64,000 nt of DNA from Escherichia phage JM17. Below the pieces are notes generated by a model. The model searched no databases. It saw only the letters and a program-made list of their open reading frames with translations, and was not told the origin of the DNA. The DNA is taken from sequence record PP400779; one strand, 5' to 3'. Numbering within the stretch: position 1 is the stretch's first letter; every line of letters starts with the position of its first letter. The translations under genes were made by a program, and so were the position numbers. Of the stretch, positions 1 to 64,000 are shown piece after piece.

Positions 1-12
1 TCATAAAACCAG

Positions 13-41
13 TTTACATCCTCGATAGATATGTTAAGATT
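13..41 (+). promoter_or_regulatory. early-type promoter candidate (GTTTAC -35, TAAGAT -10)
   Basis: gtttac at 13-18, 17-nt spacer, taagat; same tgttaagat -10 context recurs at 29691-29700; lies at window edge. Confidence 0.3.
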
Positions 42-252
42 AACACCATCTACTATAGAGGAAAATAAAATGACAATTGAAGATAAAGAAATTAAGGTTG
101 ACCAGTACTATTCGGTCAACGGTAATGCAGTACAGATAACCAAAGTTTCAAGCCTGGATGTTTGGTACCGTTCAATCAAATATCCAGAAATTGGTGAAAT
201 GATTTGTGACCGTGGTATCTTCTGTTCAATTGCGAAGGAAATTAAGTCATGA
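31..252 (+). CDS. hypothetical protein (73 aa)
   Basis: ORF in compact same-strand early gene array; no recognisable motif. Confidence 0.3.
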   Translation: MLRLTPSTIEENKMTIEDKEIKVDQYYSVNGNAVQITKVSSLDVWYRSIKYPEIGEMICDRGIFCSIAKEIKS

Positions 253-497
253 TTAGTTTAGATTCAAAGAAAGTTGTTCTAACCCTTAAAGTTAATGACG
301 AACGTCCGGTATTCGTTACCATTTCCGATTTGCATGTTGAAATTGCTAATGACGTTCGTACTTATCAAGCAAATAAAACTCATTGGGATTATATCCCGAT
401 GTTGACGCTTACTCAGCGTTTAGAATCAATCGGTCTTAAAGACCTTTCAGTAAGTGAAGTGAATTTTATCAAACGCGTTGTATCAATCAACCTCTGA
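249..497 (+). CDS. hypothetical protein (82 aa)
   Basis: ORF overlapping upstream stop (ATGA), typical T4-like translational coupling. Confidence 0.3.
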   Translation: MISLDSKKVVLTLKVNDERPVFVTISDLHVEIANDVRTYQANKTHWDYIPMLTLTQRLESIGLKDLSVSEVNFIKRVVSINL

Positions 498-504
498 GGT
501 ACTT

Positions 505-798
505 ATGGGTAAAACATATCGTCGTAAAGATTTGAAAGTTCGCGATTACGACTATTTTGGTAAGCGTAAAGCTCCTGACGGTGTTAGCCACAAAGACATG
601 GTTGAAAACATTTTCCGCTCAGATAAATGGAAACGTATGAAAGGCATTGATTCTGAAGTCAAGAATGAAATGAATCGACAACTCCGCAAAGAAGTTCGTA
701 AGTTGAAAAAAGATGTTTACAGTAAAGAAGAGTATGATTATAATACTTCTCATACTGAAGCCAAACGTAAAGCTAACGAATGTTATCGTTACAGTTGA
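505..798 (+). CDS. hypothetical basic protein (98 aa)
   Basis: ATG at 505 preceded by gaggt RBS; K/R-rich product. Confidence 0.35.
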   Translation: MGKTYRRKDLKVRDYDYFGKRKAPDGVSHKDMVENIFRSDKWKRMKGIDSEVKNEMNRQLRKEVRKLKKDVYSKEEYDYNTSHTEAKRKANECYRYS

Positions 799-805
799 GG
801 AAATT

Positions 806-940
806 ATGAATATCAAACGAATGCTTTTTAAGCAGGGATTATATACTTTAAATGTTAATCCAAAGGGTGATACAACTAAATGGTCTGTAAATGACTGGAT
901 TAAGTTCATCGATGAAAATGGGGCGTGGAACACAAAATGA
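806..940 (+). CDS. hypothetical small protein (44 aa)
   Basis: ATG 806 with gagg RBS 6 nt upstream; short. Confidence 0.25.
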   Translation: MNIKRMLFKQGLYTLNVNPKGDTTKWSVNDWIKFIDENGAWNTK

Positions 941-1137
941 ATCCTGAAAATATTGTGTCATGGCAACTTCGTGAAGAACGTGCCGAATTCTTTGCCAATA
1001 TGAAACTCAACGGCGTTGAGGATGAAGACTTCTTACGCTGGTTCTGGATTTACAAATACAAAGAATGCCAGTACGCTGTACTACTGACTTGTGCAGTTAT
1101 GTACGAAGGCTGGAAAGGCGCTAAAAAGTTCGGATAA
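937..1137 (+). CDS. hypothetical protein (66 aa)
   Basis: ATG 937 overlaps upstream stop (ATGA). Confidence 0.3.
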   Translation: MNPENIVSWQLREERAEFFANMKLNGVEDEDFLRWFWIYKYKECQYAVLLTCAVMYEGWKGAKKFG

Positions 1138-1138
1138 C

Positions 1139-1177
1139 GATTTACAAACTCTTGAGAGCAGAGTATAATGCTCTCAT
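1139..1177 (+). promoter_or_regulatory. early-type promoter with -10 embedded in an 8-bp inverted repeat
   Basis: atttac -35, tataat 1164-1169; arms tgagagca/tgctctca flank -10; 34-nt core identical to 46602-46635. Confidence 0.45.
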
Positions 1178-1206
1178 TGGATAATAAAATAACCGAGGAA
1201 AATAAT

Positions 1207-1539
1207 ATGTCTACTAAAATCAAAAACGTAGTTAATTCTTTCGCTTTCGATAAAGTTGTTGCTCTTCTGGAATCCGGCAATATTGTTACTCCTCAAGTTC
1301 TTGACGCATGGGAATTCCGTCTTTATGAAATCATGCAAAAACACGACCAGAAAATTGGACGTAATTCTATTCGCGAAATTCTAGTACAATATATTCTTTC
1401 TGAATTTGACGTTGCTGCATTTGGTGTTGAATCTAAAGCTTATCAGAAACATGAAATCTCTGAAAAGACTATCCGTCGTATGAAAAATCAGCGTAAGAAA
1501 AAATTCGTTGACCTGAAAATTGTTAAGGCGGCAAAATGA
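1207..1539 (+). CDS. hypothetical protein (110 aa)
   Basis: ATG 1207 with gaggaaaataat RBS context. Confidence 0.4.
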   Translation: MSTKIKNVVNSFAFDKVVALLESGNIVTPQVLDAWEFRLYEIMQKHDQKIGRNSIREILVQYILSEFDVAAFGVESKAYQKHEISEKTIRRMKNQRKKKFVDLKIVKAAK

Positions 1540-1763
1540 GCGTATTAACAGAAACCTTTATTAATGACCTGCGTCTAGCTGGTTACGAAGTTGGTACAAA
1601 TAGCCTAGGTCTTCCTCAGATTGAAGGTCCTGGATTTATTCTAGAATACGAATTCAAACAATGGTGGTTATATGCTACGGTTGACGATGCGTTAAATATT
1701 GATTTTGTTGACCAATTTGATTCGTTGGATGCCGCCTTATTTGCAGCAAAGGAAATAGAATGA
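1536..1763 (+). CDS. hypothetical acidic protein (75 aa)
   Basis: start overlaps upstream stop. Confidence 0.35.
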   Translation: MSVLTETFINDLRLAGYEVGTNSLGLPQIEGPGFILEYEFKQWWLYATVDDALNIDFVDQFDSLDAALFAAKEIE

Positions 1764-1850
1764 AACTATCTTGAATCGCTATAACCGAAGAAAAGTTTGG
1801 TGAATTTTAAGTCGATAACTTTATGAAAGTTACGTATCTTTGATAGTATC

Positions 1851-1889
1851 TCGTGCTTTAAGATAGGTCTCTAAATATTATGATATAAT
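1851..1889 (+). promoter_or_regulatory. middle-type promoter candidate (MotA-box-like TGCTTTA + -10)
   Basis: tcgtgcttta 1851-1860, about 15 nt, tattat 1876-1881, then tataat 1884-1889; upstream of gene 55. Confidence 0.35.
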
Positions 1890-1918
1890 AGACCTATGAA
1901 TTGAGCCAAGAGGTACTT

Positions 1919-2476
1919 ATGACTGAACAAAAACCTAAAAATAACTATGTGAATAATAAAGAGCTTCTCGCCGCTATAATCGAGTGGAAAAAGGAGCTCT
2001 TAAATAATAAAGACCCAAACAAAATTATTCGTCAGAATGATACCATCGGTTTAGCAATTATGCTTATCGCCGAAGGCCTGTCCAAACGTTTCAACTTTTC
2101 AGGATATACCCAGTCTTGGAAGCAGGAGATGATTGCAGATGGGATTGAAGCCTCTATTAAGGGACTTCATAATTTCGACGAAACTAAGTACAATAACCCA
2201 CATGCATACATAACTCGAGCTTGTTTTAATGCTTTTGTCCAACGTATCAAAAAAGAACGTAAGGAAGTTGCAAAGAAATATAGTTACTTCGTTCATAATG
2301 TCTATGACAGTCATGACGATGATATGGTAGCGTTGGTAGATGAAACGTTTATTCAAGACATCTACGATAAAATGACGCATTATGAAGAATCCGCTTATAA
2401 AGCTCCTGGGGCTGAAAAGAAGGAAGTTGTTAGCGATTCGCCTAGTTTGGATTTTTTATATGAGGATGACAATTGA
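1919..2476 (+). CDS. 55: late-transcription sigma factor gp55
   Basis: 185 aa from ATG 1919 ([17 protein letters not shown]...); close match to remembered T4 gp55 sequence and length. Confidence 0.9.
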
Positions 2477-2675
2477 CATCTCTAACTACTTAGAAGAACC
2501 TTTTGACGAAGCAATCCCTTATTTGGTAAAACTGTTGGGTCGTGAATTTAAAATTAATTTTGACATCGACCCTTTGAACCCACATGACGTGTCATTTTCG
2601 ATAAATGGGACTCCGGTTGAGTATGAGTTCTGTATTGAAGAGGGTGGACGTTTTTATTTTAATTTAATGAGATAA
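2460..2675 (+). CDS. hypothetical protein (about 71 aa)
   Basis: ATG 2460 or 2466 overlapping gene 55 end; start uncertain. Confidence 0.35.
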
Positions 2676-2676
2676 T

Positions 2677-3000
2677 ATGACTACCGAGATTATTGAAAAT
2701 AAAGAAGCAGAAGATGCAGTAGCTAAAATGCTACAAGAAATCCAAAAGAAAAATGAAGCTGAAGCACGTAAAAAATCAGAAAAGATTCTTAAAAAGAATC
2801 GTTTTGAACTAAACCGTCTTTATGCTCATGCTCAAGAAGCAGCAATTCAAAACAACTTCGAAGCTTACGAATATGCTATTAAGAAATCTCGGGATATTCT
2901 ACGACAACCATATAATGACAAGTTAATTAAAATCCAGTGGGTTACTACTCGTCAGGCTATTGAGGACATCATTAATGGCGCTAGTTCAAACAAAGTTTAA
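2677..3000 (+). CDS. hypothetical coiled-coil protein (107 aa)
   Basis: ORF begins 2 nt after upstream stop; charged helical composition. Confidence 0.4.
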   Translation: MTTEIIENKEAEDAVAKMLQEIQKKNEAEARKKSEKILKKNRFELNRLYAHAQEAAIQNNFEAYEYAIKKSRDILRQPYNDKLIKIQWVTTRQAIEDIINGASSNKV

Positions 3001-3181
3001 ACGTCTGAAGCTGAACGCAGGGTTCACCCTTAAATTGGGAGGTCCTCTTTGTGTTAAAATTTCTGAAAAGGAATATCACGACGGTTCTATTACAGAAATT
3101 TGTCCGCCTATTGTAAAGGCAGACCCAAAACAACTCGTGTGGGCTGATTCATTTCAAGTTAAGAAATGGTGGAAACGATGA
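2975..3181 (+). CDS. hypothetical protein (68 aa)
   Basis: ATG 2975 with gagga RBS about 8 nt upstream. Confidence 0.3.
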   Translation: MALVQTKFKRLKLNAGFTLKLGGPLCVKISEKEYHDGSITEICPPIVKADPKQLVWADSFQVKKWWKR

Positions 3182-3220
3182 GAGAAATCGGTTTAGGTAT
3201 TTTCTGAGAGATGATTATGC

Positions 3221-3394
3221 ATGACGAACGACCTGACCTCTGAAAATTTCGATAAAATCCGTAAAGGCAAAGCAGAAAGAATGAGACGTTTTAAAGAGTC
3301 TTACGATAAAGCTAAAGCCGAAGGAACTATTACATACAAGCCCATTCGATTTAAAAGTTCAAATGAGCCTCTGTACGGTGTACTATGTGGATAG
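3221..3394 (+). CDS. hypothetical small protein (57 aa)
   Basis: ORF below track cutoff; ends exactly at a UUCG hairpin terminator. Confidence 0.3.
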   Translation: MTNDLTSENFDKIRKGKAERMRRFKESYDKAKAEGTITYKPIRFKSSNEPLYGVLCG

Positions 3395-3418
3395 GAACTC
3401 TTCGGAGTTCCTTTTTTG
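3394..3418 (+). terminator. intrinsic terminator (UUCG tetraloop hairpin + T-run)
   Basis: ggaactc-ttcg-gagttcc followed by tttttt. Confidence 0.6.
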
Positions 3419-3463
3419 CTTTATAAACGGATGATAGAATGAATTAACTAATGAGGAAATAAT

Positions 3464-4483
3464 ATGAAAATTTTGCACTTAGGCGACTTCCATATCGGAG
3501 TCAAACAAGACGACCCATGGGTTCAAGATATTCAACGTGATGGTATTCGTCAAGCAATTGAATACTCTAAGAAACACGGGATTAAAACTTGGATTCAGTA
3601 CGGTGATTGGTTTGACGTCCGTAAAGCAATAACACATCGTACAATGGAATTCAATCGTGAAATCGTTGATATGATTTCTAAAGCAGGCATTCACGTTCAT
3701 GTCACGATAGGAAACCATGACATGGCGTTTAAGAATACAATAACACCTAACACTGTTTCTGAATTGTTAACTCAATTTGAAAACTTTACTATTTACGAGC
3801 ATCCGACTACTGTAGATTTTGACGGATGTCTGATTGATATCGTTCCATGGATGTGTGAAGAAAATACAGGTGAAATCTTAGAGCACATCAAGACTTCTTC
3901 TGCCGCGTATTGTGTTGGGCACTGGGAACTGAACGGCTTTTATTTCTATAAAGGGATGAAGTCTCATGGGCTTGAACCTGATTTCTTAAAGACCTATAAA
4001 CAAGTCTGGTCTGGCCACTTCCACACAATCTCTGAAGCTGCTAACGTCAAATATATTGGGACACCATGGACCCTTACTGCAGGTGATGAGAACGACCCGC
4101 GCGGATTCTGGGTATTTGACACTGATGTTGAACGTATGGAATTTATTCCTAATGAAACAACATGGCATCGACGAATCACTTATCCATTTAAAGGCAAAAT
4201 CAATTATTCTGATTATACTAATCTAGCCGTACGTGTTATAGTATCAGAAATTGATTCAGAGTTGACTAAGTTTGAATCTGAACTTGAAAAAGTAGTTCAC
4301 TCTCTTCGTATGGTTTCTAAAGTTGATAACAGTGTTGAATCTGATGACGACCAGGAAATCGAGATTAAATCACTTCAAGATATCATTAAAGAATATATTG
4401 ACGCGATTCCAGATATCTCAGACGAAGACAGAGAAGCGCTGGTCAAATATTCCAACGAACTTTATATTGAGGCGACACAATGA
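3464..4483 (+). CDS. 47: recombination/repair nuclease subunit gp47 (Mre11/SbcD-like)
   Basis: 339 aa; N-terminal LHLGDFHIG and later GNHD phosphoesterase motifs; synteny 55-47-46. Confidence 0.9.
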   Translation: MKILHLGDFHIGVKQDDPWVQDIQRDGIRQAIEYSKKHGIKTWIQYGDWFDVRKAITHRTMEFNREIVDMISKAGIHVHVTIGNHDMAFKNTITPNTVSELLTQFENFTIYEHPTTVDFDGCLIDIVPWMCEENTGEILEHIKTSSAAYCVGHWELNGFYFYKGMKSHGLEPDFLKTYKQVWSGHFHTISEAANVKYIGTPWTLTAGDENDPRGFWVFDTDVERMEFIPNETTWHRRITYPFKGKINYSDYTNLAVRVIVSEIDSELTKFESELEKVVHSLRMVSKVDNSVESDDDQEIEIKSLQDIIKEYIDAIPDISDEDREALVKYSNELYIEATQ

Positions 4484-4737
4484 CTTTAGATGAATTTAAT
4501 AATGCTGGTCTTGGGCTTGAAGTTGAAATAGACGTTAAAGATGATGATGGATTCGAGAACACTATCAAGTATTGGATTGAACCATTACGTGTTGAAGGCA
4601 ATGAAGTTAAAGCAGTTCATGTCTGCACCGACTGGGCTATTGAATTTAGCTTTAATATAATGGACAACGATACTCCCGGCTCTATTCTTAAAATGGCTGA
4701 AGCGTGTATTGAGGATGCGTATAATGACGAAGACTGA
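4480..4737 (+). CDS. hypothetical acidic protein (85 aa)
   Basis: occupies the interval where T4 carries alpha-gt. Confidence 0.4.
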   Translation: MTLDEFNNAGLGLEVEIDVKDDDGFENTIKYWIEPLRVEGNEVKAVHVCTDWAIEFSFNIMDNDTPGSILKMAEACIEDAYNDED

Positions 4738-4963
4738 TTATGAAATCCATCGTCATGAATTTAGTATTGGTGACGGTTATATTGGTATCGTTGAATGGAC
4801 TGAGAATTACGAGGAATCAACTCCTCGTTTCTTTGGAACAATGTATGTTACCTGTGAGTACGCACCAGGTGTTGTTATGTATGCAGAACTAGATGAATAT
4901 TTTGCTGATAGGGATGACATGTTAAAATATGTAGAGGACTTCATTCGAAGAGAATACATATGA
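4724..4963 (+). CDS. hypothetical protein (79 aa)
   Basis: ATG 4724 with gagga RBS; ends overlapping gene 46 start. Confidence 0.4.
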   Translation: MTKTDYEIHRHEFSIGDGYIGIVEWTENYEESTPRFFGTMYVTCEYAPGVVMYAELDEYFADRDDMLKYVEDFIRREYI

Positions 4964-6648
4964 AATCATTTAAATTAAATCGTGTTCGTTATCAAAACAT
5001 CATGTCGGTAGGTGGGAATCCTATTGATATCCAATTAGATAAAGTCCAAAAGACATTAATCACTGGTAAAAATGGTGGCGGTAAATCTACGATGTTAGAA
5101 GCCATTACTTTCGGACTTTTCGGTAAACCATTTCGTGATGTTAAGAAAGGACAAATCATTAATAGCACGAACAAGAAAGAGCTCTTAGTTGAGCTTTGGA
5201 TGGAATTCGATGATAAAAAATACTTCATTAAACGTGGCCAAAAGCCCAATATTTTCGAAATCTCCGTTGACGGTGTTCGTCTTGATGAATCTGCCAGCAG
5301 TCGCGACTTCCAAGAAGAATTTGAACGTAGCATCGGAATGTCATACGCGTCTTTTAAACAAATCGTTGTGCTTGGGACGGCAGGATATACCCCTTTCATG
5401 GCTCTTAGCACCCCTGCTCGTAGAAAACTTGTCGAAGACCTTTTAGAAGTCGGCACACTCGCTGAAATGGATAAAATCAATAAGTCTCAAGTTCGCGAAC
5501 TTAATTCTCAGGGACAAGTTCTTGATGCCAAGAAAGATGGTGTTATCCAACAAATTAAGATTTATAACGAGAATATCGAACGTCAAAAGAAATTATCTGG
5601 TGATAATGTAGCGCGTCTACAGAATATGTATGACGACCTAGCCAAAGAAGCTCGTTCATTAAAAGCAGAAATTGAAGAAGCTAATGAGCGACTACTTAAT
5701 ATCGTTCTTGATGAAGACCCTACTGAGGCATTCAACAAGATAGGACAAGAAGCATTCTTGATTAAATCTAAAATCGACTCATATAACAAAGTTATTAAGA
5801 TGTATCATGATGGCGGTACATGTCCTACTTGTGCATCACAGTTGCACCAGGGTGACCCTATTGTCTCTAAGATTACCGATAAGCTTCATGAATGTAATCA
5901 CTCATTCGAGCAACTTACCTGTCACAGAGATAATCTGAGTGTCCTAGTGGACGAATATCGAGCTAATGTTAAGACTAAACAGGACCTTGCATCCGATATT
6001 CGTACCAAGAAACAAGCAATGATTGCCACTATTGATAAAGCTAAGAAAGTTAAAGCTGCAATAGAACAAGCCTCGGCGGAATTTATCGACCATGCTGATG
6101 AGATAGCTTTGCTTCAAAAAGAACTTGATAAAATCATTAAAACAAAATCAGATATCGTTCTTGAAAAATATCATCGTGGTATTATCACAGATATGTTAAA
6201 AGATTCTGGTATTAAAGGTGCTATCATTAAAAAATATGTGCCTCTGTTTAATAAGCAGATTAACCATTATCTTAAAATCATGGAAGCCGATTACGTGTTT
6301 TCTATTGACGAAGAATTCAATGAATCTATAAAATCACGTGGCCGTGAAGAGTTCAGTTATGCTTCATTTAGTCAAGGTGAAAAGGCACGTATCGATATCG
6401 CATTGTTGTTTACATGGCGAGATATTGCTGAAAAGGTTTCTGGTGTTAAAATCAACACTCTAATTCTTGATGAGGTTTTTGATGGTGCTGTCGATTCTGA
6501 GGCTGTTAAGGCTATAGATACCATCCTTGGTAGTTTACAAAATACTAACGTGTTCATTATCTCTCATCGAGACCATGACCCTCAACGTTATGGACAACAT
6601 CTTCAAATGAGCAAAGTTGGACGATTTACTGTGATGACTGTCTCATAA
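4960..6648 (+). CDS. 46: recombination/repair ATPase gp46 (Rad50/SbcC-like)
   Basis: 562 aa; Walker A GKNGGGKST, long coiled coil with CPTC zinc hook, C-terminal LILDEVFDG. Confidence 0.9.
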   Translation: MKSFKLNRVRYQNIMSVGGNPIDIQLDKVQKTLITGKNGGGKSTMLEAITFGLFGKPFRDVKKGQIINSTNKKELLVELWMEFDDKKYFIKRGQKPNIFEISVDGVRLDESASSRDFQEEFERSIGMSYASFKQIVVLGTAGYTPFMALSTPARRKLVEDLLEVGTLAEMDKINKSQVRELNSQGQVLDAKKDGVIQQIKIYNENIERQKKLSGDNVARLQNMYDDLAKEARSLKAEIEEANERLLNIVLDEDPTEAFNKIGQEAFLIKSKIDSYNKVIKMYHDGGTCPTCASQLHQGDPIVSKITDKLHECNHSFEQLTCHRDNLSVLVDEYRANVKTKQDLASDIRTKKQAMIATIDKAKKVKAAIEQASAEFIDHADEIALLQKELDKIIKTKSDIVLEKYHRGIITDMLKDSGIKGAIIKKYVPLFNKQINHYLKIMEADYVFSIDEEFNESIKSRGREEFSYASFSQGEKARIDIALLFTWRDIAEKVSGVKINTLILDEVFDGAVDSEAVKAIDTILGSLQNTNVFIISHRDHDPQRYGQHLQMSKVGRFTVMTVS

Positions 6649-6649
6649 A

Positions 6650-6684
6650 CGCTTTAACATGATGTGGTTATAATGACCACATCA
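6650..6684 (+). promoter_or_regulatory. promoter candidate with TATAAT inside a 9-bp perfect inverted repeat
   Basis: cgctttaa box-like element, then tgatgtggt-tataatg-accacatca (6660-6684). Confidence 0.35.
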
Positions 6685-6702
6685 AATTAAATGGAGAACA
6701 AC

Positions 6703-6891
6703 ATGGAGTATTCAACCGGTCAACATCTTCTTGTTGTCCCTGAAATTAAAAAATATGTTTTGACCAATACGTTTTCAGGTGAAGAACATATTGTTACTGA
6801 ACAAATGCTCAAATCTGCTTTTAAAGATGAGTATAATAAAATAATGTCTAATCGCAATTCCGCATGGACAGTTACCGACTTCTACGAATAA
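6703..6891 (+). CDS. hypothetical protein (62 aa; T4 45.2 position)
   Basis: ATG 6703 with ggaga RBS; position between 46 and rpbA. Confidence 0.4.
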   Translation: MEYSTGQHLLVVPEIKKYVLTNTFSGEEHIVTEQMLKSAFKDEYNKIMSNRNSAWTVTDFYE

Positions 6892-6903
6892 GAGAGAAAT
6901 AAT

Positions 6904-7320
6904 ATGTTTACTACTGTTAAAGGTTTCACTGCTGCTGATCTGAAAGTTACTTCTATCCGTACTGACGCTAACCCACATAACCATAATCGTGTTCGTAAAG
7001 CATGGGTCCTGCATTGTGATGAAGCAAGTGCTAAAAAACTCCAATCTTTGCCACAAGAAACTCGTTTTATGATTTATGGTTTTATTGATAACGATGTATC
7101 TGATATGTGGATTCATCTGATGCGTAAGCACTATAAAGATTCTATCGAAGCAGGTGCTAAAATCGTTCTTGATAAAGACGGTTCTGAGCGTCTGGAAGAT
7201 TTCTACTGTGTTGATGCCGACGAACAACTAATTGCAGCTGGCGAAATTGTTGCTTCTAAAATTCCAGAATATATTGAATCACTGCCTGAAGCTATTAAAA
7301 AGCAGATGGTTGCTGCTTGA
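6904..7320 (+). CDS. rpbA: RNA polymerase-binding protein RpbA-like (138 aa)
   Basis: size and position immediately upstream of the gene 45 region as in T4; sequence only weakly recognised. Confidence 0.5.
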   Translation: MFTTVKGFTAADLKVTSIRTDANPHNHNRVRKAWVLHCDEASAKKLQSLPQETRFMIYGFIDNDVSDMWIHLMRKHYKDSIEAGAKIVLDKDGSERLEDFYCVDADEQLIAAGEIVASKIPEYIESLPEAIKKQMVAA

Positions 7321-7325
7321 TAATT

Positions 7326-7850
7326 ATGAATTTAATATATCTTATAACCTTTTATAATCGTGAGATTAAAAATGAATACCCGTGTTATTATATAGGTTCT
7401 AAAGTTTCGTGTCATTTTAATGGAAAGGATATTATTGAAGATTCTACCGGTAAAATATATACCGGTAGTGTTAATTCCTCGTATTCTCCTTTATATAACA
7501 GATTAATAGACCAAGGCGAATATTCTGTAAAAATTTTAGGCGAAACCACATTAGACCCTAGAAGAATAGAAAGACTATTCCAACTCAATGTTAAAGCCGT
7601 TTCAAATGAAAAATATTTTAATAAGGCTTATGCTAACGAGAAGTCTAGAATATCAGCTAAAGGATATGCACCGTATAAAAATTTAAAAACAGGCAAAATA
7701 GTAAAACTTTCTAAAAACGAAATAAACGAAGATTACGTCGGTGTTAGAAAAAATTGCAAATTGTCGGAGAATCATTTAAACGCAATTAGAGAATTTCAAA
7801 AAAACATATTGGACCAAAGAACGAAGAGAGAAAGTTTCTATTCGTTCTAA
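7326..7850 (+). CDS. GIY-YIG homing endonuclease, N-terminal catalytic part (seg-like)
   Basis: IYLITFYNREIKNEYPCYYIGSK matches GIY-(x10)-YIG; AT-rich codon usage unlike flanking genes. Confidence 0.55.
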   Translation: MNLIYLITFYNREIKNEYPCYYIGSKVSCHFNGKDIIEDSTGKIYTGSVNSSYSPLYNRLIDQGEYSVKILGETTLDPRRIERLFQLNVKAVSNEKYFNKAYANEKSRISAKGYAPYKNLKTGKIVKLSKNEINEDYVGVRKNCKLSENHLNAIREFQKNILDQRTKRESFYSF

Positions 7851-7854
7851 AAAA

Positions 7855-8217
7855 ATGTTTAACGATAGAGATTTTGCTTTAAAATTTAAAGATATAATGA
7901 ATTCTCCTAATGTTAAAGATAAAATAAAAATATCTAAAACATTGTATTGGTCTAAACCTGAAAATAGAGCAAAGGCCTCTATCGCAGCTTCGAAAAGAAA
8001 TGCAACCAAAGAATTTAAGGATAAATTCAGAAAATCTAAAGCTAGAGGTACATGGATATTTCATGAACAAAAATTAAAGGAATTGTGGATTGCTTTAGGA
8101 AAACCAAGTTATATTACATTTAGAAAACATGCAATTCAGCATGGTTTTAATGATGAATCATACCAAGGTGCTATCCGGTCTTGGACAAATTATTATGCTA
8201 ATAGGAAACCTAAATGA
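7855..8217 (+). CDS. basic protein, possibly the detached C-terminal DNA-binding part of the GIY-YIG endonuclease
   Basis: starts 4 nt after upstream stop in another frame; same AT-rich codon usage; K/R-rich. Confidence 0.35.
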   Translation: MFNDRDFALKFKDIMNSPNVKDKIKISKTLYWSKPENRAKASIAASKRNATKEFKDKFRKSKARGTWIFHEQKLKELWIALGKPSYITFRKHAIQHGFNDESYQGAIRSWTNYYANRKPK

Positions 8218-8900
8218 AACTTAGCCGTGAAACCGTAAATATTCTGAAAAACTTCGCTTCTATTAACTCTGGCATTCTGCTGAGTCAAGGTAAATTTATT
8301 ATGACTCGTGCAGTTAATGGCACCACTTATGCGGAAGCAAATATCTCTGATGAAATTGATTTTGACGTAGCACTTTATGATTTGAATAGCTTCTTAAGCA
8401 TTTTGAGTCTAGTGTCTGATGATGCTGAAATTTCAATGCACACTGATGGCAATATTAAAATTGCAGATACACGTTCCACAGTTTATTGGCCTGCCGCTGA
8501 CAAGAGCACCATTGTTTTTCCTAATAAGCCAATTCAATTCCCAGTGGCTTCTGTGATTACTGAAATTAAAGCTGAAGACCTTCAACAATTGCTTCGAGTT
8601 TCACGTGGACTTCAGATTGATACAATTGCTATTACAAATAAAGATGGTAAAATTGTTATCAATGGCTATAATAAAGTTGAAGATTCCGGACTAACTCGTC
8701 CTAAGTATTCTTTGACTCTTACTGATTATGACGGTTCTAATAACTTTAACTTCGTAATCAATATGGCTAATATGAAAATCCAGCCAGGTAACTATAAAGT
8801 AATGTTGTGGGGAGCTGGTGATAAAGTTGCAGCTAAGTTTGAAAGCTCTCAAGTAAGTTATGTTATTGCGATGGAAGCCGATTCTACTCACGACTTCTAA
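8214..8900 (+). CDS. 45: sliding clamp gp45
   Basis: 228 aa, same length as T4 gp45; synteny 45-44-62. Confidence 0.9.
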   Translation: MKLSRETVNILKNFASINSGILLSQGKFIMTRAVNGTTYAEANISDEIDFDVALYDLNSFLSILSLVSDDAEISMHTDGNIKIADTRSTVYWPAADKSTIVFPNKPIQFPVASVITEIKAEDLQQLLRVSRGLQIDTIAITNKDGKIVINGYNKVEDSGLTRPKYSLTLTDYDGSNNFNFVINMANMKIQPGNYKVMLWGAGDKVAAKFESSQVSYVIAMEADSTHDF

Positions 8901-8932
8901 GTCAAAGCTTTACGTTTATTGTGATACGATTA

Positions 8933-8950
8933 TGGAGGAGAAATCCTCCA
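8933..8950 (+). promoter_or_regulatory. stem-loop with GAAA tetraloop in 45-44 intergenic region
   Basis: tggagga-gaaa-tcctcca; no T-run; possible translational control or processing element. Confidence 0.35.
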
Positions 8951-8975
8951 GTTTAATGATAATGAGGAAAATTAC

Positions 8976-9938
8976 ATGATTACTATCAATTCCAAAGAAC
9001 ACATTCTAGAACAGAAATATCGTCCTTCTTCCATTGACGAATGTATTCTGCCTGCGTATGACCATGAAACATTCAAGTCTTTAGTATCTAAAGGAAAACT
9101 TCCTCATATTATTTTGCACTCTCCATCTCCTGGTACCGGTAAAACAACCGTAGCAAAAGCATTATGTAATGATATCAATGCCGAAATGATGTTCGTCAAC
9201 GGTTCTGATTGTAAGATTGATTTTGTGCGTGGTCCATTAACTGCATTCGCTCGTTCAGTCTCAATGGAAGGCAAGCCTAAAGTTATTGTTATTGATGAAT
9301 TTGACCGTAGTGGCCTCGCCGAATCACAACGGCACCTTCGTACATTCATGGAAGAATTCTCTAGTAACTGTTCTATTATTATTACTGCCAACAACATCGA
9401 TGGAATTATCGAACCGTTACGTAGTCGTTGTCGAGTTATCGAATTCGGACGTCCAACCGAAGAAGATAAAATCTCGATGATGAAGAAAATGATTCATCGT
9501 ATGGTTGAAATCTGTAAGAATGAAAATATCGAAATCGCGGATATGAAAGTTGTTGCAGCTCTGGTTAAAAAGAACTTCCCAGACTTTCGTCGTACAATTG
9601 GTCAATTAGACCAGTACTCGTCTAAAGGTGTTCTTGATGCGGGTATTTTGTCTATCGTAACTAATGACCGTGGCACAGTCTCTGATGTTATCGAAGCAAT
9701 GAAGAACAAAGATATCAAACAGCTTCGTGCATTAGCTCCAAAATATGCCGCTGATTATTCATGGTTCATCGATAAATTAGTTTCAGAATGTTATGACCAA
9801 GTTGCACCTGGTAAAAGTATTATTTCGCTTTACGAAATTGCAGGTGAAAATAATAAGTTTCATGGACTAGCTAGTAATATTGAATTACATGTTATGTATA
9901 TGCTTCTTCAACTGACTTGTGAATTGACTTGGAAATAA
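8976..9938 (+). CDS. 44: clamp-loader large subunit gp44 (AAA+)
   Basis: 320 aa; Walker [15 protein letters not shown] Walker B, SRC motif. Confidence 0.9.
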
Positions 9939-9939
9939 T

Positions 9940-10503
9940 ATGAACTTATTTGATGATGACGTCCAGCTTAACGAGCACCAAATTGCATGGAAGTCTAACG
10001 ACGCTGATGCGATTCAAAAATGTGCTGACATGTTTAAAGAAAAACCTGAGAATGAATTCTTTAAAATCATTAATGCTATTAATGAAAAGAAATCTATGTC
10101 AATTGCTCAGGTCGACTACTCAAAATTTATGGTTGAGAACTCATTATCCCAGTTCCCAGAATGTATGCCAGCCGTTTACATGATGAACTTAGTCGGTTCT
10201 GAATTAAGTGATGAAGCGCACTTCAACTATATGATGGCGGCAATTCCACGTGGTCGTCGATTCTCTAAATGGGCTAAACTAGTCGAAGACACTTCAGAGT
10301 TACTAGTTATCAAACTGTTGATGAAACATTACACAATCAACATGAATGATGCTACCGAGTATAAGCGGCTCCTTGAAAAAAATAACAAGTTGCCAATAGT
10401 CCTTAAAGAACTGAAGGCCATGGTCACTGATGAGTTTCTCAAAGAAGTTACAAAAAATGTGAAAGAACAAAAACAATTTAAAAAATTAGCATTGGAATGG
10501 TAA
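9940..10503 (+). CDS. 62: clamp-loader small subunit gp62
   Basis: 187 aa as in T4; starts 2 nt after gene 44. Confidence 0.8.
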
Positions 10504-10505
10504 AA

Positions 10506-10874
10506 ATGATCGAAATTAAATTGAAGAACCCCGAAGATTTTCTGAAAGTCAAAGAGACTCTGACCCGTATGGGCATCGCTAATAACAAGGATAAAGTTCT
10601 TTATCAGTCCTGTCATATCCTCCAAAAGCAAGGTAAATATTACATCGTCCACTTTAAAGAAATGCTGCGTATGGACGGACGTCAGGTTGATATTGATGGT
10701 GAAGACTATCAGCGACGTGATTCGATTGCTCAGTTGCTTGAAGACTGGGGCTTGATTGTTATTGAAGACTCTGCTCGTGAAGATCTGTTTGGCCTGACTA
10801 ATAACTTCCGTGTTATCTCTTTTAAACAGAAAGATGACTGGACTTTGAAAGCAAAATATACAATTGGTAATTAA
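10506..10874 (+). CDS. regA: translational repressor RegA
   Basis: 122 aa from ATG 10506 (MIEIKLKNPEDFLKVKETLTRMGIANNKDKVLYQSCHILQK...) nearly identical to remembered T4 RegA. Confidence 0.85.
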   Translation: MIEIKLKNPEDFLKVKETLTRMGIANNKDKVLYQSCHILQKQGKYYIVHFKEMLRMDGRQVDIDGEDYQRRDSIAQLLEDWGLIVIEDSAREDLFGLTNNFRVISFKQKDDWTLKAKYTIGN

Positions 10875-10877
10875 AGC

Positions 10878-10897
10878 AATGGGACTTCGGTCCCATT
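10878..10897 (+). promoter_or_regulatory. UUCG-tetraloop hairpin between regA and gene 43
   Basis: aatgggac-ttcg-gtcccatt, no T-run; terminator or gene 43 translational-operator-like element. Confidence 0.4.
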
Positions 10898-10955
10898 TGG
10901 AGTATAATAAGTTCATCAACAAACAAAAGACAATAACTCGTCTAAAGGAAATTAA

Positions 10956-13667
10956 ATGAAAGAATTTTACTTAACGGTTGAACAGATTGGTGATTCAATT
11001 TTTGAACGTTACATCGATTCTAATGGCCGTGAACGTACTCGTGAAGTAGAATATAAACCATCACTGTTTGCTCATTGTCCAGAAAGTCAGGCTACGAAAT
11101 ATTTCGATATCTACGGTAAGCCGTGTACTCGTAAGTTGTTCGCTAATATGCGTGATGCCTCCCAATGGATTAAACGCATGGAAGATATCGGACTTGAAGC
11201 ACTTGGCATGGACGATTTCAAATTGGCGTATTTGTCTGACACTTATAACTATGAAATCAAATACGACCATACAAAAATTCGTGTGGCTAACTTCGACATC
11301 GAAGTAACATCTCCGGATGGGTTCCCTGAGCCATCACAAGCAAAACATCCGATTGATGCTATCACCCATTATGACTCAATTGACGACAGGTTCTACGTAT
11401 TTGATCTATTGAATTCTCCATATGGTAATGTAGAAGAATGGTCTATTGAAATCGCTGCTAAGCTTCAAGAACAAGGCGGTGATGAAGTTCCATCTGAAAT
11501 TATCGATAAAATCATTTATATGCCGTTCGATAACGAAAAAGAATTGTTGATGGAATATCTCAACTTCTGGCAACAGAAAACTCCTGTCATTTTGACTGGA
11601 TGGAACGTTGAGTCATTCGATATTCCATATGTGTATAACCGAATCAAGAATATTTTTGGCGAATCTACTGCGAAACGTTTATCACCACATCGTAAAACTC
11701 GTGTTAAAGTTATCGAAAACATGTATGGTTCTCGTGAAATCATTACATTGTTCGGTATCTCTGTTCTTGATTACATTGACCTTTACAAAAAATTCTCTTT
11801 TACCAATCAACCGTCGTATTCTCTGGATTACATTTCAGAATTTGAATTGAACGTTGGTAAACTGAAATATGATGGCCCTATTTCTAAGCTTCGTGAAAGC
11901 AATCACCAACGATATATTTCTTATAACATTATCGACGTGTATCGTGTATTGCAAATTGATGCTAAGCGTCAGTTCATCAACTTGAGCTTGGACATGGGTT
12001 ATTATGCTAAGATACAGATTCAATCTGTGTTTAGCCCAATTAAAACATGGGATGCTATTATTTTTAATAGCCTTAAAGAGCAGAACAAGGTGATTCCACA
12101 AGGTCGTTCTCACCCGGTTCAACCTTATCCCGGCGCTTTTGTTAAGGAACCTATTCCAAATCGATACAAATATGTAATGAGTTTCGACCTTACATCTCTG
12201 TATCCAAGTATTATTCGCCAAGTGAATATTAGCCCGGAAACAATAGCAGGAACGTTTAAAGTAGCTCCATTGCATGATTATATTAACGCAATCGCTGAAC
12301 GTCCTTCAGATGTGTACAGTTGCTCTCCTAACGGCATGATGTATTATAAAGACCGTGATGGTGTAGTTCCAACTGAAATCACTAAGGTCTTTAATCAACG
12401 TAAAGAACATAAAGGTTACATGCTTGCAGCTCAACGTAATGGTGAAATAATTAAAGAGGCATTGCATAATCCTAATCTTTCTGTTGACGAACCATTAGAT
12501 GTTGATTATCGTTTCGACTTCAGTGATGAGATTAAAGAAAAGATTAAAAAGTTGTCTGCTAAATCTCTTAATGAAATGTTGTTTAGAGCTCAACGTACTG
12601 AAGTTGCAGGTATGACCGCACAAATTAACCGTAAATTGCTCATCAACTCACTTTATGGTGCACTTGGAAACGTTTGGTTCCGTTATTATGATTTGCGTAA
12701 TGCTACTGCAATCACAACATTCGGGCAAATGGCTTTACAGTGGATTGAACGTAAAGTTAATGAATATCTGAATGAAGTTTGTGGTACAGAAGGTGAAGCT
12801 TTCGTTCTTTATGGTGATACGGACTCTATTTACGTATCTGCTGATAAAATTATCGATAAGGTTGGTGAATCTAAATTCCGTGATACTAACCATTGGGTAG
12901 ACTTCTTAGATAAGTTTGCACGTGAACGTATGGAACCTGCTATTGATAGAGGTTTCCGTGAAATGTGCGAATACATGAACAATAAACAACACTTAATGTT
13001 CATGGACCGAGAAGCTATCGCTGGGCCTCCGCTTGGTTCTAAAGGTATTGGCGGATTTTGGACTGGTAAGAAACGTTATGCATTAAACGTGTGGGATATG
13101 GAAGGTACTCGTTACGCTGAGCCTAAACTCAAAATCATGGGTCTAGAAACTCAGAAATCTTCGACCCCTAAAGCAGTACAGAAAGCTCTTAAAGAATGTA
13201 TTCGTCGTATGCTTCAAGAAGGTGAAGAATCATTACAAGAATATTTTAAAGAGTTTGAAAAAGAATTCCGTCAATTGAATTATATTAGCATCGCGTCGGT
13301 ATCTTCTGCGAATAACATTGCTAAATATGACGTCGGTGGATTCCCTGGTCCTAAATGCCCGTTCCATATTCGTGGAATTCTGACATATAACCGAGCTATC
13401 AAAGGTAATATCGATGCACCACAAGTTGTAGAAGGTGAAAAAGTATATGTTCTGCCTTTACGTGAAGGAAACCCATTCGGTGATAAATGTATCGCATGGC
13501 CTTCTGGTACTGAAATCACAGATTTAATTAAAGACGATGTACTTCATTGGATGGACTACACTGTTCTCCTTGAGAAGACATTTATTAAACCACTTGAAGG
13601 ATTCACATCAGCAGCGAAACTCGATTATGAGAAGAAAGCATCTCTGTTCGATATGTTCGATTTTTGA
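10956..13667 (+). CDS. 43: DNA polymerase gp43 (family B), RB69-type
   Basis: 903 aa; N-terminus MKEFYLTVEQIGDSIFERYIDSNGRERTREVEYKPSLFAHCPESQ and exo/pol motifs (FDIE, YGDTDS) match remembered RB69 gp43. Confidence 0.97.
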   Translation: MKEFYLTVEQIGDSIFERYIDSNGRERTREVEYKPSLFAHCPESQATKYFDIYGKPCTRKLFANMRDASQWIKRMEDIGLEALGMDDFKLAYLSDTYNYEIKYDHTKIRVANFDIEVTSPDGFPEPSQAKHPIDAITHYDSIDDRFYVFDLLNSPYGNVEEWSIEIAAKLQEQGGDEVPSEIIDKIIYMPFDNEKELLMEYLNFWQQKTPVILTGWNVESFDIPYVYNRIKNIFGESTAKRLSPHRKTRVKVIENMYGSREIITLFGISVLDYIDLYKKFSFTNQPSYSLDYISEFELNVGKLKYDGPISKLRESNHQRYISYNIIDVYRVLQIDAKRQFINLSLDMGYYAKIQIQSVFSPIKTWDAIIFNSLKEQNKVIPQGRSHPVQPYPGAFVKEPIPNRYKYVMSFDLTSLYPSIIRQVNISPETIAGTFKVAPLHDYINAIAERPSDVYSCSPNGMMYYKDRDGVVPTEITKVFNQRKEHKGYMLAAQRNGEIIKEALHNPNLSVDEPLDVDYRFDFSDEIKEKIKKLSAKSLNEMLFRAQRTEVAGMTAQINRKLLINSLYGALGNVWFRYYDLRNATAITTFGQMALQWIERKVNEYLNEVCGTEGEAFVLYGDTDSIYVSADKIIDKVGESKFRDTNHWVDFLDKFARERMEPAIDRGFREMCEYMNNKQHLMFMDREAIAGPPLGSKGIGGFWTGKKRYALNVWDMEGTRYAEPKLKIMGLETQKSSTPKAVQKALKECIRRMLQEGEESLQEYFKEFEKEFRQLNYISIASVSSANNIAKYDVGGFPGPKCPFHIRGILTYNRAIKGNIDAPQVVEGEKVYVLPLREGNPFGDKCIAWPSGTEITDLIKDDVLHWMDYTVLLEKTFIKPLEGFTSAAKLDYEKKASLFDMFDF

Positions 13668-13707
13668 TATAATGTCATGGACGGTAAACTAATTAAATGA
13701 GAGAAAT

Positions 13708-14343
13708 ATGAAAACTACTCCTATTACTATCGCTATTGACGCAATCATAAAACAAGCTTCTTCTTTGGCCGCTATGGCCAAAGTAATTAGTCAAAACCCT
13801 GCTCGTTATAATGCTATTCTAGAAACTCTTCGACGCCCTGGACTTAGTAATTATGAAAGCCGGGTAATTATTACAGGTGTTGGTAAGAATGCTAATATCG
13901 CAACTAAAGCTTCCGAGACATTTGCTTCACTAGGTATTCCTAGCATGTATTTGAACACTGGGCATTATTCTCACGGTGATGCAGGATTCATTGCGCCTAA
14001 TGATGTGTTGATTCATATTAGTCGTTCTGGTAAGACTGAAGAAATGATAGGTGTTGCTAAACATCTTCGTATGATTCGTCCTCAGGTTAAACAGATTCTG
14101 TTACATTGTAACCCAGACATTCCACAAGAATACGAAGCTCTTTTTGATTATACGTTCTGTACTGGCATCGCGGTAGAGGTTGATGAGAATTCTCTGGCTC
14201 CGACTATGTCCACTACATTGTTGTTAGCGCTTATCGATACGTTTGCTATCAACCTTTCGTCTGAACGTGGATTTACCTCTAATGATTTCCTTAAGTTCCA
14301 TCCAGGCGGTGCACTAGGTGCCATGTTACGAGGCGAACAATGA
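13708..14343 (+). CDS. SIS-domain sugar-phosphate isomerase (KdsD/GutQ-like; candidate D-arabinose-5-phosphate isomerase)
   Basis: 211 aa; VIITGVGKN...SLGIPSMYLN...HGD...HISRSGKTEE...FLKFHPGGALGAMLRG parallels KdsD SIS core; no CBS domains. Confidence 0.75.
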   Translation: MKTTPITIAIDAIIKQASSLAAMAKVISQNPARYNAILETLRRPGLSNYESRVIITGVGKNANIATKASETFASLGIPSMYLNTGHYSHGDAGFIAPNDVLIHISRSGKTEEMIGVAKHLRMIRPQVKQILLHCNPDIPQEYEALFDYTFCTGIAVEVDENSLAPTMSTTLLLALIDTFAINLSSERGFTSNDFLKFHPGGALGAMLRGEQ

Positions 14344-14483
14344 AAGCAATAACAATAGGACTTTTACTATTGATGCTTGTCATGACTATCTACTGGAGCT
14401 TAACGGCTCCGGTAATGATTCCAACACTTGTAATTGGATGGATTATGATTGGACTACAAGCAAAGTATGAATGCTTTAACTAG
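14340..14483 (+). CDS. small hydrophobic protein (47 aa, two predicted TM segments)
   Basis: ATG overlaps upstream stop (ATGA); below ORF-track cutoff; lies where T4 has imm. Confidence 0.3.
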   Translation: MKAITIGLLLLMLVMTIYWSLTAPVMIPTLVIGWIMIGLQAKYECFN

Positions 14484-14524
14484 AATAGTGTACAATACTC
14501 CTACTTACCAATGAGGACTTTAAC

Positions 14525-16210
14525 ATGAAAAAAGCTGTTATTCTTGGTGCTGGACTGGCAACTCGTTTGTATCCAATAACGCATCATATTCCTAAGGTGC
14601 TTGTTAACTATAAACAAGATACTATTCTGAGCAATTTGTATACAATTTATTCTGACCTTGGCGCAGATGAAATTATTGTAGTAGTTCATTCAAAATTTGC
14701 TGAAACTGTTCGAGCTTATTGTGAACAAGAAGGGTTCAATGTGACTATTCGTACAGTTGATGAAGCGTATGGTTCTGCTTATGCTCTTGCTAAATTACAC
14801 AAAGATTTAGACGGCCATAATGTAATTGTTAACTGGTGTGATATTATTCCTGATTTTGGTTCATGGTCTTGGAATGTTAACGCAATCTATGTTAAGGGTG
14901 ACGAATGTCGATATAATTTCGACGGTGAAAATATCACTAACGTAGGTTCAACAGGTGGTAATGTTGTAGGAATTTATCAGTTCAAAGACTGGGAATTCTA
15001 TATGGGTTCTACTGATGAGGAAATTCATGAATACTGCAAAGGACGTGATTTCGTAGAATTCCTTTACGGCAGCGCATTCAATAAATCAGAGCTTATGAAT
15101 CTAATTGATTTAGGTGATATGCCTAAACTTGAAAAAGCTCATGAAGTTCGTGAACTTAATCGTAGTTTTAATGCAGTTGAAATTGGTGAAGAAACTGTAA
15201 CTAAATTCGCATTAACCGAACAGGGTCGAGCTCTTCAGAAAGATGAGATTTCGTGGTATCTTAAAGTGAAATCAGATTCAGTTCCTCAGTTAGTTTCTGT
15301 TAATGAAAATAACTTTGAAATGGAACGCATTAAAGGTAAGCCTGCATTTGAATATATTAAATCCAAATCAAGTCTTGCTCGTCCACAAATTGTTGATGCA
15401 ATTTTAGATGCACTGAAATTCAGCACAGACACTTATTTTGTAAGTCCTGAAACTGTTCGTCGTGATTTCACTAAAGAATTCTATACGAAAGTTATTGATC
15501 GTTGTGAAAGCATTCAACCATTGATTGATTCATTTGGTAAAATCACACATGTGAACTACACTAAGATTGGACGTCTGAAGCCAATGCTGAAACAAGCTTT
15601 AGAACACCTCATTCGTTATCATAACCGTTCTCAGGGACAGTACTCTGTTATTCACGGTGACCCGAACTTCAGTAATACTATGATTACTGATAATGGCGAA
15701 GTCAAGTTTATCGACCCTCGTGGATATTTTGGTGAAACCAAGATTTACGGGCCAAAATTGTACGATGAAGCTAAAGTGCTTTACGCTGTTTCAGGTTATG
15801 ATGAATTCAATGCTAATCCGACTTGGGGACAGTTTACTATTGATGAAACAACTTGTAATGTGACTATTAACATCAATCCATTAGTTTACAAATATGGAAA
15901 GATGAGTTCGTTTAACGAGTATCATCATTTGGCAGTGGCAATTATCTGGATTGCATTAGGTGGTTATTTCAAGAATAATCCACTTAAAGCGGTAGCCGCA
16001 TATTATAAAGGTATGGAACTTCTGACTAAGCAATTACGTAACATGGGCCGTGTACTTCAGGACGGCTCTATTAGTTATGACGTAGCAGAACCTGTAACGG
16101 CTACTCTGATTACAAAAAATCCTGGTAAATGGGTACTAACTGATAAAGAAACTGGTGTTTCCTATCGTCCAATCGGTGGCGATATCACTCATCAATGGGA
16201 ACGAATTTGA
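14525..16210 (+). CDS. bifunctional sugar-1-phosphate nucleotidyltransferase / APH-fold sugar kinase
   Basis: 561 aa; N-term AVILGAGLATRLYPIT...PKVLV (NTP-transferase G-loop); C-term VIHGDPNFSN...FIDPRG (Brenner HGDxxxxN and DxxG kinase motifs). Confidence 0.7.
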   Translation: MKKAVILGAGLATRLYPITHHIPKVLVNYKQDTILSNLYTIYSDLGADEIIVVVHSKFAETVRAYCEQEGFNVTIRTVDEAYGSAYALAKLHKDLDGHNVIVNWCDIIPDFGSWSWNVNAIYVKGDECRYNFDGENITNVGSTGGNVVGIYQFKDWEFYMGSTDEEIHEYCKGRDFVEFLYGSAFNKSELMNLIDLGDMPKLEKAHEVRELNRSFNAVEIGEETVTKFALTEQGRALQKDEISWYLKVKSDSVPQLVSVNENNFEMERIKGKPAFEYIKSKSSLARPQIVDAILDALKFSTDTYFVSPETVRRDFTKEFYTKVIDRCESIQPLIDSFGKITHVNYTKIGRLKPMLKQALEHLIRYHNRSQGQYSVIHGDPNFSNTMITDNGEVKFIDPRGYFGETKIYGPKLYDEAKVLYAVSGYDEFNANPTWGQFTIDETTCNVTININPLVYKYGKMSSFNEYHHLAVAIIWIALGGYFKNNPLKAVAAYYKGMELLTKQLRNMGRVLQDGSISYDVAEPVTATLITKNPGKWVLTDKETGVSYRPIGGDITHQWERI

Positions 16211-16956
16211 TACATTATCTCTACAAAACTACTAATCTTATAAACGGTAAAGTTTATTTAGGAATGCACTCGGCTGAAGAAGCCGAGCCTTTAGATTTAT
16301 ATAAAGGTTCTGGTAAATTATATAAAAAGGCTGAAAGGAAATATGGGAAGGAAAATTTTCTTAAAGAAATCATTTCCTACCATAGCTCAAGAGAAGAATT
16401 AAAAATAGCTGAAAAGGCTCTAATAACATTAGACATAGTTAAAGACCCAAATTATTACAATCTTAAAACTGGTGGCGAAGGTGGTTCTGACGGGTTATCC
16501 CAAAGGTCCAAGGATAAAATTTCTAAGGCAAATAAAGGACGTTTAGTTGGTGATAAAAACCCAAGATGGGGTAAAACTTTGTCAGCTGAATCTATAGCTA
16601 GGGGTAAAGAAAAGCACAGGAGGTATGGTAAACCTGCATTACATGGTCTAAAGATTAATGTAGATGGCAAATATTATGAATCCTGTCGGGAAGCGGCTAA
16701 AGATTTAGGTATATCTTCTGCCACGATTCAAAAGAGAGTAAAATCGCCTAAATATCTTAATTATCGGTATCAGGACGAAAGCAAAAATGCTCACAAGTCT
16801 CAAAAATTTGTTAAAATAAACGAAAATTACTATGAATCTCTTAGGATAGCTGAAAAGAAAACGGGTATTCCTAGAAAGCGTATAGCTGATAATATTAAAA
16901 ATTCTATTGAAGGATATTGCTATGAAACCATTACATCTTTGCGTGGACGTCGATGA
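16195..16956 (+). CDS. GIY-YIG homing endonuclease (freestanding, seg-like)
   Basis: 253 aa; HYLYKTTNLINGKVYLGMH = GIY-YIG module; AT-rich codons; overlaps both flanking genes. Confidence 0.7.
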   Translation: MGTNLIHYLYKTTNLINGKVYLGMHSAEEAEPLDLYKGSGKLYKKAERKYGKENFLKEIISYHSSREELKIAEKALITLDIVKDPNYYNLKTGGEGGSDGLSQRSKDKISKANKGRLVGDKNPRWGKTLSAESIARGKEKHRRYGKPALHGLKINVDGKYYESCREAAKDLGISSATIQKRVKSPKYLNYRYQDESKNAHKSQKFVKINENYYESLRIAEKKTGIPRKRIADNIKNSIEGYCYETITSLRGRR

Positions 16957-17296
16957 TTGTATAACAGAGTGGAATAACAATCGTGATTACGTGAACTTCA
17001 AACCAGACGTCGAAATGGTGTCTGCCATTAATGCCCTGTATGATGCAGGGCATACAATAACGCTTTACACTGCTCGAGGTATGAAGTCAGTAGGTCCTGG
17101 TCGTATAGCAATTGACATTCTCCCAAGTCTGATTCAGAACTTGGCAAACATTGGCTTGAAGTACCATAATTTGCTAACACATAAACCAGTATATGATTGG
17201 ATTATCGACGACAAAGCTATGCGTCCTGACGAATTCAAAGCTCTTATGAATAAAGGCGAATTCGAAACATTTAAATCATATAAACCGAATCTATAA
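16922..17296 (+). CDS. HAD-like phosphatase (candidate sugar-phosphate phosphatase)
   Basis: 124 aa from ATG 16922; N-terminal hhhhDxDx motif-like LCVDVDDCIT; small size typical of capless HAD. Confidence 0.45.
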   Translation: MKPLHLCVDVDDCITEWNNNRDYVNFKPDVEMVSAINALYDAGHTITLYTARGMKSVGPGRIAIDILPSLIQNLANIGLKYHNLLTHKPVYDWIIDDKAMRPDEFKALMNKGEFETFKSYKPNL

Positions 17297-17353
17297 TAAT
17301 TTAAGTAAGACCTGCAAAAACCATCGCATCAATTAACGTGAGATGCAAAAAAA

Positions 17354-18514
17354 ATGAATACTTTTAAAATTGGAACGAATTTTGATTTAGCTCTTCTTGA
17401 TAAAATCGTAGAGCTCAATAAAACTTATCCTAATAGCTTGATAAACGAAGTATACGGCTCTACAAGAGAAATGGCTTTTGTAGCAGCCAGACCTGATTTT
17501 AGGCTTCCTGACGTTGACAAAAAGATGTTAGAAGATTACGTTAAACGTTGTAACGAATTAGGTATTTGCTTTAACTATACACTCAACACGATAAATCCTG
17601 GTTCAAAAAGAGAACTAGTTGAGTGGAAGAAGAAAGCTATTCAGGATTATGTTCAGTATCTTTGGTCAATAGGCGTATGGCGTATTACTATCGCTAACCC
17701 TGTTGTTATGGAAATTGTTCGTGAAGTCAATAAAGACATTGAGATTGAAGTTTCAACAATTCTACATGTCGATGCTGTAACTCAAATCAAATACTTGCAT
17801 GACCAGTATAATATCAAAAAGGTCTGCTGTGGAATTCATAAGAACCGTTCAGTTTCTTTCCTGAAGCGTGCAGCAGAGTTTTGCAATAAGAACAATATAA
17901 TATTTGAAGTTCTTGTAAATGAGTTCTGTTCTAATGCCGGTAAAGGGTATACAACACATTGTAGCTATCGTGACTCTTGCTATATTTTCCATAGTACTGA
18001 TGTTACAGCTGATGATGCTAAATCCTTAAACGGATATCCTATGCAGCACTGTATTAAAGCTCGTGATACAGACCCATTTAACTGGTTGAGAACTCGTTTT
18101 GTTCGTCCTCAAGATTTGAAACTTTATAATGATATTGGTATCACTCAATTCAAAGTTTCAGGACGTACAGGTAGCACAGACTACATTTTGAAAGTTCTTG
18201 AAGCATACGCTTCTGAAAAGTTTGAAGGTAATTTGTTAGAACTGTGGAAGCCTTTAGAGACTATTTTCACTCTTGAAAATGAGACCGAGTTTTCACATAC
18301 GGTAAATATTGAAACCTCTTTGTTAGATGGCTTTTTAGAAAAAAGGTGGTTCAGACATCCAGATTTCGATTGTGCTAATGAGATCTGCGGGACGACGTGT
18401 ACATATTGTGAAAGATATTATAAACGTCAGTTATCTAAAAATGGGTTAGCAGAAAACTCTATATCTATTATTGATATAACTAACTCTGATGACGCTTTGA
18501 GGTACCCGGAATGA
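17354..18514 (+). CDS. peptidase-U32-family-like protein (PrtC/RlhA/UbiU-like fold), function unknown
   Basis: 386 aa; IGTNFD...VYGS...CFNYTLNT...IEIEVSTILHV...FEVLVNEFCSNAGKGYTTHCSYRDSCYIFHS resembles U32 core incl. Cys cluster; extra CxxxCxxxCxxC near C-terminus. Confidence 0.45.
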   Translation: MNTFKIGTNFDLALLDKIVELNKTYPNSLINEVYGSTREMAFVAARPDFRLPDVDKKMLEDYVKRCNELGICFNYTLNTINPGSKRELVEWKKKAIQDYVQYLWSIGVWRITIANPVVMEIVREVNKDIEIEVSTILHVDAVTQIKYLHDQYNIKKVCCGIHKNRSVSFLKRAAEFCNKNNIIFEVLVNEFCSNAGKGYTTHCSYRDSCYIFHSTDVTADDAKSLNGYPMQHCIKARDTDPFNWLRTRFVRPQDLKLYNDIGITQFKVSGRTGSTDYILKVLEAYASEKFEGNLLELWKPLETIFTLENETEFSHTVNIETSLLDGFLEKRWFRHPDFDCANEICGTTCTYCERYYKRQLSKNGLAENSISIIDITNSDDALRYPE

Positions 18515-18750
18515 TTTCTAGAAAAACTTTTAATCACCAACTTAATGAAGAGATTTTGACTACGAAACTGAACACTAACGAACAAATTCTTAAAAAGGCC
18601 CTTATGGGCCTGTTTGAAACCAAAGCGGCTAAAGTGATTAAAGGACCTGTTCAATTAGAATATTACGCTGATACATTTCTTCATAGTGTTCTTGGAAGTA
18701 TCGATGCTGAAGCTTTACGTTATATCAACATTGCCAAGAAATTCAAATAA
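18511..18750 (+). CDS. hypothetical protein (79 aa)
   Basis: ORF overlapping upstream stop; contains internal hairpin aggccc-ttat-gggcct (18597-18612). Confidence 0.3.
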   Translation: MISRKTFNHQLNEEILTTKLNTNEQILKKALMGLFETKAAKVIKGPVQLEYYADTFLHSVLGSIDAEALRYINIAKKFK

Positions 18751-18792
18751 GCTTTACGAATTGAGTATATAATAAATTGTATTGAGGTAAAC

Positions 18793-19509
18793 ATGGGAAA
18801 ACATAACACAATGAAATATATCAAAGCCGCAGATTTTCAAACCGCATTTAAAGCAGTCAATCGTGAAATTTTAGAAAACCCGGAATTCGTAACTGATTCT
18901 CGTATTGGACGTTGTAATGAAATTGGGTCTATGACAGTAGTTGTTGACACTCCATCATCATTCAAAATGACTGACCCACGTATTAACCGCATCTCTTATG
19001 AATATGCCGAAGACTTCTGGAAGTTTATGATTTCTGGTGGTACCAACGCAGAAGAAGCGTTTAAGGCATATCCTAATGTCGCTAAATTTATTTCTAAACC
19101 AAAATCAGATGTTTTGCCGGCGAACTTCAATACTTTCTATGGTCCTCGCATTGCGGCCCAATTACCAGCTCTTCTAAAAGAACTTAAAGAGAAGCCTAAC
19201 TCTCGAAGAGTTGTGTTCCAAATTCTAGAAAGTTCTGATCAGGCTTTGCTTGATTCGGATGAAACGCTTGAATATCCATGTACTGACTCAGTGACTTATT
19301 ATATTCGTGATGGTAAGCTTTATACCCACTGTCATATGCGTTCTCAGAACTGTGCTGTTGTTATGCAGTTGGATTTTTATCTCCAAGGAAAATTACTTCA
19401 TTATATCGCTAACGAATGCGGTGTAGAAGTTGGTGATTATACTCATACCATGGTAAGTGCCCATGTGTTTGAACGTGATTTTGATTATGTTAAAGGATTC
19501 CTTGACTAA
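18793..19509 (+). CDS. 42: dCMP hydroxymethylase gp42 (thymidylate-synthase fold)
   Basis: 238 aa; TS-family core (NSRRVVFQI, PCTDSVTYYIRDGKLY..MRSQN....LD...GV.VGDY) with Asp at the base-specificity position; synteny 43..42..uvsX. Confidence 0.75.
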   Translation: MGKHNTMKYIKAADFQTAFKAVNREILENPEFVTDSRIGRCNEIGSMTVVVDTPSSFKMTDPRINRISYEYAEDFWKFMISGGTNAEEAFKAYPNVAKFISKPKSDVLPANFNTFYGPRIAAQLPALLKELKEKPNSRRVVFQILESSDQALLDSDETLEYPCTDSVTYYIRDGKLYTHCHMRSQNCAVVMQLDFYLQGKLLHYIANECGVEVGDYTHTMVSAHVFERDFDYVKGFLD

Positions 19510-20408
19510 TGGCTATTTTCCGCGTACCAATCTTGAGTATGCGGTCTTATGAAACTGGACAGTATGCTATCCTTAAGGATGGCAACTTCCAACTTCATTT
19601 GCACCGTGCTAATCCGGGTGATGTGATTACATATCCACGTAATGCATCTGATATTAAAGAATGCGAACGTCTTTTCCCAGAATTTAAGTTTGTTCCATTA
19701 TGGTATAAAGATAACGCTTATAACACTCGTAAATATTTCTGGTCTGAAAATGAATTTGTGGTTGATTCATTAATTGCTTATTATGATTGCGATTTTCTAA
19801 TCACAGATATAACTGGATATGACGGCGCTTTTGATGTAGAATTCAATTTCAATATCACTGCAGACCCTAATAAACCACGTTTTTATATTGACGAATTCTT
19901 AAAAACCGACATGTTGTCGGTTAATCGTTCAATCCAAACAACTGTGTTGAATGAACGTCAAAAAGAAGTGCTGGTTAACGCAGGTGCAGATGGTAATAAG
20001 ATTATCGTAACGCAGAAAGTTATACGTCCTTCCATCATGCAGCGTCTTGTAGGTGATTTGGCTCCTATTTATCTAGATGGTATTTTTCATCCATTTCGAA
20101 TTAGTGACCCGTGCTATCGTTTTGAACAAGTGGTTGAATGTGCAATTCAATTAGGTCAACCGCTTTATATAACCGATCCAAATAATAGCTTTGACAGAAA
20201 TAAGTATCCTGAAGAAGCGTTGATTCGAATTTTTAAACCAACTAAAACTGAGTACTATCAAATTCTTAAAGGACGTCCGAAGATTCAATATTTCGAAAAT
20301 CCTGAAGAAGTATTTCATCCAGGTCTTGGTGAGTTCATCTACTTTAATGCTTTAATTTCTTCACCGTATAATATACCTAAATATGAAGATGTCGTAATCG
20401 AGGAATAA
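19509..20408 (+). CDS. hypothetical protein in the T4 beta-gt slot (candidate DNA-modification transferase)
   Basis: 299 aa; start overlaps gene 42 stop (TAATG); not recognisable as T4 beta-glucosyltransferase. Confidence 0.4.
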   Translation: MAIFRVPILSMRSYETGQYAILKDGNFQLHLHRANPGDVITYPRNASDIKECERLFPEFKFVPLWYKDNAYNTRKYFWSENEFVVDSLIAYYDCDFLITDITGYDGAFDVEFNFNITADPNKPRFYIDEFLKTDMLSVNRSIQTTVLNERQKEVLVNAGADGNKIIVTQKVIRPSIMQRLVGDLAPIYLDGIFHPFRISDPCYRFEQVVECAIQLGQPLYITDPNNSFDRNKYPEEALIRIFKPTKTEYYQILKGRPKIQYFENPEEVFHPGLGEFIYFNALISSPYNIPKYEDVVIEE

Positions 20409-20409
20409 A

Positions 20410-20958
20410 ATGGCTAAAATTATTTTAGTAGATGGCCCGGATAATGCTGGTAAAACAACTTTCATTAATGACATAATGGAAATTAGTGAAAGATATGTAA
20501 AAATTGATTTCCCTAAACGAACAGTTGATGGACGTTTCGATGTTAAGTCTCGAAATGAAGTTGGCTGTTTTGAAACGATGTTGAATTATTTAGACCCTAC
20601 TAAGATTTATCTGTTAGACCGTGGATATATTAGTAACTGGGTTTACGGACGTATTCGACAAGATGCGGACTCGGTTCTTGACGTTTATGAACAGGATTAT
20701 ATTCGTCTTTGCCAAAACCATGATGTGTTCACAATTATTTTAACACGTAACGAAATGACTGAAAGTTTTGAAGATGACCTTATTACTTTGTCTTCATTAG
20801 GTTTTAATACAGTCATTTCACATTTTGAAGAGTTTGCAATTCATAACAAAATCCAAACGTATCAATTACTTAATCATGATGGTGCTAACAAAGTTATAGG
20901 ATTTAATGCAAGCGAACGTAATGATTTGATTACAGAAATCATCAAATGGGCTCGTTAA
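20410..20958 (+). CDS. P-loop kinase, thymidylate-kinase-like
   Basis: 182 aa; Walker A VDGPDNAGKTT and DRGYISNWVYG (DR-Y/F motif of dNMP kinases). Confidence 0.55.
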   Translation: MAKIILVDGPDNAGKTTFINDIMEISERYVKIDFPKRTVDGRFDVKSRNEVGCFETMLNYLDPTKIYLLDRGYISNWVYGRIRQDADSVLDVYEQDYIRLCQNHDVFTIILTRNEMTESFEDDLITLSSLGFNTVISHFEEFAIHNKIQTYQLLNHDGANKVIGFNASERNDLITEIIKWAR

Positions 20959-20978
20959 GAGCCATTTAAAGTTTTAAA

Positions 20979-21003
20979 TGCTGTATAACCCTTAGTATAT
21001 AAT
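20979..21003 (+). promoter_or_regulatory. middle-type promoter candidate upstream of uvsX
   Basis: tgctgta (MotA-box-like, one mismatch), 12-nt spacer, tataat 20998-21003. Confidence 0.3.
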
Positions 21004-21056
21004 CATTTTATCTTTTAAACATGAGTAAAATATAATGATGCCTATGGAAAAATACA

Positions 21057-22229
21057 ATGTCTGATTTAAAATCTCGTCTGATTAAAGCTTCTACTTCTAA
21101 AATGACTGCAGACTTGACTAAGTCTAAGCTGTTTAATAATCGTGATGAAGTCCCTACTCGTATTCCGATGTTGAATATTGCACTAGGTGGTGCTCTGAAT
21201 GCAGGATTGCAATCAGGCTTGACTATTTTTGCTGCACCTTCTAAACATTTTAAAACATTGTTTGGACTAACTATGGTCGCAGCGTATATGAAGAAATATA
21301 AAGATGCAATCTGTTTGTTTTATGACTCAGAATTCGGTGCTTCAGAATCTTACTTCCGTTCGATGGGTGTTGATTTAGACCGTGTAGTTCATACTCCGAT
21401 TCAATCTGTCGAACAACTTAAAGTCGATATGACTAATCAGCTTGACGCTATTGAACGCGGTGATAAAGTTATTATCTTTATCGATTCAATCGGTAATACT
21501 GCATCTAAGAAAGAAACCGAAGATGCATTGAACGAGAAAGTTGTAGGTGATATGTCTCGTGCTAAGGCACTTAAATCTCTTTTCCGTATTGTGACTCCTT
21601 ATCTGACTATTAAAGATATTCCATGTGTTGCAATCAACCATACCGCAATGGAAATTGGCGGATTGTACCCTAAAGAGATTATGGGCGGCGGTACAGGTAT
21701 TCTTTATTCTGCTAACACTGTATTCTTTATCTCTAAACGTCAGGTTAAAGAAGGTACAGAATTGACCGGTTATGACTTCACGTTGAAAGCAGAAAAATCT
21801 CGCACAGTTAAAGAGAAATCTACTTTCCCGATCACGGTTAATTTTGATGGCGGTATTGACCCATTCAGTGGCTTGTTAGAAATGGCAACTGAAATTGGTT
21901 TTGTAGTTAAGCCTAAAGCCGGTTGGTATGCTCGCGAATTCCTTGACGAAGAAACAGGTGAAATGATTCGTGAAGAAAAATCATGGCGTGCTAAAGCTAC
22001 TGATTGTGTAGAATTCTGGGGGCCGTTGTTTAAACATAAGCCTTTCCGAGATGCAATTGAAACTAAATATAAACTAGGTGCTATCTCTTCTATTAAAGAA
22101 GTTGATGACGCTGTTAACGACCTTATTAATTGCAAAGCAACAACTAAAGTTCCGGTTAAAACTTCTGATGCTCCGTCTGCAGCAGATATAGAAAACGACC
22201 TTGACGAAATGGAAGATTTCGATGAATAA
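21057..22229 (+). CDS. uvsX: recombinase UvsX (RecA-like)
   Basis: 390 aa; MSDLKSRLIKASTSKMTADL..., Walker A GPSKHFKT; close to remembered T4 UvsX. Confidence 0.9.
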   Translation: MSDLKSRLIKASTSKMTADLTKSKLFNNRDEVPTRIPMLNIALGGALNAGLQSGLTIFAAPSKHFKTLFGLTMVAAYMKKYKDAICLFYDSEFGASESYFRSMGVDLDRVVHTPIQSVEQLKVDMTNQLDAIERGDKVIIFIDSIGNTASKKETEDALNEKVVGDMSRAKALKSLFRIVTPYLTIKDIPCVAINHTAMEIGGLYPKEIMGGGTGILYSANTVFFISKRQVKEGTELTGYDFTLKAEKSRTVKEKSTFPITVNFDGGIDPFSGLLEMATEIGFVVKPKAGWYAREFLDEETGEMIREEKSWRAKATDCVEFWGPLFKHKPFRDAIETKYKLGAISSIKEVDDAVNDLINCKATTKVPVKTSDAPSAADIENDLDEMEDFDE

Positions 22230-22563
22230 TCTCGATGATTTAAATCTAGAAATCGTTGATGAATCCCCTTCTTCGGAAGGGGAAGACATTCGCAAAGAAC
22301 GAGTGTTTAATGAATCTCTTAAAATTATCCGTTCAGCAATGGAAAATGTCATTCAAGAGATTCTGATTACACTTGAAGACGGTTCCCATCATATAGTCTA
22401 TATTACAAAACTAGACTGGGTTGATGGTAAAATCGTAATGGACTTTGCAGTTCTTGACCAGGACAGAAAAGCAGAACTTGCACCACATGTTGAAAAATGT
22501 GTTACAATGCAAGTACAACAAGCTTTTAATGAACGAACCAAGAAAAAATTTAAATTCTTTTAA
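22222..22563 (+). CDS. 40: gp40-like protein (head vertex assembly, by position)
   Basis: 113 aa from ATG 22222; lies between uvsX and 41 as T4 gene 40. Confidence 0.5.
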   Translation: MNNLDDLNLEIVDESPSSEGEDIRKERVFNESLKIIRSAMENVIQEILITLEDGSHHIVYITKLDWVDGKIVMDFAVLDQDRKAELAPHVEKCVTMQVQQAFNERTKKKFKFF

Positions 22564-22572
22564 GGAGTTATC

Positions 22573-24015
22573 GTGGTAGAAATTATTTTGTCTCATCTCG
22601 TATATGACCAGGCTTATTTTTCTAAGGTCTGGCCTTATATGGATTCTGAGTATTTTGAGCGTGGACCGGCAAAAAATGTCTTTAAAATTATAAAGAGCCA
22701 TGTTAACGAATATAATGCAATGCCATCTATCAATGCGTTAAAGGTGGCTTTAGATAACAGTTCTTTAACTGAAGCCGAATATAAAGGAACTTCAGACCTA
22801 ATTGAAAAATTGGCTGATACTCCTGAAGACCATGAATGGTTGGTTAAAGAAACTGAGAAATATGTCCAGCAAAAAGCGATGTATAATGCTACGTCCAAAA
22901 TCATTGAGATTCAGTCTAATGCTGAACTACCTCCAGAACAACGTAACAAGAAAATGCCTGACGTAGGAGCTATTCCTGATATTATGCGTCAAGCACTTTC
23001 AATTTCGTTCGATAGTTATGTTGGACATGACTGGATGGAAGACTACGAAGCACGCTGGCTTTCTTATCTAAATAAAGCACGTAAGGTCCCGTTCAAATTA
23101 AACATTTTGAATAAAATAACCAAAGGCGGTGCAGAAACAGGTACACTAAACGTTTTAATGGCTGGTGTTAACGTCGGTAAATCTTTAGGCCTTTGTTCAC
23201 TTGCTGCAGATTATCTTCAAACAGGTCATAACGTTCTTTATATTTCTATGGAAATGGCTGAAGAAGTTTGCGCTAAGCGTATAGATGCAAACATGCTTGA
23301 CGTATCACTTGATGATATCGATGATGGTAACGTATCTTATGCTGAATATAAAGCCAAGATGGAAAAATGGCGTTCAAAAACAACATTAGGACGTTTAGTA
23401 GTTAAACAGTATCCTACTGGTGGAGCTAATGCTAATACATTTCGTGCATTGCTTAATGAGTTAAAACTTAAGAAGAACTTTGTGCCATCTGTAATCATGG
23501 TTGATTACTTAGGTATTTGTGGGTCTTGTCGTATCAGAGTTTACACTGAAAATAGCTACACATTAGTTAAAGCTATCGCAGAAGAACTTCGTGCATTAGC
23601 AGTAGAATCTGAAACAGTTCTATGGACTGCAGCTCAAGTGGGACGTGCAGCATGGGATGCTTCAGACATGAACATGAGTGATATCGCAGAATCAGCAGGT
23701 TTACCAGCAACGGCAGATTTCATGTTGGCTGTAATTGAAACCGAAGAACTTGCACAAGCTGAACAACAACTTATCAAACAAATCAAATCACGATACGGCG
23801 ATAAGAATAAGTGGAATAAATTCCTGATGGGTGTACGTAAAGGCAATCAGAAATGGGTTGAGATTGAGCAAGAAGGCATGAACACACCTAACACAGTAAA
23901 TGAAAACGCAGGTGCTCAGATGCGTCAGGCAGAGGTGAATCGTACGGAACGCGTAGGTAAAGCCAAAGCAACACGTGCTGACCTAGATAGCTTAGCCAAT
24001 GAGTTAAAATTTTAA
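22573..24015 (+). CDS. 41: replicative DNA helicase gp41 (DnaB-like)
   Basis: 480 aa, GTG start; MVEIILSHL..., Walker A GVNVGKSLG; close to remembered T4 gp41. Confidence 0.9.
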   Translation: MVEIILSHLVYDQAYFSKVWPYMDSEYFERGPAKNVFKIIKSHVNEYNAMPSINALKVALDNSSLTEAEYKGTSDLIEKLADTPEDHEWLVKETEKYVQQKAMYNATSKIIEIQSNAELPPEQRNKKMPDVGAIPDIMRQALSISFDSYVGHDWMEDYEARWLSYLNKARKVPFKLNILNKITKGGAETGTLNVLMAGVNVGKSLGLCSLAADYLQTGHNVLYISMEMAEEVCAKRIDANMLDVSLDDIDDGNVSYAEYKAKMEKWRSKTTLGRLVVKQYPTGGANANTFRALLNELKLKKNFVPSVIMVDYLGICGSCRIRVYTENSYTLVKAIAEELRALAVESETVLWTAAQVGRAAWDASDMNMSDIAESAGLPATADFMLAVIETEELAQAEQQLIKQIKSRYGDKNKWNKFLMGVRKGNQKWVEIEQEGMNTPNTVNENAGAQMRQAEVNRTERVGKAKATRADLDSLANELKF

Positions 24016-24020
24016 TAAAA

Positions 24021-24041
24021 AGGAGACTTCGGTCTCCTTTC
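24021..24041 (+). terminator. UUCG-tetraloop hairpin after gene 41
   Basis: aggagac-ttcg-gtctcct then ttcgggg (weak U-tract). Confidence 0.45.
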
Positions 24042-24044
24042 GGG

Positions 24045-24074
24045 GTTTACATCTTCCTCTAGGCATGATATGAT
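24045..24074 (+). promoter_or_regulatory. early-type promoter
   Basis: gtttac 24045-24050, spacer about 18, tatgat. Confidence 0.45.
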
Positions 24075-24103
24075 GTACTTACACAAACCAAGAGGAAAAC
24101 ATT

Positions 24104-24478
24104 ATGAATATGTCTCAAGCAATTTTTACTGCAATCACCGAAAACACAACTGTTGAAGTAGTTTCTCCGCTGGCAACCTACGTTATTCTTGCTCCTAAAA
24201 CTATTGTATCTCGTATGGAAAACATGGGCAAACGTATCGTACAAATTGTTGGAGCTGGAAATCAAAAACTTGATTATCTACGAACCATCAAAGCTTATGA
24301 ACATTTCCAACTCGAAAAAGGTTCTCCTATCCAGGTAGAACTCGTAAATGGTGATATCGTTCGAGCAATGTTCCATCATTTCTATGCATTGAATGACCCA
24401 TCTAAAGCGGTTCGTTTAATTGCATATGACGCAAACCAAAACGAAATCAACGCAGATGTATCTAAATTACGTTTTTAA
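24104..24478 (+). CDS. hypothetical protein (124 aa)
   Basis: ORF with aagaggaaaacattATG RBS context downstream of early promoter. Confidence 0.4.
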   Translation: MNMSQAIFTAITENTTVEVVSPLATYVILAPKTIVSRMENMGKRIVQIVGAGNQKLDYLRTIKAYEHFQLEKGSPIQVELVNGDIVRAMFHHFYALNDPSKAVRLIAYDANQNEINADVSKLRF

Positions 24479-24507
24479 GTTTACTTCTCCAGTAGTTGTG
24501 TTATTAT
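24479..24507 (+). promoter_or_regulatory. early-type promoter
   Basis: gtttac 24479-24484, 17-nt spacer, tattat 24502-24507. Confidence 0.45.
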
Positions 24508-24533
24508 AGATCTATCAACTACCGGAGAACAAA

Positions 24534-24851
24534 ATGAAAACCATCGATTGTAAAGCAGAATTTAAGATTTTTTATCATGGTTCAAGTAGTTCAGCTAACA
24601 TCGAAAACATGCTTTGTCCTCCTGAAGAAACAGGAGTTCTGTCTGAAACTGGACGTAAGAAAAACTTGGATCGTGTATTCTTTACTGAAGATATCGGTTT
24701 AGCAAAGATTTATGCAGGACGAGCAGCACGCTCTTATGGAGGTGAACCACGTCTCTATCGAGTAATTTCTCCGGTAGATGTAGTTCAAATGAATGATACT
24801 AAAGGTGCTACAGTTTATCACGCTGAATGGGCATTTTGCGAGGAAATATGA
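24534..24851 (+). CDS. hypothetical protein (105 aa)
   Basis: ORF with ggagaacaaaATG RBS; contains YHGSS...Y...E pattern (weak ART-like hint). Confidence 0.4.
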   Translation: MKTIDCKAEFKIFYHGSSSSANIENMLCPPEETGVLSETGRKKNLDRVFFTEDIGLAKIYAGRAARSYGGEPRLYRVISPVDVVQMNDTKGATVYHAEWAFCEEI

Positions 24852-25036
24852 GCAAATTAACTAAAGTTACTTTTATCGGTTGGTTTAAAAGCGGTGAGAT
24901 GTTCACTAAAGATATCATGTTATCAGGTGATCGCGAAGAAATCGAGTGGGTTACGGTACAACTTGCTGAAGTGAACAACGCATTAGTTAAAGCATTTGTT
25001 AATGACGAGAAAGTTTTCGAAGCAGATTTTCGATAA
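24848..25036 (+). CDS. hypothetical protein (62 aa)
   Basis: ATG 24848 with gaggaaat RBS, overlapping upstream stop. Confidence 0.35.
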   Translation: MSKLTKVTFIGWFKSGEMFTKDIMLSGDREEIEWVTVQLAEVNNALVKAFVNDEKVFEADFR

Positions 25037-25049
25037 TTTTAAAATAACT

Positions 25050-25079
25050 GTTTACAAGCCCCACATACTGTGTTACTAT
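25050..25079 (+). promoter_or_regulatory. early-type promoter
   Basis: gtttac 25050-25055, spacer 18, tgttactat extended -10. Confidence 0.45.
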
Positions 25080-25107
25080 CTTTCTATCAACTACAGAGGA
25101 AATTGAA

Positions 25108-25476
25108 ATGAAAAAATTAATCGCTTTAGCAATGGTATTTGGATTAACCGGATGTGGTGCTCATGGCTTTATCCCTAATAACGTCGGCCAACTGATTTAC
25201 AATCCGAATGTTAAACAATATGAACAACCTAAAGTTGAAGTGGAAGACCCGGTTACTGTAGGTAATCGAATGATTCAAGCTGATGCCCATGCTCAACGTT
25301 ATCGTGACTCTGATACCGTAGCATTGTCAAAAGAACAACGCGTTAAAGAACATTGTCTACAGGCTACTGAAATCGCATTCATTCGCTATGTTGAAACAAC
25401 TGGTAAAGAGCCTACCCAGAAACAAATCGCGAATAACTACGTCCAGTGTATTGAACGTTTAAACAAATTTAATTAA
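25108..25476 (+). CDS. predicted lipoprotein (122 aa)
   Basis: signal peptide MKKLIALAMVFGLTGC with lipobox LTGC. Confidence 0.5.
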   Translation: MKKLIALAMVFGLTGCGAHGFIPNNVGQLIYNPNVKQYEQPKVEVEDPVTVGNRMIQADAHAQRYRDSDTVALSKEQRVKEHCLQATEIAFIRYVETTGKEPTQKQIANNYVQCIERLNKFN

Positions 25477-25479
25477 TTG

Positions 25480-25509
25480 GTTTACACCAAAGTTAAAACA
25501 AGATACTAT
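25480..25509 (+). promoter_or_regulatory. early-type promoter
   Basis: gtttac 25480-25485, spacer 18, tactat (gatactata context). Confidence 0.45.
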
Positions 25510-25537
25510 AAACATAACAAATCAAGAGGAAATTAAC

Positions 25538-25786
25538 ATGGAATTATTCGTAGCTAGTTCAGTAGCAGTTTTAATCGCAGGTATTGGTTCAATCATCATT
25601 TACATGTTGCCTTGGGTAATAGCACTTATTCGTGGCACAAAAAGCACAACAGCAATCTTCTTTGTATCTTTACTCTTTAACTGGACGATGATTGGTTGGA
25701 TTGGAACTTTAATTTGGTCTATCGTTGCCGAAAAGAAATCTGCTCAGCAGCCTCAACAAGTAATTATTATTCGCGAAAAAGAATAA
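25538..25786 (+). CDS. small membrane protein (82 aa, two TM segments)
   Basis: hydrophobic stretches AVLIAGIGSIIIYMLPWVIALI and FFVSLLFNWTMIGWIGTLIWSIV. Confidence 0.45.
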   Translation: MELFVASSVAVLIAGIGSIIIYMLPWVIALIRGTKSTTAIFFVSLLFNWTMIGWIGTLIWSIVAEKKSAQQPQQVIIIREKE

Positions 25787-25790
25787 ACTT

Positions 25791-25822
25791 GTTTACATTA
25801 TAGATGGACTATAGTAGTCCTA
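25791..25822 (+). promoter_or_regulatory. promoter/stem-loop cassette (GTTTAC + ggacta-tag-tagtcc hairpin)
   Basis: gtttac 25791-25796; tatagtagtcct module shared with 45849-45860 and 46361-46372. Confidence 0.35.
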
Positions 25823-25844
25823 TCAAATCAACTAAGGAGTTAAA

Positions 25845-26138
25845 ATGAAAAAGTTATCATTGGCAGCAATCTTACTTGCAGTATCATGTGCACCGTCTCC
25901 AGTTACGGCAGGTTATGATAAAGACCTCTGTGAGTGGTCAATGACTGCAAATCAAGAAGATGTTGAACAACAAATCTTCTCTGATATCATGAACATCACT
26001 AAACGAGACCGTCCTAATATGGTTAATAAAGTTGTTGAACAACTTAAGTCTGGCGGTATCATGCAGTACAATTATGTTTTGTATTGTGACCCTAATTTCG
26101 ATAACAAAGATATCGTAACCGAAATCACAGGTGAATAA
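25845..26138 (+). CDS. predicted lipoprotein (97 aa)
   Basis: MKKLSLAAILLAVSC signal peptide with lipobox. Confidence 0.45.
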   Translation: MKKLSLAAILLAVSCAPSPVTAGYDKDLCEWSMTANQEDVEQQIFSDIMNITKRDRPNMVNKVVEQLKSGGIMQYNYVLYCDPNFDNKDIVTEITGE

Positions 26139-26139
26139 T

Positions 26140-26790
26140 ATGATTTATTATATGCACAAAAATGCGCCATTTAAATATGGTAAATTTCCTAATGCACAAT
26201 GTTATAATATAACGCCGAATGAAAATAATAACGGATACCATCTCGGTGTAATTTTTGTAATTGTTAAAGATAACGAAATCGTTGCCTGGGCAGATTTTAA
26301 AGGTACAACATATGATGTTAATCCTGTGCCTTTCACATATTACAATATAATGGATTTGGCATATGATTATAATTGGTTTACTCATGACACGTTGGCTCAT
26401 ATTGAAGGTGTAGGATTTGACATCTCTTATTCTAGCTATTCATTATGTCCTATGAGCCGATCTCACGGTAAAGATGTATCATATCTTTCAATTCGGAAAC
26501 GTGTAAACTTCAAACGTAGTACAGAGTATGTTGGTGGACTCTTTGTTAAAGATAATAAAATAACCCGTATTAGTTATCCTTTAAGTGTAGGTCAAAAAGA
26601 TGTTGATGTTGATTTAGACTTAACTGAAAGTAACATTAATCGTATTGCTTCTGTATATTTTGATATCGATGAAAAAATTGTAGTGTGTGGATACGAATTA
26701 CCACCTGAAGAAAAGGCTGAAACAATTGAAGTCGAATTAGAAATTTCTGTTGATGACCAAATATTTAACGCATTTATGAATCGAGGTTAA
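26140..26790 (+). CDS. hypothetical protein (216 aa), AT-rich foreign-looking gene
   Basis: ATG 26140; markedly AT-rich codon usage versus neighbours. Confidence 0.4.
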   Translation: MIYYMHKNAPFKYGKFPNAQCYNITPNENNNGYHLGVIFVIVKDNEIVAWADFKGTTYDVNPVPFTYYNIMDLAYDYNWFTHDTLAHIEGVGFDISYSSYSLCPMSRSHGKDVSYLSIRKRVNFKRSTEYVGGLFVKDNKITRISYPLSVGQKDVDVDLDLTESNINRIASVYFDIDEKIVVCGYELPPEEKAETIEVELEISVDDQIFNAFMNRG

Positions 26791-26791
26791 A

Positions 26792-26989
26792 ATGACTACT
26801 GCAATTTGCACTGGTTCTAAAATTAGTGTTTTTACAAGTTTTGAAGATTATGAAGTTGTTTCAAAACACCAATGCCATATTAGCGTAAAAGCTAATGATG
26901 GTGTAATTTGGAATATTCCACACTATGAAGACACTACATATGAAGTCACAGATGCGAACGGTGATAAAGCGATCTTTGTGATTGATTAA
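26792..26989 (+). CDS. hypothetical protein (65 aa)
   Basis: ORF starting 2 nt after upstream stop. Confidence 0.3.
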   Translation: MTTAICTGSKISVFTSFEDYEVVSKHQCHISVKANDGVIWNIPHYEDTTYEVTDANGDKAIFVID

Positions 26990-27008
26990 ATATACTCAGG
27001 AGGTACCT

Positions 27009-27476
27009 ATGGGTATTATTAACACTGCAATAGATTCTGTTTATGCATATAAGTTTATTCGACTAATGCAAAAACCTTTTACCGAATGGAAAGCATACGA
27101 AGCCAAAATCATCGATGAACGTGGAAGTGTTCTTAAACGTCCTTCTACTCCAGAAGAGAAAGCGGCTTATACACCTTTTCATGCTTCAGTTCGTTCAATG
27201 AAGCGAATGATGAGCACTGTTCCAGGTCTTAATGGAATGGCCTCAATGATGTCTGCCTGGAGTGCTGTAGCTTCACGCTATAACATTACAGAAGAACAAC
27301 AGAAAGAAATATTTAAAGAACTCCCTTTATTTGAGGATATGGTTGCTGGTGATTCAGGTGGCAGCCCTCAAGCTATTGCATCAGGAACAACTACAGGTGC
27401 AGTCGTAAATAAAGGCCCCGAACAAATTCCTTCCAAGAAAAGAAAGCGAATTAAAGTAAATATTAATAAGTTGTGA
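27009..27476 (+). CDS. hypothetical protein (155 aa)
   Basis: ATG 27009 with caggaggtacct RBS. Confidence 0.4.
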   Translation: MGIINTAIDSVYAYKFIRLMQKPFTEWKAYEAKIIDERGSVLKRPSTPEEKAAYTPFHASVRSMKRMMSTVPGLNGMASMMSAWSAVASRYNITEEQQKEIFKELPLFEDMVAGDSGGSPQAIASGTTTGAVVNKGPEQIPSKKRKRIKVNINKL

Positions 27477-27515
27477 TAAGATGGCCTTATTAATTTAAGG
27501 CCTCTGGAGAATACT

Positions 27516-28538
27516 ATGGCTGAATGGATAGATAATGAATTTGCTTATCGTGCGTTTTCTCACCTACCTCGTTTTAGACAAATCAATAATTCAAGCACAT
27601 TTAAATTAACATTTCGATGTCCAGTTTGTGGCGACTCCCAGACAGATGCAATGAAAGCTCGCGGATGGTATTACGGTGGTACTCCTGGTAATGTACATTG
27701 CTATAACTGTCAATACCACAATACAATTTCCGGATACTTAAAAGAGTACGATGAAGAGCTTTATCGCGAATATCTAATGGAAGTTCGTAAAGAAAAAGCT
27801 AGAATGGAACCAAAGATTGAAAAGGTTCCTGAAGCTAAGCCGGAGCCAGAGAAAAAGACTATAAATTCTTTGCCGTCTTGTTCTCGTCTGGACAAGTTGC
27901 CTGAAGAGCATCCTATTGTGAAATATGTTAAGTCTCGGTGTATTCCTAAAGAATCATGGAACAGATTATGGTTCACATTAGAATGGCCCAAATTGGTCAA
28001 CAAGATTCAACCTGGTACGTATAAGAAAGAGATTCCCGAACCACGTTTAGTGATTCCTATTTTTAATAAAGACGGGAAGGCCGAGTCATTCCAAGGACGT
28101 GCACTTCGTAAAGATGCTCCTCAGAAATATATCACTATTAAAGCATTTGAGTCTGCAACAAAAATTTATGGTGTTGAACGTGTTAAGGAAGGAGACGTCT
28201 GGGTAATGGAAGGCCCTATTGATAGTTTATTCATACCCAATGCAATCGCTATTACAGGCGGCTCAATAGATTTAGATGTGGTACCATTTAAAGAACGTCG
28301 GGTATGGGTAATGGATAATGAACCTAGGCATCCGGATACTATAGCTCGCATGAAGCGATTAGTTGATGCAGGCGAACGTGTCATGTTCTGGGACCGAGCT
28401 CCATGGAGTTCAAAGGATGTGAATGATATGGTAATGAAAGAAAATGCAACACCACAAGAAATTTTAGAATATATGAAACAGAATATTTCAAGTGGGTTGC
28501 ATGCTAAAATGAGATTATCTCGTTATTCGAAGATTTAA
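27516..28538 (+). CDS. 61: DNA primase gp61
   Basis: 340 aa; N-terminal zinc ribbon CPVCGDS...HCYNCQYH; Toprim-like core; position after 41. Confidence 0.85.
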   Translation: MAEWIDNEFAYRAFSHLPRFRQINNSSTFKLTFRCPVCGDSQTDAMKARGWYYGGTPGNVHCYNCQYHNTISGYLKEYDEELYREYLMEVRKEKARMEPKIEKVPEAKPEPEKKTINSLPSCSRLDKLPEEHPIVKYVKSRCIPKESWNRLWFTLEWPKLVNKIQPGTYKKEIPEPRLVIPIFNKDGKAESFQGRALRKDAPQKYITIKAFESATKIYGVERVKEGDVWVMEGPIDSLFIPNAIAITGGSIDLDVVPFKERRVWVMDNEPRHPDTIARMKRLVDAGERVMFWDRAPWSSKDVNDMVMKENATPQEILEYMKQNISSGLHAKMRLSRYSKI

Positions 28539-28732
28539 ACCAGACCTATAATAGCAAAGGCCAAATCAACTACAGTATCCAATGGAACAGAAGGAACTAT
28601 AATACCATGGGCAACTAACAATGGTGCAATCCCGAAGTTCCATGAAATAATGCCACCTACAACTATTGCAGCGATAGCAGTTTTCTTTTTATTGCCTTTA
28701 ATAGCGTTGATTAACGATGGAAGTTTAAACAT
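28535..28732 (-). CDS. small membrane protein (65 aa) encoded antisense to the early array
   Basis: minus-strand ORF with aaggag RBS 6 nt before ATG; two hydrophobic segments. Confidence 0.45.
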   Translation of the reverse strand: MFKLPSLINAIKGNKKKTAIAAIVVGGIISWNFGIAPLLVAHGIIVPSVPLDTVVDLAFAIIGLV

Positions 28733-28821
28733 AATATCTCCTTAGTTACCTTATTATTTATTACGCTTTATAAAATTAATGTTAGAATTAACTCTCTTAT
28801 ACTGAATTGAAAGGAAAAATA

Positions 28822-29343
28822 ATGGCACACTTTAACGAATGTTCACAACTTATTTCTGGTGTTGATAAAGCAGAAGAAGCTTATTTTAATGCTCTGATTC
28901 ACGAAGATAAAGACCCACTGCAGGTAATGCTTGATATGCAGAAATCTTTACAGGTTCGTCTGGCAAATGACAAGCCTGAACATAACAAACATCCTGATGA
29001 ATTGGCTACTGCTGGTGATGTTGTTGATTGGCTGCGTAATCAGAAAGATTATATTGATGATGAATTTCGTGAACTGCTGACTTCACTTGGCGGTATGAGC
29101 AATGGTGAAAAAGCTGCCAGCAGTGTATGGAAGCCGTGGAAGGCACAACACGCTGAATATCGAAATCGTCGTATCGATGAACTGTCTCCTGAAGACCAGC
29201 TTGAAATTAAATTTGAAATGATTGATATTCTGCATTTCGTTCTAAATATGTTCCAAGGTCTAGGACTTTCTGCTGAAGAAATCTTCAAACTGTATTATCT
29301 GAAAAACCAACACAACTTTGAACGTCAGGATAATGGTTACTGA
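28822..29343 (+). CDS. 56: dCTP pyrophosphatase gp56 (MazG-like)
   Basis: 173 aa from ATG 28822 (MAHFNECSQLISGVDKAEEAY...); all-helical MazG-like composition; position 61..56..soc. Confidence 0.7.
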   Translation: MAHFNECSQLISGVDKAEEAYFNALIHEDKDPLQVMLDMQKSLQVRLANDKPEHNKHPDELATAGDVVDWLRNQKDYIDDEFRELLTSLGGMSNGEKAASSVWKPWKAQHAEYRNRRIDELSPEDQLEIKFEMIDILHFVLNMFQGLGLSAEEIFKLYYLKNQHNFERQDNGY

Positions 29344-29349
29344 TTAAGT

Positions 29350-29357
29350 TATAAATA
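29350..29357 (+). promoter_or_regulatory. late promoter (TATAAATA)
   Basis: exact TATAAATA 32 nt upstream of soc start. Confidence 0.65.
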
Positions 29358-29388
29358 CACCTGTAATTAAACAACAAAGGAGTTAATT

Positions 29389-29625
29389 ATGGGTGGTTAT
29401 GTAAACATCAAAACCTTTACGCATCCTGCTGGTGAAGGTAAAGAAGTTAAAGGTATGGAAGTTTCTGTGCCGTTTGAGATTTATTCAAACGAACATCGGA
29501 TTGCAGATTCTCATTACCAAATCTTTCCATCAGAAAAGGCAGCTTATTCTACTGTAGTTTCTGATGCAGCTGACTGGAAAACTAAGAACGCTGCAATGTT
29601 TACCCCTACACCAGTAAGCGGTTAA
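29389..29625 (+). CDS. soc: small outer capsid protein Soc
   Basis: 78 aa; GYVNIKTF...HYQIFPSEKAAYSTV closely matches remembered T4 Soc; late promoter upstream. Confidence 0.85.
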   Translation: MGGYVNIKTFTHPAGEGKEVKGMEVSVPFEIYSNEHRIADSHYQIFPSEKAAYSTVVSDAADWKTKNAAMFTPTPVSG

Positions 29626-29634
29626 ATAATTTAA

Positions 29635-29661
29635 GGAATCCTTCGGGATTCCTTTTTTTTT
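29635..29661 (+). terminator. intrinsic terminator (UUCG hairpin + T9)
   Basis: ggaatcc-ttcg-ggattcc followed by ttttttttt. Confidence 0.7.
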
Positions 29662-29670
29662 GTTTCTACA

Positions 29671-29700
29671 GTTTACAACCACTAAAAACTGTGTTAAGAT
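29671..29700 (+). promoter_or_regulatory. early-type promoter
   Basis: gtttac 29671-29676, spacer 18, tgtgttaagat. Confidence 0.4.
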
Positions 29701-29728
29701 ATTTTTACTTACTCAAGAGGAGAACAAT

Positions 29729-29956
29729 ATGTTAAATCGTTGGATTAAACCTAATAACACATTAGGTGCTTTGATTGCTCAAGAAGTTTCGTTGAAATAC
29801 GGTCTTGGATATTACGATGATGTGGTCGTACACTCATTCATGATGGATGGTGAAGACGTCAAATTTAATGCCGAAATCCGTTGGGATGATGGTGGTGTTC
29901 GTTTTGTTCGAGGAACAATTAATGCTTACGATACTGAAGAAGTTGTTTGCTGTTAA
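29729..29956 (+). CDS. hypothetical protein (75 aa)
   Basis: ATG 29729 with caagaggagaacaat RBS. Confidence 0.35.
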   Translation: MLNRWIKPNNTLGALIAQEVSLKYGLGYYDDVVVHSFMMDGEDVKFNAEIRWDDGGVRFVRGTINAYDTEEVVCC

Positions 29957-29969
29957 ACCAGGCGAAGGT

Positions 29970-30158
29970 ATGATGCCTATTCCTGATACACACGAAAAAA
30001 GTTGGGAATATATCGGTGACGGAATGATGGAAGAAGTTGTTCGTCCTAAGTCTGCTTCAAGCTCTTCAAGTTATAATCATTCATACGTATCGTCTTGGCC
30101 TGGTGATTCTGGGTCAAGTTATTCTGATTGTGGTTCAAGCTCAGGGAGCTGCGAATGA
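29970..30158 (+). CDS. hypothetical protein with Ser-rich C-terminal tail (62 aa)
   Basis: ATG 29970 with gaagg RBS; C-terminus SASSSSSYNHSYVSSWPGDSGSSYSDCGSSSGSCE. Confidence 0.3.
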   Translation: MMPIPDTHEKSWEYIGDGMMEEVVRPKSASSSSSYNHSYVSSWPGDSGSSYSDCGSSSGSCE

Positions 30159-30334
30159 ACAGATTGGTAAGATGGTTTAAAAGCTGGGACGATGGTGTCG
30201 GTCCAGAAGATTGGCTGGATGTTCTTGAAGAGAATATGGCTAAAGAATTCCAGAAACACGAAGAAAAGCTCGTCGAAGATGAAGGCGAACGTATTGTAAA
30301 ACTTTATATGGGTGAACCATCGAGGAAATTATAA
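30155..30334 (+). CDS. hypothetical protein (59 aa)
   Basis: ATG 30155 overlapping upstream stop. Confidence 0.35.
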   Translation: MNRLVRWFKSWDDGVGPEDWLDVLEENMAKEFQKHEEKLVEDEGERIVKLYMGEPSRKL

Positions 30335-30798
30335 TGGATGCTATGTTATTTAAAATGTATTTGCTTGAAGCCAAGTCGTTTAAACATATACCAGTAGAAG
30401 ATAAGACTCCACTAGAAATAGCTATTCTCATTAACAAAAGTCTAAATAATCCGCAATATATCGTAGAAGAATTCTGCAAATTGCAGATTCCTAAAGGTTA
30501 CAAAATTCGTGTAGATCGAGTTGGAGCTATTACTCATTCTAAAAATTCTCCGTTTAGTCTTGAAGAAGGCATAAAGGACTTAGGTTATGAATCTACGGAA
30601 AATGCCGTTTATGTGAATCCTGAAAAGCGTTTAGACTTGTTTGAAAAGCGAGACCATAAGTATTTTGCCAAAAAATACTTTATTACATCATTAGCAGATT
30701 TAATCCATTTGCAACGAGCTATTTGGAAATTTTTTAAGACAAAAGGTGTAGCACTAGAAACATTCTCTGAACCTGCTAGTTTTTATTTAGGTGAATAA
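30334..30798 (+). CDS. hypothetical protein (154 aa; T4 mrh position)
   Basis: ORF; position between soc and Mod-like genes. Confidence 0.4.
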   Translation: MDAMLFKMYLLEAKSFKHIPVEDKTPLEIAILINKSLNNPQYIVEEFCKLQIPKGYKIRVDRVGAITHSKNSPFSLEEGIKDLGYESTENAVYVNPEKRLDLFEKRDHKYFAKKYFITSLADLIHLQRAIWKFFKTKGVALETFSEPASFYLGE

Positions 30799-30799
30799 T

Positions 30800-30988
30800 A
30801 TGGACCTTATGAGTATGTTTGACGAGCCTGAAGTTGAGGCTCCTAAAGTGCATCGTAGTGAACTTGTTGATGAACTAGATAGTATTATACAGCGTCATGG
30901 CTTTAGTTTACCATTAGATGTCCTGAAAGACCTCGCCTCTTATTATGATGACCCTCCACCATGGAGTCCTTGGAGTCCTTGGAAATGA
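30800..30988 (+). CDS. hypothetical acidic protein (62 aa) ending PPPWSPWSPWK
   Basis: ATG 30800; C-terminus encoded by 9-nt tandem repeat. Confidence 0.35.
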   Translation: MDLMSMFDEPEVEAPKVHRSELVDELDSIIQRHGFSLPLDVLKDLASYYDDPPPWSPWSPWK

Positions 30989-31148
30989 AAGAGAAATTGA
31001 AAGAGAAATTCTTACTAGAAATCAAGGAAAAAGACTTTGAGACATGGTATCGAATGGTGAAAGGGTTGACATTGCTTTTTAAAACATCCTTATTCATGTT
31101 AGAACAACCTGGTCCTGATGGACCTTTAGTAGGAAAGCTTAAAAAGTA

Positions 31149-31177
31149 GTTTACATTCCCTCCTCTCGTGTTATGAT
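31149..31177 (+). promoter_or_regulatory. early-type promoter
   Basis: gtttac 31149-31154, 17-nt spacer, tatgat 31172-31177. Confidence 0.5.
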
Positions 31178-31204
31178 AGGCTTATCTTTAAATGGAGGTC
31201 TATC

Positions 31205-31786
31205 ATGACATGTCAATCTGAACTTCAAGAACGTGAATACCTAACAAATCTGATTGATAGCAAATTCACCCGCCAAGAACAAAACATTCTCTGGGCTTGC
31301 ACCGATTCTAAGGAAGACCCGGATTTTCACTATGAATTAGACCATCTTGTTCGTAAGCATATGACTTCTACAGTACCAGTAGAACTCTACCGCGGTGTAA
31401 CTCCAGAAGAAGTAGAACGTCTTTCCCTTCTTTCTGTTGGATGCCATTGGTCTCCTGGACGAGTAACATCGTTCACAACTGATTTCAGTACAGCTCGTCA
31501 ATTCTCTGGGAGATGGGAATATCAGACGTACACTATTCTTAGTCTCAGGAATGCTCCATTCATTTTTGATTACTACCAAAACATGATTAACATTGTACTC
31601 GCCGGAAAGAACCCTAAGCATGTTATGGAAGAAACGCGTGTTGACGTCCTAGATATGATTGAATCTGAACAAGAGTACATGGTCTCAAGTATCTCTAGAT
31701 TTGAGATTGTGGAAATTGAAGAGTTAGAGTATGACCCTTTGTCTCGAGTATACAAAATCATTCATTTGAAAATGTTGAATTTTTAG
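31205..31786 (+). CDS. modB: ADP-ribosyltransferase, ModB-like
   Basis: 193 aa; R-S-ExE signature (LYRGV, SFTT, ESEQEYMV); paralogous to next gene; position as T4 modB. Confidence 0.6.
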   Translation: MTCQSELQEREYLTNLIDSKFTRQEQNILWACTDSKEDPDFHYELDHLVRKHMTSTVPVELYRGVTPEEVERLSLLSVGCHWSPGRVTSFTTDFSTARQFSGRWEYQTYTILSLRNAPFIFDYYQNMINIVLAGKNPKHVMEETRVDVLDMIESEQEYMVSSISRFEIVEIEELEYDPLSRVYKIIHLKMLNF

Positions 31787-31815
31787 TGTACAAACTCTAC
31801 AGACGATGATACTAT
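31786..31815 (+). promoter_or_regulatory. early-type promoter
   Basis: gtgtac(a) -35 variant, spacer 18, gatactata. Confidence 0.4.
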
Positions 31816-31843
31816 ACCTTTATCAACCAGAGGAGAAACCAAA

Positions 31844-32452
31844 ATGTTTATGCCGTATAACGAGTGTGAAATTGAAGAAATGGTTCGTCGTGCTCAAAAC
31901 CCTGAATATCAAGATGAATTGCAGTATGAAATTGATAGTCAATTCAGCGACATTGAACAAAGTGTCCTGTGGCAGTGTATGGAAAACAAGCCAGACTGTA
32001 TTCAACAGGAGTTAAGTTCAATCGTTCGTAGAAATTGGACGTCTTCTGTTCCTGAGACAATGTATCGTGGAATCTCTAAGAAAACTATGGCCACACTTGA
32101 TGATAAAGGCATTGGTAGTATTATTAAATTTGACAGAGTAATGAGCTTCAGCCCAGTGTTCGGTGTAGCACGTAACTTTGCTTCGTATAATTTTTACGGA
32201 ACATTTAATATGTTCTGCATCAAAGATGCACCATTTGCTTTCAACTTCCGTGAACATATGCTTAACATGATTCTGGCTGCGCCATCTTGTGAGTTCAATG
32301 GAGCTTTCCCTGAAGCGACAAGACGGTCTAATGCCAGACTTATATCCGACGAATGTGAATTTATGCTCCCTATAGGGACTACACTGCGTGTAGATTCTAT
32401 TATTCAAGATGGACGGTATACAATCTGGAATCTGTCTATTCTCGGTTACTGA
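31844..32452 (+). CDS. modA: ADP-ribosyltransferase, ModA-like
   Basis: 202 aa; MYRGI, SFSP, DECEFML (R-S-ExE); tandem paralog of 31205-31786. Confidence 0.6.
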   Translation: MFMPYNECEIEEMVRRAQNPEYQDELQYEIDSQFSDIEQSVLWQCMENKPDCIQQELSSIVRRNWTSSVPETMYRGISKKTMATLDDKGIGSIIKFDRVMSFSPVFGVARNFASYNFYGTFNMFCIKDAPFAFNFREHMLNMILAAPSCEFNGAFPEATRRSNARLISDECEFMLPIGTTLRVDSIIQDGRYTIWNLSILGY

Positions 32453-32605
32453 CTGAATTGGAATAACCGGATGGAACTCAGAACCATTATAACACATAAA
32501 AAATTAAAGCATTTTACGAAAAAAGAGTGTACACTACCTGAGGGCATGTTATTATAAGCTTATCAGCTAAATGACCTTAACGTCCGTAAGACAGAGGAAA
32601 ATATT

Positions 32606-33343
32606 ATGTTATCAAATAACAAAATCAATCGTCGTCTTGACCACACCAGAGCTTCTGCGAAGAGACGCTCTAAGGATTTTAACTTAGACTTTAATTACCT
32701 TAAAAACATTCTTGATCAAAAGGTCTGCGCTTACTCAGGTGAATCTTTTAATAACTCTGTTGAAGGTGAGAAATTATCCTTAGAACGTTTTAATAATGAT
32801 ATAGGCTACATTAAAGGTAATGTTATCCCAGTTAAGAAAAAATATAACACGGCTCGTTCTGATTTAACATTAGAAGAACTTATTGAGAAACGTGATGCCA
32901 TTGCAAGACGTATCGCTAATCCTTCTGCCCGTAAAGTAGAGAAACTTAATCTCGACGAGAAGAAATGGGCCCAAATTAAAAAGGTTTATGGTACTATTTT
33001 AAAAATCCGAGCAAAACGTGAAAATCGTGTTAAGCATATGGCGAACATGATGAAAAATCAACCTTTATCTAACGAATCTAAACTTAGAATTGTTGCTTTG
33101 AAAGCACGCATTAATGGCTCACATCAAGCAGAAGGCCATGAACTTACTAAACTCAACGTTCTTCTTAAAGGCTCTGACTGGAAAACTAAAACTAAATTAA
33201 CTGACGCTGAATCGCTTTTCGATACATATGATAAAGTTATCCAAGGTCTGCAACGTTTTGAAAAGATTAGTTTCATTGGTAAATTAAAATTGAAACGTGG
33301 CTTACCACTTAGCGCATCATTATTCCAACTGATTAAAGGTTAA
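32606..33343 (+). CDS. HNH_3-like domain protein (T4 srd position); endonuclease activity uncertain
   Basis: 245 aa; CAYSGESF...LSLERFNNDIGYIKGNVIPV resembles HNH_3 core but D-H replaced by E-R; K/R-rich C-term; native-like codon usage. Confidence 0.4.
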   Translation: MLSNNKINRRLDHTRASAKRRSKDFNLDFNYLKNILDQKVCAYSGESFNNSVEGEKLSLERFNNDIGYIKGNVIPVKKKYNTARSDLTLEELIEKRDAIARRIANPSARKVEKLNLDEKKWAQIKKVYGTILKIRAKRENRVKHMANMMKNQPLSNESKLRIVALKARINGSHQAEGHELTKLNVLLKGSDWKTKTKLTDAESLFDTYDKVIQGLQRFEKISFIGKLKLKRGLPLSASLFQLIKG

Positions 33344-33345
33344 TT

Positions 33346-33657
33346 ATGGTTTATGTATATGCAATAGTTTATCGAGATATGGAAGGATTTACTGTCCCGG
33401 TTCCACTTGATGAGCATCGTCCTGCAGTATTTTTTAGAAAGGATATTGCAGATAAAGTTTTCGATACTTTGAAAACACAGTATAAAACAGATTTAAAAAT
33501 GGGAGTTCTAAGAATGGTCGAAACTCCGCGTAAGTTCTGGTTTAATAAGCTTGAAATGAAACACGTTAAACTAGATGCGGAGACGCAAAGATTGTATCAA
33601 CGAATCCTGGACACAGGCCGTATTGTTAGTATTCCAATTGCAGGGACTTTACGATGA
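33346..33657 (+). CDS. hypothetical protein (103 aa)
   Basis: ORF immediately upstream of dda, overlapping its start. Confidence 0.4.
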   Translation: MVYVYAIVYRDMEGFTVPVPLDEHRPAVFFRKDIADKVFDTLKTQYKTDLKMGVLRMVETPRKFWFNKLEMKHVKLDAETQRLYQRILDTGRIVSIPIAGTLR

Positions 33658-34967
33658 CATTTGATGATTTGACTGAAGGCCAGAAAAACGCCTTCAACGT
33701 TGTTATGAACGCTATTAAAGAAAAGAAACATCACGTAACTATTAATGGGCCTGCTGGTACAGGTAAAACAACCCTTACTAGATTCATCGTTGAAGCCCTT
33801 ATTTCTTCCGGAGAATCAGGTATTATTTTAGCAGCCCCTACACATGCTGCTAAAAAGGTTCTAAGCAAACTTGCTGGTCAAGAAGCATCGACTATTCATA
33901 GCATTCTTAAAATCAACCCAACTACATACGAAGAAAATGTATTGTTTGAACAGAAAAAGGTTCCCGACTTAGCCTTGTGTCGTGTACTGTTATTTGATGA
34001 AGCGTCAATGTGCGACCGTTCTCTGTTTAAAATAATGTTAGCTAGTATCCCTAAATGGTGCACAGTAATTGGAATCGGCGACCGATGCCAGATTCGTCCG
34101 GTAGACCCAGGCGAATCAACTGCGTATCTAAGTCCTTTCTTCACTCACAAAGACTTCGTGCAATGCAACCTTACAGAAGTTAAACGTAGCAATGCACCAA
34201 TTATTGATGTTGCGACTGACATTCGTAATGGCAAATGGATTTACGATAAAGTAGTTGACGGGCATGGTGTTCATGGATATACAGACCTTAAATCGTATAT
34301 GACGAACTATTTTAACGTCGTTAAAACTCCTGAAGACCTTTTTGAAAATCGAATGATGGCATTCACAAATAAGTCGGTGGACAAGTTAAATTCAATTATT
34401 CGCCGAAAACTTCTTGAAACAGAAAAACCATTTATTAAAGACGAAGTCATTGTTCTACAAGAGCCATTTACTAAGACATATAAGCTAGATGGTAAAAATA
34501 TGACCGAAATGCTTTTCAATAACGGGCAATTCGTTCGTATTCGAGATGCTGTAGAAACGTCTACATTCGTTAAAGCACGTGGTGTTTCAGGCGAATATAT
34601 GATACGATACTGGAATCTTACAGTAGAAACATATGGGGATGATGAAGAATACATCCGCGAAGATATAAAGGTTATTTCTTCTGAAGAAGAGCTTTATAAA
34701 TTCAATTTGTTTTTGGCTAAGACCGCAGAAACATACAAATTTTGGAATAAAGGTGGTAAAGCTCCGTGGAGCGAATTCTGGGATGCTAAACGTATGTTCA
34801 CTAAGGTGAAGGCACTACCGGTATCAACCTTCCATAAGGCCCAGGGTATGTCTGTTGACACGGCCTTTGTTTATACACCGTGTATCCATTATGCTGATTC
34901 AGAATTAGCTAAACAGTTATTGTATGTCGGCACGACTCGTGGTCGGTTTGACGTCCATTTTATTTGA
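33654..34967 (+). CDS. dda: Dda DNA helicase (SF1B)
   Basis: 437 aa; Walker A GPAGTGKTT, LLFDEASM Walker B; length as T4 Dda. Confidence 0.85.
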   Translation: MTFDDLTEGQKNAFNVVMNAIKEKKHHVTINGPAGTGKTTLTRFIVEALISSGESGIILAAPTHAAKKVLSKLAGQEASTIHSILKINPTTYEENVLFEQKKVPDLALCRVLLFDEASMCDRSLFKIMLASIPKWCTVIGIGDRCQIRPVDPGESTAYLSPFFTHKDFVQCNLTEVKRSNAPIIDVATDIRNGKWIYDKVVDGHGVHGYTDLKSYMTNYFNVVKTPEDLFENRMMAFTNKSVDKLNSIIRRKLLETEKPFIKDEVIVLQEPFTKTYKLDGKNMTEMLFNNGQFVRIRDAVETSTFVKARGVSGEYMIRYWNLTVETYGDDEEYIREDIKVISSEEELYKFNLFLAKTAETYKFWNKGGKAPWSEFWDAKRMFTKVKALPVSTFHKAQGMSVDTAFVYTPCIHYADSELAKQLLYVGTTRGRFDVHFI

Positions 34968-34976
34968 GAGAAAATT

Positions 34977-35654
34977 ATGAGCACTGATGTTATTATAGAT
35001 TTTGAAACATTCGGCAATACATCAAAAGCGGCTGTTATTGACCTTGCGGTTATTGCATATAATTCCGACCCTGAAGTTGTTGAATCATTTGAAGAACTTG
35101 TTCAACGAGGTAAGCGAATTAAATTTAATTTAGCTTCTCAGAAAGGGAAGCGAGTTTTCGCTAAATCCACTATGAAATGGTGGAAAGAACAATCGGCTGA
35201 AGCGCGTAAAAACCTGGCTCCGTCTGAAGACGATGTCACTACGCTTGAAGGCATTAAAATCTTTTTAGATTATTGTCGAGCTAATAAAGTTGACCAATGG
35301 AAATCACAGATGTGGTGCCGTGGTATGAGCTTTGACTTCCCGATCTTGGTCGATTTGATTCGTGACCTCTATCGTGATGAAGGTGTTCTTGAACCAGATA
35401 TTGATACTGATAAATTAGAACCTGTTAAATTCTGGGCTCAACGTGATATTCGTACGGCAATCGAAGCTTACTCGTTGACACGAGGATTAAGTATGTGTCC
35501 ATTACCGATGGGTACGCTAAAAGGATTCGTTGCCCATGATAGTATTCATGATTGTGCTAAAGATATTTTGATGTTAAAATATGCTCAGCGTTATGCGCTT
35601 GGCCTTGAAGATGTCCCTGAGAATCCTGACCCGTTAAGTGTAAAACAGCGATAA
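34977..35654 (+). CDS. dexA: exonuclease A DexA (DEDD family)
   Basis: 225 aa; N-terminal IIDFETFG exo I motif; position after dda. Confidence 0.8.
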   Translation: MSTDVIIDFETFGNTSKAAVIDLAVIAYNSDPEVVESFEELVQRGKRIKFNLASQKGKRVFAKSTMKWWKEQSAEARKNLAPSEDDVTTLEGIKIFLDYCRANKVDQWKSQMWCRGMSFDFPILVDLIRDLYRDEGVLEPDIDTDKLEPVKFWAQRDIRTAIEAYSLTRGLSMCPLPMGTLKGFVAHDSIHDCAKDILMLKYAQRYALGLEDVPENPDPLSVKQR

Positions 35655-35659
35655 AACCA

Positions 35660-35689
35660 GTTTACAACCAAGGATGGTTGGAGTATAAT
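35660..35689 (+). promoter_or_regulatory. early-type promoter
   Basis: gtttac 35660-35665, spacer 18, tataat 35684-35689. Confidence 0.5.
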
Positions 35690-35719
35690 GAATCTATCTT
35701 AAACAAAGAGAGAAAAAAT

Positions 35720-36184
35720 ATGATTAATATTGGTGAAATTAAACGTGTATCGACAGCGTCTCGTTCTAAAGCTGCAGGAAAGCTGGTTGAAGTAGTAGGA
35801 CTTCGTACTAATGGCATGGGCCGTATTAAAGAAGTTAAAGTTCGAATCATTCCTAGTTCTGGAAAAACTGAAACTCAGTTCGCCTATGTAAGTCCTAAAT
35901 TCTTGGAAACTCGTGTACGTGTCCAATTTGCTTCAAGCGATATCGTTGAGCCTACTACACAGTTCAAATGGGCCCTTTGCAAAGGCGTTGAATTTATAAC
36001 CGATAAAGAATTTGATTACATCGACGAATACGGTTATCCAAGCAAAACTGATACTATGTGCGGCTTCATCAGCGACCAATGGGTTGAAGATGGTAAAAAG
36101 CTATACAATATTGTATTCTTAGGTGACTTCCGAGTTGTTGAAGAATCTGAAATCACTCGCTATGTGTCTCCTCGTAAAGCTTAA
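35720..36184 (+). CDS. hypothetical protein, paralog A of a tandem pair (MotB position)
   Basis: 154 aa from ATG 35720; shares SRSKAAGKLVEV..VKVR..G..YV...F.E...QFKW.LC..V core with next ORF. Confidence 0.45.
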   Translation: MINIGEIKRVSTASRSKAAGKLVEVVGLRTNGMGRIKEVKVRIIPSSGKTETQFAYVSPKFLETRVRVQFASSDIVEPTTQFKWALCKGVEFITDKEFDYIDEYGYPSKTDTMCGFISDQWVEDGKKLYNIVFLGDFRVVEESEITRYVSPRKA

Positions 36185-36193
36185 GGAATTATT

Positions 36194-36613
36194 ATGAATA
36201 TTGCAAATCTCTCTATTGGTGATTATGTACACGTATCGGATGCTTCTCGCTCTAAAGTTGCTGGGAAGTTGGTTGAAGTTCTTTCTGTGAGTGATCCGGT
36301 TTTTGGACGTAACGAAGTTAAAGTTCGTGACTCCGATGGTAACATTGGTTACGTTAAAAGCCAATTCATTGAACCAGAAGAAAAAGCGTTCAAATGGGGA
36401 CTATGCAGATCAGTTTCTGTTGAAAAAGACCATGAATTCACTATTGCTGCGGCAACTGATGGAACACCGTGGAAAACTAAGCAAATCGCCGGATTTATTA
36501 GCGACCGTTGGGTAGAAGATGGTGTTAAGCTTTATAACATCGTTTTCGCTGGTCAGTTCATGGTAGTTCCTGAATTCCAAATTAAAAAATATAGCCCAGC
36601 TGCTTTCGCATAA
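36194..36613 (+). CDS. hypothetical protein, paralog B of tandem pair
   Basis: 139 aa; DASRSKVAGKLVEV...FKWGLC...GFISDRWVEDGVKLYNIVF parallels paralog A. Confidence 0.45.
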   Translation: MNIANLSIGDYVHVSDASRSKVAGKLVEVLSVSDPVFGRNEVKVRDSDGNIGYVKSQFIEPEEKAFKWGLCRSVSVEKDHEFTIAAATDGTPWKTKQIAGFISDRWVEDGVKLYNIVFAGQFMVVPEFQIKKYSPAAFA

Positions 36614-36617
36614 AATT

Positions 36618-36646
36618 GTTTACTTCTCCTCTGGTTTTGATATTAT
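36618..36646 (+). promoter_or_regulatory. early-type promoter
   Basis: gtttac 36618-36623, 17-nt spacer, tattat. Confidence 0.45.
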
Positions 36647-36672
36647 AACCATATCAACCAGAGGAGAATAAT

Positions 36673-37197
36673 ATGTTAGTTTACCGCGTAGAACGTAGTT
36701 TTTGTACTCAACGTGAATCATTACCAGGAATTGCTATCGAAGACGGTAAAGCCGTCAGAATTTGGGAAACCTCTTGGAATAAAGAACCTCGCTCGCCATA
36801 CGGTTGGTCGGGCACCGACAACTCTGAAGAAACATGGGAGTTCCTTGATAAGCATGGAATACTCTCAGGTAACTTCTACCATCACGGCGACAACTATAAT
36901 GTCCCTAATCGTCCTACAGTAAATGAAGACAAACTCCTTGAACAAAATATCTTAAGATACTATAGAATTGAGCACGCATTTGAATTGAGTGAAGATTGGG
37001 CTCAAGGGTTCTATTTTGGATTTGAAAGTGTTGACGCGGTTTATGCATGGTTTGATGACCAGGTGGATGTTGAACTCTTGAAAGCTAAAGGATACTACAT
37101 CGCGGTCTATGAAGCACCTGATTTCATCCTCGGAAGTTGTCAATTAATGTTTAGACGTTCATTGGCAGAACAAGTTGATTTTATTTTGCTAAAATGA
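36673..37197 (+). CDS. hypothetical protein (174 aa)
   Basis: ORF with accagaggagaataat RBS. Confidence 0.4.
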   Translation: MLVYRVERSFCTQRESLPGIAIEDGKAVRIWETSWNKEPRSPYGWSGTDNSEETWEFLDKHGILSGNFYHHGDNYNVPNRPTVNEDKLLEQNILRYYRIEHAFELSEDWAQGFYFGFESVDAVYAWFDDQVDVELLKAKGYYIAVYEAPDFILGSCQLMFRRSLAEQVDFILLK

Positions 37198-37226
37198 TGT
37201 ACAACAACTATGGTCTATGATACTAT
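37198..37226 (+). promoter_or_regulatory. early-type promoter
   Basis: tgtaca -35 variant, 17-nt spacer, gatactata. Confidence 0.4.
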
Positions 37227-37254
37227 AGATCTATCAAAACAAGAGGAGAATATT

Positions 37255-37482
37255 ATGAAACGTCAAATCATTAAAAACGTAACTACTGATTCAAACATCG
37301 ATGAGTTTGAAGATGTTCTGTTTAATCCTGATTTAGTTGTTGTACAGAAAAACTGGACCGAATTTTTATGCTACACCGAAGTGGTTTACGTTTACGAAAA
37401 ACTCGGCGATGAAATGCCTATCTATGGTATCTTCCGTGAAATCACTGAAAATGGTACAACTTATTGGAAGGAAACTTACTAA
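37255..37482 (+). CDS. hypothetical protein (75 aa)
   Basis: ATG 37255 with aagaggagaatatt RBS. Confidence 0.35.
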
Positions 37483-37892
37483 TGGCTAATAAATTCCGCG
37501 TTAACTCATGGTACCAATTTATAGATAAACGTGCCCAAGAAGAGTTTATTAAAGACCACACTGATAATGGGATTTATGCACGACGTCTTGGCATGGAACC
37601 ATTTAAAGTATTAGATGTTGACCATCTTGGACGTCCTACTAAAATTGTGACATCTGCTGGCACGGTTGGATATGCATCAGGCGGTGATATCCTTGATGAA
37701 AACTTTATCTGGCTTTCCACGAATGAAGCAGAGTTCTTTGACGAAGTTGAAAATCCGTATCAAGCGTCCGAAGAGCAAGATTCTGGTGAACTTGATGAAT
37801 TGTCTGAATTTCCGGCGATGACGATTACTATCGAAAATAACGACCAGGCATGGTCTTTGTATCAAATGTTGAAAGCACATTTTAAGGAATAA
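37482..37892 (+). CDS. hypothetical acidic protein (136 aa)
   Basis: ATG overlaps upstream stop (TAATG). Confidence 0.4.
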
Positions 37893-37894
37893 TA

Positions 37895-38074
37895 ATGCCG
37901 TTATACGACTATAAATGCCAATCTGAAGATTGTGGACATGAATATGAAAAAATTAAAAGGATTTCTGAACGAGAAAACGATGTTTGCCCTGAATGTCATC
38001 GTCTGTCTACTCGTCGGGTTTCTGCTCCTAAACATGTGAACGGTGGTTTTTACGACTTACTTAAGAAGGGTTAA
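37895..38074 (+). CDS. small zinc-ribbon protein (59 aa, FmdB-like CxxC...CxxC)
   Basis: MPLYDYKCQSEDCGHEYEK...DVCPECHRLSTRR; below ORF-track cutoff. Confidence 0.4.
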   Translation: MPLYDYKCQSEDCGHEYEKIKRISERENDVCPECHRLSTRRVSAPKHVNGGFYDLLKKG

Positions 38075-38076
38075 TT

Positions 38077-38502
38077 ATGGCTTTTAAAGGTTTTGAAGTT
38101 GGTAAGAAATATCGTATTATCAAAGGACAGGAAGATAATTTCTTGAGAATTCTTAATACGACTGGTAAACGTCTTAATACTAATCTGCATACTACTTTAT
38201 TGTCCAAAGATTTTATTGTGGAAGAGATGATTGGTTACGGTGTTTCGGTTATTGCTGTAGAAGCCGTAGGCGATTATGGCCGAACTATTCATAGTATGCA
38301 AGGTGATATTCTGCTTTATGGTGCAGAATTTAAATTCTTTGAAGAAGTTCCGGAACCAGATACAGCTGTCGATTTCAAAAAAGGCTCTATAGAATTTGTT
38401 GATGGTTCGGTGATCGTATCAGGCGATGTGGTCATTACAGTTAAAAGTGAACAAGGGCGTTTGGCTGCAATCGATACACTTCAGAAAATTAAATTTAAAT
38501 AA
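38077..38502 (+). CDS. hypothetical protein (141 aa)
   Basis: ORF followed directly by intrinsic terminator. Confidence 0.4.
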   Translation: MAFKGFEVGKKYRIIKGQEDNFLRILNTTGKRLNTNLHTTLLSKDFIVEEMIGYGVSVIAVEAVGDYGRTIHSMQGDILLYGAEFKFFEEVPEPDTAVDFKKGSIEFVDGSVIVSGDVVITVKSEQGRLAAIDTLQKIKFK

Positions 38503-38520
38503 GGGCTTCGGCCCTTTTTG
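38502..38520 (+). terminator. intrinsic terminator (UUCG hairpin + T-run)
   Basis: agggc-ttcg-gccct followed by ttttt. Confidence 0.6.
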
Positions 38521-38565
38521 CTTTAGATTTCGGATGATAGAATACCTTCATAACGAGGAGACAAC

Positions 38566-40383
38566 ATGATTAAAAATGAAATTAAGGTATTGACAGATGT
38601 AGAACATATTAAGAAACGTAGTGGTATGTATATTGGTTCTTCGGCTAAAGAAGCACATGAGCGTTTTTTGTTTGGTAAATATCAACAAGTTGAATATGTT
38701 CCTGGTCTGGTTAAATTAATCGATGAGATTATTGACAACTCGGTTGATGAAGCTATTCGTACATCATTTAAGTTTGCAAATAAAATTGATGTGCAAATTA
38801 AAAATAATCAAGTTTCGGTGGAAGATAACGGACGCGGTATTCCTCAAGGTTTAGTTACTGACCAAACAGGTGAACAAATTCCTGGTCCTGTAGCGGCCTG
38901 GACTATTCCAAAGGCTGGTGGTAACTTTGGTGATGATTCTGAACGCAAGACTGGTGGTATGAACGGCGTCGGGAGTAGTTTAACTAATATCTTCTCTACG
39001 TTGTTTACAGGCATCACGTCAGATGGCGAAAACGAAATCACTGTTAACTGTTCAAACGGAATGGAAAACAAATCATGGTCTTCTAAGAAATCTAAAGGTA
39101 AAGGCACTAAAGTAATCTTCACTCCTGATTTCTCTTCATTTGAAGAGCATAATTTATCTCAAATTTATTTAGATATTACTTTAGACCGACTTCAAACATT
39201 GGCAGTCGTTTATCCTGATATCAAGTTCACATTTAATGGTAAAAAGGTTGATGGTAATTTTAAACGATTTGCTAAACAATTTGGTGAAGATAACATCATT
39301 CAAGAAAATGATAAAGTCTCTATAGCATTCACAACATCACCAGATGGCTTCCGTCATTTAACTTATGTGAATAACATCCATACTAAAAATGGTGGTCATC
39401 ATGTTGAATGCGTAATGGATGATATCTGCGAACATCTTTTGCCGGGTATTAAAAAGAAATATAAGGGTATTGAAGTCACTAAAGCTCGTGTTAAAGAATG
39501 CCTCACAATGTTGATGTTTATTAGAGACATGAGCAACATGCGTTTTGATTCTCAGACTAAAGAACGTTTAACGTCAACGTATGGTGATATTCGTAATCAT
39601 ATCCAATTAGATGCTAAGAAAATTGCTCAGGCACTTCTTAAAAACGAAGCCTTGATTATGCCTATTGTTGAAGCAGCATTAGCTCGTAAATTGGCAGCAG
39701 AAAAGGCTGCAGAAACTAAAGCAGCTAAAAAGGCAACTAAAGCTAAGGTTCATAAGCATATTAAAGCTAACCAATGTGGTAAAGATGCAGATACGACATT
39801 GTTTTTAACAGAAGGTGATTCGGCAATTGGTTATCTCATTGATGTTCGTGACCGTGAACTACACGGCGGATTCCCATTACGTGGTAAGGTGATGAATAGC
39901 TGGGGTATGTCATATGCTGATATGATGAAGAACAAAGAGCTCTTTGATATCTGTGCTATCACAGGTCTTATTCTTGGTGAAAAGGCAGAGAATACGAACT
40001 ATCGTAATATTGCAATTATGACCGATGCCGATCACGACGGTCTTGGAAGTATTTATCCTGCTTTGCTTGCTTTCTTTAGTAATTGGCCCGAATTGTTTGA
40101 ACAAGGACGTATTCGCTTTGTTAAAACACCTGTAATTATTGCACAAATTGGCAAAACTCAAAAATGGTTTTATACTGTAGCTGAGTATGAAGAAGTTAAA
40201 GATACACTGCCTAAGCATAGTATTCGATACATCAAGGGATTGGGCTCACTTCAGCGGGATGAATATAAAGAAATGATTCAAAACCCTGTGTACGACGTAG
40301 TTAAACTTCCTGAAAATTGGAAAGAACTCTTTGAAATGTTGTTGGGTGATGATTCAGAACTTCGTAAAGAATGGATGTCCTAA
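38566..40383 (+). CDS. 39: DNA topoisomerase II large subunit gp39 (GyrB-like), fused 39+60 form
   Basis: 605 aa; GHKL ATPase motifs (DNSVDEAI, EDNGRGIP), Toprim region; length equals T4 gp39+gp60. Confidence 0.9.
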   Translation: MIKNEIKVLTDVEHIKKRSGMYIGSSAKEAHERFLFGKYQQVEYVPGLVKLIDEIIDNSVDEAIRTSFKFANKIDVQIKNNQVSVEDNGRGIPQGLVTDQTGEQIPGPVAAWTIPKAGGNFGDDSERKTGGMNGVGSSLTNIFSTLFTGITSDGENEITVNCSNGMENKSWSSKKSKGKGTKVIFTPDFSSFEEHNLSQIYLDITLDRLQTLAVVYPDIKFTFNGKKVDGNFKRFAKQFGEDNIIQENDKVSIAFTTSPDGFRHLTYVNNIHTKNGGHHVECVMDDICEHLLPGIKKKYKGIEVTKARVKECLTMLMFIRDMSNMRFDSQTKERLTSTYGDIRNHIQLDAKKIAQALLKNEALIMPIVEAALARKLAAEKAAETKAAKKATKAKVHKHIKANQCGKDADTTLFLTEGDSAIGYLIDVRDRELHGGFPLRGKVMNSWGMSYADMMKNKELFDICAITGLILGEKAENTNYRNIAIMTDADHDGLGSIYPALLAFFSNWPELFEQGRIRFVKTPVIIAQIGKTQKWFYTVAEYEEVKDTLPKHSIRYIKGLGSLQRDEYKEMIQNPVYDVVKLPENWKELFEMLLGDDSELRKEWMS

Positions 40384-40404
40384 GCTCCTTCGGGAGCTTC
40401 ATTT
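40383..40404 (+). terminator. UUCG hairpin after gene 39 (weak terminator)
   Basis: agctcc-ttcg-ggagct then tcatttt. Confidence 0.4.
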
Positions 40405-40425
40405 TAATTTTAATAAGGCTTAATT

Positions 40426-41526
40426 ATGAAAGTTATGTTTATCCCATCTCGCGCAGTCCCATTTAACCCAGAACGTGTACAAGGTGGTCTTGAAGCAGTA
40501 CATTTAAATGTGTTGAAATATCTTGTGTCCATCGGTGCTGATATTGATTATATCGGCTTTGATAATGACACGTTTGGTGACTGGAAGGTTAATCATCATC
40601 CTGTTGGTCATCTGACTAAATTCAGTCTAGGTATGAGTTATACTATGGCTCGTAAGATTGTTGAACTAGCCGGCATTAATGAGTACGATTTCGTTGTTAC
40701 AATGGAACCGACCAAACTAACCGTTCAGGCAATTAAAGACGCAGGTCTCTCTAAAGTTCATAAGAATTTTATGGCAACACCATTTGAACCAGTATCTCGT
40801 GGCATTGTTCAAATTTGGGACCAGACTATTCAAATTCGTAAGAATGGTGGTAAGAGTTATGCTCCTACTAAAGCCTTCCGTGAATTTGAACGCAAATATT
40901 GTTATATGACTTCAGGTCTGACTGACAAAATTGATTATGATTATTGGCGAGCAAATCCGTTGTTTGAAGCCGAAGATTATCCGGTTATTTGTTTGAATGA
41001 GAAACCTGAAGTTCTTCCGGCGACGGATCTGATTATTAGTGCACAACGTTATGACACTAAAATGCGTCGTACTGATGTTGCTCTTGAAGCGATTAAAGCA
41101 CTAGGCGAAAATGGTGTAGGATACTGTCCTAGTAAATGGGCACCACCGGCTAAGTATCCTGTTATTATTGATGCTCCACACAGTGAAATCATGGAACGTC
41201 TTAAAACAGCTAAAGCACTTATCAATACGTGTCCTGACACGGGTACGGTAGAGAATAGTTCTATTGAAGCCATCTCTAAAGGTGTCCCTGTGATTCAGTT
41301 AGTTTTTAAGGATTATCCGCACGCGACATTCGAATATGACCCAGATACTGTGCGTGTAGAAATTGATTCCTCTACTCCTAAGAAAGAAGTAGTTGCGCTT
41401 TACACAAAAGCTGTATTAGAATTCACTGACACATACGAAGCTCGAGTTAAACGTGCTGAAGCAGTATGGAAGAAGTATAATCGAGATGCAGTTGTTGCGA
41501 TGTGGGATAAAATCTTCACAGCGTAA
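40426..41526 (+). CDS. GT-B-like glycosyltransferase (candidate hmC-DNA glycosyl/arabinosyl-transferase)
   Basis: 366 aa; C-terminal TGTVENSSIEAISKGVPVI resembles GT4 ExnE donor-binding motif; location between 39 and rIIA. Confidence 0.5.
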   Translation: MKVMFIPSRAVPFNPERVQGGLEAVHLNVLKYLVSIGADIDYIGFDNDTFGDWKVNHHPVGHLTKFSLGMSYTMARKIVELAGINEYDFVVTMEPTKLTVQAIKDAGLSKVHKNFMATPFEPVSRGIVQIWDQTIQIRKNGGKSYAPTKAFREFERKYCYMTSGLTDKIDYDYWRANPLFEAEDYPVICLNEKPEVLPATDLIISAQRYDTKMRRTDVALEAIKALGENGVGYCPSKWAPPAKYPVIIDAPHSEIMERLKTAKALINTCPDTGTVENSSIEAISKGVPVIQLVFKDYPHATFEYDPDTVRVEIDSSTPKKEVVALYTKAVLEFTDTYEARVKRAEAVWKKYNRDAVVAMWDKIFTA

Positions 41527-41618
41527 ATCCTGAATAGCCTGAGGCACTATTACACATAAGATGATAGATTATATGGTCTTTAGTAATAGTGCCCTAGGAA
41601 TCTACTGAAGAGAATATT

Positions 41619-41819
41619 ATGAGAACATATAACGTGGACTTGGAACTTTTTGATAAAGCAGTGCTCCGGGAATTCCGGCTTATCCAAAGATTTTTTGATA
41701 TCGAGTCAGCAGAGTCCTTTAAAGAACGCTTTAAAGAAATTCGATATAAAATACAAACCGATACAGCTACTAAAGAAGAACTTCTCGAAGTGGCAGAAAT
41801 TTTTAAACGTAACTTGTGA
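41619..41819 (+). CDS. hypothetical protein (66 aa; rIIA.1 position)
   Basis: ORF immediately upstream of rIIA. Confidence 0.35.
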   Translation: MRTYNVDLELFDKAVLREFRLIQRFFDIESAESFKERFKEIRYKIQTDTATKEELLEVAEIFKRNL

Positions 41820-41831
41820 TGAGAGAAAAAT

Positions 41832-44045
41832 ATGATTATTGAAACGGCTAAAGAAACGATTATTGGTTCTGGTGGTAAAAGCACAGCATTTACTATTCAA
41901 GGCAATAGCAAAGTTTATAAGATTTTGTCTAATGACCTTTATACAAACAAAGAATTGGCTTGTGTACGTGAATTAATCACAAACTGTATCGATGGACAAA
42001 TTCTTAATGGTTGCACTGATAAGTTTATTGTTCAGGCTCCAGGTCGTTTAGACCCACGTTTTGTAGTTCGAGACTTTGGTCCTGGTATGAGTGATTTCAC
42101 CATTCGAGGTAATGACGAAGAGCCAGGAATCTATAACTCATATTTTGCTTCAACTAAAACATCGAGTAACGATTTCATTGGTGGATTCGGACTCGGTTCT
42201 AAAGCTCCACTAGCATATACCGATACGTTTAACCTTACGTCTTATCACAACGGTGAAGTTCGTGGTTACGTAATCTACCAAGATGACACGGGTCCACAAA
42301 TTAAGCCAACCTTTGTAGATAAGATGGGCCCCGATGACCGTACGGGTGTAGAAGTAGTTGTACCGGTTAACCCAGAAGATTTTGAAAAGTTCGCATCTGA
42401 AATTGCATATGTTATGCGTCCTCTAGGTGATATTGCAGAAGTTCGTGGTGTTAAAGATATTAAATACTTCCCTGAATTTGACGATGTATATTTGGCCAAG
42501 GAAGCTCCATGGGGTGAACGCGGTAATATCATGGCTGTTTACGGTGGTATTGTATATCCAATCGGAAGTGTTATTAAAGAACAAACATGGATGATGACGC
42601 GATGCACTACAGCTTATATTAAATTCCCTATGGGTGAACTAGATGTAGCCCCGTCTCGTGAAGCATTGTCATTTGATAAACGTACAGTAGCAAATATCCA
42701 TAAACGTGTTGCAGAAATCGATGCTAAATTGTTCGCTGAAGATTCTAAGAAATGGATTGATTGTAAATACCCACGTCATGTGTTCCGTGAAATTGATTCT
42801 CTTGGCTATACCGCTCGTAAATACATGGAAAAGGCCGGGTCTAATATTGAATCACTGAAATACTCTAAAGAACAACTAACTTATTCCGAGTTGTACAAAC
42901 GTTTTAAAATGGGGCCTGAGTGGTGTAATCTTGGCGTCGTATACGATATCGTTGAATCCCCTCGTCTTCGTCGTATTCGTGAAAGTGGTAGCTCATCAAC
43001 AACCATTTCAATTAATAGCCTGATTGGCATTAACATTAAAAACGTTGAAATTGTTATTGACGACGTTAAGGGACGCGTTCCATTAATGCGAGCTCTTAAT
43101 TCAATTGAAATGTCTAAAGACGAGGTTAAATTAACCGGTAAAGTTCCACGCGGTTTTGGTAAAAGCGTACTATTCGTTGACCCTACAGACGAAGATGCAA
43201 TGAAACTTCTGGAACGCCTTAAAGTTATCTTTGATGGCGACAACATTAACATGTACAAGACTTCAGAGCTTTTACAAATCGTTAAGCCATGGATTGAAGT
43301 CAAGACTCGTTCTAATGGGCCTCGCCCTAAATCACCGAGTGCCCATCGTTTCTTCAAGAACGAAAACGATGTTTGGGTATCGGAAGATCTCTTTATTCCG
43401 GCAAGTGAAGCAGATGAAATCCAAGGTTATGCTATAGTTCGTAATCGTTCTAATGCTGAATGTCTTGACTCAGATAAAGGTTGGTTGAACTATGACTCCA
43501 ATTTCTTGACCCGTATTGCTGATTTGTCAGGTATTAAAGAGTTCACTGTAGTCCGTCCACAGATTGCTAAGAAAGTTCGTAAACTTGGTGAAGTAGAATG
43601 CTTGTTCGAAAAATCAATTAATGACTATATTACGCTAATTGATAAAGTGGATTATGATGAGTATGTATCACCAAGTCGTAGAGCACAGCCTTATTTGAAT
43701 CATATTACTCGTAATGAAGAGCTTAACTTCCTTAGTAAGTATTTTAGCTCTAAGAACAAAGAAATCAGTAAAGATTTTGCAAAACTTTCAACAGTAAATA
43801 ATCGTTGGGGATGGAATCGATTCGCAGGTGCTGATAACAGAGACCTGAACACGAAGTTAGAATTGTGTGCTAAAATTTTCGATAAGCTTAAAGATAATGC
43901 TTACGATAATGATGATAAAATGGTTATTGAATTCGAAACCAATTATCATATTGTGTCAGAATACATGGGACGACGTGGTACTCTTTCCAAAGAACAGGTC
44001 GCTCAAATCGTTAAATTCATGAAGGCCGTGGAAGCGGCCAAATAA
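41832..44045 (+). CDS. rIIA: rIIA protein
   Basis: 737 aa; MIIETAKETIIGSGGKSTAFTI...ELITNCIDG...GFGLGSK close to remembered T4 rIIA. Confidence 0.85.
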   Translation: MIIETAKETIIGSGGKSTAFTIQGNSKVYKILSNDLYTNKELACVRELITNCIDGQILNGCTDKFIVQAPGRLDPRFVVRDFGPGMSDFTIRGNDEEPGIYNSYFASTKTSSNDFIGGFGLGSKAPLAYTDTFNLTSYHNGEVRGYVIYQDDTGPQIKPTFVDKMGPDDRTGVEVVVPVNPEDFEKFASEIAYVMRPLGDIAEVRGVKDIKYFPEFDDVYLAKEAPWGERGNIMAVYGGIVYPIGSVIKEQTWMMTRCTTAYIKFPMGELDVAPSREALSFDKRTVANIHKRVAEIDAKLFAEDSKKWIDCKYPRHVFREIDSLGYTARKYMEKAGSNIESLKYSKEQLTYSELYKRFKMGPEWCNLGVVYDIVESPRLRRIRESGSSSTTISINSLIGINIKNVEIVIDDVKGRVPLMRALNSIEMSKDEVKLTGKVPRGFGKSVLFVDPTDEDAMKLLERLKVIFDGDNINMYKTSELLQIVKPWIEVKTRSNGPRPKSPSAHRFFKNENDVWVSEDLFIPASEADEIQGYAIVRNRSNAECLDSDKGWLNYDSNFLTRIADLSGIKEFTVVRPQIAKKVRKLGEVECLFEKSINDYITLIDKVDYDEYVSPSRRAQPYLNHITRNEELNFLSKYFSSKNKEISKDFAKLSTVNNRWGWNRFAGADNRDLNTKLELCAKIFDKLKDNAYDNDDKMVIEFETNYHIVSEYMGRRGTLSKEQVAQIVKFMKAVEAAK

Positions 44046-44054
44046 GGAAACATT

Positions 44055-44990
44055 ATGTACAATATCAAATGCTTGTCCCAAGAAGAACAGTTAGAAGCTT
44101 ACGGCCTGGTTGAATCAGGCAAATGGACTCGTAAAGAAATTGCCGATTACTTCGACATTTCAACAGATACTCTTCGTAAGATTGTTAAGAATTTTAAAGC
44201 AGAAGAGAAAGCAGCTGAATTTGAAGATGAAGAACAGGTTCCAGAAAATGATGAACCTATTATCGGCGGACATCGTCCTGAAATCGTATGGAACGCGTCA
44301 TCTAAATTTATTTCAATTATTGAAGGACGCGTAGCATACAATGCGACTCCATCAAGTCATGCAAATTTTGAAGAAATTAAAGCTAATCTGGTCGCAGGAA
44401 ACCTTAGTAAAGCTGTCGAACTTATTAACATCAAGAAAGCTATTACTAAGTTTGTTGATGGTAATGTTACTATTGAAGGTGGTAGTTTATTTTATCAAGG
44501 TATAGAGATTCGTTCAGGGCTGGTTAACCGTATTATTGATTCTATGGAAAAAGGTGAAGACTTTAAATTCTATCTGCCATTCCTTGAAAACCTGTTAGAA
44601 AACCCAAGTGAAAAAGCTGTACAACGTTTATTCGACTTCTTGGTTGCAAACGATATTGAAATCACTGAAGATGGTCATTTCTATGCGTGGAAAGTAGTTC
44701 GTAAGGACTATTTAGACTGCTATAGTGGTACATTTGATAACTCGCCTGGTAAAGTTGTTTCAATGCCTCGTACTCGTGTTAACGATGATGATACTCAAAC
44801 CTGCTCCCGTGGTCTACATGTTTGTGCTAAATCATATATTCGTTACTTTGGTTCAAGCTCAGATAAAGTTGTTAAAGTTAAAGTTCATCCACGTGATGTT
44901 GTATCTATCCCAGTTGACTATGGCGATGCTAAGATGCGTACTTGTCGTTACGAAGTAATTTCAGACGTTACTGAATTATTTGCAGAATAA
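44055..44990 (+). CDS. rIIB: rIIB protein
   Basis: 311 aa; MYNIKCLSQEEQ...FLVANDIEITEDGHFYAWKVV...TCSRGLHVC close to remembered T4 rIIB. Confidence 0.85.
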   Translation: MYNIKCLSQEEQLEAYGLVESGKWTRKEIADYFDISTDTLRKIVKNFKAEEKAAEFEDEEQVPENDEPIIGGHRPEIVWNASSKFISIIEGRVAYNATPSSHANFEEIKANLVAGNLSKAVELINIKKAITKFVDGNVTIEGGSLFYQGIEIRSGLVNRIIDSMEKGEDFKFYLPFLENLLENPSEKAVQRLFDFLVANDIEITEDGHFYAWKVVRKDYLDCYSGTFDNSPGKVVSMPRTRVNDDDTQTCSRGLHVCAKSYIRYFGSSSDKVVKVKVHPRDVVSIPVDYGDAKMRTCRYEVISDVTELFAE

Positions 44991-44995
44991 TAATT

Positions 44996-45018
44996 GGGGA
45001 CTTCGGTCCCCTTTTTTC
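44996..45018 (+). terminator. intrinsic terminator (UUCG hairpin + T-run)
   Basis: ggggac-ttcg-gtcccc followed by tttttt. Confidence 0.7.
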
Positions 45019-45031
45019 TTTAGGGGTAATT

Positions 45032-45319
45032 ATGATTCATCCATTTGACGTATCAGAATCCAAAATTGCTAATCTTCGTGGTCATCATAAGTGTAAATCA
45101 GTTTATTGCGCTAAATTGGTAAAACATCCTGGTGATGCACACTACGGCTGGTTAGAATGCGACGAAGTTGTTATTGAAATCCCACCGGTAGATGCAGAAT
45201 ATCTTGAAGAAGGTGACCGCATTTATTTTGGCGAACTACACATCAGAGGTATCTATGGTAAAGACGAACTTGGGGCTGTTGAGGCTGAAGAGTCTTCCGA
45301 CATTTATCCTGTCGAATGA
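45032..45319 (+). CDS. hypothetical protein (95 aa)
   Basis: ORF downstream of rIIB terminator. Confidence 0.35.
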   Translation: MIHPFDVSESKIANLRGHHKCKSVYCAKLVKHPGDAHYGWLECDEVVIEIPPVDAEYLEEGDRIYFGELHIRGIYGKDELGAVEAEESSDIYPVE

Positions 45320-45335
45320 GTTTTTGACTAGCGAA

Positions 45336-45812
45336 ATGAAGGTTAAGATCGCTGATACTGCTCGGTACTCGTTGAAACAAGATCCAGGTCAAATAAAAGA
45401 AGACGTTGTTCGACGTTGTAAGGTTGCAGTCTTTGCAGAGTATGTAGTAGCAAATTGGCTAGACGGATATGTTAATAAAGGTAATGAAGACGTAGAAGAC
45501 CCGTACACGTATGCATGGGACGTTTTAGCTCATCCTAAGTACTGTGGTCTACGCGTAGAAGTAAAGACCCATCAGATGGATTCGAAATGGATTTCGGTTA
45601 CCACAGGATACAGTGGTGATTATCCGGGTGGCAACGGAATCAACATAGGGCCCTTCCTTAATCATCGAGTCGCTGACTGTATTATTATATTGAATGTCAA
45701 AGAAACCTCACCTGACGTCTTCTCTTATTCTATAAAGTTCGTGGGAGACCATGAAGACCTAAAGAAAATCGTCCGCAAGAGCAACTACAACGGGTGGTAT
45801 CTTCATCTTTAA
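45336..45812 (+). CDS. hypothetical protein (about 158 aa)
   Basis: first in-frame ATG after upstream stop; start uncertain. Confidence 0.35.
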   Translation: MKVKIADTARYSLKQDPGQIKEDVVRRCKVAVFAEYVVANWLDGYVNKGNEDVEDPYTYAWDVLAHPKYCGLRVEVKTHQMDSKWISVTTGYSGDYPGGNGINIGPFLNHRVADCIIILNVKETSPDVFSYSIKFVGDHEDLKKIVRKSNYNGWYLHL

Positions 45813-45824
45813 TTTCATAAAAGT

Positions 45825-45860
45825 GTTTACAACTAAGTAGGACTATGATATAGTAGTCCT
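45825..45860 (+). promoter_or_regulatory. promoter/stem-loop cassette (early promoter + IR aggacta/tagtcct)
   Basis: gtttac 45825-45830, spacer 18, tatagt 45849-45854; 7-bp inverted repeat spans the -10. Confidence 0.45.
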
Positions 45861-45880
45861 ATCTAAAAGAGGATAACATC

Positions 45881-46144
45881 ATGAAATTTAAATTTTTCTA
45901 CGCAAAACATAAAGTAACAGGCGAATTTGTTTCAATGTACAACACCGCAGATGACGAAGGGATGATTTATACCCATTTGGGACTATCTCATTGGGACTCA
46001 GACGTGCCTTATATGTCATCTGAAGCCGAAATAACTCGTTTAGTTAATGGACATATGAACGACCATTTTGGTGTTATTCTTTCTAAAGACCTTAAAGAGG
46101 TTATCAACAAAGGATATATGGAACTCGCGGAAGTTGAGATATGA
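45881..46144 (+). CDS. hypothetical protein (87 aa)
   Basis: ORF with aagaggataacatc RBS after promoter cassette. Confidence 0.35.
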   Translation: MKFKFFYAKHKVTGEFVSMYNTADDEGMIYTHLGLSHWDSDVPYMSSEAEITRLVNGHMNDHFGVILSKDLKEVINKGYMELAEVEI

Positions 46145-46336
46145 GCTCTAAAATGTGGATAGGAATATGGTTGCTTAGTATCCCAATGATTTGTATAATA
46201 TTTTCAATTGTGATGAGGTACTTATGAAAAATGCACTTCTTATTGTACTAAGAACAATTTGTGATGCGTGGTTTTACATCGCATGTTCGTTCACTGGAAC
46301 ATGGTTGGCTTTAACATATTTTAATGTAATTTAATT

Positions 46337-46372
46337 GTTTACATCACGGTAGGATTATGGTATAGTAGTCCT
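46337..46372 (+). promoter_or_regulatory. promoter/stem-loop cassette
   Basis: gtttac 46337-46342, spacer 18, tatagt 46361-46366; tatagtagtcct module. Confidence 0.45.
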
Positions 46373-46394
46373 ACTGAAACATGAGGAACACAAA

Positions 46395-46595
46395 ATGGCT
46401 AAGCTTTTTAAAGATGTTGAAATTGGTGAAAAATTTGTTCTGAATAACGGTCAGCAGCTTATTCGTGTAGCTTCTATCGCCGGACAAACTCATAACTGTA
46501 TCGCCCCAACGTGTTGGACTCGATTCTTTATTGAAGATGACACTGAATGTTTAACTGTTGAAGAGCTTTTTGAACGTTCTGATATGGCCGAATAA
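46395..46595 (+). CDS. hypothetical protein (66 aa)
   Basis: ORF downstream of promoter cassette. Confidence 0.35.
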   Translation: MAKLFKDVEIGEKFVLNNGQQLIRVASIAGQTHNCIAPTCWTRFFIEDDTECLTVEELFERSDMAE

Positions 46596-46597
46596 AA

Positions 46598-46635
46598 TTG
46601 TACAAACTCTTGAGAGCAGAGTATAATGCTCTCAT
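46598..46635 (+). promoter_or_regulatory. early-type promoter with palindromic -10 (duplicate of 1139-1177 element)
   Basis: ttgtac -35, tataat 46622-46627; 34-nt identity with 1144-1177. Confidence 0.45.
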
Positions 46636-46671
46636 GGATTACAAAAACATTAATCAATTGAGGAAATTAGC

Positions 46672-47118
46672 ATGTCCAAATATTTAACTCGTAAAGACCT
46701 TCTGGCAGTTGGCGGTGAAGTTGTTGCAGTAGTTCGTAATGGCGAATACGGTTCTGAAGTTTCTAAAGAGTTTCGTTCTCGTGAAGGTTTTTACTTCTTC
46801 GTTAAAGGTTCATCTGATTGGCGACAAGTAGCAGCACGATTCTTTGTAGGACGTCAACGTTCTAAACAAGGGTTGGATGCAATTCTTTCTCACATTCGTC
46901 AAGGCCGTTCACAACTAGCCCGTACCATGGGCACTAACAATATTGAATATGATGTAATCTTTGTTGCAGCTAAGAACATGAAACCACTGACCACTGGTTA
47001 TGGTAAAGGTCAATTGGCTCTGGCATTCACTCGCAACCATACATCAGAATATCAAACACTCACTGAAATGAACCGTCTTCTGGCAGATAATTTCAAATTC
47101 ATTCTGCAGAGTTACTAA
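46672..47118 (+). CDS. ndd: Ndd-like protein (nucleoid disruption), tentative
   Basis: 148 aa; size and position between rIIB and 52; sequence recollection of T4 Ndd is weak. Confidence 0.4.
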
Positions 47119-47170
47119 TTTATACAGGCCTATTAAGTTGGGCCTTTAATTTATTTTTGAGGTAATTAAA

Positions 47171-47317
47171 ATGGTAGCATGGATTATTGCATTGCTGTGT
47201 TGGTCGTTTTTATTCGTTAACACTTTAGTTACAGGCGAAACAACAGTATTTCAACAGGCCGTATCACAAGGTACCTTAGCGGTCTTAGCTCTTCTTAACG
47301 TGTTAAAAGGCGAGTAA
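47171..47317 (+). CDS. small hydrophobic protein (48 aa)
   Basis: gaggt RBS then ATG 47171; below ORF-track cutoff. Confidence 0.3.
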   Translation: MVAWIIALLCWSFLFVNTLVTGETTVFQQAVSQGTLAVLALLNVLKGE

Positions 47318-47457
47318 TGATTAAGAAAATCTTAGCAGGAGCCTTCGGGCTCTTGTTGTTGCTTACGGTTCTGTACTACGGTGTGATGTTTGGACTAATC
47401 CAAGTAGTGCTTTTCATTTCAGATGTTATAATGGTTATTAGTTCATTAATATGGTGA
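47317..47457 (+). CDS. small hydrophobic protein (46 aa)
   Basis: ATG overlaps upstream stop (TAATG); single TM-like segment. Confidence 0.3.
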   Translation: MIKKILAGAFGLLLLLTVLYYGVMFGLIQVVLFISDVIMVISSLIW

Positions 47458-47461
47458 AAAT

Positions 47462-48787
47462 ATGCAATTGAATTCTCGTAATCTAAAAAGTATTATTGAT
47501 AACGAAGCCTTAGCATATGCGATGTACACCGTTGAAAACCGTGCAATCCCAAACATGATTGATGGATTTAAGCCGGTTCAACGTTTTGTGGTTCATCGTG
47601 CGTTAGATTTGGCTCGTGGTAATAAAGAAAAATTTCATAAACTTGCGTCAATTGCAGGCGGTGTTGCAGATTTAGGTTATCACCATGGTGAATCTTCTGC
47701 ACAAGATGCAGGTGCATTGATGGCTAACACATGGAACAACAACTATCCACTGTTAGATGGCCAAGGCAACTTTGGTTCTCGAACAGTCCAAAAAGCTGCA
47801 GCATCTCGTTATATTTTTGCTCGTGTAAGTAAAAATTTCTATAACGTATATAAAGATACTGAATATGCTCCAGCTCATGAAGATAAAGAACACATTCCAC
47901 CAAAATTCTATCTTCCTATTATTCCGACAGTTCTTTTGAATGGTGTCTCTGGTATTGCAACCGGTTACGCAACAAATATTCTGCCTCATAGTTTTAAATC
48001 AGTCAAAAAGGCTGTATTACAAGCTCTTCAAGGTAAAAATGTCACTAAGCCAAAAGTTGAATTCCCGGAATTCCGTGGTGAAGTACATGAAGTTGATGGG
48101 CGTTATGAGATCCACGGAACATATAAGTTCACATCTCGCACTCAAATGCAGATAACTGAAATCCCATATAAATTCGACCGTGAAACGTATGTGAGTAAGG
48201 TTCTTGACCCGTTGGAAGACAAAGGTCTAATCTCATGGGAAGATGATTGTGGTGAACACGGCTTTGGGTTTAAGGTGAAGTTCCGTAAAGAGTACTCGCT
48301 TCCTGATGATGAAGAGCTACGTCATGAAAAAATCATGAAAGATTTTAGTCTCATCGAACGTCGTTCACAAAACATCACAGTGATTAATGAAAAGGGTAAA
48401 TTAGCTGTCTACGATAACGTAGTGGACTTAATCAAAGATTTTGTTGAAGTCCGTAAGACTTACGTTCAGAAACGTATTGACAACAAAATCCTTGAATCTG
48501 AAAAAGCATTTAAACTGGCTTTTGCTAAGGCACACTTCATCAAAAAAGTTATCAACGGTGAAATTGTGATTCAGGGCAAGACTCGTAAAGCTTTGACTGA
48601 AGAGCTAGCACAAATCGAAATGTATAAAGAACATGTCGATAAACTGGTAGGTCTTAACATCTTCCATATCACTTCCGATGAAGCACGTAAACTAGCAGAA
48701 GAAGCTAAAGCTAAGAAAGAAGAAAATGAGTATTGGAAGTCTACTGATGTTGTGACAGAGTACACTAAAGACTTGGAGGCACTTTGA
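47462..48787 (+). CDS. 52: DNA topoisomerase II medium subunit gp52 (GyrA-like)
   Basis: 441 aa; MQLNSRNLKSIIDNEALAYAMYTVENRAIPNMIDGFKPVQR close to remembered T4 gp52. Confidence 0.9.
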   Translation: MQLNSRNLKSIIDNEALAYAMYTVENRAIPNMIDGFKPVQRFVVHRALDLARGNKEKFHKLASIAGGVADLGYHHGESSAQDAGALMANTWNNNYPLLDGQGNFGSRTVQKAAASRYIFARVSKNFYNVYKDTEYAPAHEDKEHIPPKFYLPIIPTVLLNGVSGIATGYATNILPHSFKSVKKAVLQALQGKNVTKPKVEFPEFRGEVHEVDGRYEIHGTYKFTSRTQMQITEIPYKFDRETYVSKVLDPLEDKGLISWEDDCGEHGFGFKVKFRKEYSLPDDEELRHEKIMKDFSLIERRSQNITVINEKGKLAVYDNVVDLIKDFVEVRKTYVQKRIDNKILESEKAFKLAFAKAHFIKKVINGEIVIQGKTRKALTEELAQIEMYKEHVDKLVGLNIFHITSDEARKLAEEAKAKKEENEYWKSTDVVTEYTKDLEAL

Positions 48788-48864
48788 GTGCCCTAGCCTT
48801 AGGATTTCTCAGTGCAATAGCTGCACTAGTGATTTGGCTGTATTGGTTGGACAAACATGATTAG

Positions 48865-48884
48865 GGAGCTTCGGCTCCTTTTTG
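48865..48884 (+). terminator. intrinsic terminator (UUCG hairpin + T-run)
   Basis: ggagc-ttcg-gctcc followed by ttttt. Confidence 0.6.
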
Positions 48885-48904
48885 TGCATTTTTCTCACAA
48901 AACA

Positions 48905-48933
48905 GTTTACACGTGCTTCAAACATGATATTAT
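48905..48933 (+). promoter_or_regulatory. early-type promoter upstream of motA
   Basis: gtttac 48905-48910, 17-nt spacer, tattat. Confidence 0.5.
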
Positions 48934-48972
48934 AAACCTATCAAAACAAAACAACCGAATTGGAGAAATAAA

Positions 48973-49605
48973 ATGTCTAAAGTTACTTACATCATCAAAG
49001 CTTCTGAAAACGCTCTGAATGAAAAAACTGCTGCAATAATGGTTTATATCATTAAGAACAACTTCACCACTGTTGCCAATGTCCGTGAAGCTCTGGAAGC
49101 AGAATACAGTGCATCAGTTGTTAACTCTAACATTGGTGTATTGATTAAGAAAGGTTTAGTCGAAAAATCTGGTGATGGACTTATAGCAACAGGCGAAGCA
49201 ATGGATATTATCCAAAAAGCTGCAGACCTCTTTGCCCAAGAAAATGCTCCAGAACTTCTTCAGAAACGTAACACCAGAAAAGCACGTGGAGTTACTCCTG
49301 AAATGCATGAATTAGCAAACTTTGTTTTTGAAAATATTAAAGATAAAGTTGAAGTTAAAGAAATTGGTGAAAACCGTAGTAACTTAGAAGTTCGATTTGC
49401 AAAACGAGTTCTAGGTATTCGTCAGATCGAAATTCGTCGAGATGGCGCTCTTAGAATCTTTGCATACAACATGTCAGAAACTGAATCAAAGCTGTTTACT
49501 TCTCTTGAAAATGATGTTAAGATTAAAATCGGTGGTAAATATACTTACATTGACTTCCCTAATGTGTCCAAAGAAATCATTACCCTTGTAACTAATGTAC
49601 TGTGA
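48973..49605 (+). CDS. motA: middle-transcription activator MotA
   Basis: 210 aa; MSKVTYIIKAS...VNSNIGVLIKKGLVEKSGDGLI..GEA close to remembered T4 MotA. Confidence 0.85.
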   Translation: MSKVTYIIKASENALNEKTAAIMVYIIKNNFTTVANVREALEAEYSASVVNSNIGVLIKKGLVEKSGDGLIATGEAMDIIQKAADLFAQENAPELLQKRNTRKARGVTPEMHELANFVFENIKDKVEVKEIGENRSNLEVRFAKRVLGIRQIEIRRDGALRIFAYNMSETESKLFTSLENDVKIKIGGKYTYIDFPNVSKEIITLVTNVL

Positions 49606-49615
49606 GGAATACATA

Positions 49616-49960
49616 ATGAATAAGCTGAATATTATTAACGAACTTCGTAAATGTGCAGAACCTACTCAGGAAGGATGGGATATTTGGTACCATGGAGCTT
49701 ATCTTGGAACTATCGTTAAAGTTAGAGCTGGGTTATATTTAATTATTCGCGAAAATTCTGAATTCCATAATGGAGTAGCTCCTGGTGGTATACGTAAAAA
49801 CTTTATGGCAGCGATCAGTTCATTTGTTGATGCAGCTTACGAAATCTATAAAGAAGATTATAAAGAATATCAGCAGTCACAACCGGTTATTCGTTCAATT
49901 GGTGTTAACAAAGCTCAGCAGAAAACTTTGTGGCAACGTATTAAAGGATGGTTTAAATGA
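49616..49960 (+). CDS. hypothetical protein (114 aa)
   Basis: ATG 49616 with gagga RBS 8 nt upstream. Confidence 0.4.
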
Positions 49961-50418
49961 AAACTTTTAAAGAACGTTTAGCTCTGTTAGATAAAGCTTT
50001 GTCGCGTGAGACTCCGGAAAGTCTGGCTGCTAAATTAGCTTCTTACGGTGGTGAATATACAGAACAAAATGTTTTAGATGAAGTTCCTGAAATCTGTTGG
50101 CAGACTCTGTATTGGGATGAAAACCAAAAGTATCAACGACGAATTGTCTGCGCAGCCAACCGTTTTAAATTAAAAGATGGACGAACTCTTATTATTCCAG
50201 GTGCTCGTCATTATTCTAAAGATATGGCAGAAGTTTTAGATGTAGTTAAACCTCAATTAGTTACTCAACAAGTTTGTGATGATGACCAAGGGTTTATTGA
50301 CCAATATAGTAATTATTGGACACGTGAAGAAGCAATGATTATTGCAACTTACGCTGGACAAGTACGTATTGAACGTGGTGGTAATGAAAAAGAACTTTAC
50401 TCTGAGGACCTTTACTAA
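49957..50418 (+). CDS. hypothetical protein (153 aa)
   Basis: ORF overlapping upstream stop. Confidence 0.4.
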
Positions 50419-50699
50419 TGAATCTTAAACAACTCCAGATTGATGCTATTGAATCACGTATCCAAGATATCAAACGCCTTAATCATATGATGGAAGAAAA
50501 CTATGGTATGTATGCTAATCAGCCTGGTTGGGATGCTTTAGACCATCCTTATTTGGTTAATTTATGTAAAGGTGATACGTTAGCAATTATTCGTGATGGG
50601 TTAAAACCTTTCTTGCGTGACATGTATATTAAAATGAACGAAGAAATTATTAGCTCGTTGCAATATCAATTAAGGAAATTAGATGATGAGAATAATTGA
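50418..50699 (+). CDS. hypothetical protein (93 aa)
   Basis: ORF overlapping upstream stop. Confidence 0.4.
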   Translation: MNLKQLQIDAIESRIQDIKRLNHMMEENYGMYANQPGWDALDHPYLVNLCKGDTLAIIRDGLKPFLRDMYIKMNEEIISSLQYQLRKLDDENN

Positions 50700-50901
50700 T
50701 TCTAAAGCAGATTATTTTAATTCTGTTAATGATAAGAATAAAGCTTTAATTCGCCACTTTATTACTGAGATGGGATATACCGACTCTAAAGATTTGAAAG
50801 AGCACATTGTCGAATGTTCTGTGGCTAAAAAGTTTTCTTTCACAGACAAATGTTTAAACGAGGTTATAAATCATTATGAACAATCTTGTAGCAAAACATG
50901 A
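50683..50901 (+). CDS. hypothetical protein (72 aa)
   Basis: ORF overlapping upstream gene end. Confidence 0.3.
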   Translation: MMRIIDSKADYFNSVNDKNKALIRHFITEMGYTDSKDLKEHIVECSVAKKFSFTDKCLNEVINHYEQSCSKT

Positions 50902-50984
50902 TTTCAATAAGGCTTCCGTCCATAAGGACAAGAAGAAATCAGAACTTCAATCTAAACGTAAACAAAAACATAAGGGTAAAGACT

Positions 50985-51284
50985 ATGCTTACTAAAATCA
51001 AAGAAAATCCTGCCACTGAACTTGTTATTCGATGTGAAGAACTTGCAGAGCTTTATCAGGTTAACCGAGAAGTGTGTCGTAGTGTTATCATAGATATGGC
51101 AGACGAAGTATGTTCTCGTATTCCTTTTAGTGTCGATTTCAATCATATGAAGCCTGGTGAAATCACCATCGTCTTTGGTTCTGACTATACTGAAGAACGG
51201 GCTCTTAATGTCCTAGAATATGAAATGTCATTCTTTGACATACAGGACTACATTGATAGTTATAAGGAACAATATGAGTCATAA
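50985..51284 (+). CDS. hypothetical protein (about 100 aa)
   Basis: ATG 50985 after aaggg RBS; alternative start at 50898. Confidence 0.35.
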   Translation: MLTKIKENPATELVIRCEELAELYQVNREVCRSVIIDMADEVCSRIPFSVDFNHMKPGEITIVFGSDYTEERALNVLEYEMSFFDIQDYIDSYKEQYES

Positions 51285-51435
51285 TCTTCAGAACGTAGTA
51301 GAGGCCGAACGTGAGCGTGAGGCTTTAATCTATAATGAACTATTGGCCTCGTTCTTAGCCTTACACTCGTACGAACAGGAAGACTACATTGATTACGTTA
51401 AAAGCGTAGAAAAAGCCGTTTACAATCAACACTGA
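51274..51435 (+). CDS. hypothetical protein (53 aa)
   Basis: ATG 51274 with taaggaacaat RBS; below ORF-track cutoff. Confidence 0.3.
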   Translation: MSHNLQNVVEAEREREALIYNELLASFLALHSYEQEDYIDYVKSVEKAVYNQH

Positions 51436-51481
51436 TAATGGTACTATACTCCTATCAATTAAGTGGAATGAATAAAACGTT

Positions 51482-51754
51482 ATGAATAAAGACATTGAAA
51501 TCGTACGTGAAATTATTACTATTGCTTCTATTTTGATTAAATTCTCGAGGGAAGATATTGTTGAAGACAGAGCAAGTTTCATCGGATTCTTGAATGAGAT
51601 TGGAATTAAAAAAGATGGTCGGCAGCTAAATCAGAATTCGTTCAGAAAACTAATTACAAATTTAACTGCCGAAGAAAAGAAAACACTGATTAGTGAATTC
51701 AATGAAGGTTTTGAAAATATTTATCGTCATTTAGCGATGTATTCTAACAACTAA
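51482..51754 (+). CDS. asiA: anti-sigma-70 factor AsiA
   Basis: 90 aa; MNKDIEIVREIITIASILIKFSREDIVE...NQNSFRK closely matches remembered T4 AsiA. Confidence 0.9.
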   Translation: MNKDIEIVREIITIASILIKFSREDIVEDRASFIGFLNEIGIKKDGRQLNQNSFRKLITNLTAEEKKTLISEFNEGFENIYRHLAMYSNN

Positions 51755-52414
51755 TTATTTAGCCCTTCCTAGTATTCGGATCGCTTGGTTGCATATAGCC
51801 GCTAAGCGATCTTCCTCAAGTATATTATTCCCCTTATACCAATACATCGTCACAGTTCCAGCATAGATGTTATCCAAATTAAAATATGGACAACTATACA
51901 TATAAGAAAGTTCGGCAGTCTTAGATTTTGTAGGCAAAAATGCAAATTCTGTTTTAGATGAGAAATGACGGCCACTTAAATGAATTATATATTCATTAGC
52001 CGTTTTATCCACTGGGAATCCGCCAAGGGACTTTTCAGAAATTGTGCTAGGTAGTTTGCCTTCATAAGCTATAAGGTCGACAAAATAATTTAAGTTTTTA
52101 GGTCTGAAAGAATACACAGCACTAAAATCTGCACCAGATGAGATATGAACTATTTGCAGTTGTTCTAGAGCCGCAGATTCAAAACGTAAAGCTCGTTCTT
52201 TTTGGATTATTTCAGTATAAGTATCATACTTAGCTCTTACATAATAATCCAGCAAAATACTTCCTTTGTACCATATTAGTGCCATTAGGAACAAAAGAAT
52301 AATTACCGCTACTCGGGACATTAAAACCTTTCCAGTAGCGTTATCTTTGAAAATACGATCTAGCAACCCAAATAGAATATCACTAGGCGAAAATGATACT
52401 TTTGGTGTTGCCAT
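51755..52414 (-). CDS. t: holin T
   Basis: 219 aa; MATPKVSFSPSDILFGLLDRIFKDNATGKVL...CPYFNLDNIYAGT closely matches remembered T4 holin. Confidence 0.9.
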   Translation of the reverse strand: MATPKVSFSPSDILFGLLDRIFKDNATGKVLMSRVAVIILLFLMALIWYKGSILLDYYVRAKYDTYTEIIQKERALRFESAALEQLQIVHISSGADFSAVYSFRPKNLNYFVDLIAYEGKLPSTISEKSLGGFPVDKTANEYIIHLSGRHFSSKTEFAFLPTKSKTAELSYMYSCPYFNLDNIYAGTVTMYWYKGNNILEEDRLAAICNQAIRILGRAK

Positions 52415-52423
52415 AATACCTCC

Positions 52424-52975
52424 TTACTTAAAGATATTTATAATCGCTTTGATAATAGATTTGTTTTCAAGGTCAGGGAATTTAGGGAATTCGCCGCCAA
52501 GATGTTCATGTTTTTCTAAAAGGGCAAAGAATTTTTTGAGCTCTTTAAATTTTCGTTTTTCTTCTCTATTAGCAACCTCTGCGTCAATAAGAGAACTTAA
52601 AACACTGAATAATTTATAGAGTTCATGAATTTTCTTATCACGTTGAACTACGCGTTTATATGCTTCATCTTCCTTCCACCCGTCGTCGGTCCAAATGTCA
52701 AATTCACCAGGTTCTTCTGTAGTAACATTTTGAAGAGCACCTGGAGTGTCAATAACAATTTTTTGCTTATCATAAGTCCATACTGTTTTTCCACGATGGT
52801 CTTCAACATATACCCATTCTTTTTCGCGTTCATCAAATACAACAGCATAGCCTTCTTTAGGGTCTAAAGGTTTTTTAGATGTCGAGTGAGCCGGAAGACC
52901 GAGGCCTTTAACCGGTTTGTAATTTTCTTCTTTGTAAAATTCTTTAGTGTCAAAATAATAATGATATATTTTCAT
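52424..52975 (-). CDS. 38: gp38 (T4-type tail-fibre assembly protein)
   Basis: 183 aa, same length as T4 gp38; follows gene 37; split-SD hairpin in its initiation region. Confidence 0.7.
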   Translation of the reverse strand: MKIYHYYFDTKEFYKEENYKPVKGLGLPAHSTSKKPLDPKEGYAVVFDEREKEWVYVEDHRGKTVWTYDKQKIVIDTPGALQNVTTEEPGEFDIWTDDGWKEDEAYKRVVQRDKKIHELYKLFSVLSSLIDAEVANREEKRKFKELKKFFALLEKHEHLGGEFPKFPDLENKSIIKAIINIFK

Positions 52976-53005
52976 ATTTAGAAGGGGCCGAAGCCCCTCT
53001 CCTTA
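52976..53005 (-). promoter_or_regulatory. translation initiation region of gene 38 with UUCG hairpin between SD and AUG
   Basis: minus strand reads taaggaga-ggggc-ttcg-gcccc-ttctaaat-ATG; SD about 23 nt from AUG unless hairpin forms. Confidence 0.55.
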
Positions 53006-56000
53006 TGCTAAACGAACGATATAGTTAAAAGCAATGTTTTTAACCGTGTTTTCTGTATTACCTGTACTATTTACAGTGATAGTATGACCATGCGAGCCAA
53101 TTGCTACCGAGTGAGTATGAGCACCAATACCTACAGTATGTGTATGGGCACCAATACCTACAGTATGCGCGTGGTTACCCGTAGAGCTAGTAGTACCAGA
53201 CCAAGAGTGTGTATGGTTACCTTCTGTAGATGACTTTGCAATATATTGGCTTGAACCAGGCACGACACCGTTGCTTAGGCCAAAACCAACAACCTGGTTT
53301 CCACTAATTAGAGTAGACCCATTAGGAAATATCCCTGTTGGTTGATTATTAGGACCCCTTGGACCGGTTTGTGAGTGCTGGTGGTTACCTGCTGCACCAG
53401 TAGTACCGCTTACTGTATGGTTATGGTTACCTGTTGTATTGCTAGTCTTCGTACCATAATCAAAGCTTGAAGAGGTTTTAGTACCATAATCAAAACTTGA
53501 TGTGTTTTTAGTACCCAAATCTGTGCTTGATGCACTTGCACTATGGCTATGTGACTTAACACCATCTGCTTCTGTACTTAATACAGCACGCCCAGATGGT
53601 TTACCCTTGATAGTTTGACCACGCATATCCGGAATAGTACCAGTAGGATATGCAACAGCCAATTTTGGGTATGCAGACTTATCAAAAGTCTGTCCTTCCA
53701 TAATAGCGTAACCTTCAGGAGGTGTATCAGTAGGCCAAGGAATCGGAGCACCAATTGGGTAACTCGACACAATATCTGTCTTAAGGTTATTTATTGTGGT
53801 ATTCAAGTTAGCAAAATTACCAGTGCCGCCAGTGATGTTACCATCAGTACCGAATTGAGCATTACCAACTTTTAATGGTTTTGAAAAAAGAACATCGTCG
53901 GTTCTAAATGCAACCCCATGACCTAATGCATTACTATATAAGTTAAGTTCATCTGAACTACCACTCCCATTACCAACGAACCATTTAACCGTATTAGCTT
54001 TTTTACCCTGAATATAAACAGGGTTGGTCGATGAAACCGAGTTAATAATAAGCGCGGCGTTATTAGCGTTAATTGTGATAGCTTGCCCTGATGTTGTTCT
54101 ACTAGTTTCTACTTTAAATCTTCCACCGCCGATATCAACATCATGATCCATGGAAACTTTACCATCACTTAATGTAATATAGAACGGACGTAAATTAGAA
54201 ATACCACCTGATTCACCAGCATTCTGTGGAGTTGGAATAATATAAAGCTTATCTTCAGAACGACGGAAAATAGCCCCGTATTCAGCATTCCAAATTCTTA
54301 ATGCATCAGCTGTTCCGCCGATTTTAACTTGCCCGGTAATAGAAGAACCACCTTGGACAAACAAACCGTTAGACATAGTAACATTGCCACCAAAAGAACC
54401 TGTACCGGAGGCACTTATATTACCAAGGCCTATGATATGGCCTGTTTCGACAGTTCCGTTAAATTTAAAGTTAACCGGACCTACTGTTTCACCAGAAGCC
54501 GGGTTGGTACGTTGAGCATAAAAATAATAACCATGCCCGTCAGCTAATTCAAAAACTGTTTCACGAGTACGATCGCCAGATGCGTTAAATGAATTACCCC
54601 ACGCTTTAATAGATACATAACTTTTATTCTGACCTGCGCGAGTACCACCAGCCCACAGTATAGTTTTAGTGCCATCTGTTGTTGTAGGAGCGTCAAGTTG
54701 AATACCGTCGGGTCTAGCACCAGTAAGAACTAATCCATTATCAAATTTAATTCTTTGTATTGAAGATACTGTTCCGTCGGCATAAAACTGTACATTATTA
54801 GAACCAGTTACCAGTTTCAAAATACCCGGGTTAACTTCCATACCTTCTTGTGTATTAATGTTGGTTTGGCCTTTACCGCGGAAATAGTGGGACATTTTCC
54901 CGCCTGAGTTATAGCCAATATGCGTCTGGCCGTCTCCAGCAGTGTTTTCATCAGCTTGTGTTTGAACCGATAAAAACGCGGCGTTGGTTCCAGGCATAAT
55001 CCATGTTGTACCTTGGTCCTCGGAACGACCAAAAATCGCTTTACGGGTACTACGGAAACTATAAGGAGTAATAGATGCGACAGAATTCCCTGAACCAACT
55101 AAATCATAAACACCGGTTTTTTTGTATGATAGCCCCGTCCCGTTATCGCCTAGAGCTAAATAAACACCGAATCCTAAAGCGGCACCATTACCATAGTCGC
55201 TTGACGGGTATCCTGCAGTCACGGTCCCGATGGCTATGCTATTGCGGACGATCATTCGGCCGTCATTACGAATACCATATAATTTAAATGATGGTGTATT
55301 ACCAGTCCACCAAGAAACTTCATCAGCCTGGTCTGTTTGTGCAGTAACAATTTCATGATACATTGTACCACCGGATTTAGCTCGCACTTTACGAAGATAG
55401 TTTACACCATTCGTTTCACCGGTTCCAGGATAAACATAGTTAACCAAAGATTGTGAATCATATTGTCCAAATGATTTAGAATCATGATTAATTAAATTAA
55501 CACTAATAGTTGGTGTACTAATAGAAGTTAAAGCAGTTAATTTGCGTGCCTGGAAGATACCGCCATCAGTAGAAATGAAATGAAATTCTGAATTTTGAGC
55601 TTCCGCAGCGGTTCCTTGACGAACACGCATTGTAATTACGCCTTCATTTTCAGACTGCGGGTTTGAATATAAAACGCCACGTTCTGAGCCATTTGTATTT
55701 TCAAACCAAAGATGGGCCTTTGCAGTATCATTTATTGCTCTTGTATAAAATGAACCGGATGTTGATCTGAATACTGTAGCAGAAACAATATTACTTGCCG
55801 TAATAGTACCACTTGTAGAAAAATTTCCAAAGTTGTTTATTGGTCCATTGACGCGTAAAGTTCCATCAATAGTTACATTTCCATCAATTTGACCGCCTTT
55901 AGCAATACCTAGATCAATGATATTTCCTGTATCATCTTTAGTAAAAATTGTTCTATCTTTTAAGTTTATAGCCAATTCACCTTCGGCTAATACTGAAGCA

Positions 56001-56059
56001 GCAGGACGTGCACCTGCGGTTTTGCTTCTTTTAAATTGTATTTGTTTTAAAGTAGCCAT
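53003..56059 (-). CDS. 37: distal long tail fibre subunit gp37 (receptor-binding)
   Basis: 1018 aa; Gly/Ser/Thr-rich beta composition; C-terminal His-box repeats (GAHTHT); synteny 34-35-36-37-38. Confidence 0.85.
53093..53174 (-). repeat. tandem 27-nt repeats encoding His-box units near the gp37 C-terminus
   Basis: units gcaccaatacctacagtatgtgtatgg / gcaccaatacctacagtatgcgcgtgg plus a degenerate copy; encode VGIGAHTHT-type repeats. Confidence 0.7.
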
Positions 56060-56067
56060 AAGTCCTC

Positions 56068-56733
56068 TTAATAATAGCCGAAATCTTGAACAGAATCCTT
56101 AATTACGATTTGGTCGAAACGAGGAACGTGATTAGCCTCAGACGCCGGATTCTGTGAGAAAAAGTTTGGTGCTGTTAAAGTACCAGTCATGGTATCGCCT
56201 TTACGCAATACACGGGAATTTGCGTTATCCGTAACAATATTTATTCGTCCATCAACATAGTCCTTTCTAGTAAGGTCATTCGCTGCTATAGGAGCAGACA
56301 TATCGCTTCTTACTTGTCCTGAAGCAGATACAACGCCTTTTGTATTAATATCACCATTACGTGTATTGATTACTACAGTTCTACCCGCTGTTCCTTGTGA
56401 TGATTTAAAACCAATACCATACCATGAAACAATATCAATATTTGCTGTAACAAAAGTAGCTGCATCACCATTACCTGGATAAATACCAGATTGATTTGTA
56501 TTGTTTATAGCATATGGTATTTGAACACCGCCGTTAAATGTTACCTTTGATGCATAAGTACCACCATTAGCTTTAGAAACGAAATCGTTATCAGCAGCTT
56601 GTGGTTTATTATATTCTGAATAGAGTTTAAACGTTTTATACAGGACGTCATCACCTGCTGGCATTAAAGGGAAATTACCTTGATGCCATATAACAGCACC
56701 GCCAGTTGTACTACCAGCTTTTAAATCGGCCAT
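56068..56733 (-). CDS. 36: tail fibre protein gp36
   Basis: 221 aa, same length as T4 gp36; late promoter upstream. Confidence 0.75.
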
Positions 56734-56757
56734 AGTTGTCTCCTTATATGTATACCA

Positions 56758-56765
56758 TATTTATA
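56758..56765 (-). promoter_or_regulatory. late promoter (TATAAATA) for gene 36
   Basis: plus-strand tatttata = minus TATAAATA about 25 nt upstream of gene 36 ATG. Confidence 0.6.
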
Positions 56766-56772
56766 CAAAAAT

Positions 56773-56790
56773 GGGAGACCGAAGTCTCCC
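56773..56790 (-). terminator. UUCG hairpin terminator after gene 35
   Basis: minus strand gggagac-ttcg-gtctccc followed by auuuuug. Confidence 0.55.
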
Positions 56791-56795
56791 TAAAT

Positions 56796-57923
56796 TTATT
56801 CTGATGCTTCTTTAAATTCTTGTCCAAATACCTTACCAGTATCAGTTGAAGATTGAGTAGGTAGTGTCATTATGTCTGGAGTATTTAAAGATTCTGAAAC
56901 ATAATTTACACGAATACCATTTATACCAAACTCAGCAGGTTTTGAAACGCTTCCATTACATGATACTTCAGTGAATATAACGTTTCTTAATCCGCCTTGC
57001 CCGACTGGGGCCGTACGATAACAATAAATCGTGAACCCGTCAGCACCGGCAGGAATTTCTATGTAGTCTTCATATATCTTCCATTCACCTGCAGCCCCAT
57101 CAAAGTTTGTATCCTTAAATGAAATAGGTGAAGTAGAAGGAGATTTAAAGAAACGAATAGAAAGTCGTGTCGTCCCTTGTGCTAACAAATCGGCATCGGC
57201 CATTAGTTGGAATTTCATATAAAGGAAATCTCCAGGCTTCAATTTATACCCAGCGAGAGGTGTAATAACGGACGTTGTAGGCATCCTTTTAATTTCATTA
57301 TTAGTACCTCCAACAACAGATAAAAATGTGTCTGTCGATTCGTACGTACGACTAGGGAAGCCGGTAGCACCAATATCATCGATCGTGTCGTACACAACAT
57401 CAAGTGGTGTACTATAGTCGGTTGAAGTTTTCTTATTACTATACTTAATATGTTCTAGTGCTATAGCATTCTTACCAGAAATATAAAATGCCGAATAAGA
57501 AATGTCCACTATATTTAAAACTTGTTGAGCTAATGGAATAGAAGAACTTCCGGCTTTATTAAACCATGCAAGAACTTCTGGCGGAAAGTTTGTTTTAGCG
57601 TTAGTAACAAGAGCAAATATAAAATTTGAAGCATATGTGTCCATGAAAGTAACAAATGCACTTGACGTGGCGTCGTTTTCAGTAGAGAAATTATATGTCT
57701 TAGATTCAACTACTGCACCCGTTGTAGGATTTATTACACGAACGTTTAATCCAACGGAAAAAACCTGGGACCCAAGTGGATTATCCTGGAACTTAATATA
57801 AGCAGGAGATGTTGATAGCGGGCAAGAGCCCGCTATGCTTAATTTAAATCGTACTGAATTGCTTTCCGATAAAAATGGCGTTTGGACGTATCCTTGTCCA
57901 AACTTAGCCATAAATTTTTCCAT
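56796..57923 (-). CDS. 35: tail fibre hinge protein gp35
   Basis: 375 aa (T4 gp35 is about 372 aa); position between 34 and 36. Confidence 0.75.
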   Translation of the reverse strand: MEKFMAKFGQGYVQTPFLSESNSVRFKLSIAGSCPLSTSPAYIKFQDNPLGSQVFSVGLNVRVINPTTGAVVESKTYNFSTENDATSSAFVTFMDTYASNFIFALVTNAKTNFPPEVLAWFNKAGSSSIPLAQQVLNIVDISYSAFYISGKNAIALEHIKYSNKKTSTDYSTPLDVVYDTIDDIGATGFPSRTYESTDTFLSVVGGTNNEIKRMPTTSVITPLAGYKLKPGDFLYMKFQLMADADLLAQGTTRLSIRFFKSPSTSPISFKDTNFDGAAGEWKIYEDYIEIPAGADGFTIYCYRTAPVGQGGLRNVIFTEVSCNGSVSKPAEFGINGIRVNYVSESLNTPDIMTLPTQSSTDTGKVFGQEFKEASE

Positions 57924-57931
57924 AATACCTC

Positions 57932-60900
57932 TTATTCAATCCACTCGAATTTAACAGATTTATTCACAGGGTCTGGAATAATGCGGACATTACCAATCCT
58001 TAAGAAATCCCTTATTGTCAAGTTTCCGATTGTTGCATTATCAGAAGGTAAAGCACCAATATCAGATGGCTGAGGAGGGTTACCCCCATCAAATACTTGA
58101 ACAAAACTTGACCAAGAATTTTTAGTTTTCTGCCATGTACGAGTCCAACGGGTTGTACGTGCTTCTGGAGTTGTTGGATAAGTAATCCAATCTTGGTAAA
58201 GTGAATCAAGTGTGTTACCAAACTGAGTCAATGTACCAGGAGATTTAACTTCTTCGCCACGTTCTAAGTATGGAAGCCCAGTCACTTCATTAGTTTTTTC
58301 AACCATTTTAAAATAACCTGGGAACTGGTTATAAGTGGCTGAATCGTTAATATCAATTGACCAGAATCCTACATTATCAGATGTTGGCGCACGGGTATAT
58401 AAATCGGATGTTTTAGTACCCTGAGAACGAATTCTCGAGTTAACAGTCAAACCGCCAGAATTTATAGTAGCACCATTGGCAATGATTAAGCCTTCACCAA
58501 TTGTAATCTGACCGGATTGGTTATTAATTGATAATGGACGTAATCCATTAAATCCACCGGTCTGATCACCTGATGCAGTAAGCATAAAATATGTGCTGCC
58601 TCCATCATTGCGAATAAAGAATCCGTAATCACCACTAATTGCTCTGAAAGCATTTGCAGACTTGCTAATGAATTCGCCATTGGCTGTAACTGAACGACCA
58701 AATGTTGCAACGCCATTCGCATTTAACGTGCCTGAAGCGTTAACATTTATTGGCATCACAGTACCATTGATACTAAACGTTATATTCCCGGCTTTATTAC
58801 GTTGAGAATAAAAGTGATTAGATGTTTCATCGCCAACTTCAAATACAGTAGAACGTGTTGTATCTGAACCATCACCAAATTCATTTCCACAAACTCTGAT
58901 AGTCATCGTCTGTGCCGGGTTAGTTCCAGTTTGAGGTCCTTTCTCAAAAATCAGACGAGTTGCCGTTCCAGTATTAGAAATAGTTAATGTACTATTTGCC
59001 GAAACTGAACCACCAAACGTAGCAGTACTAGTTGATACAAGAGGGGCACTCAGATTCGTTTGTTGGGTTAAGGTTAGTGAACCATTAACCGTCTGTGCAA
59101 TGTCCCTACGAATGAACTGAGATGAATCTAGGCCATCTAATAAATTTGCGTCAGCAGCTTTTGCTTTTAATGGCAAATAGTTAGCAAGTACACGGTTTAA
59201 TTCATATGGAGAAATAGCATAACTATTTTTTTCATATGATTCTAAAGGTTGTGTTGAACCAACTGTATCATTACCAACGAATGTAATTGAACCAGATGAA
59301 GTTTTAACAAAACCTCTTATTGCAGTAGTAGCAGCCCATGTCGGTTCATTCTGGACAATCCATTTTAAATTCTTAGGAGATACAGCAGTATTAGCAGAAG
59401 TTCCTGTTACAGTTTCAGCCTGAGTAGCAACCTTAATTACGCCTTCAGACGTTTCAGTGGACTTAGTCCCTAAAAGCTTTTTAGGAGTAATAAGAACATC
59501 ATCTAAAGTTCCTGCATTAGATTCTGCTTGGGTCGCTACACGAAGTGTACCACGTTGTGTTTCATTTGCTTTAGAAATATCAAGAGTATAATGGTTCCAC
59601 AAGGTTCCTTCTTCAATAAGTCCGGAATCAGAATTAACACTGGTACGGTCAGAAGAATCAAAATGAGTTTTAATTTTCAGTGGAGTTGAGATACGAGTAT
59701 CGTCAGTTCCAGTATCAAATTCAACTTGCGTAGCAAGTTCGGCTATGCCGGATAATCCTTCCGTAGCTTTCCTATCATTTAACGTCTTAGGCGTTACTGC
59801 ACGTGTATAATCAGTCCCAGCATTAGTTTCTGTTTGCGTAGCAATTTCAATTAAACCAATACGTCCATCAGTAGAAGTTTTCTTATGTAGTGTTTCAGGA
59901 GTTACTACAGCGTGAGAATAACCTGCTTGTGATTGACCAGCAATTACTTCACTATCAACAGCTAAAATTACTGCACCTTGTTGAGCATAAGTTGCTTTAT
60001 ATTGGTCAAGGGCTTTAGGAGAAATAGTTAAATTATTTACGGTTTTATTATAAACGTTAGTGCCTGCAGCACCACGAGTTTCAGCAGGAGTAGCAGAAGT
60101 AGTTGATACATATTTAACTATACCTGATAGTGTTTCAGAACCCTGACGTGCCTGCAATTTCTTAGGTGTAATAATCGTTGTGTCATCAAGACCAGCATCG
60201 GTTTCGGCCTGAGTAGCAATTTCTGCAAGACCGCGACGAGTTTCAGTTGCTGTACGCTCATTTAGTTTTTTAGGCGTAACAATAGTATCGTCCACAAATG
60301 ATGCTGTGGAATTCTGGTTAACTTGTGCTGTTGTAGCAATTTTAGCGATACCACGTCGAGCTTCAGTTGCTGTACGATTTGCCAACGTTTCAGGAGTAAT
60401 AGCCACTTCTTTAGCTGGAGTATTCTCTAAATCAACATTTGCTTGCGCTTGAGTAGCAAGAGCAATAACACCTAAACGAGCTCGTGTAGCATCAGTTCCA
60501 GCATCAACACGTTCTACAGTTGGGACGTTTTGTTGAACAACCCAATAACGTGTACCAGCAACGGTGTCTTCGATATACGCTAATTCTAATACAGGAACAT
60601 ATGAAGTAGTGCCATTGAATTCTAGTTCAGTAACAGAGACCCATTGAGCATCAGGTGGATATTCAGAACGTTTAGGGAACTGAAGCAATGCAACAGAAGA
60701 AGCAATTGTATCACCTTCGGCAGCTTTAATTTTTACTGTTTGGCCTTTACGCATGTAGTTCATTGAAATTTTAACAGTGTCACCACTCAAAATTCCGGAA
60801 GGCAGCGTAAGATTAATAGTTCCGGCTGTACCGTTATTTGTGCCAAAAATAAGAACTTCTTCATTTGGTCGAATATTTGAATCCGCACGGATAATACGAA

Positions 60901-61807
60901 GACGCGATTTCTGGTCGCCTTCCCATATACGCCATAAACTATTTGCAGCATCAAAAACAAAAAACGCGTCAGAGTCATTTCTGCCTTCGGCAATATGAGT
61001 CCCGACTTCACCAATAGACGTTGTATCATCAAATGTTTTAACAATTGTATGATACAGTGGGTTTAATCTATCTAAATCGACTAGGCTGATTATATCACCA
61101 TTGTTAGCATTACGTGGAAGTGTAATGTTGATTGGTGCTGCACTAGTAAAACGACGAACGATAAAATCATTTGCTTGTGCTTGATATGGTGACGCAGGTG
61201 TAACAGTGATTGATTCTTTACCATAATCGGTAATATACATCTGCCACAAACGATTACTAAACACAAACAATAGTTGTGAACGCGGACGCGTCATTAAAAC
61301 CGTACGAACTTGTTCACCTCTAAAGTTTAAAATACTCTGTACAGACGCGTTAATCTGTACTTTAACTGTCCCGGTTCTTCCACCAATATCAGCCAAAACA
61401 ACAGTATCGCCATCAACCGGCGTATTCGGCAACGTGAAAACCATATCATTGCCGGCACCAGTGTTAACCGAAATCGATTCACCTGAAGAAAGTTGATAAG
61501 TCCCAGAAGCGACAGTTATCCATTGCGCGTCGGTACGAACTGCACGCCATTGTAAAAGGTTAAATGCCCCGGAAGGAGACACGATATCATTTATTGCTTG
61601 ATATAAACGGTTGTCATAAAGAACAACAAATCCTTTGTTATATCCACGTGTAGAATCATATACTTGAACGGTGTTTTCTTGTACCAGGAAGTCAACGTTT
61701 ACGCCATCAGTACCTACTGTACGGTCGGCTAATGCTACGTTAACAATCTTGTCGCCACCGGCGTCCAGACCGTCTTCGGCTCTGAACTTACGTTTGATGT
61801 CGGCCAT
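57932..61807 (-). CDS. 34: proximal long tail fibre subunit gp34
   Basis: 1291 aa; N-terminus MADIKRKFRAEDGLDAGGDKIVNVALADRTVGTDGVNVD close to remembered T4 gp34; internal TPKKL..ATE.RRG repeats. Confidence 0.9.
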   Translation of the reverse strand: MADIKRKFRAEDGLDAGGDKIVNVALADRTVGTDGVNVDFLVQENTVQVYDSTRGYNKGFVVLYDNRLYQAINDIVSPSGAFNLLQWRAVRTDAQWITVASGTYQLSSGESISVNTGAGNDMVFTLPNTPVDGDTVVLADIGGRTGTVKVQINASVQSILNFRGEQVRTVLMTRPRSQLLFVFSNRLWQMYITDYGKESITVTPASPYQAQANDFIVRRFTSAAPINITLPRNANNGDIISLVDLDRLNPLYHTIVKTFDDTTSIGEVGTHIAEGRNDSDAFFVFDAANSLWRIWEGDQKSRLRIIRADSNIRPNEEVLIFGTNNGTAGTINLTLPSGILSGDTVKISMNYMRKGQTVKIKAAEGDTIASSVALLQFPKRSEYPPDAQWVSVTELEFNGTTSYVPVLELAYIEDTVAGTRYWVVQQNVPTVERVDAGTDATRARLGVIALATQAQANVDLENTPAKEVAITPETLANRTATEARRGIAKIATTAQVNQNSTASFVDDTIVTPKKLNERTATETRRGLAEIATQAETDAGLDDTTIITPKKLQARQGSETLSGIVKYVSTTSATPAETRGAAGTNVYNKTVNNLTISPKALDQYKATYAQQGAVILAVDSEVIAGQSQAGYSHAVVTPETLHKKTSTDGRIGLIEIATQTETNAGTDYTRAVTPKTLNDRKATEGLSGIAELATQVEFDTGTDDTRISTPLKIKTHFDSSDRTSVNSDSGLIEEGTLWNHYTLDISKANETQRGTLRVATQAESNAGTLDDVLITPKKLLGTKSTETSEGVIKVATQAETVTGTSANTAVSPKNLKWIVQNEPTWAATTAIRGFVKTSSGSITFVGNDTVGSTQPLESYEKNSYAISPYELNRVLANYLPLKAKAADANLLDGLDSSQFIRRDIAQTVNGSLTLTQQTNLSAPLVSTSTATFGGSVSANSTLTISNTGTATRLIFEKGPQTGTNPAQTMTIRVCGNEFGDGSDTTRSTVFEVGDETSNHFYSQRNKAGNITFSINGTVMPINVNASGTLNANGVATFGRSVTANGEFISKSANAFRAISGDYGFFIRNDGGSTYFMLTASGDQTGGFNGLRPLSINNQSGQITIGEGLIIANGATINSGGLTVNSRIRSQGTKTSDLYTRAPTSDNVGFWSIDINDSATYNQFPGYFKMVEKTNEVTGLPYLERGEEVKSPGTLTQFGNTLDSLYQDWITYPTTPEARTTRWTRTWQKTKNSWSSFVQVFDGGNPPQPSDIGALPSDNATIGNLTIRDFLRIGNVRIIPDPVNKSVKFEWIE

Positions 61808-61837
61808 TCGTTTTTCCTTTATTGTTTCAATAATACT

Positions 61838-61845
61838 TATTTATA
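61838..61845 (-). promoter_or_regulatory. late promoter (TATAAATA) for gene 34
   Basis: plus tatttata = minus TATAAATA about 30 nt upstream of gene 34 ATG. Confidence 0.6.
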
Positions 61846-61847
61846 CC

Positions 61848-61878
61848 AGTTTACGCTTTCAAATGAGTGTGTTACTAT
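61848..61878 (+). promoter_or_regulatory. early-type promoter for rnh (divergent from gene 34 late promoter)
   Basis: gtttac 61848-61853, spacer about 19, tgtgttactat. Confidence 0.4.
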
Positions 61879-61910
61879 AGACAAGTTGACTAACTGAACA
61901 AGAGGTTCAT

Positions 61911-62828
61911 ATGGATTTAGAAATGATGTTGGATGAAGATTACAAAGAAGGTATTGCACTTGCTGACTTTAGTAACATTGCATTGGCAGCCGCATTAAAC
62001 AACTTTGAAGACGGCGATAAAATTACCGTTCCGATGGTTCGCCATGTAATCTTGAATTCAATTCGTAAAAACGTAGTGATGTTCCGTAAGCAAGGCTATA
62101 CAAAATTTGTATTGTGTATGGATAATGCTACTTCGGGTTATTGGCGTCGTGACTTTGCTTACTATTACAAGAAAAATCGTAAAACCGATCGTGAAGCTTC
62201 AAAGTGGGATTGGGAAGGATATTTTACTGCACTCCATCAAGTTGTTGATGAGATTAAGAAATACATGCCATACGTTGTAATGGATATTGACAAGTATGAA
62301 GCGGATGACCATATCGGTGTATTAACTAAATATTTGTCATTAGCTGGACATAAAGTATGTATTGTTGCATCGGATGGCGACTTTACACAATTACACAAAT
62401 ATCCTAACGTTAAACAGTGGTCGCCACCACAGAAAAAATGGGTTAAAATTAAGAATGGTTCTGCTGAAATTGATTGCATGACTAAAATTCTTAAAGGTGA
62501 CCGTAAGGATGGTGTTGCATCTGTTCGAGTTCGTGGCGACTTCTGGTTTACCAGAGTTGATGGTGAACGAACTCCGAGTATGAAAACATCGATTATTGAA
62601 GCAATTGCCAACGACCGTTCTCAAGCTGAAGTATTATTAAGTGCAGAAGAATATAAACGGTATCAAGAAAATTTGGTTCTCATTGATTTTGATTATATCC
62701 CTGATAATATTGCTTCAACCATTATAGAGTATTATAACTCATATAAACAACAACCTAAAGGCAAGATTTATTCATACTTTGTAAAATCTGGTCTTTCTAA
62801 ATTATCAAGTGTAATTAATGAATTCTGA
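61911..62828 (+). CDS. rnh: RNase H (5'-3' exonuclease, FEN-family)
   Basis: 305 aa; MDLEMMLDEDYKEG...YWRRDFAYYYKKNR...SDGDFTQL closely matches remembered T4 RNase H. Confidence 0.9.
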   Translation: MDLEMMLDEDYKEGIALADFSNIALAAALNNFEDGDKITVPMVRHVILNSIRKNVVMFRKQGYTKFVLCMDNATSGYWRRDFAYYYKKNRKTDREASKWDWEGYFTALHQVVDEIKKYMPYVVMDIDKYEADDHIGVLTKYLSLAGHKVCIVASDGDFTQLHKYPNVKQWSPPQKKWVKIKNGSAEIDCMTKILKGDRKDGVASVRVRGDFWFTRVDGERTPSMKTSIIEAIANDRSQAEVLLSAEEYKRYQENLVLIDFDYIPDNIASTIIEYYNSYKQQPKGKIYSYFVKSGLSKLSSVINEF

Positions 62829-62835
62829 GGTAAAC

Positions 62836-63105
62836 ATGGCTAAGAAAGAAGCAGTTGAATTTAATCAAGATGTGCACGGTGAAGAACTGGCTAAACTAGT
62901 CAAGGAAGCTTCCGATAACAAACTTAAAATTTCTGGTTATAATGAACTGATTAAAGACATTCGTACTCGTGCTAAAGAAGAGCTTGGTGTCGATGGAAAA
63001 ATGTTTAATCGTTTGTTAGCTCTTTATCATAAAGACGCTCGTGATCAATTTGAAGCTGAAAACGAAGAGGTAGTCGAGCTTTATGACACAGTTTTCACTA
63101 AGTGA
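62836..63105 (+). CDS. dsbA: late-transcription dsDNA-binding protein DsbA
   Basis: 89 aa from ATG 62836 (RBS ctgaggtaaac); position between rnh and 33. Confidence 0.7.
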   Translation: MAKKEAVEFNQDVHGEELAKLVKEASDNKLKISGYNELIKDIRTRAKEELGVDGKMFNRLLALYHKDARDQFEAENEEVVELYDTVFTK

Positions 63106-63421
63106 TATTAAACCGGTTGATGAGGCCGATTTATCTGAACAAGAATTAGCAGTAAAACACGATAAAGATGATATCGCTAAATTGCTTGACCGACAAGAAA
63201 ACGGATTCATTATCGAATCCATGGTTGAACAATTTGGTATGTCTTATTTAGAAGCAACAACTGCTTTCTTGGAAGAAAATTCTATTCCAGAAACACAATT
63301 TGCTAAATTTATTCCTACAGGAATTGTTGAAAAAATTACAAGCGAAGCAATTGACGAAAACATGCTTCGCCCATCAGTTGCTCGTGGTGAAAAAACTAAT
63401 ACGTTAGATTTCTTATTATGA
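63083..63421 (+). CDS. 33: late-transcription co-activator gp33
   Basis: 112 aa; MTQFSLSDIKPVDE...ETQFAKFIP...KTNTLDFLL closely matches remembered T4 gp33. Confidence 0.85.
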   Translation: MTQFSLSDIKPVDEADLSEQELAVKHDKDDIAKLLDRQENGFIIESMVEQFGMSYLEATTAFLEENSIPETQFAKFIPTGIVEKITSEAIDENMLRPSVARGEKTNTLDFLL

Positions 63422-64000
63422 TTAAAATACGCATGCCTCCTGATGGAGAACGTTATATTAACGGAAAATCGGTATACAAACTATACTTGATGTGCAAACA
63501 ACATTTTAATGGTCGGTATGACGTAATCAAATATAACTGGTGCATGCGTGTTTCGGATAATGCGTATCAAAAACGCCGAGATAAATATTTCTTTGAAAAA
63601 CTAGCAGAGAAATATAAATTGAAGGAACTCACCTTGATATTCATAAGCAACTTAGTTGCTAACCAAGACGCATGGATTGGTGAGATATCAGACGCTGATG
63701 CATTAGTTTTCTATAGGGAATATATTGGACGTCTCAAACAAGCCAAGGAGACGTTTGCTGAAGACGTACGTAACATCTACTATTTCAGTAAGAAAGTTGA
63801 AGTTAGTGCGCTTCAAGAGATATTTGATTATAATAACAACGTTCAGTCGAGCTACATATTTAAATTGCTACAAAGCAATATAATTTCATTTGAAACTTTC
63901 TTATTGTTGGACTCGTTTTTGAATATTATAGATAAGCACGACGAACTCACTGATAACTTAGTCTGGCAAAATTATTCTACCAAATTAAAGGCATATCGAA
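63418..64000 (+). CDS. 59: helicase loader gp59 (5' part; runs off window end)
   Basis: ATG 63418 overlapping gene 33 stop; MIKIRMPPDGERYINGKSVYKLYLMCKQHFNGRYDVIKYNWCMRV matches remembered T4 gp59. Confidence 0.85.
   Translation, partial: MIKIRMPPDGERYINGKSVYKLYLMCKQHFNGRYDVIKYNWCMRVSDNAYQKRRDKYFFEKLAEKYKLKELTLIFISNLVANQDAWIGEISDADALVFYREYIGRLKQAKETFAEDVRNIYYFSKKVEVSALQEIFDYNNNVQSSYIFKLLQSNIISFETFLLLDSFLNIIDKHDELTDNLVWQNYSTKLKAYR

Follow-up and report, generated by a model that had tools for sequence, protein, structure and literature searches.

The closest described system is that of phage RB69, whose DNA was found by NMR and mass spectrometry to carry mono- and di-arabosylated 5-hydroxycytosine (5hoC), with the sugar held through an ether bond (PMC13326640). 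Thomas et al. 2018 had earlier reported arabinosyl-hydroxymethylcytosine (ara-hmC) and proposed these genes for it (PMC6024577). The modified base originates from RB69 gp48, which makes 5-hydroxy-dCMP (5hodCMP) using oxygen from 18O2 (PMC13326640). For the sugar, the work of He et al., as relayed in PMC13326640, ascribes kinase and pyrophosphorylase activities to AfhE and a phosphatase activity to AfhF of phage HY126. By this account, the kinase converts arabinose-5-phosphate to the 1,5-bisphosphate, from which the HAD enzyme then strips the 5-phosphate. PMC13326640 itself holds two orders for these steps, one through free arabinose in its Table 1 and one through the 1,5-bisphosphate in its text. 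As far as that source relates, tests elsewhere have covered the HY126 homologues AfhE and AfhF, along with the ThyA-like enzyme of RB69, DLP3, and HY126. Publications already cover the arabinose-donor gene set and the decoration of DNA (Thomas 2018; Mahler 2025; He 2026, as cited by Lee 2026).

The locus discussed here lies in a window of 64,000 nt, the whole stretch of DNA that was analysed, which comes from a Mosigvirus with about 98% identity to relatives of RB69. All features described below lie on the + strand. Positions 13708-18514 are made up of genes for a SIS isomerase, a 47-aa open reading frame (ORF), a nucleotidyltransferase (NTase)/kinase fusion, a homing endonuclease, a HAD phosphatase, and a U32 protein. 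The functional cluster runs on to 20958 with a 79-aa ORF, a ThyA-like gene, a glycosyltransferase, and a kinase, and more parts of the system are located at 28807-29343 and 40426-41526. The initial annotation had read four genes and an endonuclease in this interval and likened the phage to RB69. An ORF check places all five genes at the coordinates it gave, profile searches (Pfam, NCBIfam, phrog) uphold its four family assignments, and the link to RB69 is borne out by gene correspondence and by DNA identity to relatives. At least 80% of a 5.2-kb stretch is present in 152 phage records at 95-99% DNA identity. Synteny is complete with more than 150 Mosigvirus records, RB69p045-p055 are matched gene for gene, and the base composition of the 5.2-kb stretch is uniform with its flanks. 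The arrangement is not a matter of chance. Together with the proposal for the U32 protein made below, the region 13708-18514 as a whole is likely to be the sugar-donor half of a cluster for ara-5hoC hypermodification of DNA in an RB69-like Mosigvirus.

The first gene (13708-14343) encodes a putative arabinose-5-phosphate isomerase of 211 aa, made up of a SIS domain only and equivalent to RB69 gp55, for whose type this role has been proposed (PMC13326640). It matches Pfam SIS (4.8e-10), phrog_5670 (1.6e-116), and, over the SIS half only, NCBIfam KpsF/GutQ (5.2e-32) and KdsD (2.1e-30), and the motifs GVGK and HPGGALG can be read in its sequence. The missing CBS pair puts the isomerase under the KpsF/GutQ and KdsD equivalog cut-offs. 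The enzyme would turn host ribulose-5-phosphate into D-arabinose-5-phosphate. The second enzyme (14525-16210) is a putative bifunctional kinase/nucleotidyltransferase of 561 aa, equivalent to RB69 gp52:53 and HY126 AfhE, and shares 99.6% identity with RB69 ORF052c and ORF053c when that pair is taken as a single protein. An NTP_transferase match (8.5e-10) spans residues 3-99, and PDB 1jyk is matched at 2e-5; weak kinase-fold matches cover residues 308-409, and the protein has an HGDPNFSN catalytic loop. The C-terminal kinase domain is predicted to phosphorylate C1, giving arabinofuranose-1,5-bisphosphate. The 5-phosphate would then be taken off by a putative small HAD phosphatase (16922-17296; RB69 gp51, HY126 AfhF equivalent), and the N-terminal domain of the fusion would convert the resulting arabinofuranose-1-phosphate into UDP-arabinofuranose. 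The phosphatase ORF opens at 16907, and the ATG at 16922, the start used in relatives (NRG-P0074 annotation), gives a protein of 124 aa. This protein has a DVDD motif, a match to phrog_1238 (9.5e-42), and a sub-threshold match to the TIGR01689 EcbF/BcbF capsule phosphatase profile (2.3e-13); its assignment draws on sub-threshold profile matches and on structural matches that others have reported. By analogy with the activities from the near-identical phage HY126, it is highly probable that these three proteins supply UDP-arabinofuranose by way of the 1,5-bisphosphate. The initial annotation had likewise taken the isomerase, the kinase/NTase, and the phosphatase as a supply of NDP-arabinose for DNA glycosylation, in agreement with the family matches and with PMC6024577 and PMC13326640.

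These genes had also been described as interrupted only by a homing endonuclease. The endonuclease is present, but a 47-aa ORF at 14340-14483 intervenes as well. The former (16195-16956; 253 aa) is a free-standing GIY-YIG/NUMOD enzyme matching TIGR01453 (63 bits, cut-off 56), I-TevI_DNA-bd (3.6e-8), and NUMOD1/3. It occurs in only 3 of about 155 close relatives, is missing from RB69, and is a selfish insertion between two sugar genes that stands outside the pathway. The 47-aa ORF is hydrophobic, corresponds to RB69ORF054c (phrog_3610, 6.8e-27), and gave no Pfam match in a profile search. Yersinia phage TG1 has a small ORF in the same slot, and the RB69 record calls the equivalent 'similar to T4 42-imm intercistronic region'.

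Downstream of the sugar genes, the base would be supplied by a ThyA-like dCMP 5-hydroxylase (5hodCMP synthase, RB69 gp48; 18793-19509) acting at C5 with flavin and O2. The protein shares 233 of 238 residues with PDB 9iqc/9ir2 and has a D169N plus N177D signature; in comparison with S. aureus thymidylate synthase, its signature residues read RSQN and QLD. After phosphorylation and incorporation into DNA, arabinose would be placed on the 5-hydroxyl by two glycosyltransferases. One is the putative first DNA arabinosyltransferase at 19509-20408 (phrog_3891, 1.1e-155; NRG-P0074 annotation), equivalent to RB69 gp46:47, which is so assigned in PMC13326640 Table 1. The other, putative second enzyme is encoded at 40426-41526, between topoisomerase gene 39 and rIIA; it is 98.6% identical to RB69ORF003c, for which this role is proposed (PMC6024577, PMC13326640), and has homologues in Acinetobacter phages at 42%. 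A P-loop thymidylate-kinase-like nucleotide kinase (RB69 gp45; 20410-20958) shows a phrog_761 match (3.6e-45) and a weak dTMP kinase match and is listed in PMC13326640 Table 1. A dCTPase-like NTP pyrophosphohydrolase at 28807-29343 (Pfam dUTPase_2, 1.2e-6; phrog_173, 1.8e-45) is of the gp56/RB69p028 type, which clears canonical dCTP (PMC13326640 Table 1).

The last gene of the region (17354-18514) encodes a 386-aa U32-family protein (RB69 gp50; Pfam Peptidase_U32, 7.3e-11, 42 bits against a cut-off of 22) that is probably an Fe-S protein. No published role for it was found in the literature, and He 2026 or Mahler 2025 may cover the gene. The U32 proteins characterised so far, namely RlhA (ho5C2501), TrhP (ho5U34), and UbiU/V, have been implicated in hydroxylation that depends on prephenate and not on O2, and TrhP is paired with an O2-dependent counterpart, TrhO (PMC5727448, PMC6599085, PMC10990095). 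For both RlhA and TrhP the site is the pyrimidine C5 (PMC5727448, PMC6599085); according to PMC10990095, no U32 protein has yet had direct hydroxylase activity reconstituted in vitro. The AF2 model of the phage protein has a pLDDT of 91, and its best PDB match is the U32 protein 5d88. No other protein of the cluster is as conserved: its identity is 83-89%, versus 38-83% for most neighbours. Ten cysteines are invariant among members at 46-85% identity (alignment A2), and seven stay so down to 24% identity (alignment A6), a C-terminal CX4CX3CX2C among them. The canonical U32 motif CX6CX15CX3C is not conserved in the phage protein, with the third cysteine alone aligning.

Among cultured phages, U32 is found with Enterobacterales and Shewanella hosts only, always inside ara-5hoC clusters. 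Fifty-seven Acinetobacter phage records that share the sugar genes lack it, as do E. coli Dhakaviruses in which the same pathway is present. Since these phages do without it, U32 is not part of the sugar pathway; the initial annotation had listed it among the pathway genes but given it no step. In 61 related cultured T4-like phages, a chorismate mutase gene sits between the U32 and ThyA-like genes. Its product matches Pfam CM_2 (2.4e-10) and, by profile, PDB 1ybz (2e-19), and retains invariant R8, R25, K36, S71, and Q75. Distant uncultivated phages encode U32 proteins 45-55% identical, again with an adjoining chorismate mutase domain, in three architectures: a standalone gene downstream, a DAHP-synthase/chorismate mutase fusion upstream, or the same fusion downstream of U32. 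The closest cellular homologues of the fusion are from Bacteroidota, not all of them anaerobes. These distant loci also hold SIS, AfhE-like, kinase, HAD, and gp46:47-like glycosyltransferase genes, or a row of dNTPase, kinase, glycosyltransferase, U32, glycosyltransferase, and polymerase genes. No hydroxylase-type ThyA homologue lies within 8 kb on each side in any of 35 distant loci scanned; the ThyA-like HMM found nothing in 34, and the one weak match (L031, 6e-3) is assigned by Pfam to canonical thymidylate synthase. We therefore lean, with some reserve, towards U32 being an Fe-S, prephenate-dependent, O2-independent pyrimidine C5 hydroxylase, a reading drawn from sequence and gene context that would provide an anaerobic second route to 5hoC. 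Its product would be 5-hydroxy-dCMP, or 5hoC in DNA, formed during anoxic host growth in parallel to the ThyA-like enzyme. Phage chorismate mutase is absent from the window and from all Mosigviruses, so prephenate would here come from host PheA/TyrA.

Other readings of the locus have to be weighed against this one. The initial annotation had all four genes lead through free arabinose to an NDP-arabinose that glycosylates hmC, with the neighbouring gene 42 as the dCMP hydroxymethylase that makes this base. The gene families fit, the ara-hmC report of Thomas et al. 2018 and its gene proposal agree (PMC6024577), and the free-arabinose order still stands in PMC13326640 Table 1. However, the acceptor is 5-hydroxycytosine, as the ether link seen by NMR and MS largely refutes the base part (PMC13326640), and the neighbour is no dCMP hydroxymethylase but the flavin/O2 enzyme that is nearly identical to PDB 9iqc. 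Free arabinose as an intermediate belongs to the earlier proposal, and the HY126 enzymes are reported, in the part of that work conveyed by PMC13326640, to pass through the 1,5-bisphosphate, which leaves this reading improbable. It is extremely unlikely that the module is an auxiliary metabolic cassette altering host surface sugars (Kdo, capsule, LPS) with U32 as a peptidase or collagenase, as the database names 'arabinose 5-phosphate isomerase KpsF', 'capsule biosynthesis phosphatase', 'peptidase', and 'collagenase-like protease' would have it. The module is tightly syntenic with the base-modifying enzyme, DNA glycosyltransferases, nucleotide kinase, and replication genes; no Kdo-8-P synthase or CMP-Kdo synthetase is annotated in relatives' clusters; RB69 DNA has been measured to carry arabinose (PMC6024577, PMC13326640); and no peptidase function is established for characterised U32 members (PMC5727448).

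For U32 itself, a non-hydroxylase redox role in the sugar or base pathway, such as keeping the ThyA-like hydroxylase supplied with reduced flavin or altering the pentose, would suit its conserved cysteines, which suggest electron transfer, the reductant required by a flavin hydroxylase, the position of the gene between the sugar and base genes, and the label 'sugar or heterocycle reductase' given to gp50 by Lee et al. (PMC13326640 Table 1). This role is nonetheless doubtful. The path from arabinose-5-phosphate to UDP-arabinofuranose requires no redox step and runs without U32 in the Acinetobacter and Dhakavirus phages, in the distant phages U32 has no ThyA-like partner within 8 kb, and its recurrent association with chorismate mutase and DAHP synthase suggests prephenate rather than flavin. 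T4-like phages carry their own tRNA genes, which counts for a reading in which U32 hydroxylates RNA (ho5U in phage or host tRNA, or ho5C in rRNA) and tunes translation in infection, its location being incidental. RNA is also the target of the only characterised pyrimidine-directed U32 proteins (PMC5727448, PMC6599085). Against this stand the confinement of U32 in cultured phages to ara-5hoC clusters and, in uncultivated phages, its adjoining genes for dNTPase, nucleotide kinase, dCMP deaminase, DNA glycosyltransferase, and DNA polymerase. At 386 aa versus 653 for RlhA and 453 for TrhP, the phage protein is also without their C-terminal RNA-associated domains, and an RNA target is very unlikely.

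Between the U32 and ThyA-like genes, the window has a 79-aa ORF (RB69ORF049c; phrog_8601; 18511-18750) whose start overlaps the U32 stop and which fills the slot held by chorismate mutase in other genera. No relationship between the two was detected by BLASTP or hhalign, and Yersinia TG1 and Serratia 92A1 carry an ORF of this type and a chorismate mutase gene in tandem. One Klebsiella phage lineage (L016) has U32 without a small ORF after it. The AF2 model of the 79-aa product is a helical hairpin of low confidence, and truncated versions of the ORF occur.

Directly after the RB69-type DNA polymerase (10956-13667), the ORF listing of positions 9000-22000 gives a continuous row of genes on the + strand, which opens with a 211-aa SIS protein at 13708-14343. 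The initial annotation had placed four proteins of this row in the SIS isomerase, nucleotidyltransferase/kinase, HAD-like phosphatase, and U32 families, and Pfam, NCBIfam, and PHROG scans bore out all four calls. The SIS domain is matched at 4.8e-10 in Pfam, and the alignment to the KpsF model spans positions 2-153 of 268. The motifs GVGK and FHPGGALG can be read in the translation, and we take the catalytic lysine and the HPGG histidine to have the roles that they have in E. coli KdsD. Tandem CBS domains are absent, as the protein ends after the SIS domain, and it is because this pair is missing that the NCBIfam scores fall below the cut-offs for KpsF/GutQ (111.5 bits vs 203.7, KpsF model) and KdsD (106 vs 505). 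The product of 13708-14343 is thus a SIS-only relative that probably works like KdsD, and not a full member of the family. The next gene on the + strand (14340-14483) encodes a very hydrophobic 47-aa protein that adjoins both the isomerase and the fusion gene and is conserved as phrog_3610. A counterpart lies at the same position in Yersinia phage TG1, and the RB69 record ties this ORF to the T4 42-imm intercistronic region.

The 561-aa fusion protein (14525-16210, +) is made up of an N-terminal sugar-phosphate nucleotidyltransferase, with an LGAGLATRL...PK motif and a match to PDB 1jyk at 2e-5, and a C-terminal kinase fold with an HGDPNFSN catalytic loop. A 253-aa homing endonuclease (16195-16956, +) separates it from a 124-aa HAD-like protein (16922-17296, +; the ORF opens at 16907), which carries a DVDD motif and a sub-threshold match to the capsule phosphatases of TIGR01689. 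This is followed, still on the + strand, by the 386-aa U32 protein (17354-18514; Pfam Peptidase_U32, 42.2 bits vs a cut-off of 22.4), a 79-aa ORF without an assigned function (18511-18750), a 238-aa thymidylate synthase homologue (ThyA-like; 18793-19509), a 299-aa glycosyltransferase-like protein (19509-20408; phrog_3891, equivalent to RB69p046+047), a 182-aa P-loop kinase (20410-20958), and UvsX (from 21057). The system also has members outside the main row: a dCTPase-type pyrophosphohydrolase is encoded at 28807-29343, and a second putative arabinosyltransferase (40426-41526), 98.6% identical to RB69ORF003c, lies between the topoisomerase gene 39 and rIIA. Scanning 13500-21100 for promoters and terminators gave 23 promoter-like sites, fewer than in shuffled sequence (29.8), and nothing above chance. 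A recent foreign origin of the module was considered on composition and set aside, GC content being 0.35-0.40 throughout and uniform with the flanks.

Much of the chemistry of this system has been worked out in RB69 and its relatives. Thomas 2018 reported arabinose on RB69 DNA and suggested that ORF055c and ORF53_52c encode UDP-arabinose enzymes and ORF003c the transferase (PMC6024577). Lee 2026 showed that the RB69 base is 5-hydroxycytosine, to which arabinose is joined via an ether bond, and that the ThyA homologue gp48 makes 5hodCMP, binds flavin, and takes up oxygen from 18O2 (PMC13326640). For the sugar, the same paper argues by analogy with phage HY126, citing He 2026: the kinase domain of AfhE converts arabinose 5-phosphate (A5P) to arabinofuranose-1,5-bisphosphate, the HAD phosphatase AfhF converts this to arabinofuranose-1-phosphate, and the nucleotidyltransferase domain then forms UDP-arabinofuranose (PMC13326640). 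The ThyA-like protein of the window is identical to PDB 9iqc/9ir2 at 233 of 238 positions. Its alignment with S. aureus thymidylate synthase places Asn at the position of E. coli ThyA D169 and Asp at that of N177 (segments RSQN and QLD vs RSAD and PFN), a pair of residues that is the signature of 5hodCMP synthases (PMC13326640). As judged from its translated genes, the window holds an Afh-type cluster, comprising the ThyA signature, three sugar enzymes, and both arabinosyltransferase-type genes; the products of 19509-20408 (gp46:47 type) and 40426-41526 (ORF003c type) are putative DNA arabinosyltransferases. Both the sugar route and the O2-dependent hydroxylation of the base have been shown by others on near-identical proteins. 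The earlier reading of the row as a sugar-nucleotide module was right in kind and already published, but the RB69 and HY126 chemistry makes it wrong on the base, the enzyme, and the order of steps. It had named hydroxymethylcytosine (hmC) as the acceptor, where the base is 5-hydroxycytosine (PMC13326640); it had taken the neighbouring gene for gene 42 dCMP hydroxymethylase, where the near-identity to 9iqc and the signature residues identify a ThyA-like 5hodCMP synthase; and it had routed the sugar through free arabinose, where the HY126 work, as cited in PMC13326640, goes via the 1,5-bisphosphate. The sugar module is accordingly known and the hmC/gene 42 component outdated, and the identification of 5-hydroxycytosine corrects the widely repeated "ara-hmC" label.

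The T4 glucosyl-hmC pathway is made up of the gp56 dCTPase, the gp42 dCMP hydroxymethylase, the gp1 kinase, and alpha- and beta-glucosyltransferases. The two systems share a genome neighbourhood and a logic: canonical dCTP is removed, a thymidylate synthase homologue alters dCMP at C5, and the product is phosphorylated and polymerised before the DNA is glycosylated. They differ in that the C5 group of T4 is a CH2OH from methylene-tetrahydrofolate, whereas that of the window system is an OH from O2 via flavin, and in that T4 uses host UDP-glucose and has no sugar module. The sugar of the window system is arabinofuranose, and as NDP-arabinose is lacking in the host, synthesis of the donor falls to the phage. 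The known clusters for arabinosyl-5-hydroxycytosine are those of RB69 (Thomas 2018, Mahler 2025, He 2026, Lee 2026), HY126 (the Afh genes), and Acinetobacter phage DLP3, and the window has the same genes in the same order with the same proposed chemistry. It differs in having an endonuclease between the AfhE-like and AfhF-like genes and a remodelled phosphatase N-terminus, and unlike DLP3 and other Acinetobacter phages it has the U32 gene and the 79-aa ORF.

The cluster proteins are 98-100% identical to those of RB69 and its relatives, and the sugar enzymes are syntenic with RB69p051-p055. At least 80% of the 5.2-kb region is carried at 95-99% identity by 152 phage records, all of Mosigvirus type with Escherichia or Shigella hosts. 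Coverage reaches 100% in only 3 records, because these alone share the endonuclease, which is found in 3 of about 155 close records and is missing from RB69. The product of 16195-16956 has the nuclease domain, the NUMOD/I-TevI-type modules, and the sporadic distribution by which a GIY-YIG (Seg/I-TevI-like) homing endonuclease is recognized (TIGR01453, 63 bits vs a cut-off of 56.05; I-TevI_DNA-bd, 33.6 vs 27), with a weak SegE_GIY-YIG match of 18.6 bits. In RB69, the phosphatase start and the stop codon of the fusion gene overlap (TAATG); in the window, the endonuclease occupies that junction, with its start within the final codons of the fusion gene and its end within the phosphatase ORF (16195-16956 and 16907-16960). 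At the point of insertion, the N-terminus of the phosphatase has a changed sequence, reading MKPLHLCVDVDD in the window vs MHHVENMLNLCFDVDD in RB69, and this may be the footprint of endonuclease-associated sequence replacement. The RB69 reference NC_004928.1 has both the glycosyltransferase (p046/p047; 24597-25497) and the fusion enzyme (p052/p053; 28094-29780) split into two ORFs, which have been attributed to sequencing errors (PMC6024577, PMC13326640). Both genes are intact in the window (299 and 561 aa), which agrees with that view, and the fusion protein is 99.6% identical to ORF052c and ORF053c read as one protein.

The gene of the row that the published pathway leaves without a role is the one at 17354-18514, which has a Peptidase_U32 domain and a predicted U32 TIM-barrel fold. 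The AlphaFold2 model, built on an alignment of 36 sequences, is confident (pLDDT 91.2, pTM 0.90), and among PDB structures it comes closest to Mk0906, a U32 protein (5d88; E 1.5e-7, TM 0.73 on the target); a sequence search against the PDB gave no match. The only NCBIfam match is to UbiU and is weak (8.9e-4). In an alignment with E. coli UbiU, UbiV, RlhA, and TrhP, the protein shares a glutamate, E185, and one cysteine, C192. The canonical CX6CX15CX3/4C (4Fe-4S) motif is not conserved in this alignment: C192 corresponds to its third cysteine and is the sole one aligned, the CX6C segment is deleted, and the fourth cysteine is replaced by Gly. Iron-sulfur binding is still plausible via another motif, because the subfamily has invariant cysteines of its own. 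There are ten among members at 46-85% identity, and seven of them (C192, C203, C233, C340, C345, C349, and C352) persist down to 24% identity, the C-terminal set being spaced C340-X4-C345-X3-C349-X2-C352. The same holds for several Arg, Lys, Asn, and Tyr residues. This pattern fits one or two predicted Fe-S clusters and anionic substrates and does not fit a peptidase. The protein is also the best conserved of the cluster, being 83-89% identical to the window copy across T4-like genera; the values are lower for the ThyA-like protein (74-83%), the phosphatase (61-89%), the isomerase (66-75%), the fusion protein (42-73%), the glycosyltransferase (51-72%), and the kinase (38-73%). The invariant C-terminal cysteine cluster (residues 340-352, window 18371-18409) reads CANEICGTTCTYC, and its last three cysteines, CX3CX(Tyr)C, have the spacing typical of a radical-SAM 4Fe-4S site despite the U32 TIM-barrel fold.

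Cellular U32 proteins offer a precedent at exactly the ring position modified in these phages. RlhA is required for 5-hydroxycytidine 2501 of 23S rRNA and depends on prephenate synthesis and Fe-S biogenesis (PMC5727448). TrhP provides a prephenate-dependent route to tRNA 5-hydroxyuridine alongside the O2-dependent route of TrhO (PMC6599085). UbiU and UbiV hydroxylate precursors of ubiquinone in an O2-independent reaction to which prephenate donates the oxygen, and are the counterparts of the flavin/O2 hydroxylases UbiI/H/F, although direct hydroxylase activity of a U32 protein in vitro has yet to be demonstrated (PMC10990095). The phage protein resembles RlhA and TrhP in its domain and fold and in the proposed prephenate-dependent hydroxylation of a pyrimidine at C5, and the TrhP/TrhO pair, in which an O2-independent and an O2-dependent enzyme give one product, is what we propose for the phage. 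It differs from them in being shorter, in lacking the CX6C half-motif and the C-terminal domains, in having its own invariant cysteines, and in its proposed substrate, which would be a deoxynucleotide or DNA. With UbiU/UbiV it shares the family, a predicted Fe-S dependence, and the proposed part of anaerobic counterpart to a flavin/O2 hydroxylase; those proteins, however, form a heterodimer, act with UbiT, and use a lipid substrate, whereas the phage has a single U32 gene that adjoins the 79-aa ORF or a chorismate mutase.

The occurrence of the U32 gene among phages bears on this proposal. Homologues were found in 221 phage records, all with Enterobacterales or Shewanella hosts, while the fusion protein occurs in 376 records, 57 of them from Acinetobacter phages without U32. 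Acinetobacter phage AM101 and the E. coli Dhakavirus VR5 have no U32 gene and retain genes for the isomerase or fusion protein, phosphatase, ThyA-like protein, glycosyltransferase, and kinase. In Enterobacter phage Entb_45, U32 is followed by a 79-aa gene for a type II chorismate mutase (above the Pfam CM_2 cut-off, at 2.4e-10), and homologues of this gene lie between the U32 and ThyA-like genes in 61 phage records. The hosts are Klebsiella, Serratia, Proteus, Yersinia, Enterobacter, Edwardsiella, Erwinia, Pectobacterium, Providencia, Morganella, Kosakonia, Shewanella, and E. coli (phage EcS1). The profile of these proteins matches solved enzymes (1ybz, 2e-19; 1ecm, 5e-7), and their invariant residues R8, R25, K36, S71, and Q75 are presumably the counterparts of the catalytic residues in E. 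coli chorismate mutase (Arg, Arg, Lys, Ser, and Gln). A tblastn search of the 64-kb window found no chorismate mutase.

The 79-aa ORF of the window (RB69ORF049c) occupies the same slot and was considered as a diverged chorismate mutase, but BLASTP, Pfam, and a PDB profile search gave no match, and the hhalign probability was 0.4%. Yersinia TG1 and Serratia 92A1, moreover, carry a gene of this type and a chorismate mutase in tandem. The ORF belongs to a different family, and its AlphaFold2 model (pLDDT 67.6) is too weak for a fold comparison. The start of the ORF overlaps the U32 stop codon (18511-18750), and the protein is conserved in Mosigvirus, Yersinia, Pectobacterium, and Serratia 92A1 phages with N8, H9, Y51, Y52, D54, H58, E67, and R70 invariant; several Mosigviruses have shortened versions of 47-58 aa. 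In a Klebsiella Marfavirus-type locus from IMG/VR (L016, 8001-9918), the ThyA-like gene directly follows U32 with neither small gene between them, and the kinase has moved upstream of U32. A small partner gene next to U32 is therefore not universal.

Metagenome searches recovered a family of 350-370-aa U32 homologues (454 clusters at E up to 1e-30). The analysis covered 32 distant viral loci with U32 at 40-55% identity, many of them on contigs of 120-295 kb. A homologue of the fusion protein lies nearby in 16 of the 32, nine of which also have the SIS gene; a gp46:47-type glycosyltransferase, often overlapping the U32 start, occurs in 14, and a thymidylate-kinase-like gene in 8. A chorismate mutase domain stands directly beside U32 in 11 of the 32, in three architectures: a standalone enzyme downstream (L046, L048, L051, L052, L055, and L057), a DAHP-synthase/chorismate-mutase fusion upstream (L040, L041, L043, and L044), and such a fusion downstream (L054). 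In a twelfth locus, L029, there is a DAHP synthase that lacks this domain. The order in L040 is SIS, fusion protein, kinase, DAHP-synthase/chorismate-mutase fusion, HAD, and U32; in L032 it is dNTP pyrophosphatase, kinase, glycosyltransferase, U32, second glycosyltransferase, and DNA polymerase III alpha. A search with a ThyA-like HMM found no hydroxylase-type ThyA homologue within 8 kb on each side of U32 in these loci, the sole match being a canonical thymidylate synthase. Elsewhere, a 466-kb contig has a U32 homologue beside dCMP deaminase, thymidylate kinase, UDG, and DnaE, and further homologues lie beside NT5C, deoxynucleoside kinase, and nucleoside deoxyribosyltransferase. The phage fusions are 43-49% identical to bifunctional Bacteroidota enzymes, and in L040 (6411-7430), L043 (6321-7373), L044 (6332-7384), and L054 (9076-10194) the mutase domain is C-terminal. 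As a guide to the hosts of the distant phages, this gene gives only a "Bacteroidota-like" resemblance, too little for a claim that they infect strict anaerobes. We know of no earlier discussion of phage-borne shikimate-pathway genes of this sort.

What U32 contributes has received little comment. In Lee 2026, RB69p050 carries the label "sugar or heterocycle reductase" in Table 1, and neither gp50 nor U32 appears in the text (PMC13326640); the arabinose route itself requires no redox step. The Thanatos paper, whose phage has the homologue TH1_065, offers no hypothesis for the origin of the hydroxyl group. Our full-text search, which lay outside He 2026 and Mahler 2025, found no publication that connects U32, prephenate, or chorismate mutase with 5-hydroxycytosine in phages. 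We lean modestly towards reading the U32 protein as a C5 hydroxylase that needs prephenate and no O2 and would supply 5-hydroxycytosine when oxygen is absent. The reasons are the family precedent at this ring position, the placement of the gene next to that of the O2-dependent enzyme, the recurrence of prephenate-making enzymes near it in independent architectures, its occurrence in pathway modules that are complete apart from a ThyA-like enzyme, which was not found there, its restriction to phages of hosts able to grow without oxygen, and physiological need, since dCTP is removed and the known hydroxylase draws its oxygen from O2. Under this proposal, enterobacterial T4-like phages would have two routes to 5-hydroxycytosine, one ThyA-like (flavin and O2) and one through U32 (prephenate); phages of the strict aerobe Acinetobacter would have the ThyA-like route only; and many uncultivated phages would have the U32 route only, with their own chorismate mutase or DAHP-synthase/chorismate-mutase fusion supplying the oxygen donor. 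In the phage studied here, prephenate would come from host PheA or TyrA. T4-type phages encode both the aerobic NrdAB and the anaerobic NrdDG ribonucleotide reductases, so that a paired solution would be in character; these too are O2-dependent and O2-independent enzymes for one DNA-precursor step, but as the enzymes and chemistry are different, the likeness is one of analogy only. Against the hydroxylase reading stand the non-canonical cysteine pattern, the lack of a chorismate mutase in Mosigviruses, and the E. coli Dhakaviruses without U32; in addition, the absence of ThyA-like genes in the distant loci covers 8 kb only, and the one pointer to the hosts of those phages is a Bacteroidota-like gene. 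The wider claim, that the protein founds a virus-borne subfamily of Fe-S, prephenate-dependent hydroxylases making 5-hydroxypyrimidine deoxynucleotides or hydroxylating DNA without O2, is one that we favor only slightly.

The only proven route to 5-hydroxycytosine needs molecular oxygen, and these phages infect gut bacteria and destroy canonical dCTP, so that without an anoxic route there would be no replication. If the hydroxylase proposal is correct, the protein would be the first of the U32 family to act on DNA precursors and the first known case of a virus drawing oxygen from prephenate, and it would give phage chorismate mutase and DAHP synthase genes a reason to exist. It would also provide a compact, highly conserved single-gene system in which U32 hydroxylation could be reconstituted in vitro, and would flag hidden uncultivated phages whose DNA likely carries glycosylated 5-hydroxypyrimidines, with relevance to sequencing, restriction and CRISPR evasion, and phage therapy.

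A separate context for the family is seen in locus L007 (8001-14360; ENA contig LEMO22-1 scaffold_150), where the neighbours of a U32 homologue are NT5C, an NMN transporter, a deoxynucleoside kinase, a radical SAM/SPASM protein, a nucleoside deoxyribosyltransferase, and another, faint U32. A GH43 protein with a dockerin is encoded on the same contig, and the locus could represent a pathway for modified nucleosides, either cellular or carried by a prophage, in an anaerobic Firmicute.

Follow-up and report, generated by a model that had tools for sequence, protein, structure and literature searches.

A Mosigvirus nucleotidyltransferase–kinase of the AfhE type, probably serving de novo synthesis of UDP-D-arabinofuranose for DNA arabinosylation

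The window, a stretch of 64,000 nucleotides from Escherichia phage JM17 (sequence record PP400779), derives from a Mosigvirus, an RB69-like T4-type phage, and is 98.4% identical to a Mosigvirus over 7.4 kb. An open reading frame (ORF) of 561 aa lies there in the following neighbourhood:

13708–14343, + strand: SIS-domain D-arabinose-5-phosphate isomerase (RB69 gp55; Pfam SIS, E=4.8e-10; PDB 3etn, E=7e-25, and 2xhz)
14340–14483, + strand: small hydrophobic ORF of 47 aa in the interval between isomerase and AfhE (hypothetical in NRG-P0074, APCEc01 and LC53)
14525–16210, + strand: AfhE-type bifunctional enzyme, 561 aa (= RB69 ORF53_52c / gp52:53; from the ORF, orthology and literature function)
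14525–15139, + strand: its N-terminal sugar-1-phosphate nucleotidyltransferase domain, aa 1–205
15170–16045, + strand: its C-terminal choline-kinase/APH-fold kinase domain, aa 216–507
16046–16207, + strand: its C-terminal tail of 54 aa, aa 508–561, with short beta strands (secondary structure, pLDDT 84–91)
16195–16956, + strand: GIY-YIG/Seg-like homing endonuclease (Pfam I-TevI_DNA-bd, NUMOD1, NUMOD3, SegE_GIY-YIG)
16922–17296, + strand: small HAD phosphatase (AfhF / RB69 gp51; PDB 9iqw, 1xpj; TIGR01689)
17354–18514, + strand: U32 'peptidase'-family protein (RB69 gp50; Pfam Peptidase_U32, E=7e-11)
18511–18750, + strand: ORF of 79 aa, in Mosigvirus only (homologues found all at least 80% identical)
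18793–19509, + strand: thymidylate-synthase homologue, flavin/O2-dependent 5-hydroxy-dCMP synthase (RB69 gp48; Pfam Thymidylat_synt, E=2e-15; literature function)
19509–20408, + strand: putative first DNA arabinosyltransferase (RB69 gp46:47; PHROG 3891)
20410–20958, + strand: thymidylate-kinase-like nucleotide kinase (RB69 gp45; PHROG 761; Lee et al., Table 1, PMC13326640)

The 561-aa ORF was compared with its counterparts in other phages. It shares ~97% DNA identity with RB69 p053 plus p052, with one single-base indel between them: the RB69 reference record carries one extra C, which splits the gene in two. Resequencing identified this extra C as an error and showed that a single protein of 561 residues is encoded (Thomas et al., 2018). 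The window protein is identical to that of phage APCEc01 at 560 of 561 residues and 100% identical to the representative of a 90%-identity cluster (230 member sequences); proteins at least 99% identical to it occur in 142 phage records. PHROG 4098 matched over aa 1–561 (E=3.7e-295), and the RB69 and PHROG comparisons together indicate full-length orthology to the AfhE / RB69 gp52:53 family. Thanatos TH1_060 (54%) and the Acinetobacter phage homologues are 54–57% identical. In public records the gene goes under the names 'hypothetical protein', 'GlmU', 'dCMP deaminase' and 'mannose-1-phosphate guanyltransferase'. The two-domain UDP-arabinose enzyme itself is already known, having been proposed in 2018 and characterised in 2026 from the near-identical phage HY126. 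Near-identity of the window ORF to HY126 AfhE is suggested by neighbouring genes that match PDB 9iqw and 9iqc; these entries, with 9iqu, are apparently the structures that He et al. (Nat Chem Biol 2026) solved for HY126 proteins. The window shares with HY126 AfhE and RB69 gp52:53 the 561-aa two-domain protein, the neighbourhood and the genus; nothing of substance differs, apart from a homing endonuclease between afhE and afhF in the window.

Both domains of the protein have intact folds and catalytic residues. The nucleotidyltransferase domain contains a G-x-G-x-x-R-L loop (aa 8–15), K24, D106 and IDLGD (aa 194–198), supplying the catalytic G-x-G-x-x-R, Lys and Asp. The kinase domain contains the Brenner motif H377-G-D379-x4-N384 followed by the metal-binding motif I-D397-P-R-G, within a choline-kinase/APH fold; K227 is a candidate ATP lysine and E241 would be the helix-C glutamate. 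R399, K417, K483 and K488 are invariant as well. The original prediction of one ORF joining a nucleotidyltransferase to an APH-fold kinase was thus borne out, and the three motifs it named were all found, in invariant columns of the family. The kinase domain gave no above-threshold Pfam match in the 561-aa protein and was recognised through a family scan and a structure model; a PDB sequence search returned no solved structure of the whole protein or of its kinase half. The bilobal eukaryotic-like fold and Brenner motif place this domain in the APH/choline kinase superfamily (Pfam APH clan), at the superfamily level only. The 54-aa tail is kept in homologues from T4-like phages, and a majority of the distant homologues lack it, matching only to about aa 500–505.

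Could the protein have a role other than sugar activation? It might act on DNA or nucleotides as a glycosyltransferase or phosphotransferase, a role put forward for TH1_060, or it might resemble antibiotic or protein kinases and serve some unrelated purpose. The N-terminal domain is labelled 'glycosyltransferase family A' in conserved-domain annotation, and RIO1, EcKL and APH weakly match the C-terminal domain. Identity of the kinase domain to APH and choline kinases is 10–16%, a likeness at the fold level only, and nothing in these superfamily matches speaks for an antibiotic or choline as the substrate; a grouping with antibiotic or protein kinases would have told against the original prediction, and no such grouping was seen. 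We considered whether the N-terminal domain could be a glycosyltransferase and rejected this, and regard a function outside sugar activation as extremely unlikely.

The protein was also compared with known systems that build NDP-sugars in a similar way. FKP (L-fucokinase/GDP-fucose pyrophosphorylase) and the trypanosomatid arabinokinase/pyrophosphorylase likewise hold kinase and pyrophosphorylase in one chain and reach the NDP-sugar via sugar-1-phosphate, and the original prediction had assigned the ORF to this fucokinase architecture. That assignment failed: neither the protein nor 44 relatives have a GHMP or Fucokinase Pfam match, and only choline-kinase/APH folds match the kinase domain. 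HldE-type membership, which calls for a PfkB/ribokinase-fold kinase and a PF01467 transferase, was likewise rejected, the 561-aa protein having no Pfam match to PfkB, GHMP or CTP_transf_like. Another related system is the ADP-/GDP-heptose pathway, which uses the SIS isomerase GmhA, the anomeric kinase HldE or HddA acting on a sugar phosphate, the HAD bisphosphate phosphatase GmhB and the nucleotidyltransferase HldE-C or HddC. HldE has a PfkB-fold and HddA a GHMP-fold kinase, and the transferase of HldE falls into the cytidylyltransferase-like class; the AfhE-type kinase, in contrast, has a choline-kinase/APH fold. The AfhE-type substrate would be a pentose, not a heptose, and the product would end up on DNA instead of LPS. 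AmgK–MurU (MurNAc/GlcNAc recycling) and LicA–LicC (phosphocholine activation) are separate polypeptides that take free, unphosphorylated substrates in true salvage, whereas the AfhE-type protein, at 10–20% identity, is fused and would take a sugar 5-phosphate, with a phosphatase step intervening.

The gene company typical of the AfhE / RB69 gp52:53 family is present in the window: the arabinose-5-phosphate isomerase, the AfhF HAD protein, the ThyA-like 5-hydroxy-dCMP synthase and the glycosyltransferase all lie within 13708–20408. The isomerase matched KpsF/GutQ (E=5e-32) and KdsD (E=2e-30), both below curated cut-offs. The HAD protein differs at 3 of 121 aligned residues from PDB 9iqw, a 'Capsule biosynthesis protein' (E=7e-81), is related to 1xpj, and matches the EcbF-BcbF capsule phosphatase family TIGR01689 (E=2e-13). 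The ThyA homologue is ~98% identical to PDB 9iqc/9ir2/9iqu, and gp46:47 was proposed from structural matches as a putative arabinosyltransferase using UDP-Araf (Lee et al., PMC13326640). In the window, a 724-bp insertion (16207–16930) carrying the homing endonuclease lies between afhE and afhF and changes the N-terminal residues of AfhF. This endonuclease is absent from RB69 and APCEc01, in which afhE and afhF abut, and it stands outside the UDP-arabinose pathway. The LC53 counterpart of the 47-aa ORF is annotated 'transmembrane segment(s)'.

Taken together, the ORF is very probably the Mosigvirus orthologue of AfhE, a bifunctional enzyme of de novo UDP-D-arabinofuranose synthesis for arabinosylating the 5-hydroxycytosine of phage DNA. 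The adjacent SIS isomerase would convert host ribulose-5-phosphate to D-arabinose-5-phosphate, whose anomeric C1-OH would be phosphorylated with ATP by the choline-kinase/APH-fold domain to give arabinofuranose-1,5-bisphosphate. The small HAD phosphatase AfhF would then take off the 5-phosphate, and the N-terminal domain would join the resulting arabinofuranose-1-phosphate to UTP, yielding UDP-Araf and pyrophosphate; GT-B glycosyltransferases would finally transfer the arabinose to 5-hydroxycytosine in DNA. The direct basis for this scheme in the window is the ORF, its domains and catalytic motifs, the gene context and orthology to RB69 gp52:53; the kinase, phosphatase and uridylylation steps come second-hand from HY126 AfhE/AfhF, and the UDP-Araf donor from phage DLP3 transferases. 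According to Lee et al. (NAR 2026, PMC13326640), who cite He et al., HY126 AfhE phosphorylates arabinose-5-phosphate to the 1,5-bisphosphate, AfhF then removes the 5-phosphate to give arabinofuranose-1-phosphate, and AfhE is a UDP-D-arabinose pyrophosphorylase. Arabinose-5-phosphate 1-kinase and UDP-Araf pyrophosphorylase are accordingly reported for HY126 AfhE and are putative activities of the window protein. Because AfhE is reported to phosphorylate arabinose-5-phosphate and AfhF to remove the 5-phosphate, the input would be a de novo intermediate of the pentose-phosphate pathway. Phosphorylation at C1 while the 5-phosphate is still in place probably locks the pentose in its furanose ring, which would account for the formation of a furanosyl nucleotide sugar with neither a pyranose–furanose mutase nor a phosphopentomutase.

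The original prediction had instead read the enzyme as salvaging a free sugar. This does not agree with the arabinose-5-phosphate isomerase and HAD phosphatase flanking the gene, nor with the use of arabinose-5-phosphate by HY126 AfhE (PMC13326640). Its broader view of a small-molecule kinase in a phage sugar-activation pathway, passing through sugar-1-phosphate without a mutase, is supported, and arabinose, which it named as a candidate sugar, was the right guess. The finding adds nothing to the literature of 2018–2026; its value is a clean annotation of the gene and the correction of the salvage reading.

A related order of steps would start from free D-arabinose, either scavenged or made from arabinose-5-phosphate by the HAD protein, which an anomeric kinase like AmgK/NahK would phosphorylate before uridylylation. 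Gene content alone does not separate the two orders. The closest fold matches of the kinase domain are choline, glucosamine and fructosamine kinases, which take non-phosphorylated substrates, and to our knowledge the APH-fold anomeric sugar kinases described work on unphosphorylated sugars. A free D-arabinose pool is not expected in E. coli, however, and a strictly co-occurring phosphatase and an isomerase would be needless for a pure salvage enzyme. D-Arabinose in its free form is mainly pyranose, yet the furanose is the donor that works in vitro. The literature on this point is divided within one paper: protein annotations in Table 1 of Lee et al. ('dephosphorylates Araf5p to Ara', 'phosphorylates Ara to Araf1p') agree with the free-arabinose order, whereas its text, citing He et al., has an arabinose-5-phosphate kinase and a bisphosphate intermediate (PMC13326640). 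The best AlphaFold-database match of the DLP3 phosphatase homologue is GmhB, a bisphosphate phosphatase (PMC13326640), which also argues for the bisphosphate route. We consider the free-arabinose order improbable.

The same architecture might serve other chemistry, with ribose, xylose or a deoxypentose as the sugar, or CDP, GDP or dTDP as the carrier. Structurally, the N-terminal domain comes closest to LicC, a cytidylyltransferase, and the motifs of the domain do not give base specificity; in this respect the original prediction, which held the nucleotide to be unpredictable, was fair from sequence alone, but the nucleotide is now reported as UDP (PMC13326640). For Thanatos, xylose or a deoxypentose was weighed by the authors; TH1_060, which is essential for phage propagation, did not activate xylose-1-phosphate with any of five NTPs. 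Mosigvirus DNA, on the other hand, bears arabinose according to the literature (although a June 2026 paper still calls its precursor unclear), and the isomerase next to the gene belongs to the KdsD/GutQ type. In vitro, DLP3 gp76 plus gp77 carried out tri-arabinosylation with UDP-Araf and not with UDP-Arap, and the activity reported for AfhE is that of a UDP-D-arabinose pyrophosphorylase (PMC13326640). A different sugar or carrier is therefore very unlikely, and UDP-D-arabinofuranose remains the preferred product. The enzyme would thus supply the sugar donor of arabinosyl-5-hydroxycytosine, a modification through which RB69-like phages escape restriction enzymes, which influences how sensitive they are to type IV restriction and other defences, and which is relevant for phage therapy and phage engineering.

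We surveyed the distribution of the pathway genes among phages, and the outcome favours the AfhE reading. Of the phage records, 376 contain the nucleotidyltransferase–kinase and 380 the HAD protein, and the two are spread over the genera in almost the same way. The SIS isomerase was found in 275 and is absent from Klebsiella phages and from some 40 phages of Escherichia, whose hosts presumably make arabinose-5-phosphate via their own KdsD. A jumbo-phage contig of 350 kb likewise has homologues of the SIS, glycosyltransferase, nucleotidyltransferase–kinase, HAD and ThyA proteins close together, at 35% identity, and a 435-aa homologue in Vibrio phage D481 lies among radical-SAM, QueC and NAMPT genes.

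Clustering at 50% identity gives about 135 protein clusters with the nucleotidyltransferase–kinase module. Rosetta-stone fusions also occur, in which HAD, SIS, nucleotidyltransferase and kinase form one protein of 890–955 aa. In Nucleocytoviricota and at least one eukaryote transcriptome (Ceratiomyxa), pathway domains lie in a single polypeptide of 890–1010 aa; several of the fusions hold all four domains and others have no detectable SIS. On one giant-virus contig the fusion adjoins genes for an NDP-sugar epimerase/dehydratase and a GT2. We tentatively suggest, as a possibility we do not favour, that the module is the core of a general de novo pathway, so far little mapped, which makes NDP-D-arabinofuranose or another, related pentofuranose and reaches beyond phage DNA modification. 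If so, the giant-virus context would suggest that the arabinofuranose is attached to viral glycans and not to DNA. The fused, one-chain form of the pathway in giant viruses may be new.

A further observation concerns the genes downstream of afhF. The U32 protein, found in 221 phage records and at least 80% identical in all of them, is a candidate O2-independent hydroxylase. Related phages pair it with a chorismate mutase, and the window has the 79-aa ORF in that slot. The LC53 gene in the same slot matches PF01817 CM_2 (E=1.7e-11), whereas the 79-aa ORF showed neither a Pfam match nor BLASTP similarity to the LC53 enzyme. The pairing of a U32 protein with a chorismate mutase beside an O2-dependent hydroxylase may also be new.

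The open reading frame at 14525-16210 on the + strand begins with ATG and encodes 561 aa, exactly where the original prediction had placed it. The three motifs quoted there were also found: AVILGAGLATRLYPIT at aa 4-19, HGDPNFSN at aa 377-384 and IDPRG at aa 396-400. Across an alignment of 44 homologues, with identity down to 28%, each of the three motifs has a core that never varies; invariant positions are G10, R14 and K24 near the N-terminus, G378, D379, S383 and N384 in the kinase motif, and I396, D397, P398, R399 and G400 in IDPRG. Judged from sequence, the predicted catalytic residues are kept in both domains. Pfam PF00483 (nucleotidyltransferase) was matched above threshold at aa 3-99 (E=8.5e-10), while the kinase signal at aa 344-409 was sub-threshold only; within the family, 38 of the 44 members matched PF00483 and 18 of the 44 matched PF01636 (APH).

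An AlphaFold2 model built from the same alignment was confident (pLDDT 93.7, pTM 0.91). In it, aa 1-205 form the N-terminal domain and aa 216-507 the kinase domain; the short linker that joins them is modelled with lower confidence, and a C-terminal tail of 54 residues completes the chain. Structure matches to the C-terminal domain (scores in parentheses) were led by choline kinase 6yxs (15.4), 3dxq (15.1) and fructosamine-3-kinase 3f7w (14.7), followed by glucosamine kinase 6hwj (14.6), maltokinase and APH(2'') (14.5), and LicA and methylthioribose kinase (14.0); Foldseek agreed. Pfam, the model, the structure matches and Foldseek thus bear out the claim that a nucleotidyltransferase and an APH-fold kinase are fused in one ORF.

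The gene, here called afhE after its counterpart in phage HY126, lies in a module between the DNA polymerase gene and uvsX, in a region with the T4-type replication genes gp45, gp44, gp62, regA, gp43, uvsX and gp41. The order of the module is:

13708-14343, SIS-domain arabinose-5-phosphate isomerase
14340-14483, 47-aa strongly hydrophobic ORF, sequence MKAITIGLLLLMLVMTIYWSLTAPVMIPTLVIGWIMIGLQAKYECFN, between the isomerase gene and afhE
14525-16210, + strand, afhE
16195-16956, GIY-YIG/Seg-like homing endonuclease
16922-17296, small HAD phosphatase (afhF)
17354-18514, U32 'peptidase'-family protein
18511-18750, 79-aa ORF
18793-19509, thymidylate-synthase (ThyA) homologue
19509-20408, glycosyltransferase
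20410-20958, thymidylate-kinase-like protein

The 47-aa ORF is conserved and is annotated in several relatives, one of which adds the remark 'transmembrane segment(s)'. The HAD protein differs from PDB 9iqw at 3 of 121 aligned residues, and the ThyA homologue is ~98% identical to 9iqc, 9ir2 and 9iqu; these entries carry consecutive codes. Lee et al. (NAR 2026; PMC13326640) describe work by He et al. on HY126 comprising a hydroxylase crystal structure and AfhF phosphatase biochemistry, and the PDB entries match that account. From the near-identity of both neighbours to these HY126-like entries, we infer that HY126 is probably a close relative of the phage studied here.

The region is 98.4% identical to Escherichia phage NRG-P0074 (Mosigvirus) over 7.4 kb, and at least 80% of the same stretch is covered in 150 phage records. 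A 724-bp insertion carrying the homing endonuclease (16207-16930) sits precisely at the junction of afhE and afhF. RB69 and APCEc01 do not have it, and in both the stop of afhE and the start of afhF overlap. Most of the close relatives listed lack it too; among the matches listed, only NRG-P0074, BEU50 and a20 align across the insertion without a break. The endonuclease ATG falls inside the last codons of afhE, and the insertion changes the AfhF N-terminus from MHRVENMLNLCF to MKPLHLCV, leaving the DVDD motif untouched.

Homologues of the fused protein were found in 376 phage records and, among 1.84 billion representatives, in 135 clusters at E<=1e-30, most of them matched over both domains in one stretch; the fusion itself is thus far beyond chance. 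The RefSeq RB69 record (NC_004928; gene at 8095-9781 of L005, the compared RB69 stretch) is ~97% identical to the ORF except for one extra C that it still carries, which falls after position 654 of the ORF and splits the gene into RB69p053 and RB69p052. The glycosyltransferase of NC_004928 is likewise in two pieces, p046 and p047. Thomas et al. (2018; PMC6024577) resequenced the RB69 region and proposed a role for the gene in UDP-arabinose synthesis. Public records label the gene unhelpfully as 'hypothetical protein', 'bifunctional protein GlmU', 'dCMP deaminase' or 'mannose-1-phosphate guanyltransferase'.

RB69 DNA contains mono- and di-arabinosylated 5-hydroxycytosine, not hydroxymethylcytosine, and RB69 gp55 (isomerase), gp52:53 (the AfhE counterpart) and gp51 (HAD phosphatase) have been assigned to NDP-arabinofuranose synthesis (Lee et al., PMC13326640). 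In vitro, tri-arabinosylation by DLP3 transferases was supported by UDP-arabinofuranose (UDP-Araf), not UDP-arabinopyranose (Lee et al., PMC13326640). Thanatos TH1_060, 54% identical to the ORF product, is essential for phage propagation and yielded no NDP-xylose from xylose-1-phosphate with any of five NTPs (2025 study of relatives). Sugar activation through a sugar-1-phosphate with no mutase had been called correctly in the original prediction, as had the suggestion of arabinose. The proposed salvage of free sugar is very probably wrong, the likely input being de novo arabinose-5-phosphate. Declaring the nucleotide unpredictable was reasonable from sequence; the question has since been answered in the literature, as UDP. 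The gene was already known, having been proposed in 2018, studied in relatives in 2025 and characterized biochemically in 2026 in an apparently near-identical phage; the value of the present finding lies in a correct, useful annotation rather than in a discovery.

The order of the kinase and phosphatase steps can be considered in the light of ring chemistry. A 5-phosphorylated pentose can close as a furanose only; in free D-arabinose, the pyranose form would predominate. Because of this restricted closure, C1 phosphorylation ahead of 5-phosphate removal would be expected to fix the furanose ring of UDP-Araf. Arabinose-5-phosphate would be phosphorylated at C1 with the 5-phosphate still attached, and the resulting 1,5-bisphosphate would then lose its 5-phosphate. 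Such a kinase-then-phosphatase route is very probably correct, owing to the ring argument, to the arabinose-5-phosphate kinase activity that Lee et al., citing He et al., report for AfhE, and to the best AlphaFold-database match of the DLP3 phosphatase homologue, which is GmhB, a bisphosphate phosphatase (Lee et al., PMC13326640). AfhF is described by Lee et al. as a Mg-dependent phosphatase converting arabinose-1,5-bisphosphate to arabinose-1-phosphate (PMC13326640). The alternative, in which the phosphatase precedes the kinase, still stands in Table 1 of Lee et al. (PMC13326640), and the two orders are inseparable by gene content.

The phage scheme mirrors the nucleotide-heptose pathway of GmhA (SIS isomerase), HldE/HddA kinase, GmhB (HAD phosphatase) and HldE/HddC transferase, and HldE, like the phage protein, is a kinase-transferase fusion. 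The heptose-pathway kinase fold, however, differs from that of the phage kinase domain, and the likeness is therefore one of convergent pathway logic rather than family membership. The FKP and trypanosomatid enzymes, whose architecture had been invoked originally, use GHMP kinases; no GHMP kinase match was found in the ORF product by Pfam, by the family scan of 44 or among the structure matches, and membership of this type was rejected. Better comparisons than FKP are the AmgK-MurU and LicA-LicC pairs at the level of fold and the heptose pathway at the level of pathway.

The HAD phosphatase occurs in 380 phage records, compared with 376 for the fused protein, with nearly equal genus breakdown. 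The isomerase is found in fewer (275), being missing from the Klebsiella phages and ~40 Escherichia phages in which the other two genes are retained. Dhakavirus IME08 (L009), in which a 166-aa ORF with no Pfam match occupies the isomerase slot, may be among the phages without it. The hosts of the isomerase-less phages presumably make arabinose-5-phosphate via KdsD for Kdo synthesis, and the phages would rely on this enzyme. The same module (SIS, GT2, the fused protein, HAD and ThyA homologue) recurs on a jumbo-phage contig whose homologue is 35% identical. HAD, SIS, nucleotidyltransferase and kinase are also found as single polypeptides among distant homologues, a Rosetta-stone argument for a single pathway with a sugar phosphate as its starting point. 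Module distribution, conserved catalytic residues and fusions fit the literature picture of function.

Single polypeptides of 890-955 aa joining HAD to nucleotidyltransferase-kinase, ~30-35% identical, were found on giant-virus-like contigs. Proteins P0084 (L002:8001-10781), P0091 and P0092 contain HAD, SIS, nucleotidyltransferase and kinase; P0118 (L010:8001-10679) is a fusion with no SIS match, and P0106 grouped with the distant fusion homologues, which include a 786-aa variant with a C-terminal cupin domain. Genes for MutS7-HNH and RNA polymerase Rpb2 adjoin the fusion on one contig, and genes for an NDP-sugar epimerase/dehydratase, GT2 and UDP-GlcNAc 2-epimerase on another; one fusion came from a Ceratiomyxa fruticulosa transcriptome. 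The fusions suggest that eukaryotic viruses make NDP-arabinofuranose, or a sugar related to it, for use in glycans; a literature search gave no paper that connects the pathway with giant viruses. Enterococcus phage TJE4 (L008:4385-8818) encodes a 544-aa homologue, 24.6% identical, flanked by a ThyA homologue and dUTPase on one side and a putative glycosyltransferase on the other; neither SIS nor HAD genes were seen in the vicinity. The arrangement is a hint that this Gram-positive siphophage glycosylates bases by a related system, perhaps with a different sugar supply.

In each of the 221 phage records that carry it, the U32 gene (17354-18514) keeps at least 80% identity; AfhE identity in the same phages falls to 42-73%. 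Host genera listed for U32 phages are all facultative anaerobes, and Acinetobacter phages (57 with AfhE and AfhF) are not among them. In relatives outside Mosigvirus, a chorismate mutase gene (PF01817) directly follows U32, as in Serratia phage LC53 (L014:4992-6502), where the match is genuine (E=1.7e-11). Prephenate is the product of chorismate mutase. The U32 proteins RlhA, TrhP and UbiU/V are O2-independent, prephenate-dependent Fe-S hydroxylases, and the RlhA product is 23S rRNA 5-hydroxycytidine (PMC5727448, PMC6599085, PMC10990095). The ThyA-like 5-hydroxy-dCMP synthase needs O2 according to Lee et al. (PMC13326640), who label the U32 protein 'sugar or heterocycle reductase' only. Because of this O2 requirement, the U32 conservation, the hosts, the chorismate mutase neighbour and the prephenate-dependent relatives, we suspect that the U32 protein, together with chorismate mutase in phages that have it, provides an anaerobic route to 5-hydroxycytosine, backing up the O2-dependent synthase. 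The 79-aa ORF in the chorismate-mutase slot of the window has no detectable similarity to the LC53 mutase and has homologues in Mosigvirus only. The LC53-type mutase was matched in 54 phage records, and overlaps or adjoins an annotated thymidylate synthase in most of the rows listed.

Follow-up and report, generated by a model that had tools for sequence, protein, structure and literature searches.

Location and context of the seg-like ORF

The DNA analyzed here (the window) is a 64,000-nt stretch of Escherichia phage JM17 (PP400779), a Mosigvirus (RB69-like) phage. The GIY-YIG ORF described in the first-pass annotation was found as a plus-strand reading frame of 253 aa, with the motif YLYKTTNLINGKVYLGMH at residues 8-25 (Table 1); it is already labelled "homing endonuclease" in two GenBank records. 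The neighboring genes lie in the cytosine-arabinosylation cluster, which is located downstream of gene 43 and contains SIS isomerase, NTP-transferase/kinase, HAD, U32-like, and thymidylate-synthase-like genes. Domain matches and the correspondence of the cluster to RB69p055 to RB69p045 confirmed that the neighbors are sugar-modification genes. The overlap with the upstream nucleotidyltransferase/kinase gene is exactly the 16 nt first noted. The overlap with the HAD gene, put at about 35 nt, is 35 nt if counted from the ATG at 16922 (annotated as the start in NRG-P0074 and a20) or 50 nt from the TTG at 16907. An Rfam search of positions 15500-17800 did not find an intron, and the ORF is flanked by a complete gene on each side rather than located inside an intron or intein; it is thus freestanding, as proposed. 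The AT-richness also ascribed to it is modest: the GC content of the insert is 34.0% vs 37.3% in the window (5th percentile among windows of equal size), and the A-over-T skew of the insert reaches the 99th percentile. No Seg paralogs were found elsewhere in the window.

Table 1. Coordinates of the seg-like gene, its domains, and the surrounding features in the JM17 window.
Feature	Position	Strand	Evidence or remark
Bifunctional sugar nucleotidyltransferase/kinase gene, upstream flank	14525..16210	+	= RB69p052:53
Recombination patch around the insert	15784..18442		Comparison with phage FL18
Seg-like GIY-YIG homing endonuclease ORF, 253 aa	16195..16956	+	ORF call, domain and homolog matches
3' end of nucleotidyltransferase/kinase gene shared with the seg-like ORF, 16 nt	16195..16210	+	
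Candidate start TTG of the seg-like ORF, giving (M)IHYLYK...	16207		N-termini of orthologs and T4 SegB agree
Insert cassette, 742 nt, in place of 42 nt (CTAATGCACCGTGTAGAAAACATGCTTAATCTTTGTTTTGAT) of the insert-free allele	16207..16948		
GIY-YIG catalytic domain, residues 5-97	16207..16485	+	Homolog alignment, model, fold search, SegB comparison
NUMOD3 linker, residues 102-135	16498..16599	+	Domain search
I-TevI-type DNA-binding domain with NUMOD1 helix-turn-helix, residues 152-192	16648..16770	+	
Additional conserved two-helix module, residues 204-238	16804..16908	+	Model, alignment
HAD Shine-Dalgarno AAGGA (16910-16914) and ATG (16922), within the seg coding sequence	16910..16924	+	
HAD-type sugar phosphatase gene, downstream flank	16922..17296	+	= RB69p051
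HAD codons 1-9, seg-linked form MKPLHLCVD	16922..16948	+	MLNLCFD in insert-free Mosigviruses

The placement of the HAD Shine-Dalgarno sequence and ATG inside seg is kept in three orthologous loci (L016, L017, and L018). At the right-hand junction lies the HAD motif I, DVDD (16946-16957), which contains the seg stop codon TGA (16954-16956). Just before it, the HAD gene has a Val codon (16943-16945) where insert-free alleles have a Phe codon; the exceptions to this association with the insert are two insert-free Acinetobacter-phage-like loci with Val or Ile.

Domain organization and catalytic residues

The predicted protein is composed of an N-terminal GIY-YIG nuclease, a NUMOD3 linker, and an I-TevI-type DNA-binding domain, according to profile matches and the structural model. 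In the Pfam search I-TevI_DNA-bd (PF20987) scored 33.6 bits (cut-off 27), NUMOD1 24.6 (cut-off 22.8), and NUMOD3 20.4 (cut-off 20.4). The SegE_GIY-YIG match (PF19835) was weak, at 18.6 bits (E = 0.0023) below the gathering cut-off of 25, and PF01541 gave no direct match with the window protein; precomputed PF19835 matches are present in the orthologs P0003, P0004, P0007, and P0008. The protein also matched TIGR01453 ("group I intron endonuclease") at 63 bits (cut-off 56) and phrog_314 ("homing endonuclease") with E = 3e-43.

The AlphaFold model had a mean pLDDT of 81.7, with block means of 88-98 over residues 1-90, which span most of the catalytic domain. A PDB sequence search recovered the I-TevI DNA-binding domain only (E = 0.036) and missed the catalytic domain, so a fold search was required. 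Its only confident PDB matches were 1i3j (I-TevI DNA-binding domain, probability 1.00) and 1mk0 and 1ln0 (I-TevI catalytic domain, 0.97-0.99). Across 43 homologs Y10, Y21, G23, Y36, G38, G40, E73, and N89 are invariant. There is no Arg at the distance expected for I-TevI Arg27 (the Arg after YIG); this region holds instead the invariant Y36-x-G38-S39-G40-K41, as in active T4 SegB. With the curated cut-offs passed, fold matches to I-TevI only, and a catalytic domain 45% identical to that of SegB (residues 5-120, E = 8e-29), the assignment as a GIY-YIG homing endonuclease held.

The C-terminal module consists of helices 210-223 and 227-236, modeled with pLDDT 85-90 at residues 211-230 and lower beyond, and is possibly a second DNA-binding unit. 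It was also considered as a tandem copy of the helix-turn-helix; a BLAST comparison of residues 152-196 with 202-246 was not significant.

Distribution and insertion junctions

The comparison of this locus across relatives showed that the ORF is not universal. Among ~153 sequenced Mosigvirus records with the cluster, three also have the seg-like ORF (99.3% identity), at identical junctions, and the insert is missing from ~150 (~98%). An efficient drive element would be expected to exceed this frequency of ~2%. Four insert-bearing and 10 insert-free genomes were compared at the junctions. On the left the cassette starts with the final codon and the stop of the upstream gene, and on the right it reaches HAD codon 9; the 42 nt that it replaces, found in RB69, FL18, and other insert-free Mosigviruses, are not present in the insert-bearing allele. 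The insert-free junction type (MHRVENML.LCFD) also occurs in Kanagawavirus CIP9 and related loci; since it is common to Mosigvirus and CIP9, it is ancestral for the wider clade. The alignments thus support a mobile insertion in Mosigvirus.

Five divergent T4-like phages, whose lineages span Bragavirus-like and Acinetobacter-phage-like backgrounds, have orthologs with 51-71% identity, in each case directly upstream of this HAD gene. An IMG/VR scan yielded one full-length ortholog (L023); its other matches were distant Seg-like proteins. Because of these same-site orthologs, the seg family is, on sequence comparison, old and site-faithful, yet sporadic in Mosigvirus. The earlier description of the gene as a recent mobile insertion therefore stands for Mosigvirus, but elsewhere the link to the HAD 5' end is an old one.

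The same data bear on the alternative that the seg gene was ancestral to Mosigvirus and lost from most members, not recent in a few. Loss would demand many identical precise replacements in ~150 genomes, and the insert-free allele is no deletion derivative, because it holds 42 nt that the insert-bearing allele lacks. The insert-free junction and HAD N-terminus recur in CIP9 and related loci, and the four copies are ≤0.7% apart while nearby DNA differs by ~2-3%. We consider ancestral loss unlikely on these grounds, even though it would account for the same-place orthologs in divergent T4-like phages, for a divergence of Seg (53-71% identity) like that of the flanking kinase (42-68%) and HAD (60-84%), and for the similar dS of seg and its flanks.

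Polymorphism, selection, and a recombination patch

The four Mosigvirus copies differ at seven sites, each a synonymous third-position change, and encode identical proteins. The dN/dS of seg against its closest ortholog was 0.16, the same as for the neighboring enzyme gene. Purifying selection over the whole protein is not what would be expected of an inactive or domesticated nuclease whose ORF is kept solely for the HAD ribosome-binding site and start codon, as these signals need merely the last 35-50 nt. The catalytic residues are invariant, and active T4 SegB has the same motif set. Domestication would be in keeping with the conserved position of the HAD signals within the ORF (L016-L018), with the low population frequency, and with the lack of an evident I-TevI Arg27 equivalent; on balance it appears improbable.

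The four carriers differ by 2.4-2.9% in neighboring DNA vs ≤0.7% in the insert. The JM17 window is at most ~97.5% identical to any record, except for a short FL18-like stretch. In a segment otherwise near-identical to insert-free FL18, a divergent patch is centered on the insert: 23 differences were counted in 1,917 nt (insert excluded), vs none in 2,449 nt to the left and five in ~2,560 nt to the right. T-even phages are mosaic throughout, so this patch could be the product of ordinary recombination. A single nearest donor was sought; none stands out, as sequence conservation across all Mosigviruses is too high in the flanks at 15.7-18.2 kb. Among the 14 genomes searched for hitchhiking SNPs, no allele near the insert (cassette excluded) was present in each of the four carriers but rare where the insert is missing, and population-level co-conversion therefore cannot be shown.

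Expression

A sigma-70-type promoter scan gave 14 sites vs 19.2 in shuffled sequence, none positioned to serve the seg-like ORF, and the T4 late-promoter motif TATAAATA was not found in the region. The gene is probably read through from upstream, and would share the transcript of the arabinosylation operon that follows gene 43. No ribosome-binding site was evident for the ORF itself. By analogy with T4 segC, segF, and mobE, for which coupling or re-initiation has been proposed (PMC2988022), the seg-like ORF is likely translated by coupling or re-initiation; translation would be low-level and coupled to the stop codon of the nucleotidyltransferase/kinase gene.

The missing promoter-like site and late promoter also weigh against the notion that the protein is mainly a DNA-binding regulator of the operon, like the I-TevI autorepressor, and not a mobility enzyme. 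It has an I-TevI-type DNA-binding domain, and I-TevI itself doubles as a repressor (PMC2988022), but in ~98% of Mosigviruses this operon operates in the absence of the gene, and the nuclease residues are conserved. A primarily regulatory role is thus very improbable.

Proposed mechanism and significance

We concluded, with a probability of roughly 0.8, that the ORF is an intact GIY-YIG homing endonuclease gene of the freestanding Seg type that would spread by the following mechanism, its activity and homing being predicted by analogy. In a mixed infection of an insert-bearing and an insert-free Mosigvirus, the enzyme would, by analogy with T4 SegB, SegE, SegF, and SegG, bind and cut the insert-free kinase/HAD junction. 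Recombination-dependent phage repair would then copy the 742-nt cassette, together with flanks of variable length, into the cut genome. The insert-bearing allele may escape cutting because the cassette swaps 42 nt at the junction; the swap takes in the first HAD codons, where Val stands in place of Phe directly ahead of HAD motif I. Persistence could be favored by the HAD ribosome-binding site and start codon carried in the seg 3' end, so that the gene would be removable without damage to the operon only by precise replacement.

The first-pass annotation had suggested that homing could drive the horizontal spread of the flanking modification genes. Homing requires homologous flanks. It can spread alleles by co-conversion among cluster-bearing phages, but it cannot deliver the cluster to cluster-free phages.

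A more far-reaching reading, which we offer tentatively, joins these elements. An old, site-faithful endonuclease lineage may have tracked the HAD 5' end through at least six T4-like lineages (Mosigvirus and the five others), its 3' end fused to the HAD ribosome-binding site and start so that it is hard to lose ("translational hostage-taking"), its own genome protected by Phe to Val/Ile/Leu changes just before HAD motif I, and its nuclease tolerant of arabinose chains on cytosines.

The seg-like gene is a further member of a well-known class of phage endonucleases. It adds to the Seg families one whose target region, the kinase/HAD junction of RB69-like phages, is defined and open to experiment. 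It also points to a likely hot spot for the exchange of alleles within the cytosine-arabinosylation cluster, on which resistance to restriction and CRISPR depends. Should the enzyme be active on native RB69-type DNA, it would be a site-specific nuclease tolerating arabinosylated cytosines, and would be useful for engineering these hard-to-cut phages. In annotation, the ORF should be placed outside the modification pathway.

Comparison with known GIY-YIG endonucleases

T4 SegB, an experimentally proven freestanding homing endonuclease from a tRNA gene cluster, cuts modified T-even DNA; 94% of the progeny inherit segB, and the flanks are co-converted (PMC2330249). Both genes are freestanding, and their catalytic domains have in common the pattern Y..Y.G.HS...D.Y.GSGK...KYG.ENF.KEI...E...YNLK.GGEGG. 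The C-terminal DNA-binding half is unrelated, the site and presumed target are the kinase/HAD junction here and tRNA genes for SegB, and the cytosines are arabinosylated here in contrast to the glucosyl-hmC met by SegB; the activity of the JM17 protein is predicted.

I-TevI, encoded in the intron of the T4 td gene, resembles the seg-like protein in its nuclease, linker, minor-groove helix, and helix-turn-helix, and, as described above, provided the sole confident structural matches; the seg-like protein also scored above the TIGR01453 cut-off. The seg-like gene, however, is not in an intron; no linker zinc finger is evident, the Arg27 position differs, and an additional C-terminal helical module is present.

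T4 SegF, SegG, and MobE, known for localized marker exclusion, likewise occupy sites flanked by conserved genes, and some share nucleotides with the ORF upstream or are translationally coupled to it: the segF overlap is 11 nt, and mobE is coupled through UAAUGA (PMC2988022). Flank co-conversion is expected of each, as of the seg-like gene. The latter differs in that it also overlaps the downstream gene and supplies the start signals of that gene, and in that its orthologs hold the same position in several genera.

Another parallel is Yersinia phage phiR1-RT g051 ("segB") and its relatives, which are also Seg-like GIY-YIG genes and are found within this arabinosylation cluster, beside the same HAD gene. 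They are only 31-32% identical to the JM17 protein and adjoin HAD on its downstream side, where the JM17 gene is upstream; they represent a separate insertion, and their target is presumably another one.

A Seg-like homing endonuclease gene within the arabinosylation cluster

The window is from a T-even-type, RB69-like phage of the genus Mosigvirus, to which every one of its close database matches belongs. Downstream of gene 43 it carries the cytosine-arabinosylation cluster of RB69, a phage that arabinosylates its modified cytosines (gene assignments in PMC6024577 and PMC13326640). The first-pass annotation had described a GIY-YIG ORF wedged into this cluster; its observation was confirmed and its interpretation supported, and the overlaps given there, 16 nt with the kinase gene and 35 nt with the HAD gene, are exact. 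The flanking genes are labelled inconsistently, and probably incorrectly, in the NRG-P0074, a20, and RB69 records: NRG-P0074 names the nucleotidyltransferase/kinase "dCMP deaminase", and several records list the HAD phosphatase as "phosphoheptose isomerase".

Coordinates of the seg-like ORF, gene 43, and the cluster genes in the window (a: ORF and domain calls, RB69 annotation, PMC6024577, PMC13326640)
Feature	Coordinates	Remark or basis
Gene 43 DNA polymerase	10956-13667	
SIS arabinose-5-phosphate isomerase	13708-14343	a
Bifunctional nucleotidyltransferase/kinase (= RB69p052:53)	14525-16210	a
Seg-like ORF	16195-16956	between kinase and HAD genes
HAD phosphatase (= RB69p051)	16922-17296	a
U32-like protein	17354-18514	a
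Thymidylate-synthase-like 5-hydroxy-dCMP synthase	18793-19509	a
Glycosyltransferase	19509-20408	a
Nucleotide kinase	20410-20958	a

The Seg-like protein was matched by Pfam I-TevI_DNA-bd, NUMOD1, and NUMOD3 at or above cut-offs, by SegE_GIY-YIG below threshold, by NCBIfam TIGR01453 "group I intron endonuclease" (63 bits, cut-off 56), and by PHROG 314 "homing endonuclease" (E = 3e-43). Residues 5-120 are 45% identical to T4 SegB (E = 8e-29), for which experiments have shown site-specific homing endonuclease activity that extends to modified T-even DNA (PMC2330249). Across 43 aligned homologues, Y10, Y21, G23, Y36, G38, G40, E73, and N89 are invariant, and E73 and N89 correspond to the superfamily's catalytic Glu and Asn. 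I-TevI has an Arg after YIG, whereas the Seg-like protein, like SegB, has a Y-x-GSGK motif in its place. The AlphaFold model has a mean pLDDT of 81.7, with block means of 88-98 over residues 1-90, which span most of the catalytic domain. Confident PDB matches to the model were limited to the I-TevI DNA-binding domain (1i3j) and catalytic domain (1mk0, 1ln0). No intron was found around the ORF, which is therefore freestanding. Domain matches, SegB similarity, invariant residues, predicted fold, and lack of an intron thus support its reading as a freestanding GIY-YIG homing endonuclease. Such enzymes are a textbook class, and the ORF already carries the label "homing endonuclease" in two GenBank records; our literature search found no paper discussing it. 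What is new is the specific Seg family and its insertion site, the position conserved across genera with the HAD-start overlap, and the implication that the nuclease would work on arabinosylated DNA.

Neither a sigma-70-like site nor a late promoter was found placed to serve the ORF. Two candidate starts are present, ATG at 16195 within the upstream gene and TTG at 16207 overlapping the upstream stop codon, and the N-termini of orthologues and SegB align with the position equivalent to 16207. The freestanding endonuclease genes of T4 typically overlap the ORF upstream of them, with presumed coupled translation at a low level (PMC2988022). At 16269-16287, inside the ORF, the scan found a terminator-like 7-bp GC-rich hairpin (CTCGGCTGAAGAAGCCGAG) with a weak T-rich tail after it; in T4 mobE, transcription is reported to terminate inside the gene (PMC2988022).

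Insertion junctions and probable movement between genomes

We compared the locus with related phages using a 6-kb query, which matched 152 phage records at ≥80% of its length. Full coverage was found only in NRG-P0074, BEU50, and a20; the remaining records aligned as two pieces with ~700 nt missing. The insert alone retrieved the same three records (99.3% identity) and, beyond them, only a 72-nt stretch resembling segB/segD-type genes. Comparison of the junctions in four insert-bearing and ten insert-free genomes (RB69 among the latter) showed 742 nt (16207-16948) in the window versus 42 nt in the insert-free allele (CTAATGCACCGTGTAGAAAACATGCTTAATCTTTGTTTTGAT), with the same cassette boundaries in all four carriers. 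Since the 42 nt are absent from the insert-bearing allele, the two states differ by replacement, not simple deletion. The insert-free junction, with its HAD N-terminus MHRVENML.LCFD, recurs in Kanagawavirus CIP9 and related loci, making the insert-free state the ancestral one in the wider clade.

The window differs from the other three carriers by 51-61 nt per 2,100 nt over 13601-15700 and by 5 nt per 742 nt in the insert. Over 13700-15700 it is 100% identical to insert-free FL18 (next best record, 98.3%), with zero differences from FL18 over the longer interval 13335-15783. Then follow 23 differences in the 1,917 nt of 15784-18442 outside the insert, and 5 in ~2,560 nt right of 18442. We concluded that 15784-18442 is a recombination patch reaching ~0.4 kb left and 1.5 kb right of the insert. 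Homing with co-conversion would produce such a patch, as would ordinary recombination or a loss of the gene on the FL18 side. Next to the cassette we found no SNPs that set insert-bearing genomes apart. Outside the FL18-like stretch (~13.3-21 kb), at 1-10900 and 23000-47000, none of 50,697 phage records exceeds ~97.5% identity to the window, and the phage is therefore a distinct mosaic Mosigvirus that does not belong to the NRG-P0074/a20 group. The proposal that homing could spread the flanking modification genes can hold for allele exchange among cluster-bearing phages, to which the need for homologous flanks confines it, and fails for delivery of the cluster to cluster-less phages.

A candidate protected site in the HAD gene

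Directly before the first Asp of HAD motif I, 21 of 23 insert-free lineages have Phe, the two exceptions being Acinetobacter-phage-like loci, and all seven insert-bearing loci examined have Val, Ile, or Leu (Fisher test p = 1.8e-5, with kinship ignored and one contig, L023 = L124, counted twice among the seven). This sequence association is a lead toward the site of recognition or cleavage and does not demonstrate it. The Acinetobacter-phage-like locus L110 has Val at this position without a seg gene and may represent a lineage that lost the endonuclease. Insert-free Shigella phage JK42 carries four synonymous changes within 10 nt of motif I (window 16960-16969), 12-21 nt right of the insertion point, that match the CIP9 sequence; these changes represent either a small patch of imported sequence or possibly a cleavage-resistant variant.

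Orthologues and selection

Four metagenomic T4-like contigs (L016-L019) and one phage genome from IMG/VR (L023) carry full-length orthologues (51-71% identity). In each of the five the gene directly precedes the same small HAD gene, and in four it directly follows the nucleotidyltransferase/kinase gene. In three of the five, as in the window, the 3' end of seg overlaps the HAD start (by 32-35 nt) and bears the HAD Shine-Dalgarno sequence and ATG. Identity to the window is 53-71% for Seg, similar to that of the flanking kinase (42-68%) and HAD (60-84%) proteins; in some lineages the family has therefore long occupied this site. Among Mosigvirus phages it is rare. L018 looks like the insert-bearing counterpart of insert-free Bragavirus vB_SdyM_006, and gene order past the HAD gene is the same in both.

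The four Mosigvirus copies encode identical proteins, and all seven variable positions are third codon positions. Against the closest orthologue (71% identity), pN was 0.17, pS 0.60, and dN/dS ~0.16, a rough value because synonymous sites are near saturation; the neighbouring kinase gene gave the same ratio.

Several other T4-like phages have, directly downstream of this HAD gene, a distinct Seg-like GIY-YIG gene whose product is 31-32% identical to the window protein (Yersinia phage phiR1-RT g051, 4363-5001 of locus L020; loci L104, L106, L108, and L109 at ~1860-2490), and the HAD gene is thus an endonuclease-gene hot spot on both sides. Between kinase and HAD, the Acinetobacter-phage-like loci L110 (~1170-1500) and L023 (1982-2989) have one to three additional small ORFs. 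The gene 43 region is interrupted in the metagenomic T4-like contigs L017 (1-3260), with a GIY-YIG ORF between two DNA_pol_B fragments, and L019 (1-2283), where an opposite-strand ORF with a weak NUMOD3 match adjoins a C-terminal DNA_pol_B fragment.
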